From: Sphyrna mokarran
Lineage: Eukaryota
Direction: 5' to 3'
Length of the DNA: 64,000 nt
Assembly: GCA_024679065.1 (NCBI GenBank)
Contig: JAGIQG010000040.1
Coordinates: 10,044,001 to 10,108,000 of the forward strand
Part shown: piece by piece, positions 1-64,000 of the stretch
Layout of the letters: the number at the start of each line of letters is the position of its first letter
How positions within the stretch are numbered: the stretch's first letter is position 1
Notes under the pieces: generated by a model
Seen by the model: the letters and a program-made list of their open reading frames with translations, nothing else
Database searches by the model: none
What the model was told of the DNA's origin: nothing
Position numbers and translations under genes: made by a program

Positions 1-220
1 CTGGAACATGATTTTTTAAGTTTAATGTTATAATGGAAGTATGTGTATAATGTTATATGTAATATGTTTGAAGTCAATCGTCATTAAATAATATTGGTAA
101 CACCAGATAACAGCACAGCCGGGAACAATTGACAGCTTTTTTTTCTTGGCACCCACGGACCTATGACCAAGAGGCAACTGTTTGCCTGTGAATGCTGATG
201 GTGAGAAAATAGTAAAATCC

Positions 221-294
221 CGTCCCTGGGTGGTTTCGAACCACCAACCTTTTGGTTAACAGCCGAACGCGCTGACCAATTGCGCCACAGAGAC
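221..294 (-). tRNA. tRNA-Asn-GTT: tRNA-Asn (anticodon GTT)
   Basis: Reverse complement GTCTCTGTGGCGCAATTGGTCAGCGCGTTCGGCTGTTAACCAAAAGGTTGGTGGTTCGAAACCACCCAGGGACG (74 nt) is close to the canonical vertebrate tRNA-Asn. A and B boxes are intact and TTTT follows. One anticodon-stem mismatch (CCAAA instead of CCGAA). Confidence 0.9.
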
Positions 295-859
295 TGAGAC
301 AGCAGCAGTTCAATATATTCTAAACCAGTTTGTGACCAATGATCAAATTCTATTTCTGAAATCCTGTTCCAGAACTGCAGCATGACCGCACTGTTTACGA
401 TTCTATACAAGTCTCTTTAGTTCCTTTGATCCAGCAGCGCTGCTGTACTGTGTTGGTTATTCCCTTTCTCTTATGAACGCGCATCTCTGACATCTCCTGC
501 AGTCACACAACCCTGTGAGATGTCTGCACTGATCTTATTGTGGCATCATGAGCATTCCACATGCAACATGATTTGCATCTATAAATTCTCATCTTGAACA
601 TTTCAATTGAAATTTCAAGGCAAGCAGAGCCTTTTGAGCAGAATGGTTCCTATTCCCATCCCCTTTAATGTGAACAAGTTGACTCTGATCTCACCAAAGA
701 GATTTTTATATTAAACAATGACTGAACACAGCGGGTGAATGTGAGAAGCTGAAGTTTCCAATTGAAGAGGTTCCCAGTGTCTCTGAACAGCTGAACTGGG
801 GAAGTCTTTCGGCAGAGACTGTGTTTCTGCTATTTCTCTTCCTGATCACCTGACGTCGC

Positions 860-1450
860 TGTAACACGCCCGGGCGCTGCTCCGCCCAGTGTCACCTCTC
901 CGCTCCGGCCACCCGCTGCTCGTTGGCGGAACATCCGGGTCCTAGTGAGAGGCGGGACCAGCCGCCATATTGCCGTGACGTCACGTCAGCCCCACCCACG
1001 GCCGTGGAAAAAGCGATGGTTCAGAAATGTAAAAAGTGAGAGAAATTCTCACCCGGAAATCCCGCCGGGAGCCGAATTAAAATTAAATAAAATACATACT
1101 TTTATAAAGAGGCAGGGGACAGAACCGAGCATGTGCATTAGTATTTTCCCAGAGCGCACCGCGCGGGTGTGATTGAAAAAAAACGGAATTTTAAAAAAAA
1201 TTCCGGAATGGAGAAGGAAACAAAAGTCTGACGGGTGAGGATGTGAATAATAATCATCAAGACTCAAAATATTAAAAGATTAAAATGCAACTGCCTTGGC
1301 GGATGTGCGGCAGTGGAAATCCCCAGGATGCAGCGCGTGGGACGCCGTCTCCCCTGGCAACGCAAGATGGCCGCTGGCCGTATCCCCTGGCAACGCAAAA
1401 TGGCCGCTCGCAGTGGGTGTGATTATGGCGCAGGCGCAGTGAGGTCCTGC
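860..1450. promoter_or_regulatory. CpG-rich promoter-like island, possibly bidirectional
   Basis: High CpG density against a CpG-poor background. ETS-like ACATCCGG 931-938, YY1 GCCGCCATATT 961-971, CRE TGACGTCA 976-983, two YY1-like CAARATGGCCGC in a 33-bp duplication 1344-1408, NRF1-like GCGCAGGCGCA 1428-1438. Confidence 0.5.
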
Positions 1451-1648
1451 CTGCAGCCCATTGTCCAGATTGCCCCCCAGTGGATGTGGTGGGGATGGTG
1501 CAGCAGATGGAGCAACAATCCCAGTTTCAATGGGGGGAGAGAAGTTGCAATGCTGCTTCCTGTTGATCACTCCTCTCCCCAGTCTCAGCATTGCAGAGTG
1601 TTTAAATAAGAGGGTGCATTGTCACAACAGCACCTGGACCTTCAGTTT

Positions 1649-1948
1649 AAGTTTATTTATTGGTGTCACTAATAAGTACGCTTACATTAACACTGCTATG
1701 CAATTCTTGTGAAAATTCCCTAGTTGCCACATTCCTGTTCGGGTACACTGACGGAGAATGTACCATGGCCAATGCATCTAACCAGCACACCTTTCGGACT
1801 GCTGGAGGAAACCAGAGCATCTGGAGGAAACCCATGCAGACATGGGGAGATGTGCAAACTGCACACAGATAGTGATCACAGCTGGGAATCAAGTTTGGGA
1901 TCCTCGTGCCGTGAGGCAGCAATCCTAACCACTGTGCCACTGTGTTGC
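1649..1948 (-). mobile_element. tRNA-derived SINE (HE1/V-SINE-like)
   Basis: Conserved core GGAGGAAACC..AGCA...GGAGGAAACCCATGCAGACA.GGGGAGA..GTGCAAACT.CACACAGA with a tRNA-like head at the high end; sister copy at 8236-8511. Confidence 0.8.
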
Positions 1949-2157
1949 AACACTCTCCCCCAGATATCAAACTACCTCCTCCCCCCATTAAATCATAAAA
2001 TTCCGACAGTGCATCAACTCTATGTCAACAAAGCATTTTACCCGATTCCCATAACCCTACATTTCCCTCTCATCCCCCTAACATTCACATCTTTGGACAT
2101 TAAGGGAGAAGTTAGCATGGTCAATCCACCTAACCTGCCCATCTTTCAGACCCCACA

Positions 2158-2680
2158 GGTATTCTGGTCTATTATAGAAAGGGTTTATTAAACTAGAAAG
2201 AATGGAGAAAAGATTTACTAGGATGCTATCGGGACATGATGGATTGAGTTATAAGGAGAGGCTGGATAGACTGGGACTTTTTTCGCTGGAGCTTAGGAGG
2301 CTGAGGGGTGACCTTAAAGAGGTCTATAAATAATGAGGGGCACAGATCAGCTAGATCGTCAATATTTTTTCCCAAAGTTAGGGGAGTCTAAAACTAGAGG
2401 GCCTAAGTTTAAGTTGGGAGGGGAACGATACAAAAGAGCATTTTTTTTCACACACAGGGTGGTGAGTGGCTGGAACAAACTGCCAGATGTAGTCACAGAG
2501 ATGGGTACAATTTTGTCTTTTGAAATGCATTTAGACAGTTACATGGGTGTGATGAGTCGGGAGGGATATGAGCTAAATACAAGCAATTGGGATCAGCTTA
2601 GAGGTTTAAAAAAAGGGCAGCATGGAGCAGTTGGGCTGAAGGGCCTGTTTCCATGCTGTAAACATCTGTAACTCTATATA
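2158..2680 (+). mobile_element. CR1-type LINE 3' fragment
   Basis: Encodes the ORF2 C-terminus (FFPKLGESKTRG..FFFTHRVVSGWNKLP) followed by the GGGCTGAAGGGCCTGTTTCCATGCTGTA tail. Confidence 0.85.
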
Positions 2681-3661
2681 GGGGGAACATGAAAACCCCA
2701 CACAGACAATGACCCGAGGCTGGAATTGAACACGGGTCCTTGGCACTAGGAGGCTGCACTGCTGATGACTGTGCTAATGTGCTGCCATTCAGGCAAATGT
2801 GTTTGGAGGGAGCATTAGACAGGTGTGGAGGGGAGGGAGGGGCGGGTGTTGGGTGAGTGGTAGGATGATTTCTAAATCACTTTGATGAGGAGGGAACATA
2901 GAAATCAGAAAAAAAAAATAGCTTCTCATCATTTTCCCTCATTCTTGCTCTTGTTACGAATTAAAAAGAAGCTCACTCCCCCATTCTGCCCACCAATAGG
3001 GCTAACAGAAATCACGGAAAAGGTTGTGGCACAGAAGGAGGCCATTCAGCCCTTCACATCATCACCAGCTGTGAAATAAAGACTAACCCTTCATTCTAAT
3101 CCCACTTTCCAGCGATGCAGCCTTTACCCGCCCCCCCACCGCCTCCCTCCCGCTTTCTAAAGTTTCCAGCAATGCAGCTATAGATCTGTGTGTGAGGTGA
3201 GTGAGCTGAGAAATTGTGTCTGAACTCTCAGTTTAGGCAGCGAATTCCAGATAGCCAGCACTACTTGAATGAGAACCTTCTTCCTCATGCCACCCCTAAT
3301 CGGTCCACCAATCACTTTATATCTGTGCAGCCCCCACTAACTCTCCCCCACTCCTCCCACTGCCACCCCCCCCCCAACTCCATCCCCACGCACTCACAAT
3401 AAGTGACCTCTCTCTGCTCAGGGGAAATTGACCTTTTCTATCCACCCTGTCTTGGCTCCCTCATAATTTAGGAGACCTCAGTCCGGTCTTCCTCTGCTTC
3501 CTCTGCTCTGAGGAAAACAAACTTTGCCAATCCAATCTTTCCTCATCACCACAATTCCCCAGCCCTGGCAACACTTTTGGAAATCCAAATGGTTATCCAA
3601 TCCGCCTAAACTGTCCATTTAACATTGTCCCATCGCCAACTGTGAACAACCACCAGATACT

Positions 3662-3955
3662 GGCACAACTGTGGCGCACTGGTTCACACTGCTGCCTCAA
3701 AGGGACTTGGTTCAATTCTGGAATTGTGTGACTGTGTGGAGTTTGCACGTTCTCCCCATGTCTGCGTGGGTTTCCTCTGGGTGCTCTGGTTTCATCCCAC
3801 TGTTCAAAGATGTGTGGGATAGGTCAATTGGTCATTCTTTAGTGACAGGGAAAGTTGCAGGGTAAATGTGTGGGATACTGGGACAGGACATGGATGGGAT
3901 TGTGGTTAGTGCAGACTTGATGGACAGAATGGCTTCCCCCTGTACTGTAGGGATT
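3662..3955 (+). mobile_element. HE1-like SINE, near full length
   Basis: tRNA-like head, core GTGGAGTTTGCACGTTCTCCCCATGTCTGCGTGGGTTTCCTC, and a CR1-like tail. Confidence 0.75.
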
Positions 3956-4279
3956 TTACACACAAATGAGAAACAGAGACGTTGCAAATGTTGGGAAATT
4001 TATTCAGAAAACAATGGGATATTTGTGGACATGTTCAGATAAAACTCAATGATGGTCATTGTCCAGGTCTACATTAAAACAGTGTTTTAATGTAGACCCC
4101 ACTCCTTCAAAGGATCATATATGATTCAAAAAAATCATCAATCAATCTTCTGTACTCCAATGGACTCTGTTCGATCTTTTCTCCTATCATCCTGTCCAAA
4201 GCCCCCAATCAGGTCGAGAGCCTTAAGAAAGAAAATATACAGTCTTTACACAGTTTGGCCTTCATGTGACTCCAGATAG

Positions 4280-4600
4280 CATTTTTATTCATTCATGGAG
4301 CATGGGCGTTCATTGCCCATCTCCAGTTGCCCTTGGAGGGCAGTTGCCAGTCAACCACATTGATGTGGCTCCAGACTCACGTGTTGGCCAAACCAGGGAA
4401 GCACAGCAGGTTCCCTTCTCTAAAGAACATAGTGACCGAGATGTTTTCTTTTTCCTGACAATTGGTAATGATTTCACTCTCATCAGCAGATTCAAAATTT
4501 CAGTTTTTTTTATTGAATTGAGTTTCAAGCTGCAGAATATTGGCTGAGTTTTTGGATTGACACTCAAATGGTAATATCACTACACCATTCCCTCTCCTGG
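4280..4600 (-). mobile_element. Second tRNA-derived SINE family
   Basis: Shares the GTGACTCCAG...CAATGTGGTTGAC...AACTGCCCT core with copies near 9010-9285, 27985-28275, 28790-28950 and 32500-32850. Confidence 0.6.
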
Positions 4601-5508
4601 TTGACTGTGAACTATGATCTGAGATGGCCATTAGCAAACTAAACTATTCAAATGCAATTAGCAAGAGCAACACAAAATCGGAAAATGCTAGAAAAGCTCT
4701 GCAGCTCTGACATCATTTGTGAAGAGGGAATAATATTACCTTTTTGAGTCTGTATGGCTCTGATGAATCACCATCGAGACTCTAAATTTTGGTTCTATTC
4801 TCTCTCCGCAGATACTGACAGACTCACTGAGATGTTCCAGAATGTTCTGGTTTTGTTTTGGATGAACGAATCCGCAGTAATTTGCGTTTCAGACCAGCAA
4901 CATTTTTTGGCCTTGCGAACAACACATAGACAAATGAATGAAAATTATTGAGAAATGACCCAAGAATTAACAAGTATTTGTGTAGCCGATTCTTCAGGCA
5001 GTAATCATTAATGAATCAAATGAAAATGTTGCACTGCAGTCAATCCTGTCACTCATTCGGTTCATATATTAAAGAACGAGGCCATTCGGCCTAACAACCG
5101 CATGTTTGCTATCTCAACGAGCTAAAAAAAGCCCGACTGATTTGCCGTTGACACATGTCCCTCTGCATGTTATATTTTCGATTTTATAATGATTCTCTTT
5201 TGAAAGTCACCTCAGAAAATGTTTACTCCGGTCTTTGAGACAATGAATCCTAGGCCCTAACAGTTGGCGATGAAAACACGATTTGCTCATGTTCAATTTC
5301 AGGAACAGTTCTTGCTATGTCTCTTACACGTGCACCTTACTAAGCCGCTATGAAATTTTAAAACGTATACAGTAACATACAGGCTACTGAGAAATAGCAG
5401 TTTGTCACTTGGCCTCTTTCTCCCTGCTTTGCCAGTAAACAAGATTATGACTGATTTTATTATTAGCTTCTGCCAACCATGAGCACATTTCACCCTTCTT
5501 GTTTACTA

Positions 5509-6887
5509 AGAATCCTAGTAAATCTCTTGTGCACCTTTTCTTGTTTAGCAGTATGCTTTCTATAACAGGATGACCAGAACTGTACGCAGTACTTCAAGTC
5601 CATTCAGCTGCGTTGAGTGTTTTTTTTTTACTTTGAGAAATGTTTATACAGAGAGAGAGAGAGACTGAGAAAGAGAAATCAACCACCCCCCCACCCCCAA
5701 CGCCACCCCACCCACCCGCCTCTCTGCCTTTTTCTAAGGCAGATTTTCTAAGATTTTCTAATTTTCTAAGCTCCTTCTGCCGTTAAAAATATTGAAAGTC
5801 TGCTTCCACTGCCTCCTGAGGGAAGGACTTCCAGGGACACATGACCCTCTGAGAGGAAAACCTTCCCATGCTTCTCTCTCCCAAATATGCGACCCCTTTT
5901 ATTAAAGACGTCCTTGGAGCTTCACTGGAGTATTGTGGCCAGCTAAGAAGGGACTCGTAGGCAGGGAGAGCAAGGATGAAAACAGGCTGTGAGTTGGAAT
6001 TCTAGAAATGAGCCGCACATTTCTTTTCTGGGGAAAAAACAGCGTAGGCCAAAGTGCAGCATTTCAGACGAAAACAGGAAACGCTGCCTGCATTAAACCA
6101 GCCAGTAACTGTGCAAGTGAGAAACCGAGTTCAGGTTTCAGATTGATGTCATTGCATGAGGGCTGGAAGATGTAAGAGATGAACAGTTTTTTTTTCATTT
6201 TTTCTGCGCCATGTGGTTGCTGCAGCCTCTCGCCCCATGTCTAACTGAATGTGTCAGAAGATAGGTAAATGTTGGCGACATTTCTTTAGGTCTTGTCTTA
6301 CATACAGTCCAGATTGTAGACAGATTTCATTTCTGAAAGAAGAGGACAACTAGAAACAGGAATAGGCCATCGGGCCCTCCGAACAGGGCTGGGAGACAGA
6401 GCGCTGTTCCTAATTGTTAAATAAAATTCACAGAGGCCTTTACAGTTCAGTTTTCAGAAGTTCAGATTTTCATTCCATCCTCTCCACAGCTTTTCCCCAA
6501 TTCTGTCTATTTCTCTCTGCTTTTCTCTCCATTTCCTTCCTCTACCTGCCTCTCTTTTTTATTTTCTCTCTCCCTCTTTTTCCCAGGAATTAATATTTAT
6601 CTCTCAGTAAAATCTGGAAAGCAGCAATCCTGGGATTTTGTGTGGTGTAATTTTCATTCTGTGTGTCCGAGGCAGAGAGGCGGGTGGGTGGGGGGATTGG
6701 GGGTGGGGGGGTTGATTTCTCTTTCTCAGTCTCTCTCTCTCTCTCTCTGTATAAACATTTCTCAAAGTAAAAAAAACACTCAACACAGCTGAATGGACTT
6801 GAAGTACTGTGTACAGTTCTGGTCATCCTGTTATAGAAAGCATACTACTAAACAAGAAAAGGTGTATAAGAGATTTACTAGGATTCT
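5509..6887. repeat. Inverted duplication, arms 5509-5729 and 6670-6887
   Basis: The arms are near reverse complements and include a CR1 piece, a poly-T/A run, (GA)n and a C/G tract. Confidence 0.9.
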
Positions 6888-7315
6888 ACTGGGACTTGAT
6901 GATTTGAGTTTTAAGAAGGCTGGATAGATTGGGACTTTTTTCTCCAAAGCGTAGAAGGCTGAAGGGTGATCTTACATAATAATGTGGGGCATAGATCAGC
7001 TAGATAGTTAATATCTTTTCCCAAAGGTAGGGAAAACTAGAGGGCATAGATTTAAAGTGAGAGGGAGAGATTCAAAAGTGTTCAGAAGGACATTTTTTTC
7101 ACACACAGGGTGATGAGTGTCTGGAACAAACTGCTAGTAGTAGAGCTGAGTACAATTTTGATCTTTTAAAAAGCATTTAGATAATTACATAGGTAAGATA
7201 GGTATAGAGGATATGGGCTAAATGCAGGAAATTGGGATTAGTTTAGCGTTTTTAAAGAAAAAAAGATCGTATGGACAAGTTGGGCCGAAGGGACTGTTTC
7301 AATGCTGTAAACACC
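6795..7315 (+). mobile_element. CR1-type LINE 3' fragment
   Basis: Degenerate YCVQFWS..RFTR..TRGH..FFTHRV coding remnants and the CR1 tail. Confidence 0.8.
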
Positions 7316-7369
7316 TAACTTTTTCTCCTCTCACTTTCCTTATGCCTGTGAGTAATTAACCCTTCGACC

Positions 7370-8660
7370 CTGGAGAAAAGACTGTTTATCCACTCTATCC
7401 AAGCCTGTCATAATCTTACAAACCTCTAACAGGTTCCCATCTCAATTTTTGACGCTCCAATGAAAACTAATCAAATTTGTTCAACCTTTCTTCATAGTCC
7501 ATATCAACTAAGCCAGGCCACATCCTGGTAAATCTCTTTTTTACCCTTTCCAATGCATCAATATCCTTCCATTAGTGTGGCAATCAGAATTGTGCAGAAT
7601 ATTCCAAATGTGGCCTAACCAATGACTTTTATAGCTGCAACATGTTTTTCCAATTCTTATACTCAACTTCTCGCCTAATTAAGACCAGCATGGTATTCGC
7701 CCTCTCGACCACCTTGAACACCTGAGTTGCCATACTCAGGGTATGTGGATCCGCACACCTCGATCCCTCTGTATACCAACATTTCTAAGGACTTTAGCAT
7801 TTACTGTTTACTTTCCTTATGCAGTAGACGTTCCAAATTACATCACTTCACGTTTTTTTGTCTGTGTTAAATTCCATTTGCCATTTTTTTAGCCCAGGTC
7901 TCTAGCCAATTTATATCCTGCTCTATCATCTGACAAATGGTATGTTAGCCTTCATAGCACCAGGATTTGACAATAGAGAGAGGGGTGTTTACTGAAATTA
8001 TACAGGGCATTGGTGAGGCCACACCTGGATTATTGTGTGCAGTTTGGTGTCCTTATCTGAGGAAAAATGTCTTTGGTATAGAGGGAATACTGCAAAGGTT
8101 TACCCGGCTTATTCCTGGGATGACAGATTTGTCATAAGAAGGGAGACAAAGTCAATTAGGATTGTATTATTTGGAGTTTAGAAGGGTGACAGGGGATCTC
8201 ATTGAAACTTATAAAATTCTAACTGGGTGAAGTTCAAAGTTTATTTATTAGTGTCACAAGTCAACTTACATTAACACTGCAATGAAGTTACTATTAAAAT
8301 TCTCTAGTCACCACACTGTTGCATATTCGGATACACTGAGGGAAAATTTAGCATGGTCATCTTTGGACTGTGGGAGGAAACTGGAGCAGCTGGTGGAAAC
8401 CCATGCAGACACGGAGAAAATGTGCAAATACTGCACAGACAGCAACCCAAGCCAGGAATCAAACCCGGGTCCCTGGTGCTGTCATGTAGCAGTGCTAACC
8501 ATTGTGCCACTAGAGGAGTTTCAGAAAGAATGTCCAGAATGGTGAGGGGAGTCCAAAACTAGGGGGTCATAGTTTGAGGAAAAGAGGTCAACTCTTCAGG
8601 ACGCAGAGAGTGGTGAATGTGCGAAATTCACTACCATAGAAGGTAGTTGAGGCAAAGCTG
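7370..8660. mobile_element. Two abutting CR1 fragments (minus 7370-7935, plus 7937-8660), the second interrupted by a SINE at 8236-8511
   Basis: Degenerate ORF2 motifs (VRPHLEY, GMLAFI, RFTR) on each strand; the SINE matches 1649-1948. Confidence 0.7.
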
Positions 8661-9439
8661 CTAGAGTCATAGAGGTTTACAGCATGCAAACAGGCTATTC
8701 GGTCCATAGGCGTGTGCTATTTTTGAATCATATATGCGTGTCCCATTTTCCAAAGTCAGCTGCTCTCTGCCACTTCAATATGGGTGTAATTCAGGCTGCA
8801 ACGGCTTTTGGTTTCCCCAATCAGCACTAGCTGCTTCAGTTTATTCAGGACTGGGTAATTTTGAGTCCAAAGTCAAATACTATTGGCTGCCATTGGGAAA
8901 GTTTTGAAAAAGTTCACGAGTATCGTCTGTTCTATTGGGGATACAACCAGTATCAATTGTAGCCAACTCAAGGCTCTGCTTTCACGACTCGGCCTCCTAG
9001 TTGCTCATGTTCAGAGGGCAATTAAGTGTCAACCACATTGCTGTGGCCCTGGAGTTACGATTAGGCCTGAGCACTTAAGGGCAACAGATTTCCTTCCCTG
9101 GGACATTGATGAACCAGATGGGGGTTTCCAACAATGAGCAATGTTTTTATGGTTATCAGCTGATTCTGAATTCCAGATCTATTTATTCAAATTCCACATT
9201 CTGCCATGATGAGATTGGAACCCGGTTGTCCAATACATTAGCTGAGTTTCTGTATTAATAATCGAGTGACAAAACCACCAGTCCACATTCTGAGTATACA
9301 CACCCTGAATTCCGGTAACCAAGACACACCATATTATATATGCCTGTAGGGCTCCCAATTTGGACAGCATTGACTGCCTCATATTCCAATAATTCCACCT
9401 GATAGTTATCGTTAAAGCCATTAAATAAGTTCATCTACC

Positions 9440-10160
9440 TCTTTCTGTGTTTCTGCTTCTCTCTCTCTCTGTCACCCTTTCTCTATGTCCCTCTGTGCCT
9501 ATGTGTCTCTCAATGTTTCTTTCTGTCTCTTTCTGTTGTCCACCTCCCCTCTACTCTCCCACTTTCTACGCAATTCCTCTGTCTCTCCAGCCCCTCTTAG
9601 CTTCAGTGTCCTTCTCCCACTCTCTATCCCCATTTACTTACTTGTCTGTTTGTTCTTCTCTCCCCATTTGCCCCCTACTCCCTGTCCCACCTCTCTCTCT
9701 CGCTCTAACTTTTGCTCTTGTTTGCATTCTACTCATTCAGTCTTACTCTTTCTCATTCTTTGCCTCTCTCTTTCTCTATACCTTTGTTTCTCTCTATCTC
9801 TGGCTATTTCCCTCTGCCTCATTTCTTGTCTTCCATTACCAATTCATCTCCCTTTCTCTCTCTTATTACAACCTCTAGTCTGCCTTCTTCTGTCTCCCTT
9901 TCTCATTCCCTCAATATCACCTTCGCCATTTTCTCCACTCTCTATCCCTGTACCTCTCACTCTATGACAGTCTTTGTGTTTTTTTTCTCTCTGTTATCTG
10001 TTTCTTTCCATGTACCTATTAGAAACTCTTTCAAACTCAGTTGCTCTCCATATGTTTGTGCCTTTCCCCTCTCTGCCAATCTCTCTCTCTATCACTCTCA
10101 CTGTTACTAGCACTATCCTCCATCTCTCTTTCTCTCTATTTCTAACTATTTCTGTTTCTG
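9440..10160. repeat. CT-rich low-complexity tract downstream of GPCR-A
   Basis: Pyrimidine-rich tract; inverted paralog of 27110-27820. Confidence 0.85.
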
Positions 10161-10230
10161 TGAGGGTGTATTGTTTACAGCATGAATGCCCAACAGAAAG
10201 ACTCAGGACTTTTGTGGTTGTAGTTTCCTG

Positions 10231-11132
10231 TCAGGATGTATTGAGTTGACGAATTTCAGTAAGGGGGTATTTCAGTAGATCGCTTAGCTGCTGTCTGAAA
10301 TGAGTCTGTGTCACAACATAAATGGCAGTGTTTGTGCAACAACTTGTGAGTTGCAGCATGAAGCCCAATTCCATAACAAAAAGAGGTAAACTTACTGACA
10401 GAGAGCCCAAGCCATACATCCGCATCCATATTGAATAAACCATTAATGTCGACCATAAGACAATGAAATTGCCTGAGATAAGAAACAGTAAAATGATGGA
10501 CTTCCTTCGACTTTCCATCTCTGGGTCACTAGGATTCTTCCCACTGCTGTGAACCCGGAGTCTCCTGCGGGCTCTGCTGCTCACTAAAATGTGTCTGACG
10601 GTGAGAGCATTGAGCAGCAGAATCAGGATGAATGGGACACATGGGGTTATAATGTTGTGGAGGAACTCAATTATTGTCCAGACCAGAGATTCCACAACAT
10701 CCCATGTGAAACCACAAAACCAGGGGTTGTTCACCAGCTGATACCTTTTTAATAACATAAAATACCAGAAAATGTTCTTTAGAAAGCTCAGCACCGTCAC
10801 TGTTCCCAGAACCGCAGCCGCTGATTTTTCAGTGCAATATTTACTTTTCAGTTTGGGGCAGCAAATGGCCACAAATCGATCAAAGGTGAAAGTGATGGTG
10901 AACCAGACAGAACAGTCAGTGGCTGCGTAAAGCAGGACAGCGTGGATGTTACACACGGGGACTGATAGCAGGAAATAAAACTTTCTCCAATAAACAATAG
11001 GAATGTGTCTCAATATCAGGTCGAGGATAACGACCAGCAGATCCCCCGCTGACATGGCCACCAGGTAACGAGTGACACATTTGGACAGACCACAGTTTCT
11101 GCTCATCAGTGTCACAATTGTGATTATGTTCA
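10231..11132 (-). CDS. GPCR-A exon 2 (TM1 end to C-terminus), GPR139/GPR142-like class A GPCR
   Basis: Open 902 nt with hydrophobic helices, the TM3 motif TFDRFVAIC, the TM3/ECL2 cysteines and TM7 TNTAIY. The acceptor CCTGACAG joins exon 1 in phase 1 (..GVP V NIITI..). Spliced product 372 aa. Confidence 0.9.
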
Positions 11133-12139
11133 CTGTCAGGAAGGAAATAAAGATTGTAATTAGACATGATTCAAGGGAAAAAGTTATGATTTAGAATGCA
11201 GATGGAACAGAATTTTTTAAAAAGTGCACAAACACAGATACGCTTAAATCTCTTTTATGATCCGGCACATCTTTTGGAGTGTGAGAGGAAAGTGGAACAT
11301 TTGGAAGAAAACCCATGCAGACACGGGAAGAAGGTCCAAATTTGACATAGACAATTACCCGAGACTGGAATTGAATCCAGATCCCTGATGCTGTGAGTCA
11401 GCAGTGCTTACCACTGTGCCAGCATGCTGCTCCATGACAGGGGCAAAATGATATACATTTTGGAAAGAGTTTTCCATAAATCCTCAAAATTGACCTTCAT
11501 TCAACAGCAGGTGAATAGTCTCTCTACTTTGTGAGGGATTTGAAGAGTGAGAAGGGGGTGAGGAGAACCCTGACGGATAATTCAGAGTGGAACCCTGTTG
11601 TTAGTAATCTGTCATCTTTCAGACAGCTTACTGACATCCGTGCAGCAGAACTGGTACCAAACAGTGTTGGTTTCTCCCTTTCCTCTGGACATTACCCGCA
11701 ATTGGCAGGGAAAGATTTTAATCAACTGCTTAAAATCTCTATTATGTTTACAAAGGATTGTATCCTGGAGAGGAGACCTCAGCATTGTGGCCACCATTCT
11801 CACAACACAGGAAGAAATAGTAATCCCACACTCGAATGGCACAGAACACAAATGCCAGGGTTTGTTTTCAAATGGTTAGGGTTCATTGTATAGCTACCAT
11901 CCATAGTGCCCAGTGTATTTGCTGCTGCCCCACTATCTCTTACTGGACAAGTGAAGCTCACTGAGTCTTCTCCCAGTAGGAAACTTGCTGACCTATACAC
12001 CAGGTAAAAAAAAAAACACATCAAACCAAATCGGCTATCAAACAAAAATCAAGCAACCTGTCTTAATGACTCATATGTCCAATATTATATTATGCAGCAA
12101 AAGATTAGTTATGGCATGAATCAGTTCCAGCCTTCTGGA

Positions 12140-12545
12140 TTGCCTGGATCCATTACAGTTCACCTATCTCCGCAACAGGTTACTGATGCTATCACTGTGG
12201 GCCTGCAGTCAACATCGTAACACTGACTCCTGCTTATCGACAACAACTCAGCCTTTAACATCATTATTCCAGTGAAACTCATGTACAAAGTCTCTGGCCT
12301 GGGGCTAGGCTCCTACCTTTGTAATCTGATCCTGACAGATAGCAATAAATAAGAACAGTCAAAACACCTCCTTCACAATAATCCTTATAAGTGGATTATA
12401 CACCCTTATACACCAATGACTGCATGGCCAAATTCCCCTCCAACTTAATATCCAAGTTTGCTGATGACACCACTGCAGTGGGTCAAATCTCAAACACCAG
12501 GGACAGGGAAGAGACGGAGAATCTGGGAAACTGGTGGGATCACAG
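12140..12545 (+). mobile_element. Decayed non-LTR retrotransposon RT fragment (Rex1/Babar-like)
   Basis: Remnants of LDPLQF.Y, SAFN.IIP, and KFADDTT. Confidence 0.6.
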
Positions 12546-13609
12546 TAACTGAGAAATGACTGGGAAGTGATGTGTCTGGGTTGGTTGGTTGGCAGGGATC
12601 AGGTCGTGGGAGAGGCGGGTTTGATGGAATGTTAGAATGGAATCAAAACAACAATCAACACAGTTTCATTAGATCTGTTATAGTGACTAATTGGAATAAG
12701 TTGTAAGCGATCTAACCAATGAGAAAATGATGTGGTGTCAGTTGACCAACTGACTCAGTATACGTAAGAAGCTGCTGGGGTTTGTGAGAGCCTGTACAGG
12801 TCCAGGGTGAGGTCTCAAGTCTTGGACTCATGAAGTTTCTTCATTAAAGCTTGCTTTACAAGTTTGAAAGTTTGTAAAGTTTGCTTTACAAGTTAGAGTA
12901 AGTTGTGTTTCATTTTATTGCCAAGAACTGAAGAATCCCTCTTTCTGGATGCACATGAATATGTGGGGTGGGAGGCGGGGTTGAGGTTGGGGCGTGTGGG
13001 GCTGTCTCATATGAGGCACCGTCTGCACCTTTAAAATAATTTCCAAAATTACAAGAGGTTATTTCCCCCCCCCACTCCTATATTTTCAGCGTACCTATGA
13101 TCTGATGTAAATGATTGAAATTTGTTTGCCAGATGGTAGCAGGCACAGCACAATTTTCCAGTGGACTAGGCCTTCTGGACAATTGTCATGTGAACCCTCA
13201 ATTATTAGGGGCACAACAGCTATGATATTACCCTCTCCCACGTGAACCCCCATCCCAACCCATGCTCCAATCCATTATTTAAAACTCTGTCTATCTCCTC
13301 AAATTTACCAAGTCCCAGCATCCATCACACAATGAGGTAATTCATTCAACAGATTCACCACCCATTGAGAGAAGTGATTTCTCCCCATGTCTGCCTTAAA
13401 TCTAATTGTTTCAGATGATCGGGCCCTGCTTCTGGTTGTACTCCTGGCTCAAGCACTGGTGGATCTGCCTTGAAGGCAGTTGTGTTTTTTCTTACAATGA
13501 CCTATCAACAATCCTGGGCTCAGACTGGCTTGAGGTTGGCAACAACAATAACTTCAAATGGGTCCCTTTTAGCTGTGTGTTTTATTTAAACTCATGGGCT
13601 GGCGCAATG

Positions 13610-14437
13610 GAGATGCTGGCATTGGACTGGGGTAAGCGCAGTAAAAAGTCTCACAACACCAGGTTAAAGTCCAACAGGTTTGTTTGGCAGCAGCAAGCTT
13701 TTGGAACGCTGCCCTTTCATCGGGTAAGTGGAATTTCTGTTCACAAACAGGGCATATAAAGACACAAACACAATTTACAAAGTAATGGTTGCAACGCGAG
13801 TTTTCAGAGATAACCAAGTCTTAAAGGTACATACAATGTGATTGGAGAGAGGGCCAAGCACAGATTAAAGAGGTGTGTATGTCTCCAGCCGGAACAGTTA
13901 GTGTAATTTTGCAAACTCGGGATTGCTGATTGCCAGGAGTGTTCTCTTCCAGTTGGGGAGTACTTCAGCAGTCATGGACATTCAGCCTGAGATCTTCAGG
14001 TAAGCATTCTCCAGGGCGACCTTCACGACACACGACAGTGCAGAATCACTGAACAGAGACTGATAGCCAAGTTCTACACACCACAGGACGGCAAAAACAG
14101 TGATCTTGTGTTGATGTCACAATATCCGTAACCCCCACGATTTGCCTGGGCTTGCACAATCTCACTAACTGCCCAGAGAGGAGACAATACATGCCTCTTT
14201 AATCTATGCTTTACCCTCTATCCACTCATATTGTTTGTACCTTTAAGACTTGTTTACCTGTAAAGACTCACATTTCAAGGATTATTTTGTTAATTGAGTT
14301 TGTGTCTTTATGTGCGCTGTTTGTAAACACAACTCCTCACTCGTCTAAAGAAGGAATAACATTACGGAAGCTCTTGCTGCCAAATAAACCTGTTGGATTT
14401 TAACCTGATGCTGTGAGAATTCTTACTGTGCTGACCG
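13610..14437. mobile_element. Penelope-like element with inverted terminal arms, in the GPCR-A intron
   Basis: Arms ~13630-13920 and ~14145-14437 are inverted. The middle encodes a GIY-YIG C-terminal remnant (SLPVGEYFSSHGHS..EQRLIAKF) homologous to 54020-54210. Confidence 0.8.
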
Positions 14438-14824
14438 CAATACAAAACCTGCAGTGCCGGTTACCAGGCATCCCCTATGCTTTTGGCTTCTGGAATAACT
14501 TGCAACTTAGAGTTTCTGAGCATTCTGCAATTTAAGCATCTGAGCGTCAAACTGAAACAGATCTTTTAAAAAAAACGGTCAGACACATATTTCCCCCTCC
14601 AACAAGTTTTCACAATTCTTTTACATCTTTCTAAACATCTTCTACATCTTTATAAACTCAAATTCGCAACACAGGCAACATTGGCATAGTGATCAGCGCT
14701 TTGTAGATGTGACAACTCGACAAGGATGCAGCCAAAGCAACAGTCACAAACATGATAGAGAAGATGGCAAGAGTGGCAGAGTTAAACACAAGCTTCATCA
14801 TTAATAATCAGTGAATACACTTAC

Positions 14825-15041
14825 CGGGAACGCCAATAACAGCCAGGATTGGATAGTAAAAATATCGGATCAGTTTCAGCACATATTCGACACGCTTAGC
14901 TGTAGACGGCCAATCCTGAGAAAGTAAATAAATTATCGAGTATAAACTCCTCTCAATTGTTGTAACATTCAGATCTGTGTCCCTCAGATGTTGATCCATT
15001 GTGGGAACATTCAGATCTACCTTTCCTCTATTCAGATCCAT
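14825..15041 (-). CDS. GPCR-A exon 1 (repeat-containing N-terminus and TM1 start)
   Basis: MDLNRGKVDLNVPTMDQHLRDTDLNVTTIERS...YYPILAVIGVP, then the G|GTAAGT donor at 14824. Which in-frame ATG is used is uncertain. Confidence 0.85.
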
Positions 15042-16494
15042 TGCCAAAACTTGCAATTTCTTTCTCCCAATGTTGATCACACGACTCCCTCTTTCTGAAG
15101 CCGCTTATCACCGTGAAACTCCCGCTGACACCGTGCATAACACTGGGAGGACTCCTTTATGAAACATGGATGGGAATGCTCCACAGACACGATTAATACT
15201 GGTTGAATTAATTTCTACATTAATTACAGTCACCGAACAAACAGGTTTAATGTTTTCCATCCAAAATATTTCATACAAATGCATCACAAAAAATTCTGCG
15301 TCTGTTTGAGCGTTGCTGACTGTAGGGATTTTGGAAATATCGGAAGGGCTGACCAGTATCTTTCAATACTGCTGTGAGCATGGGATTGTGGCAAAAAAAA
15401 ATGTGCGAAAGTTCCTCCAACTTGTCCATAAAGGGAGAACGTTTTACACCTGGAAATGTAGAGCTGTCAGCATCCTATCAGTGAAAAGATTGGGGAAAGT
15501 CTGAACCCAAAATCGGATCTAAGACTGAGCAAGGAATCATAAAGGATAGAGGGAACTGGATGAGTTCCAAATGGAAAAAAAAAAGTGAAGAAAAAGAAAA
15601 GGGAGACACATCCCCCTCTTTTACCAACCTCTCGATTGGGGACAGATCCATCCCTGTCTCAACATCCCAAATCCAACAAGACAAAGACAAGAATGCTGCC
15701 AGAAGAAGGGAAAGGAAGAGTCCAAAGCAAAACAAAGGATGGAATCCCACTACTCACTGAATGAACAGCCTCACAGTGGGAAGTTAACCCCCTCTCCAAC
15801 TGCCACAGGGAAAGGAAGTTCTCCTAATCCCCTAGAGCCCAACATAAGCCGACCCTGATATACAATCCTCTCCTCTCAGCCTGCCCCTTCCAACACTACA
15901 TGGACGTGAACACAACCCTCCATCCTTAAAAGGACTCCCCAATCCCCCTTCCTATTCATCATCATATTGCTGAAAAACAGTGTCTCAACAGCCCTTAATT
16001 CCTTAACTGTTTTTTTTAACTATTCTTGCCTTAAAATATTCAATGAGGTAGTCTCAACTGCTTCATTGGGCAGAGAATTCCACAGATTCGCAATCCTTTC
16101 TGTGAAGAAGTCCCTCCTGAACTCAGTTCTGAATTTACTTCCCCTTATTTTGAGGCCACCAGTGTTATCAACTTTCCTAATTCTATCAGCCCCTTCTCGC
16201 ACCCACTATGTTCACCTGCCAGTGATAATAGCTTCCCTCACCAATCAGCCTTTTCCCCAAACCCCCCTCCTCCCAAAAGCCATATCCCACCTCTGTTGCC
16301 ACCTTTAGTGACCTGCTCGCCAGTACATCCATTTTCCTCTGTATGTTGATGTTCCTAATGGTTCTGGCATTTACAGTATAATACTGAGATCTCTTAGCTA
16401 ATCTCAGTGGGTGTGGCATCATTTCGAGATCTGGCTGTTGCTCTATCAGCATAACTTATTCAGTGTATAGTGAGCGCCAAAATGAGCAAGTAAG

Positions 16495-16581
16495 TGACCC
16501 ATCCACTCATCCATCCACCCGCCCATCCACTCATCCATCCACCCACCCATCCACTCATCTATCCATCATCCATCCATCCAT
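16495..16581. repeat. (CCAT/CCAC)n microsatellite
   Basis: Directly visible tetranucleotide repeat. Confidence 0.85.
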
Positions 16582-16838
16582 TTTTACCAATTTTTTTATC
16601 GCAGTCAGGTTTATAACAGTTCGATAATAGCATTGCTCTTTGGATGTGGCGAATTACATGAAATTTAATGAAGTTGAAGATGGTGTGCTCCTTTTTTCAG
16701 GAGGAAACAATACACACGATGGAAATATGAATTGCTGTGGGCGATTGACGGGAATGTTCATTAGAATTGACATTACTCCCTCCTGACCAAATTCGCACAA
16801 ATATTGAGCTACTACTTGCACCTGTTTGCTGTGTGTTC

Positions 16839-16910
16839 GGTTCTGTGGTGTACTGGTGAGAAATCTGGACTTTGAATCCAATGATCCCAGTTCAAATCTT
16901 TGTGGAACCT
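16839..16910 (+). pseudogene. tRNA-Gln (TTG) pseudogene
   Basis: GGTTCTGTGGTGTACTGGTGAGAAATCTGGACTTTGAATCCAATGATCCCAGTTCAAATCTTTGTGGAACCT aligns without gaps to vertebrate tRNA-Gln, but the D, anticodon and T stems carry mismatches. Confidence 0.8.
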
Positions 16911-17279
16911 TGCTTTAATTTGCAAACACAAATGATTGATATGCTGAAGGATGCTTCGTTTAAATTTCTCGGAAAGCACGAATTGTAAAAACAATTTGTC
17001 AGCCAATTCAACTGCTATTACAATGCACATTGCTGAATGTCTGACACCAGATGCCTGCAACGTGAACGTTTTTCATATTTTCGCTATTCCTTAACGCCTC
17101 TGTTAAAAAAGGAAGCAGTTGGTATCATGCAAGAAATTGACTGGTGTTTGGCAATTATTGACTGTGTGTGTGGGCGGGGGGGGGGGGGGGGGGGGGGGTG
17201 TGGGAGGGGGGGAGGAATATGTGGGTGTGTGTGTGTGGGGGGGTGTATATGGATGTGTGTGGACCCACTGTGGCCTACT

Positions 17280-18027
17280 GGACCATTGAGGAAACGGGCA
17301 TGGAGTCTACAGAAATAGGGCAAACAGATAAGGAAGTCATGGAACATTGGCAGATTAAGGAAGAGGTGGTACTGGCTGTCTTGAGACAATTCAAAGTGGA
17401 TAAATCCCCAGGTCCAGACAGGGTACTCCCATGGACTTGAGGGAGGCAAGTAGTGAACTTGCAGGGGCCGTGGCAGTCATATTTAAAATGTCAGTATGCA
17501 CGGGGGAAGTGCCAAATGATTACAGGGTGGCTCATGTTGTTCTATGTTTAAAAACGATTCTAAAAGAAATCCGGGAAATTATAGGCCAGTAAGTTTGACG
17601 TCAGTGGTGGACAAGTTATTGGAAGGTGTGATAAGGGACAGCATCTACAAATATTTGGATAGACAGGGACTCATTAGGGACAGTCAACATGGCTTTGTGC
17701 ATGGTAGGTCATGCTTGATCAATCTGTTAGAGTTGTTCAAGGAAATTACTGAGAAAGTGATTGAAGGGAAGACAGTGAATGTTGTCTAACTGGATTTTAG
17801 CAAAGCTTTTGATAAGTTCCCTCATGGGAGGTTCGTTAGGAAGGTTCAGTCGCTAGATATACATGGGGAGGTAGTAAATTGGATAATACACTGGCTCAAT
17901 GAAAGAAGCCAGAAAGTGGTTGTGGGAGATTGCTTCTCTGAGTGGAGACCTGTGACTATTGGTGTGCCACAGGGATCAGCGTTGGATCTGTTGTTGTTTG
18001 TCATCTATATCAATGATCTGGATGATC
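17280..18027 (+). mobile_element. CR1-type LINE ORF2 RT fragment
   Basis: [45 protein letters not shown]. Confidence 0.9.
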
Positions 18028-18234
18028 ATCCAATGCAATAGTTTAATCGTTTTATTTTTCCTCACAGCCTTTAATTCCATTTGCCCCAAGTGCAAAATCT
18101 AGCCGCCTTTTGAATGCATTCAAAGTTTTGGCATCAACTACTTCCTGTGGCAATTAACTCCACAGGTTTACCAATCTTTTGAAAGATTCCGATCAAGTGT
18201 TGCAAGATTATATTACATTGCTCTCAGACACAGG

Positions 18235-19055
18235 TTTCATGACCTCCCTATTTGTTTGCCCTGCCACTTTCCTTAGTAAATACGGATGCATAAAAACATT
18301 TAATATCTCCCTCATTTCTTTTGGTTCCATACAAAGCTAACCACTCTGATCGTCAAGAGCACCAATTTTATCCCTTACTATCCTTTTTGTTCTTACCTGT
18401 AGAATCTCTTAGGATTATTCTTCACCTTGACTTCCAAAAAACCTCATGATTTCTTTTTGCCCTCCTGATTTCTTTCTTAAGTAGTTTCTTGCATTTTTTA
18501 TACTCCTCAGGCATTTTATTTGTTCCTTGTTGCTTATACATGTCTCTCTTCTTCTTTATCCGATTTTCAATATCCTCAAGAACCAACGTTCATTTTTTTC
18601 TTATTCACTTCGCCTTGAATCCTGACAGGGACATATAAACTCTGCACTCTCAAAAGTTCTCCTTTGAAGGCCTCCCATTACCGATCACATCCTTGCCAGA
18701 GAACAGACTGTCCCAATCTACACTTTTTAGATCCTTTTTCATTTCTTCAAATTTAGCCTTTTTCGAGTTTAGAACCTCAACCCGAGGACCAGATCTACCT
18801 TTAACCATGATCAAATTGAAACTAATGGTGTTAAATCACTGGAACCAAATTGTTCCCCTACACACACTTATGTCACTTGTCCCAACTCATTTCCTAATAG
18901 GAGGTCTAATAATGCATCCTGTCCAGCTGTTATTTCTATATATTGATTTAGAATTCTTTTCCTGAACTCATTTTTTAAACTCTAACCTATCTAGACTTTT
19001 AGTAGTATGGGAGTCCCAATTTCTATGTGGAAAATTAAAATCCCCTGCAATGTAA
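18235..19055 (-). mobile_element. CR1-type LINE ORF2 fragment (endonuclease end and linker)
   Basis: Minus-strand remnants GDFNF, LGSSD.N.ISF, LNSKKA.FEE, RDSTGK.IKRIV; homologous to 30090-30800. It appears inserted into the 42-bp array. Confidence 0.7.
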
Positions 19056-19066
19056 TCGTTTATTTT

Positions 19067-20065
19067 TCTCTCAGATTCTGATCCATTATTGGAACACTGC
19101 AGTCTATTGTTCTCAGACTCTGATCCAGTACATGAACGTTACATTCAATTAATCACAGATTCTCATCAATTTTGGGACATTGCAGTGTGGTGCTCTCAGA
19201 TTCAGATTGAGTATTGGAATATTACAGGATATTGTTCTCAGATCTACAAAAAGAAATCCAGTATTGGAACATTACAGTCAATTGTTTGCTGATACTGATT
19301 CAGTCTATTGTTCTCAGATTCTGTTCAAGTATTGGCTCATTGCATTCCAAAGTTCTCAGATACTGATCGAGTATTGGAACAATGCCGTCTATTGTTCTCA
19401 GTTTCTGATCCATTATTGAATTACTGCAGTCTATTATTCTCAGATTCTGAACCAGTATCGAAACATTTCAGCCTATTATTCTCCGATGCTAATTCTTCTT
19501 TGAAGACAGCGGTCTACGCTTCTCAGATGCTGAATACATTATTGAAATATTGTGGTGTATTGTTCTCAGAATCTCATGCATTATTGGAATATTGCCGTAT
19601 ATTGGTCTCAGACTCCGATGCTGTATTTGATCATTACAGTATATTGTTCCCAGATTCAGATCCATTATCGCAACATTACAGTCTATTGTTCTCAGATTCG
19701 GGTCCATTATAGGAACTTTGTAGTCTATTGCTCTCTGTCCTGATCCACTATTGGAACATTGCAATATATTGTTTGCAGATTCTCATTCAGTATTGAAGCA
19801 TTGCAGTCTCTTGTTCTCAGATTTTGATCCAATATTTGAATAGTACATTTTATTGTCCTCAGATTCTGATCCATTAGTTGAAAGTTACTGTCCATTATTC
19901 TCAGATTCTGATCATGTGTTGGAATATTACACTCCATTGTTCTCAGATACTGATCCAGTATTGGAAGATTGCAGTTTTTTTTTGTTCTCTGATTCTGATC
20001 CATTATTTGAACATTGCAGTCTATTGTTCTCAGATTCCAATTAAGTATTGGAACATTGCAGTTCC
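19067..20065 (-). repeat. Degenerate 42-bp (2 x 21) tandem array, roughly 23 units, homologous to the GPCR N-terminal repeats
   Basis: Plus-strand consensus CTGATCCAGTATTGGAACATTGCAGTCTATTGTTCTCAGATT; the minus strand reads NLRTIDCNVPILDQ. Confidence 0.9.
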
Positions 20066-20300
20066 ATCTGAAGCCTCAGGTTGTACTGTACATAACACTG
20101 AGAGATAGTTCTATCTGAAACATCAGATTGTACTGTACGTAACACTGACAGATCTATCTAAAGCCTCAGATTTTACTGTATATAACATCCTAAACCTCTT
20201 GCAAAGACTGTACTGTACGTAACACTGAGAGATAGTTCTAACCAATGACTAGAGCTCAGACTATATTGTGTGTAATGCTAAGAGATTGATTTGTATGAAG
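20066..20300. repeat. Degenerate ~46-bp tandem array, about 5 units
   Basis: Recurrent CTGAAGCCTCAGATTGTACTGTACRTAACACTGAGAGATAGTTCTAT. Confidence 0.8.
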
Positions 20301-20419
20301 TTCCTCACTAAGGGTATTCAGTACATGAGCTATAGATAAGATCTGCTATAGCCTCGATTTAGCAGACTATGTCAACCCTAATTAATATTAACTTCATCTG
20401 AAACCCACAACCCTGATAA

Positions 20420-21195
20420 CCATAAGGCAGTAAGATACAGGAGCAGAATTAGGACATTAAGCCCATCGAGCTGGCTCCACATTCAAGCATGACTGAGAAG
20501 TTTCCCAAACCCATTCTCCCGTTTTCTCCCCGTAGCCTTTGATCCCTTTATCAGTCAAGAACCTATCTACCTTTTTCTTAAATACGTTCAGAGATTTGAC
20601 CTCTACATCTTGTGTAGCAATGAATTCCACAGACTTGCCACTCCCTGACTGAAGAAATTCCCCCTCATCACAATTCTAAAGTAAGTAAACTTCACAACAG
20701 CTGGTTAAAGTCCTACAGGTTCATTTGAAGTCACAAGCTTTTGGAACACAGCTTCTTCATCAGGTGAGTGGACAACTAGTGTTCTGAGACTTTTTACTGT
20801 GTCCACACCAGTCCCACGCCGGCATCTTCACATGTCAGTTCCAAAGGGTAAACCCTCTCCTCTGAGTCTCTGTTCTCATTCCTCATCTCTCCTGTTATTG
20901 GGAACATCTTCCTCAAGTGCACTCTACCCAGACCTTTCATTATTCTAAAAGTTTCAATGACTTTCTCCTCCTCATCCTTCCAAACTCCATCAAGTACAGA
21001 CACAGAGTCCTTAGACACTCCTCATGTGTCAAGTCTCTCATTCGCCGGATCATTCTTGTGAACATCCTCTGGATCCTGTCCAAGGCCAGCACACCCTTCC
21101 TCAATACGGGGCCGAATGTGGTCTGACCAGAGAATTATTAAATCTCAGCAGTACATCCCTGCTTTTATACTCTAGCCGTCTCAAAATGAACACTA
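20420..21195 (-). mobile_element. CR1-type LINE 3' fragment interrupted by a short Penelope terminal piece (~20683-20835)
   Basis: CR1 tail and coding remnants; the insert matches the Penelope end at 13610-13735. Confidence 0.7.
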
Positions 21196-21656
21196 GCAGA
21201 GGTTATATCGAATGAATATTGGAAATTGTACAGTCTGACCCGCCATTATTTTCAAATTTCCATACCTCCTTACTCTCAACACCCCATCTGAGCTTTAAGA
21301 ATTCTACTTTGGGTGTAAAAAAGTATTGGATTCAAAGGGGTTAAGTGAAGCTGTTTGTTTCGTGACTGTAATTGATTTGAGTCTCCATGGATCTGATTAA
21401 TGTACCTGGAGGGATTTCCCTCTTCTACTAATAAGGGATTCCGTTCAATGTGTTGTCCCATTGAGTTAACGAGAGCAACAGCTCCGACAGTAACAGAGAT
21501 CAACGGCTGCGGAGTGAGAGGGAGGGAGAGGAGAGATCAGAAACTGAAACAATGGATGGGAATCTTCTAACAATGGATAAGAATCTGGGAGAAATAGATT
21601 GGAATGTTCCAACGATGGATCAGAATTTGGGAACAATCAACTGAAACATTTGAACA

Positions 21657-21909
21657 ATGGATCAGAATCTGGGAACAATGAATTGGAATCTTCCAACAAT
21701 CGATCAGAATCTGGGAACAACGGAGTGGAATGTTCCAACAATGGATCAGAACTTGGAAAATGTTCCACCCAAGGACAGGAGTTTATTCATGTGGATTTCT
21801 TTCTATACGGCAGATGATTGGTTGATAACATCAGTTGATCGGATTGAATATCTACTGAAAGTGATTCAATGTTTTTACTATCCCCTCCTGGCGATTATTG
21901 GTATCCCGG
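21657..21909 (+). CDS. GPCR-B exon 1 (repeat-containing N-terminus and TM1 start)
   Basis: MDQNLGTMNWNLPTIDQNLGTTEWNVPTMDQNLE...YYPLLAIIGIP, then the G|GTAAGT donor at 21910 (phase 1). Confidence 0.85.
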
Positions 21910-22399
21910 GTAAGTCCCTGGCTAGAATTCTACTGGCCAACGGCCGTGGGGTTCGGAGCAGGCGAGGGACGGAGCATGGGAAGGTCTGTTGAACATGGGT
22001 GAAACTTTGCAGCTTCGGGAAGAGTAAAGCTGTATTATCCGGTCCCCTGTGTCCTGTTCCTAATTCTAGAAAGGCTGTTTAACTGTATTGATTTGTTTGT
22101 GATTTAATGTACTCAGTTCGTTGCTCTTGTTGTTTTTGTTGAATCTCTGTATCTAGTTGTTATTTTTTTTCAGCAACGGAAAATTGTCTCAGAACCTATG
22201 CGCCATGACGTCTTCTGTGTGTTGTGACCTTCCATAGACATCTGACCTCCAACACTATTCCCTCATGAGTAAAAGATTGAGGCAGAACTCTTTTTACCCT
22301 CTACGTATAACACCAGTTCACTGCTAATCATCCACCCAGTTACCAGGCCTCAGAATCCATTTTAATGGTCATATCTGCACAGCAAGATCTTACAGATGG

Positions 22400-25365
22400 A
22401 GAATATAGAACGTAGAACTGTACAGCACTGTACAGACCCTTCGGCCCTCAATGTTGTGCCGAGCTATGTCCAAACACTGATCAAGCTATGCCATGCCCTA
22501 ACATTCTGGCATATTCCCTGTGTCCATCTAATAATGTTTGGAAGTTCCTAAAGTGTCCAACTCCATTATCACAGCAGGCAGTGCATTCCACACCCCAAAC
22601 ACTCTCTGAGTAAAGATTCTGAGTAAAGAATCTACCTGGGACATATTGCCTATATCTCTCACCATGAACCTTATAGTTATGCCCTACGAATACCAGCTGC
22701 ATCCACCCGAGGAAAAAGTCGTTGCACATCCACGCTATCTACCCTCTCATCATCTTATAAACTTCTATTAAATCGCCTCTCATCCTTTCCTGCTCAAAAG
22801 AGAAAAGCACCAGCTCCCTCAACCTTCCCTCATAAGACCCAAGACATCATCATCACCATATCCATGGTAGAGAAATGATCGGAAAACAATCTGAGGACAG
22901 AATTAATCTCCACTTCGAGAGGTAAGTACTTATGAATATTAGTCAGCATGGCTTTGTCTGACAATGTGCTGGAATATATTGAGGAGGTGACTGTATGAGT
23001 AGATGAGGGAAGTTCAGTCATGTAGTCTATATGGACTTCAGAAAAGCTTTTAACAAATTCGGCACGGGAGACTGAACAAGGAAGTGATATCCGATTGGAA
23101 CCGGTGCAACTTGGTAAATAACATTCACAGTTGGCTGAGTGGCATGAAACAGAGGGTAATGGTCGAAGGTTGCTTTTCTGACCGCAAGCCTATGTCCAGT
23201 GGGGTTGCACAGGGATCGATGCTGGGTTCCTTGCTGTTTGTTGTGTACTGCGATGGTCTAGACTTGAATGTGTGAGGTATGATCAATAAGTTCACAGATG
23301 GTACAAAGATTGATTGAAGAGGAAAGCCTTAGATTACAAGAATCATAGAATCACAGTGCAGAAGGAGTGCAGTGCTAGCCACATGCAACCGTGCTGAGGA
23401 AATTGAAAAGCTCGGCAAATGTAACTTACATCTGAAAAATGTCAGGTGATGCATTTGGGACAACTATCAGGACAAGGAAACACAGTGTGTCCAGTCGAGT
23501 GTGGGGAACTGCAGGGGACTGGAATGAATTTGGGGTGCATTTATGCAGATTTCTAAAAGCAGTAAGACTGGTAGATGAGGTGGTTAAGACGACATGTAGG
23601 ATATTTCCCTTTAGCAGCGGCAGCATAGAATATACGACGGTGGAGAAGAGATTCACCAGGATGCGGCCTGAGCTGGAGAGTATCAGCTATGAGGAGAGAC
23701 TGGTTAGGTTGGGATCTTTTACCTTAGAGCAGAGACGGCTGCAGGGGGAGCGGGTGTAGTGTGTGGTGGTGAGGAGCACTTTCAAATGGGTGAGGGGAGA
23801 GGGAAGCTGAGTGATACGTACAAAATTTGTGGCACATAGAGAGGAAGAAAACTTTTCCCCTTTAGGAGAGGTTTGAAAAGCCAGAGGGGCATGGTAAAGG
23901 ACAGATTTCTGTGTGGATCTGAAGAAAAATGTTTCCATCCACAAAGTGATGAGATCTGCAGCTCAGGGCCTGAAGCAATGGTAGAAGCTGGAACAACCAC
24001 AAGAAGCATTTAGATCAGCAATTCAAACGCCAGAACAGACAAGGCTGTGAATCCAATGCTGGAAAATGGGTTTCGATTGCATAGGTCAGATCAGGCATAA
24101 TGGGCCAAAGGACCCCATTTTTGTGCTGTTAAAACTCGATGACTGTTAGACTATTCTCTGTAGTGGTCCATCACTTGCAGCTTTCACAGTGCTGACTGGG
24201 ACACCAATAACATAACAAACCTATGTGTTTGAGAATGCACAATTGCAGCCAGCAGTGAGCTTCCTGGTCTGAGAGAGGCATCTGTCAGCTATCTGCTGTT
24301 GCACTCGCTTCAACATAACAGCTGCCCCCAGGTAGTCTGGGGATCACAGCTCTTTGTGAGCAGCCCCTGACCGAATATTGCCACCACTTGCCACTTGGAC
24401 CTATCACCACCCCCCCTTCCCCCACATCAATTGCACGCAGAGAGCCGAGAGACCCTCTTCCTCCCAACTGCACATGCAGAGAGGCAGCGAGGTCCCCGCC
24501 TTATCCACTGTGCATGCAGAGCTGCAGAGGGACACCCATCCCTGCCTCACCTATCGTGTGCAGGTTGGCTGTAAGACTCCTCTCTTCATCAATCTCATGC
24601 AGACCAAAAGCGGGCCTGCACTCCCGACTTCAACACTTAACGGAAAGTTTCTGAGGAACGTAAAAGAACACAAAGTACTTGGGGTTCACATCCACAGATA
24701 TCTGAAGGTTGCCACTCAAGTGGACAGAACTATGAAGAAGCTTATAGTGTGTTAGCGTTTATTAACAGGGGTTTGAGTTTAAGGGCCGTGGGATTATGTT
24801 GCAGCTACACATAACCTTTGTGAGACCACATTTGGAATATTGTGTTCAGTTCTGGTCACCTCACTATTAGAAGAATTGTCTCATTGTAGAGGCTGGAGAG
24901 GATCTTTACCAGGATGCTGCCTGGTTTGGAGGGTATGTCTTATGAGGAAAGGTCGAGGGAGTTGGGGCTTTTCAATTTAGAGTGGAGGAGTATGAGAGGC
25001 AACTTAATAGAGGTTTATAAGGTGATGAGGGGTAGGTAGAGATAGTGGACGTGCAGAGAGTATTTCCTCAGATGGATGTAGCTGTTATTAGGGGACATAC
25101 TATAACATTCATAATGGGAGATATAGAAGGAATACCCAAGGTAGATTCTTCAATCAGAGAGTGGATGGGGTGTGGAATGCACTGCCTGTTGTGATAGTGG
25201 AGTCGGACACTTTAAGAACTTTCAAGCGGTTATTGGATAGGCACATGGAGCACACCAGAATGATAGGGAGTGGGATAGCTTGATCTTGGAACTGGACATA
25301 GCTTGGAACAACATCGAGGGCTGAAGGGCCTGTACTGTGCTGTACTCTTGTATGTTTGATGTTCT
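22400..25365. mobile_element. CR1-type LINE fragments in the GPCR-B intron (minus ~22400-22840; plus ~22870-24140 and ~24630-25365)
   Basis: ORF2 motifs (KQRVMVEG, GV.QGSMLG, RFTRM, FF.QRV..VWNALP) and CR1 tails. Confidence 0.75.
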
Positions 25366-26123
25366 AAATCCAGTTTCTCACATCTCCCCAATGTCCACAT
25401 TGAGCCTTGTAAATCATTCTCGATCACAGCCATCGCATGTACAACATTAACCTGCACAAATTCATTGTTAATGTCAGGGCAGTTGACTTGTGAAAGGCCG
25501 ATTTGATTTGGTTTGAATTGATTTGGTTTATTATTCCACAAAGAATAATTATGTGATCCAAGCCTGGAATCAAACTCAGGTCCCTGCGAGACAACAGTGC
25601 TAGCCATTCTACTACCATGCAGCTTCTTCTCTGCTGCCATCAGAAGTTTGAATTGACCCACATCACATTTAGATGATCTTTTATTACACCCTAGCTATGA
25701 TTGCAGCATTACACTCTGCACTCTTTCCTTCTCTATGTACAGAGTTACAGTGTTACAGAGTTCACTGCAGAGCCAGGGAGATAGTGCCTGTGGACCCGTT
25801 GGGGAGGTAGGTGGACTGTAGTGTATCCCGGCAATCTGGGCGGCCGGAATTGATTCATACCATGACTAACCTTTTGAGGCATTTCATAACATTGGATATA
25901 CAGTGAAAACCATTGTTACTTGGGTGTCACACAGCCAAAGCATAGTGCATCCTATGAGTCTGTTGGTACACGTCTTCACACTTTCCTGTCACACTTCGAA
26001 AGATGTGCTGTTCTTTTTTAAGTGATATGTATACTTTTTTTATTTTAACCCATTCTCAGTCTAAATGGTAATTCCTTCCCCTGAATCATGTCTAATTTTA
26101 TTCTGTATTTCCCTTCGTGACAG

Positions 26124-27025
26124 TGAATATAATCACGATTGTGACACTGATGAGCAGAAACTGTGGTCTATCCAAATGTGTCACTCGTTATCTGGTGGCC
26201 ATGTCAGTGGGGGATCTGCTGGTCGTTATCCTCGACCTGATATTGAGACACATTCCCATTGTCTACAAGGAACAATTTTCTTTCGTGCCCTCGGTCCCCG
26301 TGTGTAACATCCACGCTGTCCTGCTTTATGCAGCCACTGACTGTTCTGTCTGGTTCACCGTCACTTTCACCTTTGATCGATTTGTGGCCATTTGCTGCCC
26401 CAAACTGAAAAGTAAATATTGCACTGAAAAATCAGCGGCTATGGTTCTGGGAACAGTGACGGTGCTGAGCTGTTTAAAGAATGTTCTGTGGTATTTTATG
26501 TTTTTAAATGGATATCGGCTGGTGAACGACCCCTGGTTTTGTGATTTCACAATTGGTGTTGTGTTTTCTCCAATCTGGTTAACAATCGAGATCCTCCATC
26601 ACATTCTAACCCCGTGTGTCCCATTCGTCCTGATTCTGGTGCTCAATGCTTTCACTGTCAGACACATTTTAGTGAGCAGCAGAGCCCGCAGGAGACTCCG
26701 AGCACACAGCAGTGGGGAGAATGCCAGAGACCCAGAGATGGAGAGTCGTAGGAAATCCATCATTTTACTGTTTGTTATCTCAGCCAATTTCATCCTCTTA
26801 TGGTCGATGTTAATGGTGTATTCTATATGGAAACAAATGGTTTTTTTGGGCTATCCTTCGGTAGCATTTGATCTTTTTGTAATGGAATTGGGGTTCATGC
26901 TTCAACTCACAAGTTGCTGCACAAACACTGCCGTTTATGCTGTCACACAGACTCAATTCAGACAGCAGCTAAGCAATCTACTGAAATATCCCCTTACTGC
27001 CATTCTTCACCTCATTTCCCCCTGA
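26124..27025 (+). CDS. GPCR-B exon 2, GPR139/GPR142-like class A GPCR
   Basis: Open 902 nt, colinear with GPCR-A exon 2; acceptor CGTGACAG; TFDRFVAIC and TNTAVY motifs. Spliced product 384 aa from ATG 21657. Confidence 0.9.
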
Positions 27026-27109
27026 GAGGAAACTATAACCACAAGACACATGACTTTTTTCCATTTGGACATTCAGACTGTAAATCACCAAACAACCTCA
27101 CACATACAG

Positions 27110-27820
27110 AAAGAAGTGGCAGACACACAGAGAGAGGAGCAAGGATAGCAAAGGTGAGAGTGATACAGTGAGATAGATTGTAAGAGAGAAGAAATGATAT
27201 GAAGACATGGAGAGCAACAGAAATTGAAAGAATTCCAAACAAGCACAGGAAAGAAACAGATAGAGAGACAGAGAGAACGAGCAGAGAGAGAGAGAGAGAA
27301 GAGAGAGAGACTCTCACACAGCGAGAGAGACACGGATAGAAAGTAGGGAAAACAGTGAAGGGCACATGCAGGAAATGAGAAAGAGTGATAGAGAAGACAG
27401 ATTGGAGGATGTAATAAGGGATGGAGACAATGACGAAGAGGAAACAGGAGACAAAAAGTGAGATAGAGGGAAATAGCTAGAGACAGAGAGAAATAGATAT
27501 AGAGAAGGGAATATGAGGGAATGGATATCTGTGAGACTAAAGAGTACAATAGGCTCAGTGAGATCAAAAGACAGAGTGAGGTAGAGAGAGCAAGAGGGAC
27601 AGACCGACAAATAAGTAAAAGGGGGAACAAAGATGGAGAGGGAAAGGGAGATTGACACAAAGCGGGAGAAAGGAAGTGAGACTGAGAGGAGGTAGGAGTG
27701 ACAAAGGAACAGGGTACAGACAGGGAGACTGGGGAAGAGGCAGAAAGACAGAAAGAGGAACATAGAGAGAGAGAGACAGAGGCATAGAGAGACACAAAGA
27801 AAGAGAGATAGAGAGACATG
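27110..27820. repeat. GA-rich low-complexity tract downstream of GPCR-B
   Basis: Inverted paralog of 9440-10160. Confidence 0.85.
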
Positions 27821-29069
27821 TTTAATGGCTTTAATGATAACAATTACCTGGAGTTATTGGAATATAAGCTCCCTGATGGAGGCAGTTAATGCTGTCCAAT
27901 CCGGGAGCCCTACAGACGTACGCAATATGGTGTGTCTAAGTTACTGGAACTCAGGATGTATACACTCAAGGTGTCGATTTAATAGACTGGTGGTTTAATC
28001 ATAGATTATTAATACAGAAAGACAGCTAATGCTCTGGGCACCTGGGTTCCAATCCCGTCATGGCAGATCATGGAATTTGAATAAATATAGATGGAATTCA
28101 GAATCAGCTGATGATCAAAAAAAATTGTCAATTTTCCCCAAAAAAAAACACATCTGGTTCACTAATGTCTCAGGGAAGGAAATCTGTGGTCCTTACATGG
28201 TCAGGGCAAAATGTGACTCCAGGGCTACAACAATGTGGTTGACAATTAAATTCCCTCTGAACATGGGCAACTAAGAGGCCGAATTATTTAGGCTGATGCC
28301 TTGAGTTGGCTACGATTAACAGACCCCCAGTGGAAGAGACAGGAATCATGAACTTTTTGAAATCTCTCCCGTGGCTGCCAATAGTACTCAGCTGTGGATA
28401 CAAAATTACCCAGTCCTCAATAAATTGAAGAAGCTAGTGCTGATGGGGGAATCCAGAAAGCTGCTACAACCTGAAGTACATCCATATTGGAGTGGAAGAG
28501 AGCAGTTGACCGTGGAAGAAGACATATTCCTGTGGGGTTCAAGAGCGTCATCCTGGGTCAGATTACCATTCCACCCTGGCTGAACTCTATCACGGCCACC
28601 CAAGAGTGGCAAACTGAAGATCCACCAAATTGCCATGCCAGTATCGACTAGACATTACCGTTCAGAAAGTGACATGAGACCAAAAGAAGCAGCTGATTGT
28701 TGAGTAAATCCTTGGAAGGGAAACTGATGGAATTTTATGAATAGCTGCCACTGATGTCATAGCTTAAGGAAGGATTCTTGATGTTGTTAATGTTCTGGGT
28801 ATGAATCCCGTCACTGCAGCTCATGGAATTTGAACTGAATAAAAATTGTCTGGAGTTAAAAATCTACTGATGACCATAAAACCATATATGATTGTCAAAA
28901 GAACCAGTTTCGTTCACTAATGTCCTTTAGGGAAGGGAATCTGCCAGGGGGATGGGAATAAAGCAAAGATGAATTAACTGCAGTGAACTAGAGAACAGGG
29001 CCATAAGACTCAGAGAAAGAGCAGGAACAGTGTGGTTGCTAATCAAAGAGAGTCTGGCAGACTGAAGTG

Positions 29070-32000
29070 CATTTGTTTTAATACAAGAAGTGTAACAGGT
29101 TAGGCAGATGGACTTAGAGCTTGGATTTGTACTTAGAACTAAGATGTTGTAACTCTTATCTTTGATTAAGGGAAGGAGAGGAATGGCAGCTTAACGTACA
29201 AGGATACAGATGTTTCAAGAAGGATAGACAGGGGTGTAACAGGAGAGGGGCATTTTCTTGATTGCTACGGACAATATCACAGCAATATGAACAGAGGGAT
29301 CTTGGAGTATATGTGCATAGATCCCTGAAAGTTGACAATCAAGTCGATAAGGTTGTTAAGAAGGCATACGGAGTCTTGGATTTTATTGGTAGGGGGATTG
29401 AATTTCGGAGCCGCAAAGTCATGTTGCAACTGTACAAAACTCTTGTGCGGCCGCACTTGGAGTATTGTGTGCAGTTCTGGTCCCTACATTATAAGAAAGA
29501 TGTGAAGGCATTGGAGAGGGTGCAGAGGAGGTTTACCAGGATGTTGCCTGGTATGGGGGGCAGGTCTTATGAGGAGAGGCTGAGGGATAGGGTGGACAGT
29601 GATAGCCTTTTTCCTCGGATGGAGAAAGCTAGCACGAGGGGACATAGCTTTAAATTAAGGGGTGGTAGTTATAGGACGGATGTCAGAGGTAGGTTCTTTA
29701 CCCAGAGGGTGGTAAGGGTATGGAATGCCCTGCCTACTGCAGTTGTAGATGCGCCAAGTTCGGGGGCGTTTAAGAGGTCAGTGGATAGGTTTATGGATGA
29801 AAAGGGAATCGTTTAGGTTAGAGGGTCATTGCTTTTTCTTAATTGGTCGGCGCAACATCGAGGGCCAAAGGGGCTGTTCTTCGCTGTAGTGTTCTATGTT
29901 CTGCAGGAGGCCTACACCTACTGTACTTCCGAGGGCTCATACAAAGAGGCAATATGGGTAAAGCTCAGGAATAGGAAGGGTGTAGTCACAATAGATTGAC
30001 TATTGGCCTCCCAACAACCAGCGGGAGATAGCGGAACAGATAGAGATTTTGACAGGCTGTTAAAGTAACAGGGTTGTTGTTGTTGTTGGAGATTTAACTT
30101 CCCCAAAATTGACTTGGATTCATTTTGTGCTCAGTGCATGGGTTGGGCAGAGTTTGTAAGTAGCAGCCAGGAGGGCTTCTTGAAATATTATATAGATAGT
30201 CCAACTAGGGAAATAGCTGTACTGGACCTGATATTGGGGAATCAGCCTGGCCAATGGTCGACATTTCAGTAGGGGAGCAGATAGAGAACAGTGGCCACAA
30301 CTCAGTAAGCTTTAAGATATAGATGTTTAAAGATAAATGTAGTCCACAAGTGAAGATCCTAAATAGGGGGAAAGCTAATTACAACAATATTAGGCAGGAA
30401 CTGAAGTATGTAGATTGGGACCAGATGTTTGAGGGCAAATCAACATCTGGCACATGGGAGGCTTTCAAATGTAAGTTGATCGGAATTCAGGACTAGCATA
30501 AACCTGTAAAGATGAAGGATAGTCATGGCAAATTTCGGGAACATTGTATAACAAGAACTATTTTGAGCCTAGTCAAAGAAAAGATGGAAGAATTTGTCTA
30601 GTCTAGGAAGACACAGAACAATTATGGAATACAAGGAAATTAAAAAGAAACTTAAGCAAAGATTAAGGAGGGCTAAAAGGGGTCACGAAAATTTTTTGGC
30701 CGCAGAATGGAGGAAAATCCCAAGGCGTTTTAAACATATACAAAGGGCAAGAGGTTAGCCAGGGAGAGGGTTGACACACTCGAGGACAGGTGAGGGATTC
30801 TACATGTGGAACCATGTAAATGGTGAGGTATTAAATATTTTACATTGGTATTCACTAAAGAGAATGACTTAGTGCACGATGAATCTGGGCAATCTGGGAA
30901 TTGATGTGTAAACAGTTTGAGTCATGTTGAGATGAAAATGGAGGAGATATTGGTGTTCTTGAGAAACATTAAAGTAGACAAGTCCCCAGAGCCTGATGTA
31001 ATATACTGCAGAATACTGAGAGCGGCACGGATGAAATTGCTGGGACCTTGAGAGAAATCTTTGTATCATCCCTGGCTATAGGGGAGGAGAACGAGAATTG
31101 GAGAACAGCTGATTTTTGTTCAGGAAGAATAGCAACCATAATCCAGGTAAGAACAGGTCAGTGAGCTTACGTCAATGGTCGGGACAATATTTAGAGAATT
31201 GTTCGAAACGGAAGTTAATTCAACTTGGAACTAAGTGGATGTATTACTGAGAGGCAATATGACTTTTTTTGAAGACCAGATCGTGTGTCAATAACGTGAT
31301 CGAGTTTTTCGAGGAAGTGACGAAAATGATTGATGAGGATAGGGCAATGGATATTATCTACATGAACTCCAATAAACCCTCTCACAGAGTCTCTTATGGC
31401 AGACTGGTACAGAAGGTGCAGTAAAGTGATGTCAGAAGTCAACTGGCTGGGTGGTTGAAGAACGGGCTCTGTCATAGAAAACAGAGTGTAGCAAAGTGTG
31501 TTTCTGAATGTTGTGATGTGGCTCAGGGATCGGTCCTGGTCGCTTTGTTGTTTGCCATACATATTATAAATGATTTGAAGGAAATTGGGGTATCGGTTTG
31601 GAGATAATCGGCACACGGGGGGAAAAGTTGGAAAGCAGAGTATTCTGATTTAAGGTAAATGGTGACAGTGGCAAAAATAAGGAATTTGTTGAATTGATGA
31701 GTAATTTGCATATTTAATATATTGCACAGGAAAGCTACATGATTAGCTTTGTTCAGCAGAATGTGAAGAGAAAAATGGGAATGATGAAAACGCTATGAAA
31801 GGAAATATAGACTCCGAGGGACTTGAGTGAATATGGGTATAAATCATTCATGATACAAGACAGGTTGAGACAGCGGCAAGCAAAAAATGTGAATATTTTT
31901 TGTCTATTGGGAAAAATAATACAGCAGCAAGGAAGTTGTGCTAAATTTGCAGAAAACATTTGGAAAATCATTAACCGAAAAATATGGTCCAATTTTCGGC

Positions 32001-32480
32001 ACCGAAAGTAAGGCAGCATGTAAAGTCAATAGGCTGGATGTAATAATTCCAGAGATCAGAAACTTCAGTGACAAAAATATCATGGAGAGGTTCGGACTAA
32101 TTTCCTTGACAGGAAGTTACTGATGTGACTTTAATGAGGCATTCAAAATCTTGAGGTGTCTTGACAGAATAGATAGAGAGAAACTGTTCAATGGCAGAAG
32201 GAAATTGACATAGAGGGCACGAGTTGCAATAACTTGGTGGAAGAAACATGGAGACATCACGGAAAACATTTTCAGAGTGATGCAGGTCTAGAATGTGCTG
32301 TTTGAGAGTGTGGTGCAGGCAGCGCAAATTAATGGTTTCAAAATGGGATTGGATAATTGTCTGAAAACGAATGAAATGCGAGACTGCGGGATACAAAGTG
32401 TTATTGGATGAATTGCTCCTTTAAAGGGCCAACACACGCATGACGCTTCAAAATGGTCTTCTTCTCTGCTGTAAATGTTT
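29070..32480 (+). mobile_element. Decayed long CR1-type LINE with a younger CR1 3' fragment nested at ~29280-29902
   Basis: Endonuclease remnants on both sides of a cleaner 184-aa ORF (RDLGVYVH..VRPHLEYCVQFWS..FFTQRVV) that has its own tail; RT remnants further downstream. Confidence 0.75.
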
Positions 32481-35156
32481 TATCGAATTTGAAAAGAGGC
32501 AGTGGCATAGTGGTAATATCGCTGCGAGAGTAATTCCGAGGGTAGGCAAATTTCTCAAGATATGTATTCGAATCCAACCACAAAAGGTTTTAAAATGCAA
32601 TTACAATTTTGAATTTGAAAGTCGTTTCCGTAATTGAGGCCATGAAAAGGAATATAACAGATTCCCTAATGCCCTGGAGAAAAGGAAACCTTTCATCATT
32701 CCCCAGTTTGGCCCACAAGCGACTCCAGTTGCACACGTGTTTGGCGATTACCTGCCTTCTATGATCATCTGGAAGACCAGTAAATTCAGTGTATTAGTGA
32801 TTGCCAATATATGCTGGTCTTACCAGCTGGGTATACAGCCCATGACAGAATAAGAAACAGCAGCTGAAATCGGCATTTCCCAACACCTGCAATAGCAAAG
32901 CTAGTCCAGGAGATGGCAGTGAAATAGTGTTTTTGGCTCGACACGATCCAGATGATCGTCTCAGTTATTTCTGTAATAGACTCAGTCTTTGGCCATCTTA
33001 AACGTGACTCAGTTTGTATGACACGCAATCATATTTCTGGTTATATGACAATAATTCTCAGTTGATTCTGTGCTCAGCAAAAACCCAGTTGCACCAAGCC
33101 TCATTTGACATTACATCATTCAGTCTGGCGGTTATGACAGCAAGGAATTCATTCTCGGCTAATGACATGAAACTCCTTATCTCCGCTGTTACTTCACTAG
33201 ACTCTCTCTCCTGATAAAGCACCAGGACATGTTACTGTTTGCATTACCCGAGGCTCAGTCTCAGTTATTACATTGCTGGAACGTGCCACGTATAAGGAAA
33301 CATTGACAATATTTCAATCATTGCTGCACTAGTCCACCTCCCTGTTTATATCGAATAATATCCTGTATCTAATTATTATTCGATTTCATGATTTATTTAT
33401 TGCTGCAATTATCCCTGTCAATGCTTATATCAATCTAAAGGCTTGGTTTGGATTTACTGCATCGGCTTTGTCTCAGTTTATATTGTACAATGGCCAGAAT
33501 CAGACAAAATCACACTAGGTGACAGTTTTATTGCGCTAGATGCTCTCTTCTTTATTAATGCGCCAAACCATATCTTAATACATTTACACATTATCCTTTC
33601 TCATTTATTGCTTTACTCTGCATTGCTTCACTTTTTACTCCACTGGGCCACATCTTGTTTATTTCACACTACATCATGTTTCCATTTCCTGTTAGCGGTG
33701 ACCAGGCTGGAACCAGTATCAGTTTAAATTACAGTGCACACTGTCTCTGCATATATTAGAATAGACTATGTCTTCGTCAAAAGTGAACATGGCATTCTCT
33801 GTTTATATGAGAAAACACCACGCTGGTTAGTAATATACTGTATACACTCCCTCAGTAATGACTGACCTGGACCCAGTCTGCATTCATAATAGTACAGGCG
33901 CTGTATCGATATCTGGTGCATTCAACTCTGTCTCTGTATTATTGCAGAAAACCCGTCCCTCGTTTATATTACAATATGCCATATTAGCTGGTTTGACCAT
34001 GCAAAATTCCTTAGAAAATGTGGATTAGTCATGTTAAATGTGTGGGGCTAACGGGATAGGGCAGAGAGGAGGACCTGCGAGAGATGCAGACTCGGTGGGC
34101 CAGATGACCTTTTATTCTGAACTGTAGAAATACTATGGTTCTATGTCTAAGAAATATCATAGACGTTTGCGTCCTTATTTATTTTAAATATTCTATTTTC
34201 TAATAACCTCCTTTAGAGAAATTATCTCCTGAAGCAATTTCCCTCCAGTTGCCTAATGTTAACCTTCAGCCCATCCCTGCCTTCCATGAATGCATGAAAT
34301 CACGAAACAGTTCATGTATTTCAACTGAAGATCGCTTAATAGATAAATATTTATTGACAACCATTCTTTTGTCTATACTTATATACAACATGATTTCAGC
34401 CTCACTATTTTGTTCTCGGCATTGACTTATCTCTCTTTAGAGATCTATTGGAAAATAGATAAATCACATCTCGAATGATGAGGAAATTGATCTTCTCACT
34501 GACTCAATGAACTTCCTATATACGACTCAGTTATGCGCTGATTTGTGAAAACGATGGCGAAAATGACCGTTGATATATGGCCAACAGGCCATCATTACAC
34601 CTGTAATTCTCAGCCTTCTTATTCCTATTGATGCAAAGGATTGAAACATCTCCTACTCTTCAGAGAAAGAGCAATATTCCTGTTTAACCGTTACATTCCC
34701 CAATTCCATGGTAACCATTCTAAATATTTTCTACTCTGCATAGGTTGTACAATTTCGGTAATACGATGAATCAGGATCAGGTGTATATGAAGGGTGACTA
34801 TACCTTATGTGATATAAACAGTGATATTGCCTGGTGGACATGGACTGCAGCGATACAAGATAGCAGCTCATCACCACATTGTCAGGGACAATTAGAGAAG
34901 GGCAACAGATGTCAGTGTTGCCCATATCTTATAAATGATTAAAAGTTTTGCAGTAACAACAGAGACAGAATCTAATCTAATATAGACAGATGTGCGAGCA
35001 CAATGATGACATAAGCTGACTGGGCGAGTCATGTAAACCAATATATGGGAACTCTTGAGTAAGAGAGACAGACTATGATATATTTAAATAAACAGTTTTT
35101 GTGCGTGTGATAATTCTAGAAAAAAGTAATTTGTCCAGTAATAACCGGCAAGTGTC

Positions 35157-35783
35157 AACAAAAGAACAAAGAACAAAGAACAACACAGCACCGGAAACAG
35201 GCCCTTCGTCCCAACGAGCCCGCGCCGCCGTCCAAACGTCTTAATGACATATAGAGACCAATTTGTTACCCAATCAGCCTAAGAGCACATTTTTGGGATG
35301 TGGGAGGAAACCGGAGCACCCAGAGAAAACCCACGCAACCACGGGAAGAACGCGCAAACTCCCGCAGACACAGGCCCAAATCCATGTGTCTGCACAGCAA
35401 CAGCGATAGTCCCTGAGCTGTCATGGTGCCTATCAGATGGTCCAGTTTAAGCATACACTAACGACGTGAAGCACTAGGCCACTCCTGAAGCAACATCCAA
35501 GAGCAGCTCTCGCACGACCTGCCGCATGCATGCCCTTGTTGGTCAACAAGGTGGATCGAACATCCTGTGGAAACAAATAGGGTATTTAAACAGTCCTACT
35601 ACATCCCGCTATCTGCAGACCGCTCATGTGGCTGTCCAAGAGACCCTTAAACAACCCTAGCGTGCCTGCTCCCACCTCCTTACTCGGTAGTGCATTCCAC
35701 ACCCCCACTACCCTTTGTGTGAAAAACTGCCCTCTAATATTCATCTTATACATAGCCCCCCTCACCCTAAGGCCGTGACCCCT
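35157..35783 (-). mobile_element. 5'-truncated copy of the CR1 LINE with SINE-containing 3' UTR
   Basis: Near identical to 46402-47040, including the ORF2 end, the SINE-like block and the (TTGTTCT)n tail. Confidence 0.9.
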
Positions 35784-36034
35784 TGCAGCAAAATCAGATA
35801 CAGATTCTAATTCAGGACGAATTGGGTATCGGTTTTCAAAAATAATCATAGCGAATTAGAACATTATAATTTGAATGATTGGCTCCAGTGTATCACTGAC
35901 AGAGACAGCTGGGCCTGAAATCAGACTGGGGCCTGATATAAAGAAAATTCCTGGGGTCTTGACGCAGGTTTCTTTATCATGACGAGTGACGCAGGGATTT
36001 GTGTGCCAAACACGGATTGGAAATCCTATGAAAA

Positions 36035-36180
36035 TCGCAGAAGTGACTGATTCCACCTGAATAAGAGCTGTTAGTCCCGGGGGAGGGGAGGAAGTGGGTG
36101 GTGGGGTGGGTGATTGGCGGGGGAGGGGGCGGGAGATCGATCATGGCGGACCCCGTAAAGTTCTGTTATGTGACGTAACA
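36035..36180. promoter_or_regulatory. Candidate B-lineage enhancer or promoter motif cluster
   Basis: CACCTG 36054-36059, TCCCGGGGGA 36075-36084, GAGGAAGT 36088-36095, ATTGG 36113-36117, GC box ~36126-36133, TGACGTAA 36171-36178. Confidence 0.4.
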
Positions 36181-36417
36181 ATGGTGAATCTATCAGGGGA
36201 ACAAAAGAAAACAATCTGTTTCTTCTCATACTTGCAGGAGGTTCCACATTTAGAGACAGAATTAGGACTTAATATGAAACACTTCATCGGATAAAAAAAA
36301 GTACAATAAATATTAAGGGTAACTGTGTTTTTTCCTGGACAGTTTCGATCCAATGCTCATTTGTTCAAAGTGATGGCTTGTAAATTAAATTGAATTTCGG
36401 AATGGCTCCTGGCAATT

Positions 36418-36418
<1 letters not shown>

Positions 36419-36488
<70 letters not shown>
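36419..36488. repeat. (CA)n microsatellite
   Basis: Directly visible. Confidence 0.95.
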
Positions 36489-36490
<2 letters not shown>

Positions 36491-39049
36491 TGTTGTCAAA
36501 AGATATTAGCACAAGACGACAGCTGTAAAAAAAGATTGTATTTTATTCAATCTTAATGAAGGATAGGGAGAGACACAAAACGAATGCTAGGACAATTATA
36601 TATACGAACCATCAAAATGGTCCCATTCTCAAATTTTAACCTCATGAAGGGTATATCTAACTTATTTTCCAAAGTCACTGTGAAATCAGGTTCGATCAGC
36701 CTTTCAAACTGTTCATTCTACTTCATAACAACTCTTGCGTAAAATTAAATGATCCCATTTCTGTCTTTCTGCTCAACAAAATAAATCTGTTCCCACGGGT
36801 TGCTGACCGTCCTCCCAATTGAAATATTCTCTCTTTAATTAACCACTCACAGCTTCACGATTTTGAATACTAATAAAAATGTTCGAAAGACTGACAAGGA
36901 GATTGACAGCGACACCGGGACGGTTAGGAGAAAGAAAAACGGGGTGCTGATAAAAGCTGAGGGACAAAAAAACAAATTGAAGATTAAGAGAAAATGATTT
37001 CCCTTCCTTCACGGAACCGGGGGAGCTCAGTGAATAACCTACTGACCATCCAGTTATGTCCGGGAATGGAAACTCTGGACAGATCACATCATTTGTAAGT
37101 GTCACCGCAATGTGATCTGTGTGACTCTGCCCTGACTCTGTGGACAGATATAGGCCGCACTGACAGATGTTCTCACCAGATTGGGGTCTCTGGGTTTATT
37201 TTCTGCTCAGAAGTGAGATGTGCAGTTTGGAACCAGCAGCATGAAACAGGAAGTTGTGTTACCTGAGATTGAAACAACCGGGTCCAGTTTGATGTTATCA
37301 CCTTGAACAGTCTTCCTGCCTGTGAGGGTGAACTCACTCTGAAAACATCAAGAACATTCACACAGATTGCTGCCGGTCTCAGCATTACATTCACCTCCAT
37401 TCCCATTGTAAGGAATCAAGAAAATGATCATGTTTGGGGTTTACATAGATTGATTGAAGGGGCGATGGACTGAAATTATCAGTAATAAGAGATAAGAGGG
37501 AAAATTAGAGCATTTTTTTTTCTTCAGAGGTGTTCTAAAATAGAAACTTTCAATGTTTTATCTGTTGTGTGGCAGAAATCGAGAAGAGAGATTATGTGAG
37601 TAGACTGGCCTGTTTCCGGCACTGAATTTCCCTCTGATGAGACTTTTTGCTTCATCTTTTCAGTCACAAAGTGCCTTAAGCAAAAAAAAACTTTGGCTCC
37701 TAGATACTTGTTTAAGTGATTTAATGGATACAGACAGATCAAAGAAAAGTTATCTGTTTTAGTTGCAGTCTGAGACAGAGAAAGAGAGGAGAGAAATTCA
37801 GTGAGGCATTTGAGAGATGCATTGCCTTGGCAGCGGAATGGCCAGCTGTACATCACATTCAAGGGAGTCCAGGGCAATTCATTGACTTTGGGTAATGACT
37901 GAGACGTAGAATATGCAACTGATTACTGAATAAGTTACCCATAGCATGTTTAAACGTAATTTCCGTTATTTGCACAATGGTTAGCACTGATACCTCACAG
38001 AGTTACTGACACATGTCCTATTTGTTTTGAAAAAACTAAGCATAAATAAAGTATGGACTTGTGTATTGTAATCAGAGGGATGGTGCAGGTAATTCATAAT
38101 TAATAAAGCAGTGTCTTCGGTATACTGGCCCGCTTGCCAGTGGATAATATTTCTTTTTCTTAATGAGTAAAACATTCCGTTTTAAAGCTTTGAAATGTTG
38201 TACTAAATTCCCATAAACTGTTCAGTTCCAAGGAAAAACAACTCAGCGTTCAGCTGTTCTGATAGTGCAGCTCATATATTGACTAACATCAAGATTTGTA
38301 AGACTTTCTGCGTTGTATGTTTCTCGATGACATTGTAGGAGTTAATGCAATTTTAAAAGGATTCACATTAATCATTGCCATTGTGTCAGAGTAAGAATCA
38401 AGGCTAGGAGAAGACTTGTTTCTGACAATTAAATGCACCAGTGTAATATTGGACACAGATCTCAGAATTTAGATGCACTGCACTAATGTCATAATGGCAA
38501 AACTCAAAGTGTGATCAATTAACAGCATTTTCTCAGTGGAATCAACATCAGTTTCGAATCATATGGTAATGTGCTCAATTCCTGCAACAGATGATTGACC
38601 TTATGATCCAACATGTGAACCAGTGCTAAATGTTCATTTATTCCATTATTAGATGTGGTGATATTTCAATCTAAGAAGTAATACAGCAACATTATCATTA
38701 TCAAGATAATATTCCAGAAGTTTGAAGTAATGTTCCGGCGCTAGGAGTTCAAATTCTCTAACAGTCTGCGTGGGTTTCCTTCTGTTGCTCCAGTTTCCTC
38801 CCACAGTCCAATAATGTTCGAGTAAGACTAGTTAACCAAGCTAAATTATCCTTAGAGTCCCAGCATGTGTCGGTTAAATGTGTGGTGTAAGTAAATATAT
38901 TCACAATGTAGTTAAAAAGTGAGTTACAGGATTTTATCCATGGACATTGAAACAGTGATATAGTTCCCAGTCAAGTGTGGGTTTTATGCAGACCTGCAGG
39001 GTAATTGTGTTCTTATGCGTGTATTTCCCTTGTCCTTTTAAATACCAAA

Positions 39050-40450
39050 GTTAGTATGTTTCGGGTTGCATTTGAAAGATTATGTTGCGGCTATTCCAGT
39101 TGTATACCGTTCACACGGCCAGATTTGTACATCTGTGATGCAGAGAGTGTATGTTTAATGTGGTGATTGGCATTAATTGTACTGGCTGCTTTTTACTTGG
39201 TGGTATTGAACTTGTGTATTACTTCAGGAGCATACGTCAGGAAAGCGGAGAATATTAACTCACAATGCTGACTTTTGCCCTGAATATGAGGGATAGGGTT
39301 TGGGAACTCAGGAGACCCAATCCCTGACCTGCTATTGTTGCAATATTATTTACACGGTTGTCCAAGTTCACTTTTTTATCAATGGTAATTCCCAGAATGA
39401 TGATAGTGGGGTTTCAGCTGTAATCATTCTATTTAAAGACAAGCAGAGATATTTGGAATCTCTCTTACTTGAAAGGTCATCGCCAACCAATTGGGTGGCG
39501 TGAATGTCACTTGGCACATCACAACCAAAGCCTGAACGCTTTCTAATTCTCGCTGCTTATGGGCACGGGCTGCTTCAGTACCTGAGGAGTTGTAAATGTG
39601 CTGAACATTGTGCAATCATCAGTGAACATCCCACTTCGGAGCTTGTATTGAGGTGAGAACATGAGGCCGAGGACTCTATCCTGAGGAGCTCCTTCAGCAA
39701 TGTCCTGTGACTGAGATGATTGGCTTTCAACATCCACAGCTATCTTACACTGAACCTGGTGTGACTGAAGCCGGTGGAGTGTTTTTTTCTTTCTCCACAG
39801 AGTCCCATTGGCTGCGGCTTTGCTCAACTTCTTGATGCCACAACCGGTCAAGTGTTGTGTTGTTGTCGAGGCCAGGCACCCTCAACACACATCATTAAAT
39901 CAGCTATTTCCACTATGTTTGGACTAACACTAAATTATTTCTAGAACAGAGTACTCCTAGTGGGATCAAAATACAGCATTAGTGAACAAATTGTTTTTAG
40001 TTGTAGTTGTAGCAGTATTATTATTATTATAACTTTTTTGGATCATCCTTCATACTTCCAATTACGTTGATCGAGTGTGGAAGCATTGGGTGACAGGTGG
40101 TCGGGTTGGATTTGTCCTGCCTTTTGCAACAGGGCATGTCTGCCAATTTCCACAATATTCTGTTTGAACATAGAACATGGAACATTACAGCGCAGAACAG
40201 GCCCTTCGGCCTTCGATGTTGTGCCGACCAATTAAGAAAAAGCAACGACCCTCTAACCTAAACCATTCACTTTTCATCCATAAACTTATCTACTAATCTC
40301 TTAAACGCCCCCAAATTTGGCGCATCTACAACTGAAATGTGATGTAGCTATGCTTGAATGGATTGGCTGGGATGCAGCTGGCTCCACAGCACAAATCATT
40401 ATTATCATTCTTGAAATACTGTCAGGACCCATCATCATTGCACTGCCAAA
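39050..40450 (-). mobile_element. Old non-LTR retrotransposon RT fragment (CR1/L2 group)
   Basis: Minus-strand GAPQDRVLG and GMFTDDCTMFS; related pieces near 56500-56930 and 58240-58400. Confidence 0.55.
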
Positions 40451-41349
40451 CTTCAGTACAGGGTTAGGCCACAGATCAATTATGATCAGATAGCATGGCA
40501 GAGTGGGCTCCAGGGGATGAATGGTCCACTCCTGCTCTTATGCTCCATGATATCATATTGAATGAATCGTCCTCCTTTGAGACTGGCATCTGTGATGTTT
40601 GGGACCATCACAGGACACCAAGATGATATATCCTCTCGACCCTTCTGACTGAAGATAGTTGGAATTATTTCAGTCTTGTTTTGGTTCCCTTTTGCTGGGA
40701 TCCCCCATCATTAAGAATGGGAGCTTTATTTGAGGCTCTTGCTGCAGTTTTTTTTTTAACGATCCAGAACAATTTAGGACTGCATGTGACAGAACTGCAA
40801 AGTTAGACCCTACCTGAATAAAATGTAATGTAATATAATAACAGTCAGGGTCCATTATTTTATGTATGTATAGACACATAGTGCAAAGTAGCTTTCATTC
40901 AGGCAGTGCCTACTTCATGCAATATAAACCATGAAAGTTTCAACTCCATCTGTTGCAGTTTACTGTAAAGAAAATCGCTGTCAGGTATGATGTATGATAT
41001 TAATGCATCAAGAATTCACACCCATAAATATAATACCACATCCCCACCTGTGGAAGGTGCACGAATCTAACGTGCAATAAATTCACTGAGGCGTAACGAT
41101 GAGTTCATGGGATTTAATGGGATTGAGAATTATAGATAGGCTCTGCAGCTATGGAGCAACAGAGCCTAGTGCAACTTGTGGGCCAGAGGGTCAGTTTGTG
41201 CTGTAGTGTTCTATGTTCTATGTATGAATTATAATTGTTGCTGAATAATGCAAGTTAAATGATGTCCTGCAGAAATCTGTCTTGCGTCTCAATTGTTCAC
41301 AATATTCAAAATAGCTTAGATAATGGCACAAAAATTCAAAAATCCAAAT

Positions 41350-42000
41350 GATAGATCAAGATAGTGTTTTAGAACACACAATATTAAATATAGTATATGG
41401 CCCGCGAGATTTGCGGGTTCAGCTGCATAGCTTCTTAAAATGCCACGAACTGATGCAGAAAATAGTCAAGGAGGCTAACGGAATTCTGATCTTCGTATCT
41501 AAAGGACTGGAGTGTAGGGATGTAGATGTTATGCTGCAATTGTGCAAAATCCTGTTTAGACCCCATCTAGTGTACAGTGTGCAGATATGGACACCACACC
41601 TCTGGAAACATTTTGGCACTAGGAAGAGTTGAACACAAGTTCACAAGAATTATACCTTATCTTCAGAAGAAATTAGACAAATTGGGACTTTTTCTTTCAA
41701 ATTCGAAGAATGAGGGGTGCTCTGACAAAAATCTACAAAATCTTTACGGGGTAGGACAGGGCGCATAAAGATTATTTTTCAAAATTTTAAGGCTGTAGCA
41801 TAAAAGACCATTATTTAAAGGAAGGACCAAGCCGTTCAGGAGATTTGATCGAAAGCATTTCTACACACAGAGAGTGATGGACGTTTGGAGCTTTCTCTCT
41901 CATAGGCGATTGGGTGCTGGTTCAATTATTAGATTTATGTCTAAGATCTTCTTTTACTGAACAGAGATATCAAGGGATATGGGCCAAGGGTGGGCACATA
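41350..42000 (+). mobile_element. CR1-type LINE 3' fragment
   Basis: RDLRVQLH..ANGILIFVSKG..RPHLVYSVQIW remnants. Confidence 0.75.
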
Positions 42001-43019
42001 GAGTTTGGCTCAGATCAGACCACACACAGACAGTCACTCAAGGTTGGAATCGAACCCGTTTCCCTGTGACTGCGAGGCAGCAATGCTAACTGTATCTGTT
42101 AGAGATAAGCACACTGGATCTTTTTTATTCTTCCCTCATTTGAGTCTGATTACTATTTGTAACAGGAATATTTCACACATCAGTTCTCTTTGTTTTAACT
42201 TGTCTAGTTGAAGAAAATTGGATCATCGATCAATTTAAGATTCAGTGGAATACCAGTCTGTTCACAAATACTTTATTTATTGTGATACCAGAACTTACAG
42301 AGCAGATTCTTAAATAGAATATATTTATTTATTTAATTAAATGGCATCTGGCGTAATGTATGTTAAAAAAGGTTTCTATTAATTTTGAATCAACCCACGA
42401 TAGTCTGAAAATAAACCATTATTTTGTGTTGAAACTGATCAATAAGTGACAGTTTATCTGGTTTTGCTGTCATGAACATTTCATTGTAAACAGTGAAGTG
42501 TTTATGTAAATAAATACAGAAATAGAAATCCCAGATTAGATTGTTGACTGACAAAAACGCAACAAATATTTCCCCACCGACACAGCACAGAAATAGAGAC
42601 AGCCCTCATGCAAATCAATTAACAGATTCCAGAAATGATAGTTATTTCTATATTATTCATTCATCAATCATATAAAGAAAAAAATCATGACAATATCTAT
42701 GTCCAGAATTAGGACAAAAATCGCTCTGATCCCGAAATATAATAACACGGCAAATGTCTTCGTAGAAATTTCCTGTGTTTCATCTCTCTCTTTCTGTCTT
42801 TTTCGTTTCTGGTTCTGTTGTTTGTCCCGTTACGATAGTTCATCGTCTTCACTCCACAACCTGAATTCAATGTTGGCCAATGTATTCTCTCAGCTAGAGT
42901 TAAAAGGAATGCAATGTGAAGAATTAAAATCCACGAGGGAGATTTACTCAAAAAAAAGATATCTTGAGGATTCTAGGATCTTAGGATATTTTATACATTT
43001 CCCTCTACATCTAATCTGA

Positions 43020-45180
43020 GTTGTACCTCGTAACTAGGATTCGATGTGGCCTACCCCCCCAAAAAATCCCTTATTTATCCCTGCCCTTTCGCTGTTTGAC
43101 TGGACAGTGTGGAGGAATTTTTACTCTGCATCTAAACTGACGTGCCTGCCCTTTGAATGTTTAATCCGTACCTAGTCTCTGCTGTATCTGAACTAGTATA
43201 TTTTATGGGACTGTCTGAAGAGCCCTTCCCTCCACTGAACACCAATTCAAACTTGTCTCCCTAATCTCTGAAGGGAAAATGCAGAAGCAGTTTTACCTAA
43301 AATATATTTCCTCGCCTGTATGCCTTGTTCTGCTTCTAGACAGTCGAGAAGTAGGGGAATGTTTTCCAGGAATGTTTGATTTTGATAATGAGAGGTAGAT
43401 TCACTTTGTATCTAACTCATGCAATCCCTGCCTTGGAAGTGCTATATTTGGCAATGCAGGGGGTATTTTACCCCATGTTACTCCTGTCCTGTGAATCTTT
43501 GATGAGGCTGTAGGCCGTTTCTCCAAATTTCATGGGGACTAAACCGGTCTCTTTATTAGACAGTAATTTTACCCCGTGTCAGCTGCTATTATATAAGGTA
43601 ATGCCTTCGTTTATGTTGCACTAGACCCTATCTCTACACATATTAAACAAGATACTTCCTGTGATTATACCAAATTAGACCCTGTCCCTGTTTATATTAT
43701 TTTTCAACATGTTTCAGTTTATATCAAACTAGATGCTGTATCCGTTTCTATCAATTTAGCCTGTATCTGTTTTATTAAACTAAATGGAGTCTTATTTCTG
43801 CACTTGACCCTTTCCACGTTTATATTTCATTGGACGTGGTCGCTGTTTTTACTACACTGGACAATTTCAGTACTGAGGAAAGTGTTTGCGGAGATATTAT
43901 TCTCTGCATCCTCCTAAACATGGAACGCCATGAGGTCTTGGATACCTGGAAAAGAAACAGTGCTATCTGAAATCTACTTCTGCTAACTACATTGAAAATG
44001 GATACCAAGACCTGTATATCATGCACTGTCAACACAGAACAAAGGACAAAGAAAGTTACAGCAGAGGAACAGGCTCTTCAACCCTGCACTGACCAAATAT
44101 TGTCGATCCAATATCCCCGTTTCAGAATCTTGCCAAATATATTATCTCTTCTTCAAGTAGAACCGCGGGGTAATGCAGGATTAATACAATCAGAGGTGCA
44201 GGAATAACACTGACACAGTCTAATGAAATAGGTACAGCGTCAGGATCAAATTTTACACAACCAGAAAGGGTGCCTAGTGCAATATAAACTGACATTATTA
44301 ACAGGGGCAGACTCTATTTTAACATAATTGAGGCTCTGGTCAAACAAAATTGAAGTGGCTTAGCCCCGAGTGTCACGTGGGGACAGTGAAAGGTCAAAGC
44401 TGATGTTTTCAGTGACACTCACATACCATGCAAGAAATATTTCAAATATTTATGACGATGACAGGAGACCTGAGACTGTGCCTTGTGCAGTTTTACTAGA
44501 TACAACGGTTGGAAGATATAAAATGAAACAGAGCCCAATAATTAATGATACTGGACCTAGACTTCTTTAGACTGAGACAGAGAGAAGTTCATTCGTAATA
44601 ATTACTAATACAGGACAGATACAGATATAAACTGAGACAAAGCCCAGTGTATTTGCAATGATTACTGATATAGTGCCTAGGCTGATGTAGACTGAAATAG
44701 AATTCAGTTTATTTGAAATAATTACTGATATAGGACTTAGACTGATACGCACTGAGATACAGACAATGCTGCATTTAAAAGGTATCGCAAAATGCAATTA
44801 TAACTGAGAATTGGCACAGTCTTAAATAGACAAATAAATGGACTGATGCAGCGTTAATGTAAATATTTTAGTTTATCAAAATATAATGAACTATTAGCAT
44901 AATAACTGTTACATCTATAATGTATGAAGGCAGTTGGTCCAATTTAGTTTACAGTGGGAAATGTTCTGAGACAGCAATAATTGAGACAAGTTCTCTTGTC
45001 AAATAAGTAGATACATGGTCAGTGCAACTATAATTTAGAAATTATAAAACAAGCAGGGCCTATACCTAACATATAAGCACGTGATATTGACCGAGTACGG
45101 AAAAAACTTAGATATGACCTCCTAGAATGTGATCCAGGCACAGTATGATGTAATACAGACAGAATCAGAAGAGAGTTTAA
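43020..45180. repeat. Old degenerate satellites (~65-70 bp family 43020-43520; ~27-bp family 43560-43870 and, reversed, 44160-45180)
   Basis: Recurrent TTTACTCTGTATCTAAC / CCTG.CCT..GA.TGTTTGA and ATATAAACTGAGACAG motifs; clear 60-bp period at 44571, 44631, 44691, 44751. Confidence 0.55.
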
Positions 45181-46401
45181 TATAGGCATCCATTTAAACA
45201 AAAATTGTTTTATTCCCACAATAAAAACATATTTTAAATCGTATGATTCTAATCAAATATTTTCTTTAATGCCCTGTTTATTGTGTGATTAAATAGCATC
45301 GGAAAACAATAAACTGATCAGATGCTGTTTCATTTGTATAACTTTCGAGTAAATGTCATTCCAATAATTAAAATCTGCTTGTGAACAACTTCACAAAGTG
45401 CGAAAGACAGAGATGTTGATGGTCACAATCTCCTAGTCTAATGAGATCAGTGTAATGGCAAAAATATATTTTTTAAAAAATCAAAAAACTGCCTTGACCA
45501 CCGGGGACTGCTGAAACATAATGAAAATTCTGCACCTTATTTAAGCGACAGCGTCTCTTATACCTGATTAACATTGTATTTTTTACAATGTAACCTGAAT
45601 TCGATTATTTAACAAACCTTTTCATAGTCGCCAATGAGTAGATAATTGATCAGTTCATAATTGGTTGAATTGATGATAAAACACGTGTTTTTGTGATCAT
45701 GTTTAATATGCTAAAAGCCCTAATATCCTGTGTTCCCAATATCAGTGAATGTTACACAGCCGGTGGCCAATATAATAAGATATAATGCATTAGATGCTGA
45801 AGGAGAACGTTACTGATCGCCTTGTGCATTCCAATTCATTACATTCTCTGTCAATGTCGAAGTCAGTTTTATGTTTCTCTGTCAGCTCACTATTTAATTG
45901 TCAAACAGGAAGGTTTGTTTTACCCCTAATTTACACAGAGCTGTCTTACGCTTTGTCGTTTTGAGAAATGTCAGCAGATCCTATACAATGCGAAGAAATT
46001 CGTGTTATCTTCAAACCCAAAATGTGCAATGATAGACATCCACACTGTAACTAAAATATCTTTGTTCATCTACCACATTTAGCTACAGAAATCGATAACA
46101 ATTCTTCTTACCATAGAATCCCGACGGTGCAGAAAGAGGTCATTTGACCCATCGAACCCGCAGCGATAACAATCCCACGCAGGCCCTGTCCTATCCCCGT
46201 AATCCCACATATTGGCCCTGCTAAGTCTCCTGACATTAAGGGACAATTTATCATGTCCAATCAACCAAACCCACGTTTGGACTGATAAATTATGCTTCAT
46301 TATTGTAATGTGATAGAATTATTGCAAAAGAGATTGATGGCCCCTTTATTTTCTGAAAGTGTAATTTCATCATTTTTAGATTTGATTTCTTGTTACGGGC
46401 G

Positions 46402-47893
46402 AACAAAGAACAAAGAACAAAGAACAACACAGCACGGGAAACAGGCCCTTCAGCCCAACGAGCCCGCGCCGCCGTCCCAATGTCTTAATGACATATATAG
46501 ACCAATATAGGGACAATTTGTTACCCAATCAGCCTAAGAGCACATTTTTGGGATGTGGGAGGAAACCGGAGCACCCGGAGAAAACCCACGCAACCACGGG
46601 GAGAACGCGCAAACTCCCGCAGACACAGGCCCAAATCCATGTGTCTGCACAGCAACAGCGATAGTCTCTGAGCTGTCATGTTGCCCATCTGATGGTCCAG
46701 TTTAAGCATACACTAACGACATGAAGCACTAGGCCACTCCTGAAGTAACATCCAGGAGCAGCCCTCGCACGACCTGCCGAATGCATGCACCTTGTTGGTC
46801 AACAAGGTGGACCGAACAGCCTGTGGAAACAATTAAAGTATTTAAACAGTCCTCCTATATCCCTCTATCTGCAGACCGCTCATGTGGCTGTCCAAGAGAC
46901 CCTTAAACAACCCTAGCGTGCCTGCTCCCACCACCTTACTCGGTAGTGCATTCCACACCCCCACTACCCTTTGTGTGAAAAAATGCCCTCTAATATTAGT
47001 CTTATACATAGCCCCCCTCACCCTAAGGCCGTGACCCCTCGTTCTATCCGAATCTAATGGTGGAAAAAGCTTACCACCATTTACTCTATCTATACCCCTC
47101 ATAATCTTATATACCTCTAATAGATCCCCTCTCAGCCGACATCTTTCAAGGGAAAACAACCCCAGTGTGTTCAACCTTTCCTCGTAAGACAGCCCTTCCA
47201 TACCAGGCAGCATCCTGGTAAATCTCCTGTGCACTCTCTCCAGGGACTCCACATCCTTCCGGTAGTACGGCGACCAGAATTGGACGCAGTACTCCAAGTG
47301 AGGCCTAACCAACGTTCTATACACTTGCAACATCAAACTCCTACTCTTGTATTCTATACCCCTTCCTATGAAGGCTAACATACCATACGCTTTCATTATC
47401 ACTTTTTCCACCTGTACTGACACCTTCAGAGACTTGTGAACCTGCACCCCCAGGTCTCTCTGCGTCTCTATACTCCGGATAGTTTTACCTTTTATCCTAT
47501 AACTCCCCTCTACATTATTCCGACCAAAATGCATCACCTCGCATTTATCCGGATTAAATTCCATTTGCCATCTATCTGCCCAATCTACCAGCCTATCTAT
47601 GTCCTGTTGTATTGCCTGGCACTGCTCCTCAGTCCCCGCCAATCCAAGTATCTTAGTGTCATCAGCAAATTTGCTGATCACACTACCTCCCCACTACCTT
47701 CCAAGTCATTTATATAAATCACAAATCGAAGAGGTCCTAGTACTGAGCCCTGTGGCACACCGCTAGTGACTGACCTCCAGTTGGAAAAAGAGCCTTCCAC
47801 TACTACCCGCTGTCTCCTCCTCCCAAGCCAGTTCTCAACCCATCTACCTACCTGGCCCTGTATCCCATGCGCCTTCACCTTTTTTATCAGCAT
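46402..47893 (-). mobile_element. Young 5'-truncated CR1-type LINE (RT C-terminal half, one frameshift) with SINE-containing 3' UTR
   Basis: ORFs 47678-47893 ([11 protein letters not shown]) and 46842-47681 (ISKFADDTK..VRPHLEYCVQFWSP) followed by a ~440-nt 3' UTR and (TTGTTCT)n tail. Confidence 0.95.
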
Positions 47894-48090
47894 TTACAAT
47901 GCAATTAGTGTTTTTTAAAAAAATAAAGAAATGACAAATTGAAATATCATTATGAGAAATAGTGGAGACATTACAATGAATTGATTCAGCCAAACAATTA
48001 TCTCAATACAGATAAAATATCAATTTCAATTTTAGACTATTGTAAATCTCGGAGTCCATTCTGTTGGGGGTGTGGAAGGTGGGACATGGA

Positions 48091-48167
48091 TCCAGGCGCC
48101 GCCTCCAGCAGGGAATCAATAGGCGGCGCCTGGAAAGCCGCCCCCTTCTGCCGGGTATTTAAATACC
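48091..48167 (+). promoter_or_regulatory. VH promoter
   Basis: TATA-like TATTTAAA at 48156-48163, about 90 nt upstream of the leader ATG; GC-rich inverted repeat upstream; no octamer. Confidence 0.65.
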
Positions 48168-48254
48168 GCTCACTGGTACCGGAATCCAACAGTCCGGGAG
48201 CTGGTTTGTTCACTGAGTTCCTGACACAACCATTTCCCCCAAATCACCAGAAAG

Positions 48255-48300
48255 ATGAGGTCGGCGATTTCTCTCAGTTTGTTCTTGACTTTCTTATCTG
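48255..48300 (+). CDS. IGHV: IgM VH leader exon
   Basis: MRSAISLSLFLTFLS, then G|GTGAGT donor (phase 1). Confidence 0.92.
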
Positions 48301-48429
48301 GTGAGTATTATTTTATTGTCCAAATCTCTCACTGTCACTATCTCCCTGTTCGTCTATCGCTGAAATGTTTCAGAAACAGCAATCATTTCACCAGGATTAA
48401 TCCTCGGGCTTTTTGATATATTTTTATAG

Positions 48430-48734
48430 TTGTCCAGTCGGAGATTGTGTTGACTCAGCCAGAGGCAGAGACCGTGCATCCAGGAGAATCCCTGAAACTG
48501 ACCTGTAAAACCAGCGGCTTCGATTTTAGCAATACTTGGATGACCTGGATCCGACAGGTTCCTGGACAGGGACTGGAATGGCTGGTTGACTACCATAGTT
48601 CATCCAGCAACAACTACGCTCCAGCAATTAAGGATCGATTTACTGCGTACAAAGATACTTCAAACAATATCTTGTCTTTGGACATGACGAGCCTGAAGAC
48701 CGAAGACACCGCCATCTATTACTGTGCAAAAGAC
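48430..48734 (+). CDS. IGHV: IgM VH exon, unrearranged and open
   Basis: [44 protein letters not shown] with canonical Cys/Trp/Cys; acceptor TTTATAG. Confidence 0.97.
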
Positions 48735-48773
48735 CACAGCGAGAGGAACAAGGGCTGCACCCGAACAACGACA
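48735..48773 (+). other. VH 3' RSS, 23-bp spacer
   Basis: Heptamer CACAGCG, 23 nt, nonamer ACAACGACA (degenerate). Confidence 0.85.
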
Positions 48774-49119
48774 GGTCGAGAGGGAATTCAGCAACTTCCA
48801 ACGTAACCTTAAGGTAAATATCTGTTTTAAATGTAATATTAACGACAGTGATCAGAACCAAACCATAATCTCTTTTTAAAAGTAACAAAGAAATCAGTTA
48901 ATAGTACACTTTAACAAACTTACCGATATTAATGGGGTGAGCTTTTCACCGACTTTATATTTATTGTAGTTTCAGCAAGTTCAGCGCTGGATATATTAAC
49001 TGTTTTAATATTTCTGGTAGATTGTGTTATATGAATTGTTGCCTACATTATAAATTAAAACAGAACTAATGTCCCATTTGAAATGAATATTGAGCGGTAG
49101 TACTGAACGGAGTGAGTGC

Positions 49120-49199
49120 AGTTTTTGTCCGAGCCTATGTCACTGTGATACTATAGTGGGTCACAATGCTTAGCAAAGCGACATCCTCATACAAAAACC
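49120..49199 (+). other. IGHD: D1 segment (ATACTATAGTGGGT, 49148-49161) with 12-RSS and 22-RSS
   Basis: AGTTTTTGT-12-CACTGTG / CACAATG-22-ACAAAAACC. Confidence 0.95.
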
Positions 49200-49508
49200 T
49201 CAGAGAACGATTTTGCTTAAATTTATGATCAATGCCACTGCCGAATGCCAAACTATCGAGAGTTCAACAAAATAATAGGTAGAAGCAGCATTGTGTTTTT
49301 TAAGATATAAAATACTTCAACTTTATTGTTATTGATTTACATGCTGAATGTGCAAGTGAGTGTAAAAATTTCTAACCCCCTTTATCAATACAATGACCAT
49401 TAAAAAGAAATGAAATACCTCACTGACCTACTCTTAATGAGGTGGAAACAGGCTTTTGAAATAGCACTGAAATTAATTATCTGCATTTTACAGTTAACAG
49501 TCTGCCTC

Positions 49509-49576
49509 AGTATTTGTCATGCTGTGTCTCACTGTGATAACTGGATGGCACTGCAGTTACTGTCAATACAAAAACT
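49509..49576 (+). other. IGHD: D2 segment (ATAACTGGATGG, 49537-49548) with two 12-RSS
   Basis: AGTATTTGT-12-CACTGTG / CACTGCA-12-ACAAAAACT. Confidence 0.92.
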
Positions 49577-49900
49577 CCTCAGCACTGACTGACTGAAGCT
49601 GGATCAGTGTCACTTTTAAATTCCAACTATAATTACTGTATAGTATTATTTATGTCCAGCACTGACCATATGACAAGAATGAAAATGGAAACTCTTGATA
49701 ATTACTCAATTAGCAGTTGGTGTTTTCAACAACATATTCGTGTGTTATTCTGTGAAATATAAAACATTAGTGTCATTTATGAATGGTAAATGGTACCCAG
49801 AAATAGAACAATAATTCAATGAACATTAATTGACTTTGTTTTTCCTCTGGTTTGTGGATATTTAAAAGAATGATGGTTTTGTGTCTATTTTTTCAGGGAC

Positions 49901-49939
49901 AGTTATTATATGACACAGCCCAGGGAATTTAACACTGTG
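49901..49939 (+). other. JH 5' RSS, 23-bp spacer
   Basis: Nonamer AGTTATTAT (degenerate), 23 nt, heptamer CACTGTG. Confidence 0.8.
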
Positions 49940-49987
49940 ACTACTTCGACTACTGGGGACAAGGCATCATGATTACAGTGACTACAG
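49940..49987 (+). CDS. IGHJ: JH segment
   Basis: YFDYWGQGIMITVTT, then G|GTAAG donor. Confidence 0.96.
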
Positions 49988-50285
49988 GTAAGAACCATGC
50001 ACTTATTGAGTAACTGGTTTATATGCGACTTTGCTTTATATATTTGTCTATACGAATAATCCATTTGGTAACATAAATATGGGTTTGGTGGATTTTCGAT
50101 TGAGAATTTTTCAATATTTGTTGTGATTCTGCTGCAAAGGGGTTTTCGAATTCCGCTGTTTCTTGACAATAGGTGCCGCTTAGGGATTCAATCTTCAGAT
50201 ATTGTGTTTTTGTGTTTATCTGTTGGGGTTATTGTGTGGCTAGGTTACTTTAAAAGTCCAACGTCTGTTAAACAATTCAGCTTTT

Positions 50286-51480
50286 CTGCAATGTTTAATC
50301 TCGGTGACATCTAGTGGCTGCGCGTTGTATTATCTATACACAAGTGTTCGAAAACTAACCCAATATTTTTTAAAAAGTTCTAAAATTTCTAAATGTATCC
50401 AGTGAAAATGTTCCACTCACACAATGCTGATCTGCCATCCAATATTTTCTGGTTATTGTAAACATTAATTATTTTGGTGATGGTCGAATTGGCTGGAATT
50501 TATATTAAGCATTTCTGTCAATGTTATTTTTGATTCTATTGGAAGTGTTTGTAGAATTGTGCTGCTTCTGCATGAAATGGTGTTCAGTATTTCAGTGATG
50601 CGTTATTTTTCTGGTGAGGAGATTATGTGTATGGGTGACTTTAAATACGTAAACTTGTACATTAATTTGGTGTTTCTGCATTGTTTGAACTCAGTGAGAC
50701 TGAGCCGTTACACGTTTTGTGATTGAACACGAACATTCTGTGGTTTGCAATTGCTTGACGCATAACTGCAGACAGAAATAAAGTAGGCTTTACTGTATGT
50801 GTATTTTTAAAATTTTTAGTGATAACGGCTTACGCCACTCGTTCAGAACATAGTTTGTCACTTCATTCACGATTTGGGGTACCTGCAATGTTTAATCTCG
50901 GTGGCATTTGATGGCTGGAACTCTTACCATCCAAATGTTTAAATATGTTTGAAATAAGACCCAGTAGAAATAAAATGTGATAAAGTTTCAGTTTGTTTAG
51001 TATATTCCACCTCCTCGCAGTATCATTATGATTATTCCAGACTTTTGTTTAGTTTAATAATTGGTTAAAAGCTGGTTTGCTAGATTCAATATTGAGATTT
51101 TTTTGCAATGTTACATTTGATTCTGTTGAATGGATAATTGAGCTGCTTTTCCGTGAAACAGATTCGTTCTCTCATTGATGTGTTTTGTTGTGCTTCTGCT
51201 GAGGAGATTATGTGGTGCAGTCACTGGGAATGTTTAAAATTTGTGAAATGGTTTGGCTTTGTAGCATTATTTCTGTGCTGTTTAAATAGTGTTTTGACGT
51301 TGACCTTGAAAGCTTAGATGTTTTCTGGTTGAACACAATCTTTGAATTTGAATATCCTTGTAGGGTGAAAACAAGCAGGTTTAAAAAAAAACCTAAAAGA
51401 TATCACAGTATTTTTATAAATTTTAACTAACACTCGCAAATTCAAGTAAATCATGACTTAAAGGCTCATTCGGACATTAA
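50286..51480. repeat. Old ~590-bp tandem duplication in the J-C intron (partial extra unit ~52140-52370)
   Basis: CTGCAATGTTTAATCTCGGTG at 50286 and 50883; GAGGAGATTATGTG at 50616 and 51201. Confidence 0.7.
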
Positions 51481-51656
51481 GTCTTTGCTGCAAACACAAA
51501 CTTCTCATGAACAAGTTTTATAGTAAAAATATTATAAATCAAACAATTATTAATCAGTAATATAACTCCAGATTGACCTAAGATTATTTTATGTCAATAA
51601 TGTATCAAAAATTCCGTTTAATAATTTTGTTGTGCTTTTTGCACTATTAACATGAG

Positions 51657-51833
51657 AAGAACAAAGAACAAAGAACAAAACAGCATGGGAAACAAGCCCT
51701 TCAGCCCAATGAGCCAGCGCCGCCACCTCGATGTTCCCATTTCTGCACGCGATCCCTGTCCATGTTTATAGACCTATGGATTAAAAACCAAATTTGAGAC
51801 AATTCAGGGAGAATTTGTTTTGCCAATTAGCCA
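51657..51833 (-). mobile_element. Short 3' piece of the SINE-carrying LINE (second subfamily)
   Basis: Near identical to 55468-55633. Confidence 0.8.
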
Positions 51834-52934
51834 ATTGAAAAAGTTGAAAAAAAATTTTCAAGACTAAAAATATTTTGTGGCAATTCCAGAAGCTATTTCA
51901 ATGATAACATGCTGTTTTCACAGCCGCACTCAGTTGAATAAGATACTTCACATTAATCGTTACATCCCACATTAAGTTTGCATCACTAGAATATGAGTTA
52001 TGCGGAATAAGACATTATTTTTTCGCAATTTTGTATCCGATTATGACATTCTTTATATGCAGTTACAACAAGATTATTCCTTCCAAGCTTTTTTCTTTTA
52101 AATTAGATATTTCTTTTAATTATAATTAATTACTAATTTCATCTCAAAATTTGTGAAATGGTTTGGTGCTTTTCAATTGTTTTTGCATTGTTTCAACTCA
52201 GTGATACTGAGCGTTTCTGGCTAAATGGAAATAAAAGTGCGTTTGAATATTCTTTAGAGTTAAAGCAAAAAGCATTTCAGGGCAAAATAAAATAAATATA
52301 TGTTGGGGCATTTTATTCATGTTAACTGATGCTGACATATTAAAATAAATCACGAATTGCAATTTGCTGTATCTCTGTTAGGGACATTACACTAACTACC
52401 CTGAATTTCTTATATTTTATCTTCATTTTCAGAAAAGAAATAGATTTTTGCCCAGTTTGGGGGATTTGAGACAGAGCGAAAAAGTTAAAAGGCAAAGTCA
52501 GTTTTAAAATTAACATCAGGTTAATTTAATTTTGTTATTGTTGTTGAAATTTGACCTTTGATCAATTAAAATGAAACAGTTTGTCTAAGTTGGCAGAGTG
52601 AACAGAGTTTTTGACAGATGGAATTCGCTGACACTCAAGCAAAATTGCTGGCATGATTGTTTTTGAATTGTAGTAAATTGTCAACAAAAACTGGCTCGAG
52701 ATTGACAAATAAATGCTTAAAATTCAAAAAATATTAACTTATATAAAAATATCATAATATTATAAAAGTAATATTAGCTCTGCACTTAATAATAATATCA
52801 TGTCTCCATTTACTGCTGAACTCACGATAGAATTAGCGAAAGAATAAATGACAGAATATTGGGTCTATCTGAACTCTGTATTAAATTCTTATTAAATATA
52901 ATCATGAAGAAAAGCTCTGGGCTTATATTCTGTG

Positions 52935-54485
52935 ATGTAGGCGTTGGACTGGGATAAACTCAGTGAAGTTTGACAACATCAATTTTAAATCCAACCGATT
53001 TATTTGATAGTAAATTTGCGAGCTTTGGCCTTTGTGGCCTTCGTCAGGCGAATGAGGTGGTCTGGTCTCCAAAAGCACACATATCAGCACAGACAGTTTA
53101 CAGATTGCTGATTAATGCGAATCCTTACCCTTAACCTGCTATTCAAGCCTTAAAGTGGCTAACAGCAGAGGTTAGAGAGATGTGTATTGTCTCCAGAAAG
53201 CACAGTAAGTGAGGTTTTTTTGCTAACCCAGGCAAGTCACGGGGGTTACAGATAGTGTGACATGAAGCCAAGATCCCTGTTAAGACCGTCCTCATGTGTG
53301 CGGAACTTGGCTATCAGTCTCTGCTCAGCGACTCTGTGCTGTCATGTGTCGTGAAGGCCATCTTGAAGAACATTTACCCGAAGGTCGGAGGCCGAATGCC
53401 CGTGACTACTGAAGTGTTCGCCCACAGGAAGGGAACTGTTTTGCCTGGTGATTGTTGAGCGATGTTCATTCATCCGCTGTCGTAGTGTCTGCATGGTCTC
53501 CCCAATGTACCATGCTTCAGGACATTATTTCTTGCAACGTATTAGGTAGACAACGTTGGCCGAGTTGCAAGAGTATGTACCGTGTATCTGGTGAATGGTA
53601 TTCTCACATTTGACGATGTCGTCCATGTCAATGATCCGGCACGTCTTGCAGAGGTTGCTGTGGCAGGGTTGTGTGGTATTGTGGTCCCTGTTCTCCTGAA
53701 GGTTGGGTAGTTTGCTGCGAACAATGATTTGTTTCAGGTTGTGTGATTGTCTGAAAGCAAGAAGTAGGGGGAAGGGTGGGGATGGCCCTAGCGAGATGTT
53801 CATCGTCATCAATGATATGTTGAAGACTCCGGAGAAGATGTCGTAGCTTCTCCGCTCCGGGGAAGTACTGGACAACAAAGGGTACTCTGTCCACTGTGTC
53901 CCGTTGTCTACCTAATACGTTGCAAGAAATAATGTCCCGAAGCATGGTACATTGGGGAGACCATGCAGACACTACGACAGCGGATGAATGAACATCACTC
54001 AACAATCACCAGGCAAAACAGTTCCCTTCCTGTTGGTGAACACTTCAGCAGTCACGGGCATTCGGCCTCCGACCTTCGGGTAATTGTTCTTCAAGGTGGC
54101 CTTCACGACACATGACAGCGCAGATTCTGCTGAGCAGAGACTGACAGCCAAGTTCCACACACATGAGGACGGTCTTAACAGGGATCTTGGCTTCATGTCA
54201 CATTATCTGTAACTCCCATGACTTGCCTGGGTGAGCAAAAAACCTCACTTACTGTGCTGTCTGGAGACAATACACATCTCTCTAACCTCTGCTGTTAGCC
54301 ACTTTAAGACTTGAATAGCAGGTTAGGTGTAAGGATTCACATTCTAATCAGCAATCTGTAAACTGTCTGTGCTGATATGTGTGCTTTTGGAGACCAGAAC
54401 ACCTCATTCGCCTGACAAAGGCCGAAAGCCCGCAGATTTACTATCAAATAAATTGGTTGGATTTAAAATTGGTGTTGTCAAACTT
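52935..54485. mobile_element. Penelope-like element with ~590-bp inverted arms (52966-53555 and 53902-54485)
   Basis: GIY-YIG endonuclease remnant NVVYLIRC..WYIGETMQTLRQRMNEH in both arms; RT-thumb/linker coding in the spacer on the minus strand. Confidence 0.92.
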
Positions 54486-55467
54486 TACGTATATTCTGTA
54501 CCATGTTTTAGTATTAGAGAGGATTTGAGTCAATTATTTTATTTGTGTTTGCGCTGTTTAATTCAGAATTTATTTAATTAAACAATGTGTTCAGTATTTA
54601 AGCTATATGGATGCTCTGAATTATTATATCTGGGAAGCAGAATTACTGATTTCAAAGTGCCAGGCCGTTACAGTCTATACAAACACAGTAGTATGCATTT
54701 TAACACGTTTTACGTTATTAGAAGATGATGTAGTAAAAGTGAAATATGGAAATGTGATTAGATTTAACTAAATGAATGACAGAGGTCCGAATGTTTCCAT
54801 TCAGTAATTTGTAATTTTGTTTAACACTATTTAAGATTTAATAGTAACCTAATTATTTAACAATGTTGGGGGCAGACGCGCGTTTGAATGATTGATTGAA
54901 AACTCTTTTTATTACAGAGTACAAATCAATTAACATTAACTTAAAATATGATATTGGTGCAGATTAATTTAAAACAAAAAAACATGAATATTGTACTGCC
55001 GTGCAAAATGCAATCCGTCATAGAGAGTATTTAATTTTATCAAAATGAATTCAGAAACAAAACATTGCTTTATTCAGCTGTACTTAGTTCAATAAAGTGT
55101 ATTGTCTTGATTATTTTGTTAATTACATTTAATTAAGAAGTTAGATCGAATCAGGCAATGATTTTCAATGTAAATACTTATTGGTTTGTTTACTTCTTAC
55201 AGTGTCACTGCATCTCTGTAAAGACATTGAACTGTTACTGTGTCACTGTATCTCTGTTCGGGATATCGAACTGTCCTGAATCTGTTGTTTTTGATTTCTC
55301 ATTTTCAGCGAAATTACATTTTACATAGTTTTCGAGAAGTGAGATAGATAAATAATTAAAAATGGAAAAGAGTTCTGAAATGAAGATCAGTTTAATTTAA
55401 AGCAGGTCATTGATGTTTTGTTGTTGTAATTTGACCATTATCAATTGGAATCCAACAGTTTGATTGA

Positions 55468-55922
55468 GCAAAGAACAACAACAGCACGGGAAACAGGCCC
55501 TTCGGCCCAACGAGCCAGCTCCGCCACCTCGATGTTCCCACCTCTACCCGCGATCCCTGTCCATGTTTATAGATCTATGGATTAAAAACCAATTTGAGAC
55601 AATTTCGGGAGAATTTGTTTTGCCAATTAGCCTAAGAGCACATCTTTGGGATGTGGGAGGAAACCGGAGCTCCCAGAGAAAACCCACGCCAGCACGGGGA
55701 GAATGCGCAAACTCCCGCAGACACAGGCCCAAATCCATGTATCTGCACAGCACAGCGATAGCCACTGAGCTGTCGTGTTGCCCATCAGATGGTCCAGGTC
55801 AAGCATACACTAACGACGTGAAGCACTAGGATACTCTCGAAAAAGATCCAAGAGCAGTCCTCTCACGACCCATCGCGTGTATGCCCCTCGTTAGACAACA
55901 ACGTGGACCAAAGCACCTGTAG
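55468..55922 (-). mobile_element. 3' UTR copy of the SINE-carrying LINE (second subfamily)
   Basis: Colinear with 46410-46830 except for a different segment next to the tail. Confidence 0.85.
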
Positions 55923-57059
55923 GATAAAAACAATTACATCAATATCATCATCTATTTACACACTTCCCAGGGACTCCCAAGGCCCATGATCCCTGATTAA
56001 CAGATGGAACAGCTCAACCAACTTGGCTGATGCACCCTTTGTGTCTATTCTGTTTCTGTGCTCACTGTGTTGGGACTAGGAATTTGTCTGGCTGGTTGCA
56101 AATTTTCTGGTTCCTTCTGCATTTCAAGAAGTGAGATATATTTATTCAATACACCTGTATTTGTGAGAAATGTGATAGTTTGATTTGATATTTGACTCGG
56201 CGTCTCAGAAATGGGATCCCTAAAGCGTTTTGTGACTATCAGAGAGAGCAAAACATCAGGCTGTAGAGGGAGAATTGGGTCATCTTTATGCAGTGATGTA
56301 CCAGCTTTGAGAATATTCAATGAGCAAATGCAAGGTGAGATGTATTATATTGCCCTCCGTATTGCAGCAGTCCTTGATATGTTTAGTATTGTAGTTGAAG
56401 GGTCAAATTTATCTTATTTTTAATCTTTAGAAGACATTTTAGAGCCATTTGCTCGGTTGGAATTTGTAATATTTTCTAATTGTTCCTTCACAAAGTGTTG
56501 ATATGAAACATCCTTGAATCACTGCAGTCCATATGCTGCAGGCATCCGCCTTGCTGTTAGGCAGGAAGTTCCAGGATTTTGACCCAGCGACTATGAATGA
56601 ACTTAGATATTGTTTCAAGTCAGGATAGTGTGTGTTTTGGAGGGAGCTTGCACGTGATAGCGTTCATATGTGGTTGCTGCCTTTGCCCTGTGGCAATGTA
56701 AATGGAGCGGGTTTGGGCAGTATTTCTATGGAGTCTTGGTAAATTGCTGCAGTGCATGTTGCATATAATACACACTGCTGATACTGCTTGTGAGTGATGG
56801 AAGGAGTGAATCGGGTGAATGAGGAGGCAGGTAATCTTGTGGATGGCTTTGCCCTGGATTGTGTCAAATTTCGTGAGATTTTACAGGTTTCACTCATTGA
56901 GGAAAAAGGAAATCATTCAATTGTAACTGACTTATGAAAGATTTAACTGTTTTTCCAACCCTTGGCCCGCAGTCCATATTGTGCGCTCTTGTCACTCCCA
57001 CTTACTGTGTGAGTGAGTATTTGTGGAGTGAGTGTTCTTTTCCAGACTGAATCAGCCAG

Positions 57060-57587
57060 ATAGAAATTTACATAAATCATACACTCTCACACACATAAAT
57101 ACACACATGCATACTCTTATATTCTTTCACACGTGCACACATATATACGTAAACTTACTTTCTCTCATATTCCATATCTCTCACAACATTCTCTTTCTCT
57201 CACAGTCTGTATACACTCTCTCAAATACAATACGTACACACTCTCGCTCTCTTAACCAGTCTTTCATACCTTCGTACACAAAGCACTCACACACACACCC
57301 CCAGACACATTCTCTCTTACGTTGTCTCACATTTATTCACACATACTCTCTCTCAATTCCTCTTGTACATGCATCTCTCTCATTCTCTCTATTTCACACG
57401 TACACATATATTTCTATCTCTCTTCACACACTATCTCGCACTTGTACATTCGTGCTCTTATACTAGCTCGCTCACAAGCACTCTTCACAAACATAGACCC
57501 ATGTGCACACTCGAACAAACACTCTTACACAAAGTCAGTCTCTTACATAACTCCAAACTCGCACATGCATTCTCACTCATTCACTCA

Positions 57588-57632
<45 letters not shown>

Positions 57633-57940
57633 ATATTACTTCTATCACCCACATACAATCCACACATCTTTCTCACTCGCAAGTAATCTCATGCACACTT
57701 TCACACACTCATGAGTATATTATTTTACTTTCCATTAGGCACACTGTCCCCTCTTGCAAACGCAGCCCACAGTCTCTCACATGTGCAAACACAGTCTGTC
57801 ACACATAGGTACCTTCACACATACACACATTCACCATCTCTCTCTATCACACACACAAACACGCACAGACAGACAGACAGATACGCACACGCACACACAC
57901 ACATATACATCTTCTTACACACTTTCCATCTCACATATGT
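57060..57940. repeat. CA/CT-rich low-complexity tract
   Basis: Directly visible; pure (CA)n near 57585-57630. Confidence 0.85.
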
Positions 57941-58829
57941 CAGAATGAATGTACTTGACTTCATAAAATAGAATCATAGGATCCTACAATGCAGACGGAG
58001 GCCATTCAACTTATCGAGTCTGCATTGATAGCAATCCCACCAAAGCCTATTCCCCATAACCACATATGTTTACCCTAACTAGTCCTTCTGACACTAAGGG
58101 GCAATTCAGCATGGCCAATCTACTGAACCTGCACATTTTTGGGCTGTGAAAGGAACCAGGAGCATTTGAATGAGGGTGGGATCGAGAAGCCCGAATAAAA
58201 CTTAAGTAAATAAGTTTCGGTGGGAAAATCGTCTCTGTTTGGTGTCCTATTTAGCACAAAGCAAGATGGTATTGTTTGTTGGAGGTCAAATATCTAAGAT
58301 GAGATATCACTGCAGGAGTTCAGCCGAACCAATAATGTTCTATTGCTTCATCAATGACACATTTCTTCCAACATGAGGTCAGAAGTAGAGATTTCCATGT
58401 GCTACATGGGACAGAAAGACAATAAATAAGAAGGGATCTGGCTGGGACTAAGGCCATCTGGCTCCTCAATACTGGCGTAAACTTGATGTTTGATTCCTGT
58501 GTGACCCTAGTTTTACTGTAAGTTTCCCTTCCAGCTCCCTCAGTCTGTCTATTTGTTCACTGATCCGTGTTTCTTAAAGAAAGGCACCGACATTAAAGCA
58601 GCTGCCCGGTGATCTACACTGATTCCTGACTTTACACAGCCCTGTTACTGAAAGCTGATCAATGTAGAGAATCGGGAAAAGATCGATGGAGAGGAAGAGG
58701 AGGAGGTGGCTCACCGACTCTCTCACCCTCATTCGCACTTACTCCCGCATCCTTAATCTCTCATCCTCACCCAAGGAACTTCACTCACTCACCCTCACTT
58801 AGCCAACTTCCTTTGCTGACAGACGCACA

Positions 58830-59095
58830 TTCACTCACCCTCATTCATTCACCCTCCCTCACTCATCCCCACGCACTCATCCCCGCGCACTCATCCCCAC
58901 GCACTCATCCCCACTCACTCATTCCCACTCACTCATTCCCACTCACTCATCCCCACTCACTCATTCCCACTCACTCATTCCCCCTCACTCATTCCCACTC
59001 ACTCATTCCCACTCACTCATTCCCACTCACTCATCCTCACGCATTCACCATCACGCACTCACCCTCACACTCACCCTCACCCTCACGCACTCAAT
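58830..59095. repeat. 14-bp minisatellite (ACTCATYCCCACKC)n just upstream of Cmu1
   Basis: Directly visible tandem units. Confidence 0.85.
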
Positions 59096-59228
59096 CTCAC
59101 AACCCATATCCCTTCATCCCTTTAACACCAAGAGCTATATCTAATATAGAAACCTATTTGTTACAATATGTTTGACTAAATAAACACAGAAAAGAGTCTA
59201 ACTTGTTCAATTGGCTATTCTTTCCCAG

Positions 59229-59528
59229 TGACACCATCTCCACCCACTCTCTACAGCCTGGTCTCCTCCTGTCAGCAACAAAATTCTGACGGCTCCATCA
59301 CCTATGGATGTTTGGCGATGGATTACTCTCCAGATGTCTCCAAACTGACCTGGAAGAATAATGGGCAGCAGGTCAACTCTGGGTTTAAGATTTACCCGTC
59401 AGTGAGAAACACGAAGGGAACCTACACCCTGAGCAGCCAGTTAACCATCAGCGACTCATCGGGAGAATGCCCCAAAATTGACTGTGAGGTTCAACACAGA
59501 AGCTCAGTCAAGAGCGTTGAAATGCCAT
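59229..59528 (+). CDS. IGHM: IgM Cmu1 exon
   Basis: TPSPPTLYSLVSSC..YGCLAMDYSP..WK..YTLSSQLTI..CEVQH; AG and GTAAGT boundaries in phase 1. Confidence 0.96.
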
Positions 59529-59737
59529 GTAAGTGTTGTGCAGCTTGTGTAAAAAGAAACACGATGGTTAATATGAAGAGCCTTGGGTTCAATTCATTTA
59601 ATTGACGTCCATAATCTGGCTCTCTGGATTAGTCTGGTTAGTGTCTACTGAATGCAAATGAGTAACTAATGTAGACAAACGTTTATTTGATCCACATCTT
59701 CTGCAGGAAATGACTAATATGCTTCCTTTTTCTGAAG

Positions 59738-60052
59738 GTCCTATGCCTGATATTCATCCAACTGTTATCCTCACCGTGAGTTCCAGTGAAGAAATCTCAA
59801 GCGACAAACTTGCAACCATCGTCTGTTCAGTCATCGATTTCCATCCAAAGCCAATGACGGTGAAGTGGCTGAAGAATGGACAACCCATGGATTCAGGAAT
59901 TGTCACCTCTCCCGCCTGTGAAATGAACAGGAACTTCTCGGCCAGCAGTCGGCTGACAGTCTCTGCTGGGGAATGGTTCAGCAAAGCGGTCTATACCTGC
60001 CAGGTCACTCATCAAGGATTCACCCAGAGTCAGAACATCAGTGGATCTGTAG
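59738..60052 (+). CDS. IGHM: IgM Cmu2 exon
   Basis: [44 protein letters not shown]; phase 1 boundaries. Confidence 0.96.
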
Positions 60053-60319
60053 GTAAGAGACTCAAACAGAGGACAAAATATATCATTCCGATGTTAATTG
60101 AAATTAGGAATCTATTACACTTCGTACAACACATAGAACAACTTCTAAGTTATTGCCAAGCAGTTTGCTGCATTAGGACACTGCCTCGTTCAGCATTTCA
60201 TCAGAAACACAATTTCTTGTTATTCCTTCATGAGGTGTGCATTTATTTCCCAAATCCGAGGGCACTTAAGTGTCAAACACGTTGCTCTGAATCTGGAGCC
60301 ACATGCCTGCCAGGCCAGG

Positions 60320-60470
60320 TCTGCCAGACCACAACACTGCATTTGCCTGACAAAGACGAAAGTCGAAAGCTTGCAGATTTACTATCAAATAAATCGGTTG
60401 GATTCAAAAAAGGTGTTGCCAGACTGTTACTGAATTTACCCCAGTCCAACGCCGCCATCTCTACATCAAG
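60320..60470 (+). mobile_element. Penelope terminal fragment in the Cmu2-Cmu3 intron
   Basis: Matches 54410-54485 and the reverse of 52935-53050. Confidence 0.7.
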
Positions 60471-60818
60471 ATTTGAGAGACAGTAGGGATCAGACTGTTT
60501 CACAGTCACAGCATAGGAGTAAAATATTGGAAAGTGCACCCACCCTATTTATAAACCAACGGTCAGTGCTTTTTCCCTGAGTTCAGGGTAGCGTATTTGT
60601 TTGGGAATTCTGCAATGCTAATTCAAGGAAATGGTACCACTGCCACAACATTTAATACAGGGAATAATTCATAGAGCAAGTTGGTTTTCTATTCGCCATG
60701 GAAGGTGAAAGATGATAGTTAGAGACTGATATATTGAAGGCGACTTCGTCTCCTTCAGGCTGAAGACTGTTGTCCTGCGGAAGGGGAACTCGAGTTCATT
60801 TTCATTTTTCATTCACAG

Positions 60819-61127
60819 ATCCTTCCCAGTGCTATGATTCCACAGTGATGATACAGCCACCACCAATAGAGCAGGTCTTACTGGAGGCGACCGTGACTTT
60901 AACCTGCATCATTTCCAATGCTCCTTATGGAGTTAACGTGTCCTGGATCCAAGACAGGAAGTATGTGAAATCAGAGATTGCCGAAATTCCAGGAGCGGAT
61001 CCTGACAGCGTGATGACCAAATTAAACACCTCGACACAAGCCTGGCTGAGCGCGGTTGTGTTTGAGTGCGTGGTGAGCCATCAGGATCTGCCGACTCCTT
61101 TAAAAACATCTACCCACAAGGAAACAG
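60819..61127 (+). CDS. IGHM: IgM Cmu3 exon
   Basis: [43 protein letters not shown]; phase 1 boundaries. Confidence 0.96.
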
Positions 61128-61149
61128 GTGAGCTGAGAGATTGAAACAA

Positions 61150-63660
61150 TAAATGTAGGGTCAACGGCAGCGTTCTGAGGAATGTGGAGGAACAGAGAGT
61201 TCTTGAGGTTCATATTCACGAATCTCTGAAGGTTGCCACTCAAGTGAATAGAGCCGTGAAGAAGGCTTATTGTGTGTTAGTGTTTAGAAACAGGGAGTTT
61301 GAGTTTAAGAGCTGTGGGGTTATGCTGCAACTATATCGGAACCACATTTGGAATATTGTGCGCAGTTCTGGTCACCTCACTACAAGAAGGATGTGGAAGC
61401 ATTGGAGAGAGTGCAGAGGAGATTTACCAGGATGCTGTCTGGTTTGGAAAGTAGGTCTTATGAGGAAAGGTTGAGGGAGCTTTTCTCTTTAGAGCGGAGG
61501 AGGATGAGAGGCGACTTAATAGACGTTTATAAGATGTTGAGAGGGATTGATAGAGTGGACGTGCAGAGACTATTTCCTCGGGTGGATGTAGCTGTTACTA
61601 GGGGGCATAACTATAAGGTTCATGGTGGGAGATATAGGAGGGATGTCCGAGGTAGATTCTTCATTCAGAGAGTGGTTGGGGTATGGAATGCACTGCCTGC
61701 TATGACAATGGAGTCGGACACTTTAGGAACTTTCAAACAATTATTGGATGGGCTCATGGAGCACAACAGAATGCTAGGGAGTGTGATAGATTGATCTTGG
61801 AATTGGACATAGCTCAGCACAACATTGAGGGCCCAAGGGCCTGTATTCTGCTGGACTGTTCTATGTTTCTATGTAGTTGCATCACTGTGTCTATCTCTAG
61901 TGGAAATGTACTAGTCAATATTTAGTATTCAGTGATTAATGGTCTGCCCTGAACTAAAAGATTCTGGGCCGATCGATATTTTACATGGAAGTTTGATGTG
62001 TTGATGAATGAAAAAGTGAACTGAAGGCGATGTTATTGGGTTTATATCAAAGAAGAAGCGAGGAGCCTGATGTGGAGCATAAGAAAAACAGAAAACCAAA
62101 AAGAAAAGTAGATCAGTTGGGCCGAATGACCTGATTCTGTGCTGTAAACTTTCTGAAACTTTCCAGTCCGCCCCCCGAGTTATTTGAGAAAATGATTGTG
62201 TCCATCTCTGTTCCAAGCTGGAAGTCAAAAATGGAAACGCTTAAAATGGAAACGCTGTTTAAAAAACGTAGCCGACAGAAGGCAGAGAATTATAGGCCCG
62301 TTAATTTAACGTCTGTAGTCGGAAAAATGCTTGAATCCGTCATCAAAGAAGAAATAGAGAGACACCTAGAAAAGAACGTTTGAGCAAGCAGACGCAGCAC
62401 GGATTCGTTAAAGGTGTTTGAAGAATTGATTGGATTTCTATGAGGATGTGACTCGTGCGGTAGGTAGAGGGAAATTGGTGGATGTGGTGTTTTTAAATTT
62501 CAAGAAGGCCTTTGATAAGGTGCCTCACAAAAGGTTGTTGCAAAAAGTTTGGGTGCCATGAGTTGGGGTAAGGTATTAGCGTGGATAGTGGATGGTTGTC
62601 TAATAGGAAGCAGAGAGTAAGACTCAATGGCTACAATTCTGGTTGGCAGTTGGTGACTAGTGGAGTCCCGCAGGGATTGGTGCTGGGGCCTCAACTGTTT
62701 ACCATATACGTAGATGATCTGGAGGAAGGCTCTGAGTGTAGGTCACGAAATTTGATGATGACACGAAGATGAGTGGACAAGTAAATTGTGTGGAGTGTGT
62801 GGAAAGTCTGCAGAGAGATCTGGATGGATGGAGTGAGTGGGCGAGCATCTGGCAAATGGAGTATAATGTTAGCAAGTGTGAGGTTATCCACTTTGGTAGA
62901 AATAATGGTAGGAGGGATTATTATTTAAATGGTGAAAAGCTGCAGCATGCTCCGGTGCAGAGGGACCTGGGGGCCCTTGTACATGAATCGCAAAATCCCA
63001 GTCTGCAGGTGCAGAAGGTGATCAAGAAGGTGAATGGAATGTTGGCCTTTATAGGTAGGGGGATAGAACACAAAAACAGAGAGGTTTTGTTGCAACTGTA
63101 CAGGTCATTGGTGAGGCCGCAGATAGAGTATTGTGTGCAGTTTTGGTCGCCGCATTTGAGGCCTTGAAGGGAGTGCAGAGAAGGTTCAGTAGGCTGATAC
63201 CAGAGATGAGACGGTTAGCCTATGAGGAGAGATTGAGTAGACTAAGTTTGTACTCGTTGGAGTTTAGAAGGTTGAGTAGGGATCTTATAGAGACATATAA
63301 GATAATGGAAGAGATGGATAAGGTAGAGGTAGAGAAATTCTTCCCGCTTAGAAAGGATAGCAGAACTAGAGAGCACAGCGTCAAAATAAGGGGGGAGGGC
63401 GGTTTAGATTGGAGTTGAGGAGGAACATCTTCACTCAAAAGATGGTCAATCTTTGGAATCCTCTGCCCTTTGAAATGGTGGGGGCTACCTTGCTGAATAT
63501 ATTTAAGTCATGGGTAGATACGTTTCTGACAGATAGGGGAATTAAGGGGAAAAAGCGGGAAAATGGGACTGATCCACTTCAGATCAACCATGATCTTATT
63601 GAATGGCTGGGCAGGCTCGAGGGTCTAGACGGCCTACTCTGGCTCCTATTTCTTATGTTG
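61150..63660 (+). mobile_element. Two CR1-type LINE fragments in the Cmu3-Cmu4 intron (~61150-61870, ~62250-63660)
   Basis: ORF2 motifs [36 protein letters not shown] and CR1 tails. Confidence 0.88.
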
Positions 63661-63760
63661 TAAAATTGAAATTGCAGCATATTTTCCTGATATCTAACTA
63701 GCGGTTTCATTGTCTCCAGAATTCTCCAGTTTAATGACATTTATTGTACATTTTCTGCAG

Positions 63761-64000
63761 ATCCAAATCCGCAGGAACCGTTCGTCTCTGTCCTCCTGCC
63801 CTCGGCAGAAGAAGTCTCCGCTCAGAGATTCGTCTCCCTCAGCTGCTTAGTGAGAGGTTTCTCCCCCCGAGAGATCTTCGTCAAGTGGACCGTCAACGAC
63901 AAGCAGGGGAATCCCGGGAACTACAGGAACACCGAGGTGATGGCGGAGAACGGCAATAACTCCTTCCTCATGTACAGCGAGAGGAATCCATTGCAGCAGA
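63761..64000 (+). CDS. IGHM: IgM Cmu4 exon, partial (runs off the window), apparent frameshift at 63979-63986
   Basis: Acceptor TTTTCTGCAG; [64 protein letters not shown]. Confidence 0.93.

Follow-up and report, generated by a model that had tools for sequence, protein, structure and literature searches.

The window that we analysed, a stretch of 64,000 nucleotides on the 12.3-Mb contig C994 of the 2.77-Gb genome of Sphyrna mokarran, contains two receptor genes, here called A and B, together with an immunoglobulin heavy-chain cluster (Table 1). The two open reading frames of the initial annotation were found at the sites proposed for them (10231-11106 on the minus strand for A, 26150-27025 on the plus strand for B), and both match the Pfam family 7tm_1, which identifies them as class A G-protein-coupled receptors (GPCRs). 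These frames are not the whole genes, however, since each begins at an internal Met of a second exon and is preceded by an exon 1 farther upstream. As predicted from the sequence, A and B are intact two-exon genes, each interrupted by a phase-1 GT-AG intron, and the spliced products—of 372 and 384 amino acids, respectively—contain no internal stops and one terminal stop each. Among the best 15 of 35 contig matches in four presumed-RNA sets, none included the exon 1-exon 2 joint of gene B, and two contigs entered the intron, an outcome that is neutral as to splicing.

Table 1. Features of the 64,000-nucleotide window, in positions counted from its first letter.
Feature	Position	Strand	Description
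Gene A, exon 2	10231..11132	-	Remainder of TM1 through the stop
Gene A, exon 1	14825..15041	-	N-terminus and first half of TM1; phase-1 GT donor at the end
Upstream block of gene A	15219..15247	-	Shared with gene B (86% over 29 bp); TAAT homeodomain-type site
Degenerate 42-bp array, ~1 kb	19069..20062	-	Akin to the N-terminal repeat; contains stops, without the TM1 part
Upstream block of gene B	21348..21376	+	Same block as that of gene A
21/42-bp tandem repeat	21535..21762	+	Codes for the N-terminal repeats of gene B
Gene B, exon 1	21657..21909	+	N-terminus of 7/14-residue repeats and first half of TM1; phase-1 GT donor
Gene B, exon 2	26124..27025	+	Remainder of TM1 through the stop
IgM-type heavy-chain cluster	48255..64000	+	Leader, VH, two D with RSS, JH, CH1-CH3, start of CH4

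The first part of the tandem repeat of gene B constitutes a 30-codon upstream open reading frame (from position 21552) that is closed by an in-frame stop, and the degenerate array on the opposite strand is likely a decayed remnant of an exon 1. As to the head-to-head layout noted initially, the genes do diverge, 6.6 kb separating their start codons, but they are not a mutually closest pair: since the closest sampled copy of gene A is another locus (L127, 2.3% distant), and since the orientations of the receptor genes along C994 are mixed, the layout does not mark a special pair. A recent inverted duplication, considered as the origin of that layout, was rejected. The immunoglobulin cluster, whose class we take to be IgM from its layout and sequence, lies 21 kb from gene B and is not part of the receptors.

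Both proteins have the fold of seven TM helices plus helix 8, 7tm_1 being the only Pfam family over the cut-off. An AlphaFold model of a homolog (P0003, 83% identical; mean pLDDT 68), whose Foldseek matches were class A peptide and amine receptors, served along with the class A motifs to fix the topological regions before any site model was run. The genes share 87% nucleotide identity and their products differ at 58 of 291 residues, which differences are not spread uniformly along the protein: the extracellular loops (ECLs) differ at 23 of 48 sites versus 6 of 57 in the intracellular loops and helix 8 (Fisher p=2.3e-5), with 10 of 101 sites differing in the inner and 13 of 84 in the outer TM halves. 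The proposed pattern of a conserved inside and a variable outside accordingly holds for the loops, but does not extend to the intracellular C-tail, where 6 of 10 sites differ and there is thus no conservation.

The two genes are members of a very large family. An exact 20-base TM3 motif matched the genome 604 times (control, 0), a degenerate TM3 motif 1,208 times (control, 11), and a motif in TM7, independent of the former, 1,379 times (control, 38); so that two independent motifs each give more than 1,000 copies, in agreement with the suggestion of an expanded shark family and at variance with the possibility, envisaged along with it, that only a few copies existed. These counts are underestimates, because the latter two motifs, which recovered 68 of 70 and 70 of 70 close copies, each caught only three of eight divergent ones. 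Conversely, duplicates of one sequence on short contigs, such as L012 and L013, inflate the copy count to some extent. A protein search of the genome yielded 134 scored among 2,510 candidates, each 73-100% identical. Exon 2 was intact in 38 of 60 motif-picked copies, which loci were drawn non-randomly from five contigs, and was broken in the other 22, or about a third; extrapolated from that proportion, the genome may hold roughly 800 intact copies. An exon 1 with a start codon and a GT donor was located at most ~9 kb away in 28 of 42 genes, which tally comprises 23 over the score cut and five under it. Pairwise identity among 116 intact copies ran from 36% upward with a median of 60%, and several clusters are situated near contig ends (C335, 78-80 of 85 Mb; C738, 57-58.5 of 58.6 Mb; C749, 0.3-1 Mb). 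The whole is a large, clustered birth-and-death family, as in chemosensory repertoires.

With respect to ancestry, we found 1,819 relatives at E <=1e-10 in the protein collection, and among the 120 listed, 118 were named proteins of sharks in eight genera, labelled probable GPR139 with few exceptions, and two were unnamed; many shark species carried many family copies among these relatives. A profile search returned 132 clusters at E <=1e-30. When 30 of 150 cluster representatives were checked, 21 proved to be from sharks, skates, or rays, the remaining nine were weaker matches (salamander, coelacanth, teleosts, amphioxus, and unnamed or name-cut records), and none of the 30 was from a chimaera. 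The best solved-structure match of the profile was human GPR139 (E 9e-13), which receptor a search with a single sequence had missed. Nevertheless, the idea that A and B are copies of GPR139/GPR142 was not borne out. The true shark orthologs of those receptors are single genes on contigs other than that of the pair (GPR139, L091, E 2e-159 to the human chain; GPR142, L092, 92% to a named shark GPR142), and the family is only 21-25% identical to them; of the 20 genomic matches to a GPR139 motif, one was exact, one had a single mismatch, and the other 18 were a cluster of the present family on C224. In two quick trees, built from 68 and 24 rows with SH-aLRT as the sole support, the family formed one clade (support 96 and 98) separate from GPR139 and GPR142 (support 100), with a salamander orphan as its sister (support 99) and with subclades common to sharks and rays. 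The AU test, moreover, rejected the union of the family with GPR139 (p-AU 3e-41) or with both GPR139 and GPR142 (0.009). The family, then, is a shark-and-ray clade distinct from those two receptors.

That clade grouped with three orphan lineages beside GPR139/142 (support 94-97), and two orphan groups from coelacanth and teleosts had single shark orthologs (L099 and L100). The accessible part of PMC6504862 describes three orphan subtypes beside GPR139/142 in bony vertebrates, two of them named GPR210A and GPR210B, with neither an occurrence of shark or cartilaginous fish nor a description of any expansion in that part. The orphan neighbours of our family may, we infer, be these GPR210-type subtypes. 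The phase-1 intron lies just before N1.50; both of its splice sites are present in A and B, and in L091 and L092 the acceptor falls on the matching codon; and since that position is common to all, the kinship with GPR139/142 and the orphans is real, but old.

The core of the receptor is well preserved: N1.50, D2.50, C3.25, D3.49, R3.50, and Y7.53 are present in all 116 intact copies, W6.48 in 114, and N7.49 in 115, while P6.50 and P7.50 are mostly substituted. GPR139 docks Trp or Phe via Arg6x51 plus acidic residues of TM2-3, according to the portion of PMC8807744 available to us. With the pocket positions mapped through an alignment of 25% identity, Arg6x51 was found in one of the 116 copies, Glu3x32 in none, Asn7x38 in three, and Pro6x50 in one, genes A and B having Leu at both 6x51 and 3x32. 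Positions 2x57, 2x61, 3x37, 5x43, and 6x48 of the pocket, for their part, were identical in all 67 of the nearest paralogs and differed between subfamilies.

These 67 paralogs, which number resulted from 106 intact exon-2 sequences reduced to 73 by a threshold of at least 68% identity to B and then by the removal of six near-identical ones, were analysed for selection with an in-house codon model whose M0 fit agreed with that of IQ-TREE. The dN/dS values were 0.42 in the inner loops, 0.31 and 0.39 in the TM halves, and 0.82, 1.12, and 0.92 in ECL1, ECL2, and ECL3, respectively, with a pooled-loop figure of 0.99, which is a mean of about 1 and not above it. Site models over codons 1-290 favoured a positively selected class in every comparison (LRT 335 for M2a vs M1a, 333 for M8 vs M7, and 264 for M8 vs M8a), with ~9% of the sites at a dN/dS of 2.7 under M8. 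At a naive-empirical-Bayes posterior of >=0.95, 23 sites were identified: 19 in the ECLs, three at outer TM ends, and one at the inner end of TM1, with none among the 57 sites of the inner loops. The signal was retained when each segment was given its own tree (LRT 81, 161, and 36), and 19 disjoint close pairs had a pN/pS of 1.13 outside, as a point estimate, versus 0.37-0.58 elsewhere. The extracellular loops are therefore under diversifying selection, as had been surmised from the pair alone. The synonymous rate was also higher in the loops (1.35 vs 0.8-1.1), and a residual effect of gene conversion is conceivable. A homogenization of the inner face through gene conversion was ruled out because pS was not lower inside.

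Upstream of exon 1, the block that A and B have in common likely represents the promoter of each gene. We scanned a set of 27 upstream regions, which fall into just eight similarity clusters, with consensus words that we presumed for the O/E and homeodomain sites. Homeodomain-type TAAT sites occurred in 23 of the 27 (0.48 of background windows; reached in 1 of 200 shuffles). The strict O/E word was present in three, without enrichment (37 of 200 shuffles reach three), and a looser word, picked after the sequences were seen, in eight; in several divergent subfamilies this latter word is located near -115 and precedes a TATA-like box by ~20 bp. Upstream of A and B neither O/E word was matched, the homeodomain site being the only one found. 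EBF is the main B-cell factor too, and O/E-like sites consequently fit the nose and the B cell alike. The O/E, homeodomain, and TATA motifs make up the set enriched in mouse odorant-receptor (OR) promoters, as stated in the accessible text of PMC3247239. As support for smell, the upstream motifs are weak.

These genes very probably constitute a working repertoire that recognizes numerous external ligands. The variable loops would give every receptor a ligand set of its own, while the conserved inner face would couple all of them to a common G protein; and since, in the subfamily of A and B, variation is confined to the loops and rim and hardly touches the deep pocket, the ligands there are likely bulky molecules that share a core, namely peptides or proteins, and not free Trp or Phe. 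That such a repertoire would operate most likely in olfactory sensory neurons is a reading on which we find our own judgement evenly balanced, the nose as the site being a lean and not a result. In favour of that location we count the eight OR and 40 V2R or V2R-like genes reported for the catshark in the available portion of PMC6368271. Against it speak the interspersion with IgM genes, the role of EBF in B cells, the lack of enrichment of the strict O/E word, and the loop mean of dN/dS of about 1. In ORs, furthermore, variation centres on the pocket, from which pattern a selection on loops over an invariant pocket departs. Only somewhat more tentatively, we would propose that a GPR139-related orphan gave rise to the main chemoreceptor family of sharks and rays, in which about a thousand receptors, one per olfactory neuron, might read peptides or proteins through hypervariable loops.

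An immune repertoire in leukocytes or barrier epithelia, which would sense microbial or parasite peptides in the manner of formyl-peptide or MRGPR receptors, with its loops in an arms race with pathogens, seems to us rather unlikely, though several observations fit it. On contig C994, 24 close VH segments with matching constant exons are spread over 3.5-10.4 Mb, and of the 23 intervals that separate neighbouring IgM VH segments, at least 14 contain one or more of the 69 located receptor genes; a whole IgM cluster lies 21 kb from gene B within the window; and Ig-type constant exons lie near or within receptor clusters on C1548 and C738 as well. The selection on exposed loops would suit such a function, as would EBF-like sites, which suit B cells. 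The majority of the copies, by contrast, lie on contigs away from IgM (C960, C446, C335, C749, C668, and C224); and since mammalian OR genes likewise adjoin antigen-receptor and MHC loci, the IgM neighbourhood says little about the tissue. A weak point against the immune assignment is that no entry for 'GPR139' or 'receptor 139' occurs in four supplements of a single-cell paper on shark immune cells (PMC11372145) or in one short supplement of a paper on nurse shark spleen (PMC10529500), in both of which the gene names may differ.

The sensing of diverse ligands at other sites—chemosensory cells of the gut or skin, solitary chemosensory cells, gametes, or the reproductive tract—we regard as improbable: the loop selection would suit gamete or peptide recognition, but a family of more than 1,000 copies, about a third of them broken, is more usual for the nose or for immunity. 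Metabolic tissue and brain are sites of GPR142 and GPR139, which circumstance counts in favour of such locations. So does the action of GPR142, as a relative, in glucose metabolism, mentioned in the part of PMC8807744 that was available.

Finally, the notion that the family arose incidentally, as segments duplicated in repeat-rich chromosome ends and small chromosomes, with relaxed loops and a gene conversion that mimics selection, could draw on the clusters near contig ends, the identity of certain copies (L012 with L013) and upstream regions (L149 with L150), and the pooled loop dN/dS together with the raised synonymous rate there, but is very improbable and has been largely refuted by the rejection of the relaxed-only model M8a, the agreement of the segment trees, the clear purifying selection on the TM helices and inner loops, the subclades common to sharks and rays, and the many copies in many sharks.

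The genes of this family are already in the databases, under a wrong automatic GPR139 name. The expansion is undescribed in the open literature that we searched, although subscription papers, as well as the supplements of PMC11979771 and 10.1101/2025.06.08.657570, may describe it. A mention of the family was absent from the text and part of the supplements of PMC8455134, from the main texts of PMC11979771 and PMC7677710, and from the accessible portion of 10.1101/2025.06.08.657570, in whose supplements a tandem-cluster table could list it. Cartilaginous fishes are described as GPCR-poor in the available part of PMC8455134, and as possessing a few dozen olfactory receptors in that of PMC6368271. 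Whatever the tissue, more than 1,000 copies under one automatic label overturn that low GPCR count. Should the receptors be olfactory, they would explain the breadth of shark olfaction in spite of so small a number of known receptors, would exceed the known OR, TAAR, ORA, and V2R genes some twentyfold, and would add another olfactory receptor class of independent origin to those of vertebrates, one that would share its chromosome, and perhaps also its regulation, with IgM clusters. If immune, they would amount to a germline-encoded repertoire for recognition adjacent to the antibody loci.

Lineage-specific GPCR repertoires as such are already known, the novelty here being a new origin at the scale of the odorant receptors. 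With GPR139 and GPR142 the family shares the phase-1 intron just before N1.50 and a database name, but differs in its low identity to them and in the near absence of the Trp/Phe-docking residues; it also has the TM3-ECL2 Cys pair, which shark GPR139 lacks. The vertebrate OR, TAAR, V1R/ORA, V2R, and T2R families resemble it in their size and tandem clustering, in the abundance of pseudogenes, in the selection at ligand-facing sites and, in part, in their upstream motifs, whereas their ancestry is separate and the coding exon of the present family is split. The formyl-peptide receptors and the MRGPRs are similar by description, being class A GPCRs that expanded within lineages, vary in their outer loops and serve immune and sensory cells, and the shark family is far larger than either.

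The N-terminus in the subfamily to which the head-to-head receptor genes A and B belong is encoded by a 21/42-bp repeat, most of whose units begin with Met, and the number of units differs among the copies, giving N-termini of 22 to more than 90 residues. In gene B the first of those units make up an upstream ORF. The loci L149 (10.03 Mb) and L150 (9.78 Mb), some 250 kb apart on the contig of the window (G000:C994), are identical in exon 1 and the upstream 330 bp, so that either the segment was duplicated very recently or the assembly contains it twice.

Coordinates of the repeat and immunoglobulin features
Feature	Location	Strand	Remark
21/42-bp repeat	window 19069-20062	-	related to N-terminal coding repeat
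47-bp tandem array, separate	window 20060-20250		immediately adjoins 42-bp array
21/42-bp repeat	window 21535-21762	+	gene B exon 1 region
IgM-type cluster	window 48255-64000	+	leader, VH, D, JH, CH1-CH4, in that order
VH	frame 48417-48803	+	
D segments with RSS	near 49147 and 49536	+	
JH	near 49933	+	
CH1	near 59180	+	
CH2	near 59755	+	
CH3	near 60764	+	
CH4	from 63691	+	
Ig-type constant exon arrays	G000:C1548 81.0-81.9 Mb		near or inside receptor cluster
Ig-type constant exon arrays	G000:C772 7.9-9.0 Mb		
Ig-type constant exon arrays	G000:C738 57.9 Mb		near or inside receptor cluster

The immunoglobulin cluster of the window we take, from its layout and sequence, to be of the IgM class. Its CH4 may be broken, since the frame appears to depart from the usual sequence shortly upstream of the window end; an octamer, sought in 47701-48440, was not found. 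Elsewhere in the genome, the first 421 kb of the contig G000:C1082 contain no fewer than nine VH segments of the IgM type, and this contig is likely a further, or unplaced, portion of the IgM region. Two of the three contigs with further arrays of Ig-type constant exons, C1548 and C738, have them close to or within receptor clusters.

As to relatives of GPR139, PMC6504862 contains no report of GPR210-type genes from cartilaginous fishes. Two more orphan receptors related to GPR139 each have a single-copy ortholog in the shark, L099 (G000:C805) and L100 (G000:C1104); both retain Arg6x51, one of the residues on which GPR139 docks Trp/Phe, and are likely genes of that type.

Follow-up and report, generated by a model that had tools for sequence, protein, structure and literature searches.

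A degenerate tandem array of about 24 repeat units, situated between two head-to-head receptor genes in a 64,000-nt stretch of shark DNA (the window), is likely what remains of the 5' end of a third paralog, one of a local group of shark GPR139-like genes and oriented like the first of the two receptors, GPCR-A. This reading is preferred because the 5' flank of the array best matches the promoter-proximal DNA of GPCR-A. Judging from its sequence, the array is most likely without function today.

The two flanking 7tm_1 genes, GPCR-A and GPCR-B, are on the evidence of their predicted products intact members of the shark GPR139-like family. GT/AG splice sites are present in both, and the predicted spliced ORFs comprise 372 aa without an internal stop for GPCR-A (ATG at 15041) and 384 aa, open from ATG 21657, for GPCR-B. 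Their nearest relative is P0112, a gene model from Mustelus (tree support of 0.98 among 67 aligned sequences), to which they show 83% identity in the 7TM part. The second exons of GPCR-A and GPCR-B share 87% DNA identity, with a dN of 0.11 and a dS of 0.23 (both lineages), giving a ratio of about 0.46 that is high for a receptor pair. The divergent interval between the two genes measures 6.5 kb and contains the array (Table 1).

Table 1. Coordinates of the receptor exons, the array and the neighboring repeat and LINE features in the window
Feature	Position	Strand	Description
GPCR-A exon 2	10231..11132	-	Rest of 7TM
GPCR-A exon 1	14825..15041	-	Complete; codes for about 2 degenerate units, a unique tail and the first half of TM1; has a GT donor
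LINE reverse-transcriptase fragment	17547..18025	+	On the opposite strand; matches 62259-62726; cut at 18025-18026
LINE ORF2 3'-end fragment	18025..18183	-	Beyond the lone unit; matches 29703-29810, 63436-63549 and 20523-20643 (ORF2 C-terminal pieces)
Lone array-type unit	18184..18231	-	Between two LINE fragments
LINE ORF2 internal fragment	18235..19076	-	Covers the endonuclease end and the region after it; many stops; abuts the array 3' end
Degenerate tandem array	19069..20062	-	About 24 copies of a 42-nt unit with homology to the 14-codon repeat of the receptor N-terminus; 8 indels
47-nt repeat	20060..20233	-	3-4 copies, on the 5' side of the array
GPCR-B exon 1	21552..21909	+	About 5 units; open ORF starts at ATG 21657
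GPCR-B exon 2	26124..27025	+	7tm_1

The first units of GPCR-B lie in a 30-codon frame (21552-21659, plus strand) that is closed by two in-frame TGA codons (21642 and 21651); these cut off the first units, and the open receptor frame begins anew at 21657, on the Met of a unit further on. An X1 contig covers this region (21437-21682) with 0 differences. The double TGA reflects either pseudogenization at an early stage or an N-terminus that has been shortened, with an ORF upstream of it. Most units of the family contain an in-frame Met, and therefore upstream units could be lost to stops without the death of the gene; GPCR-B appears to be a living gene that has lost its upstream units to stops.

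Elsewhere in the window, a V-like ORF at 48417-48806 and C-like ORFs at 59180-61144 (plus strand) are what we take, from their motifs, to be immunoglobulin heavy-chain-like exons; this Ig-like cluster lies about 21 kb beyond GPCR-B, and the receptor pair adjoins it. A tandem repeat with a 60-nt unit (about 3.5 copies, 70% match) occupies 44537-44759, upstream of the V-like exon, and ARAGORN called a tRNA-Asn at 221-294 on the minus strand. The Rfam search of 14000-23000 at the gathering score yielded nothing beyond a borderline tRNA-like hit at 16839-16910 (plus strand), which ARAGORN does not call and which is possibly a tRNA-derived repeat.

Gene models of the shark GPR139-like family carry a 14-residue N-terminal repeat in 0-9 copies. 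Across 97 of the 101 N-termini (four without the YYP anchor were left out), the number of units was 0 in two proteins, 1 in 30, 2 in 28, 3 in 19, 4 in 12, 5 in four, 8 in one (P0097 of Pristiophorus, which has a complete 7TM) and 9 in one (P0042, Stegostoma XP_059505611), with the counting method underestimating a 13-residue variant in P0069. All members of the family are gene models rather than proven proteins. The family set comprises P0042, P0069 and P0097-P0183, whose units mostly have a single NxT sequon and a single Met each; the 13-residue variant of the repeat is found in the Scyliorhinus canicula models P0069 and P0118. RefSeq and UniRef assign such shark models the automatic name 'probable G-protein coupled receptor 139', and GPCR-A and GPCR-B are like them in the two-exon 7tm_1 structure and in the 14-residue unit. 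The nearest solved structure to P0097 is GPR139 (7VUG, E of 8e-9), a distant one, and P0001 gave no match to true GPR139 at 1e-8. The family is therefore named GPR139-like here, for a predicted distant relationship that is not one of orthology to GPR139.

The homology between the array unit and the receptor unit is real. TRF reported 42-nt arrays at 19069-19304 and 19301-20062, and a global alignment gave a count of 23.9 units, 21 of which could be placed ungapped (with a threshold of 24/42 relative to a seed unit). These 21 units show 82% identity to their consensus and 69% to each other, and their relationship is near star-like, with an identity of 0.69 both between adjacent units and overall. 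The consensus matches the units of GPCR-B at 26-35 of 42 positions and a unit of GPCR-A at 27/42. The best GPCR-B exon-1 unit, at 35/42, exceeds all 2000 dinucleotide shuffles compared with that exon (mean 20.6, maximum 27), as well as the maximum of 28 reached by 300 shuffles compared with the remainder of the window. Additionally, a phmmer search with the stop-free frame of the array (102 aa) recovered family gene models with a best E of 5e-24; five of the 56 proteins matched were family receptors, all with the Trp-type unit. The sole Cys-rich protein among the matches, P0088, was rejected as unrelated. Several claims of the preliminary description are borne out by these data: its consensus and peptide for the array unit were recovered, the pair of array and GPCR-B units that it aligned does agree at 33/42, and the array is oriented as GPCR-A on the minus strand, 4 kb from the GPCR-A ATG at 15041.

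The units of the array and of the receptors differ in a manner that indicates the direction of descent. At unit position 7, Trp is found in 189/228 family units and Cys in 1/228, whereas the array has Trp in 0/21 and Cys in 15/21; an NxS/T sequon is present in 149/228 family units vs. 3/21 array units. Pro occupies position 10 in 11/21 array units, compared with 38 Pro vs. 155 Thr in the family, and is present in GPCR-A, GPCR-B and P0112; this residue putatively links the array to GPCR-A, GPCR-B and the Mustelus and carpet-shark members. The Trp/NxT unit occurs in gene models of Heptranchias, Pristiophorus, Heterodontus, Rhincodon, Stegostoma, Scyliorhinus, Carcharodon and Mustelus, with the Trp type spread over squalomorph and galeomorph sharks. 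Since the Trp unit is widespread and the Cys and Ile of the array are local, the array states are derived and the direction runs from receptor to array.

The opposite direction, in which a satellite donated the ectodomain repeats to the receptors, was one of two options in the preliminary description and is now disfavored. It would accommodate an array with more units than any coding relative (about 24, over twice the family maximum of 9) and an array that looks older than the split between GPCR-A and GPCR-B. The latter is suggested by a divergence from the consensus of 0.21, which is greater than half of the GPCR-A/GPCR-B dS of 0.23, unless GPCR-A and GPCR-B were homogenized; with the same exception, the array is no simple by-product of their duplication. 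However, the coding unit is spread across shark gene models, the Cys and Ile of the array are rare, local and derived states, and the array is low-copy, with a low summed depth in X1. A donor satellite is therefore extremely improbable.

The 5' flank of the array provides the connection with a receptor gene. Positions 20085-20123 match GPCR-A upstream DNA (15130-15167) at 30/39. When the flank was compared with the window on both strands, cut into 828 tiles of 300 nt, the GPCR-A upstream tile was the best with a score of 19 (next 15, mean 9.6), and 0/1000 shuffles reached this score, for a match that is short and was spotted before being tested. The matched 39 nt are situated at the end of a stretch common to the upstream DNA of GPCR-A and GPCR-B; the score of the flank against GPCR-B was 9, equal to chance, and the upstream motif common to both genes was not found near the array. 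The order of flank and then repeats on the same strand is that of a native exon 1. The 47-mer also resembles the 42-mer (p of 0.0015), and sharks presumably have dispersed repeats with a core similar to that of the 47-mer. On the strength of the GPCR-A match, the 47-nt repeat is probably an amplified piece of the promoter-proximal or 5'-UTR segment of the dead paralog. Since a unit of 47 nt is incompatible with coding, the local amplification was non-coding at least in part.

Non-coding amplification is also the essence of another explanation, according to which a receptor unit, displaced as a fragment by duplication or conversion, expanded as a stand-alone minisatellite, possibly dispersed with sister arrays, and was never part of an exon. 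The lack of a tail, donor and exon 2 is in keeping with such an offshoot, as is a founder unit that was without the conserved Trp and mostly without the NxT sequon. Contig joints in X1 (19096 to 19853, with go-backs at 20142-20153) and in X4 hint at a small number of related arrays or runs of the 47-mer elsewhere in these genomes, which keeps the offshoot explanation alive. It is nevertheless unlikely in view of the receptor-like 5' flank on the right strand and side and of the position of the array within the receptor cluster, both of which agree with a third-paralog relic.

The array decays neutrally, without trace of coding selection. Single-base codon changes from the consensus amount to 22 synonymous, 85 non-synonymous and 2 stops, compared with 28, 78 and 2.6 expected, respectively; pairwise pS and pN are 0.28 and 0.30, and 6/8 indels shift the frame. 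The exon-1 tail (YYP/TM1) is missing, with an HMM built from 97 tails matching only GPCR-A and GPCR-B in the window. Likewise, no third exon 2 was found in the window and no GT[AG]AG donor on the minus strand of 18900-20100. The array therefore does not present the open ATG-to-donor frame, the Trp 7 and the NxT sequon that characterize a functional GPR139-like exon 1.

These observations make it highly improbable that the array serves as a live alternative exon 1, which would be joined by splicing at 11132 to exon 2 of GPCR-A and would encode a long Cys-rich ectodomain. The strand is that of GPCR-A, and the first seven units are stop-free, with the longest ATG-led ORF of the array encoding 92 aa from ATG 20003; stops are infrequent in this frame in any case. 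Against a live exon, GPCR-A has its own exon 1, which codes for the first half of TM1, and the array combines frameshifts and stops with the lack of a consensus donor and tail. On the antisense strand, an ORF of 137 aa (19299-19712, with an acceptor-like stretch ahead at 19076) was also considered and rejected as coding: none of 542 candidates of 75-240 aa was a homolog at E 0.01, no Pfam family reached the cut-off, and the changes in its frame were 17 synonymous vs. 83 non-synonymous.

The region 3' of the array, where an exon tail would be expected, is a mosaic of three LINE fragments. Read from the array 3' end on the minus strand, the order is the internal ORF2 fragment (19076-18235), the lone array-type unit, the ORF2 3'-end fragment and the opposite-strand reverse-transcriptase fragment. 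The internal fragment, which we take from its motifs to be CR1, matches a copy at 30189-30866 in translation and by tblastx, and its summed depth is high. Loose contig ends lie at 18026 in X1, X2 and X3. The lone unit noted in the preliminary description is genuine, with 29/42 to the consensus and a blastn match of 81% over 48 nt (E of 3e-6) to the array unit at 19903-19950. The accompanying proposal that a CR1 inserted into the array does not, in its simple form, fit the layout, in which the 3' end of a LINE on this strand is found past the lone unit. A single insertion would put the LINE 3' end before the displaced unit, and one insertion is therefore insufficient; the layout needs either a deletion together with two insertions, or a single element in which an internal deletion was patched by an array unit. 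As a candidate template, the array unit at 19908-19949 has 5 derived states in common with the lone unit (permutation p of 0.29). Since deletions have occurred at the expected site of the exon tail, the missing tail says little, and the LINE mosaic can explain its absence.

Matching sequences from other genomes bear on the age and copy number of the array. In X1, a 1198-nt contig spans 18768-19965 with 1 difference, though X1 may be the source sample of the window and hence not independent. Among other organisms, X2 covers 18892-19165 and 19229-19516, X3 covers 19960-20373 and X4 covers 18884-19231, with the junction between LINE and array bridged in X2 and X4. The presence of pieces in three other organisms, together with the bridged junction, indicates that the arrangement is old. 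The summed depth in X1, which is not a copy number, was 94-308 in array-only bins, compared with 72 for a unique contig and 1510-3512 for GPCR-B exon 1 and its flank; the low value over the array speaks against a young, high-copy satellite. The high copy number and homogenized units of a satellite were not found, given 69% pairwise identity and a low depth at a likeness of at least 80%, a level at which older, diverged copies are missed. The label of satellite in the preliminary description is therefore too strong, and the array behaves like a low-copy, degenerate minisatellite.

Persistence of parts of the array in four organisms, within the 6.5-kb divergent interval, could be read as a sign that a relic has since taken on a role between the head-to-head genes, as a cis-regulatory element or as non-coding transcribed DNA. 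Divergences of this size would, however, be expected to leave such parts in place, and the array has gaps in X2 and X4. With changes that look neutral, near star-like units and no Rfam match over the array, co-option is very unlikely.

For the preferred third-paralog reading, the proposed history would begin with a founder unit carrying Trp-to-Cys and Thr-to-Ile changes, from which slippage or unequal crossing-over would have multiplied the units, with a 47-nt piece of the flank on the 5' side amplified as well. The tail of exon 1, the donor and exon 2 would then have been lost through LINE insertions and deletions. That the expansion to about 24 units took place while the gene still made protein is doubtful. 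It is quite unlikely that a class A GPCR with an ectodomain of about 330 residues and about 24 Cys repeats was once expressed from the paralog, and that an intact ortholog survives in a related shark.

Combined, these results support the core of the other option in the preliminary description, a decayed exon 1 of a third paralog: the 5' flank is receptor-like and on the right strand and side, and paralogs with 8-9 units exist. The very long Cys-bearing ectodomain that was attached to it is not upheld, with no coding selection in the array and no intact paralog exceeding 9 units or of the Cys type. No such relative was found among the 97 N-termini, the phmmer matches and 36 long homologs (525-2000 aa); the latter contain at most 2 xDQ motifs each, and in 26/36 the extra length consists of unrelated or LINE-like sequence or of fusions. 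Metagenome scans with the sequence pattern and with the exon-2 protein gave no matches.

The array resembles other systems in part. Unprocessed pseudogene relics in tandem clusters are 5'-end fragments of paralogs that show neutral decay, disruption by LINEs and an in-cluster position. The array is like them in its homology to a coding part, its native-order flank match to GPCR-A, and its disabling mutations and neutral change; no remains of a tail, donor or exon 2 were found, and their expected site is taken up by LINE fragments with cut junctions. It differs in that the survivor is almost only the amplified repeat with a short, separately amplified 5' flank. Compared with the shark GPR139-like models, the array has about 24 units vs. 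0-9, Cys in place of Trp, and no tail or 7TM. The repeats of GP1BA and SELPLG form glycosylated stalks. Coding VNTRs in surface proteins are described for GP1BA (39-nt unit), SELPLG and DRD4 in the available portion of PMC1273636. As in these proteins, the units of the shark family are in-frame and tandem, and a variable number alters protein length; in the sharks the number varies between paralogs and species, and the array, unlike those VNTRs, is no longer coding.

No description of the family or its repeat was found in the main texts of the literature searched (supplements may list the family among expanded shark clusters), and the repeat is unmentioned in the available portions of PMC1273636, PMC8455134, PMC5207463 and bioRxiv 10.1101/2025.06.08.657570. 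As a trace of genes gained and lost in a receptor cluster, the array is of minor importance. Of greater use is the family that emerged from this study, a large set of receptors with a tunable 14-residue N-terminal repeat, whose Met-bearing, putatively stop-tolerant units provide a testable model for change in ectodomain length.
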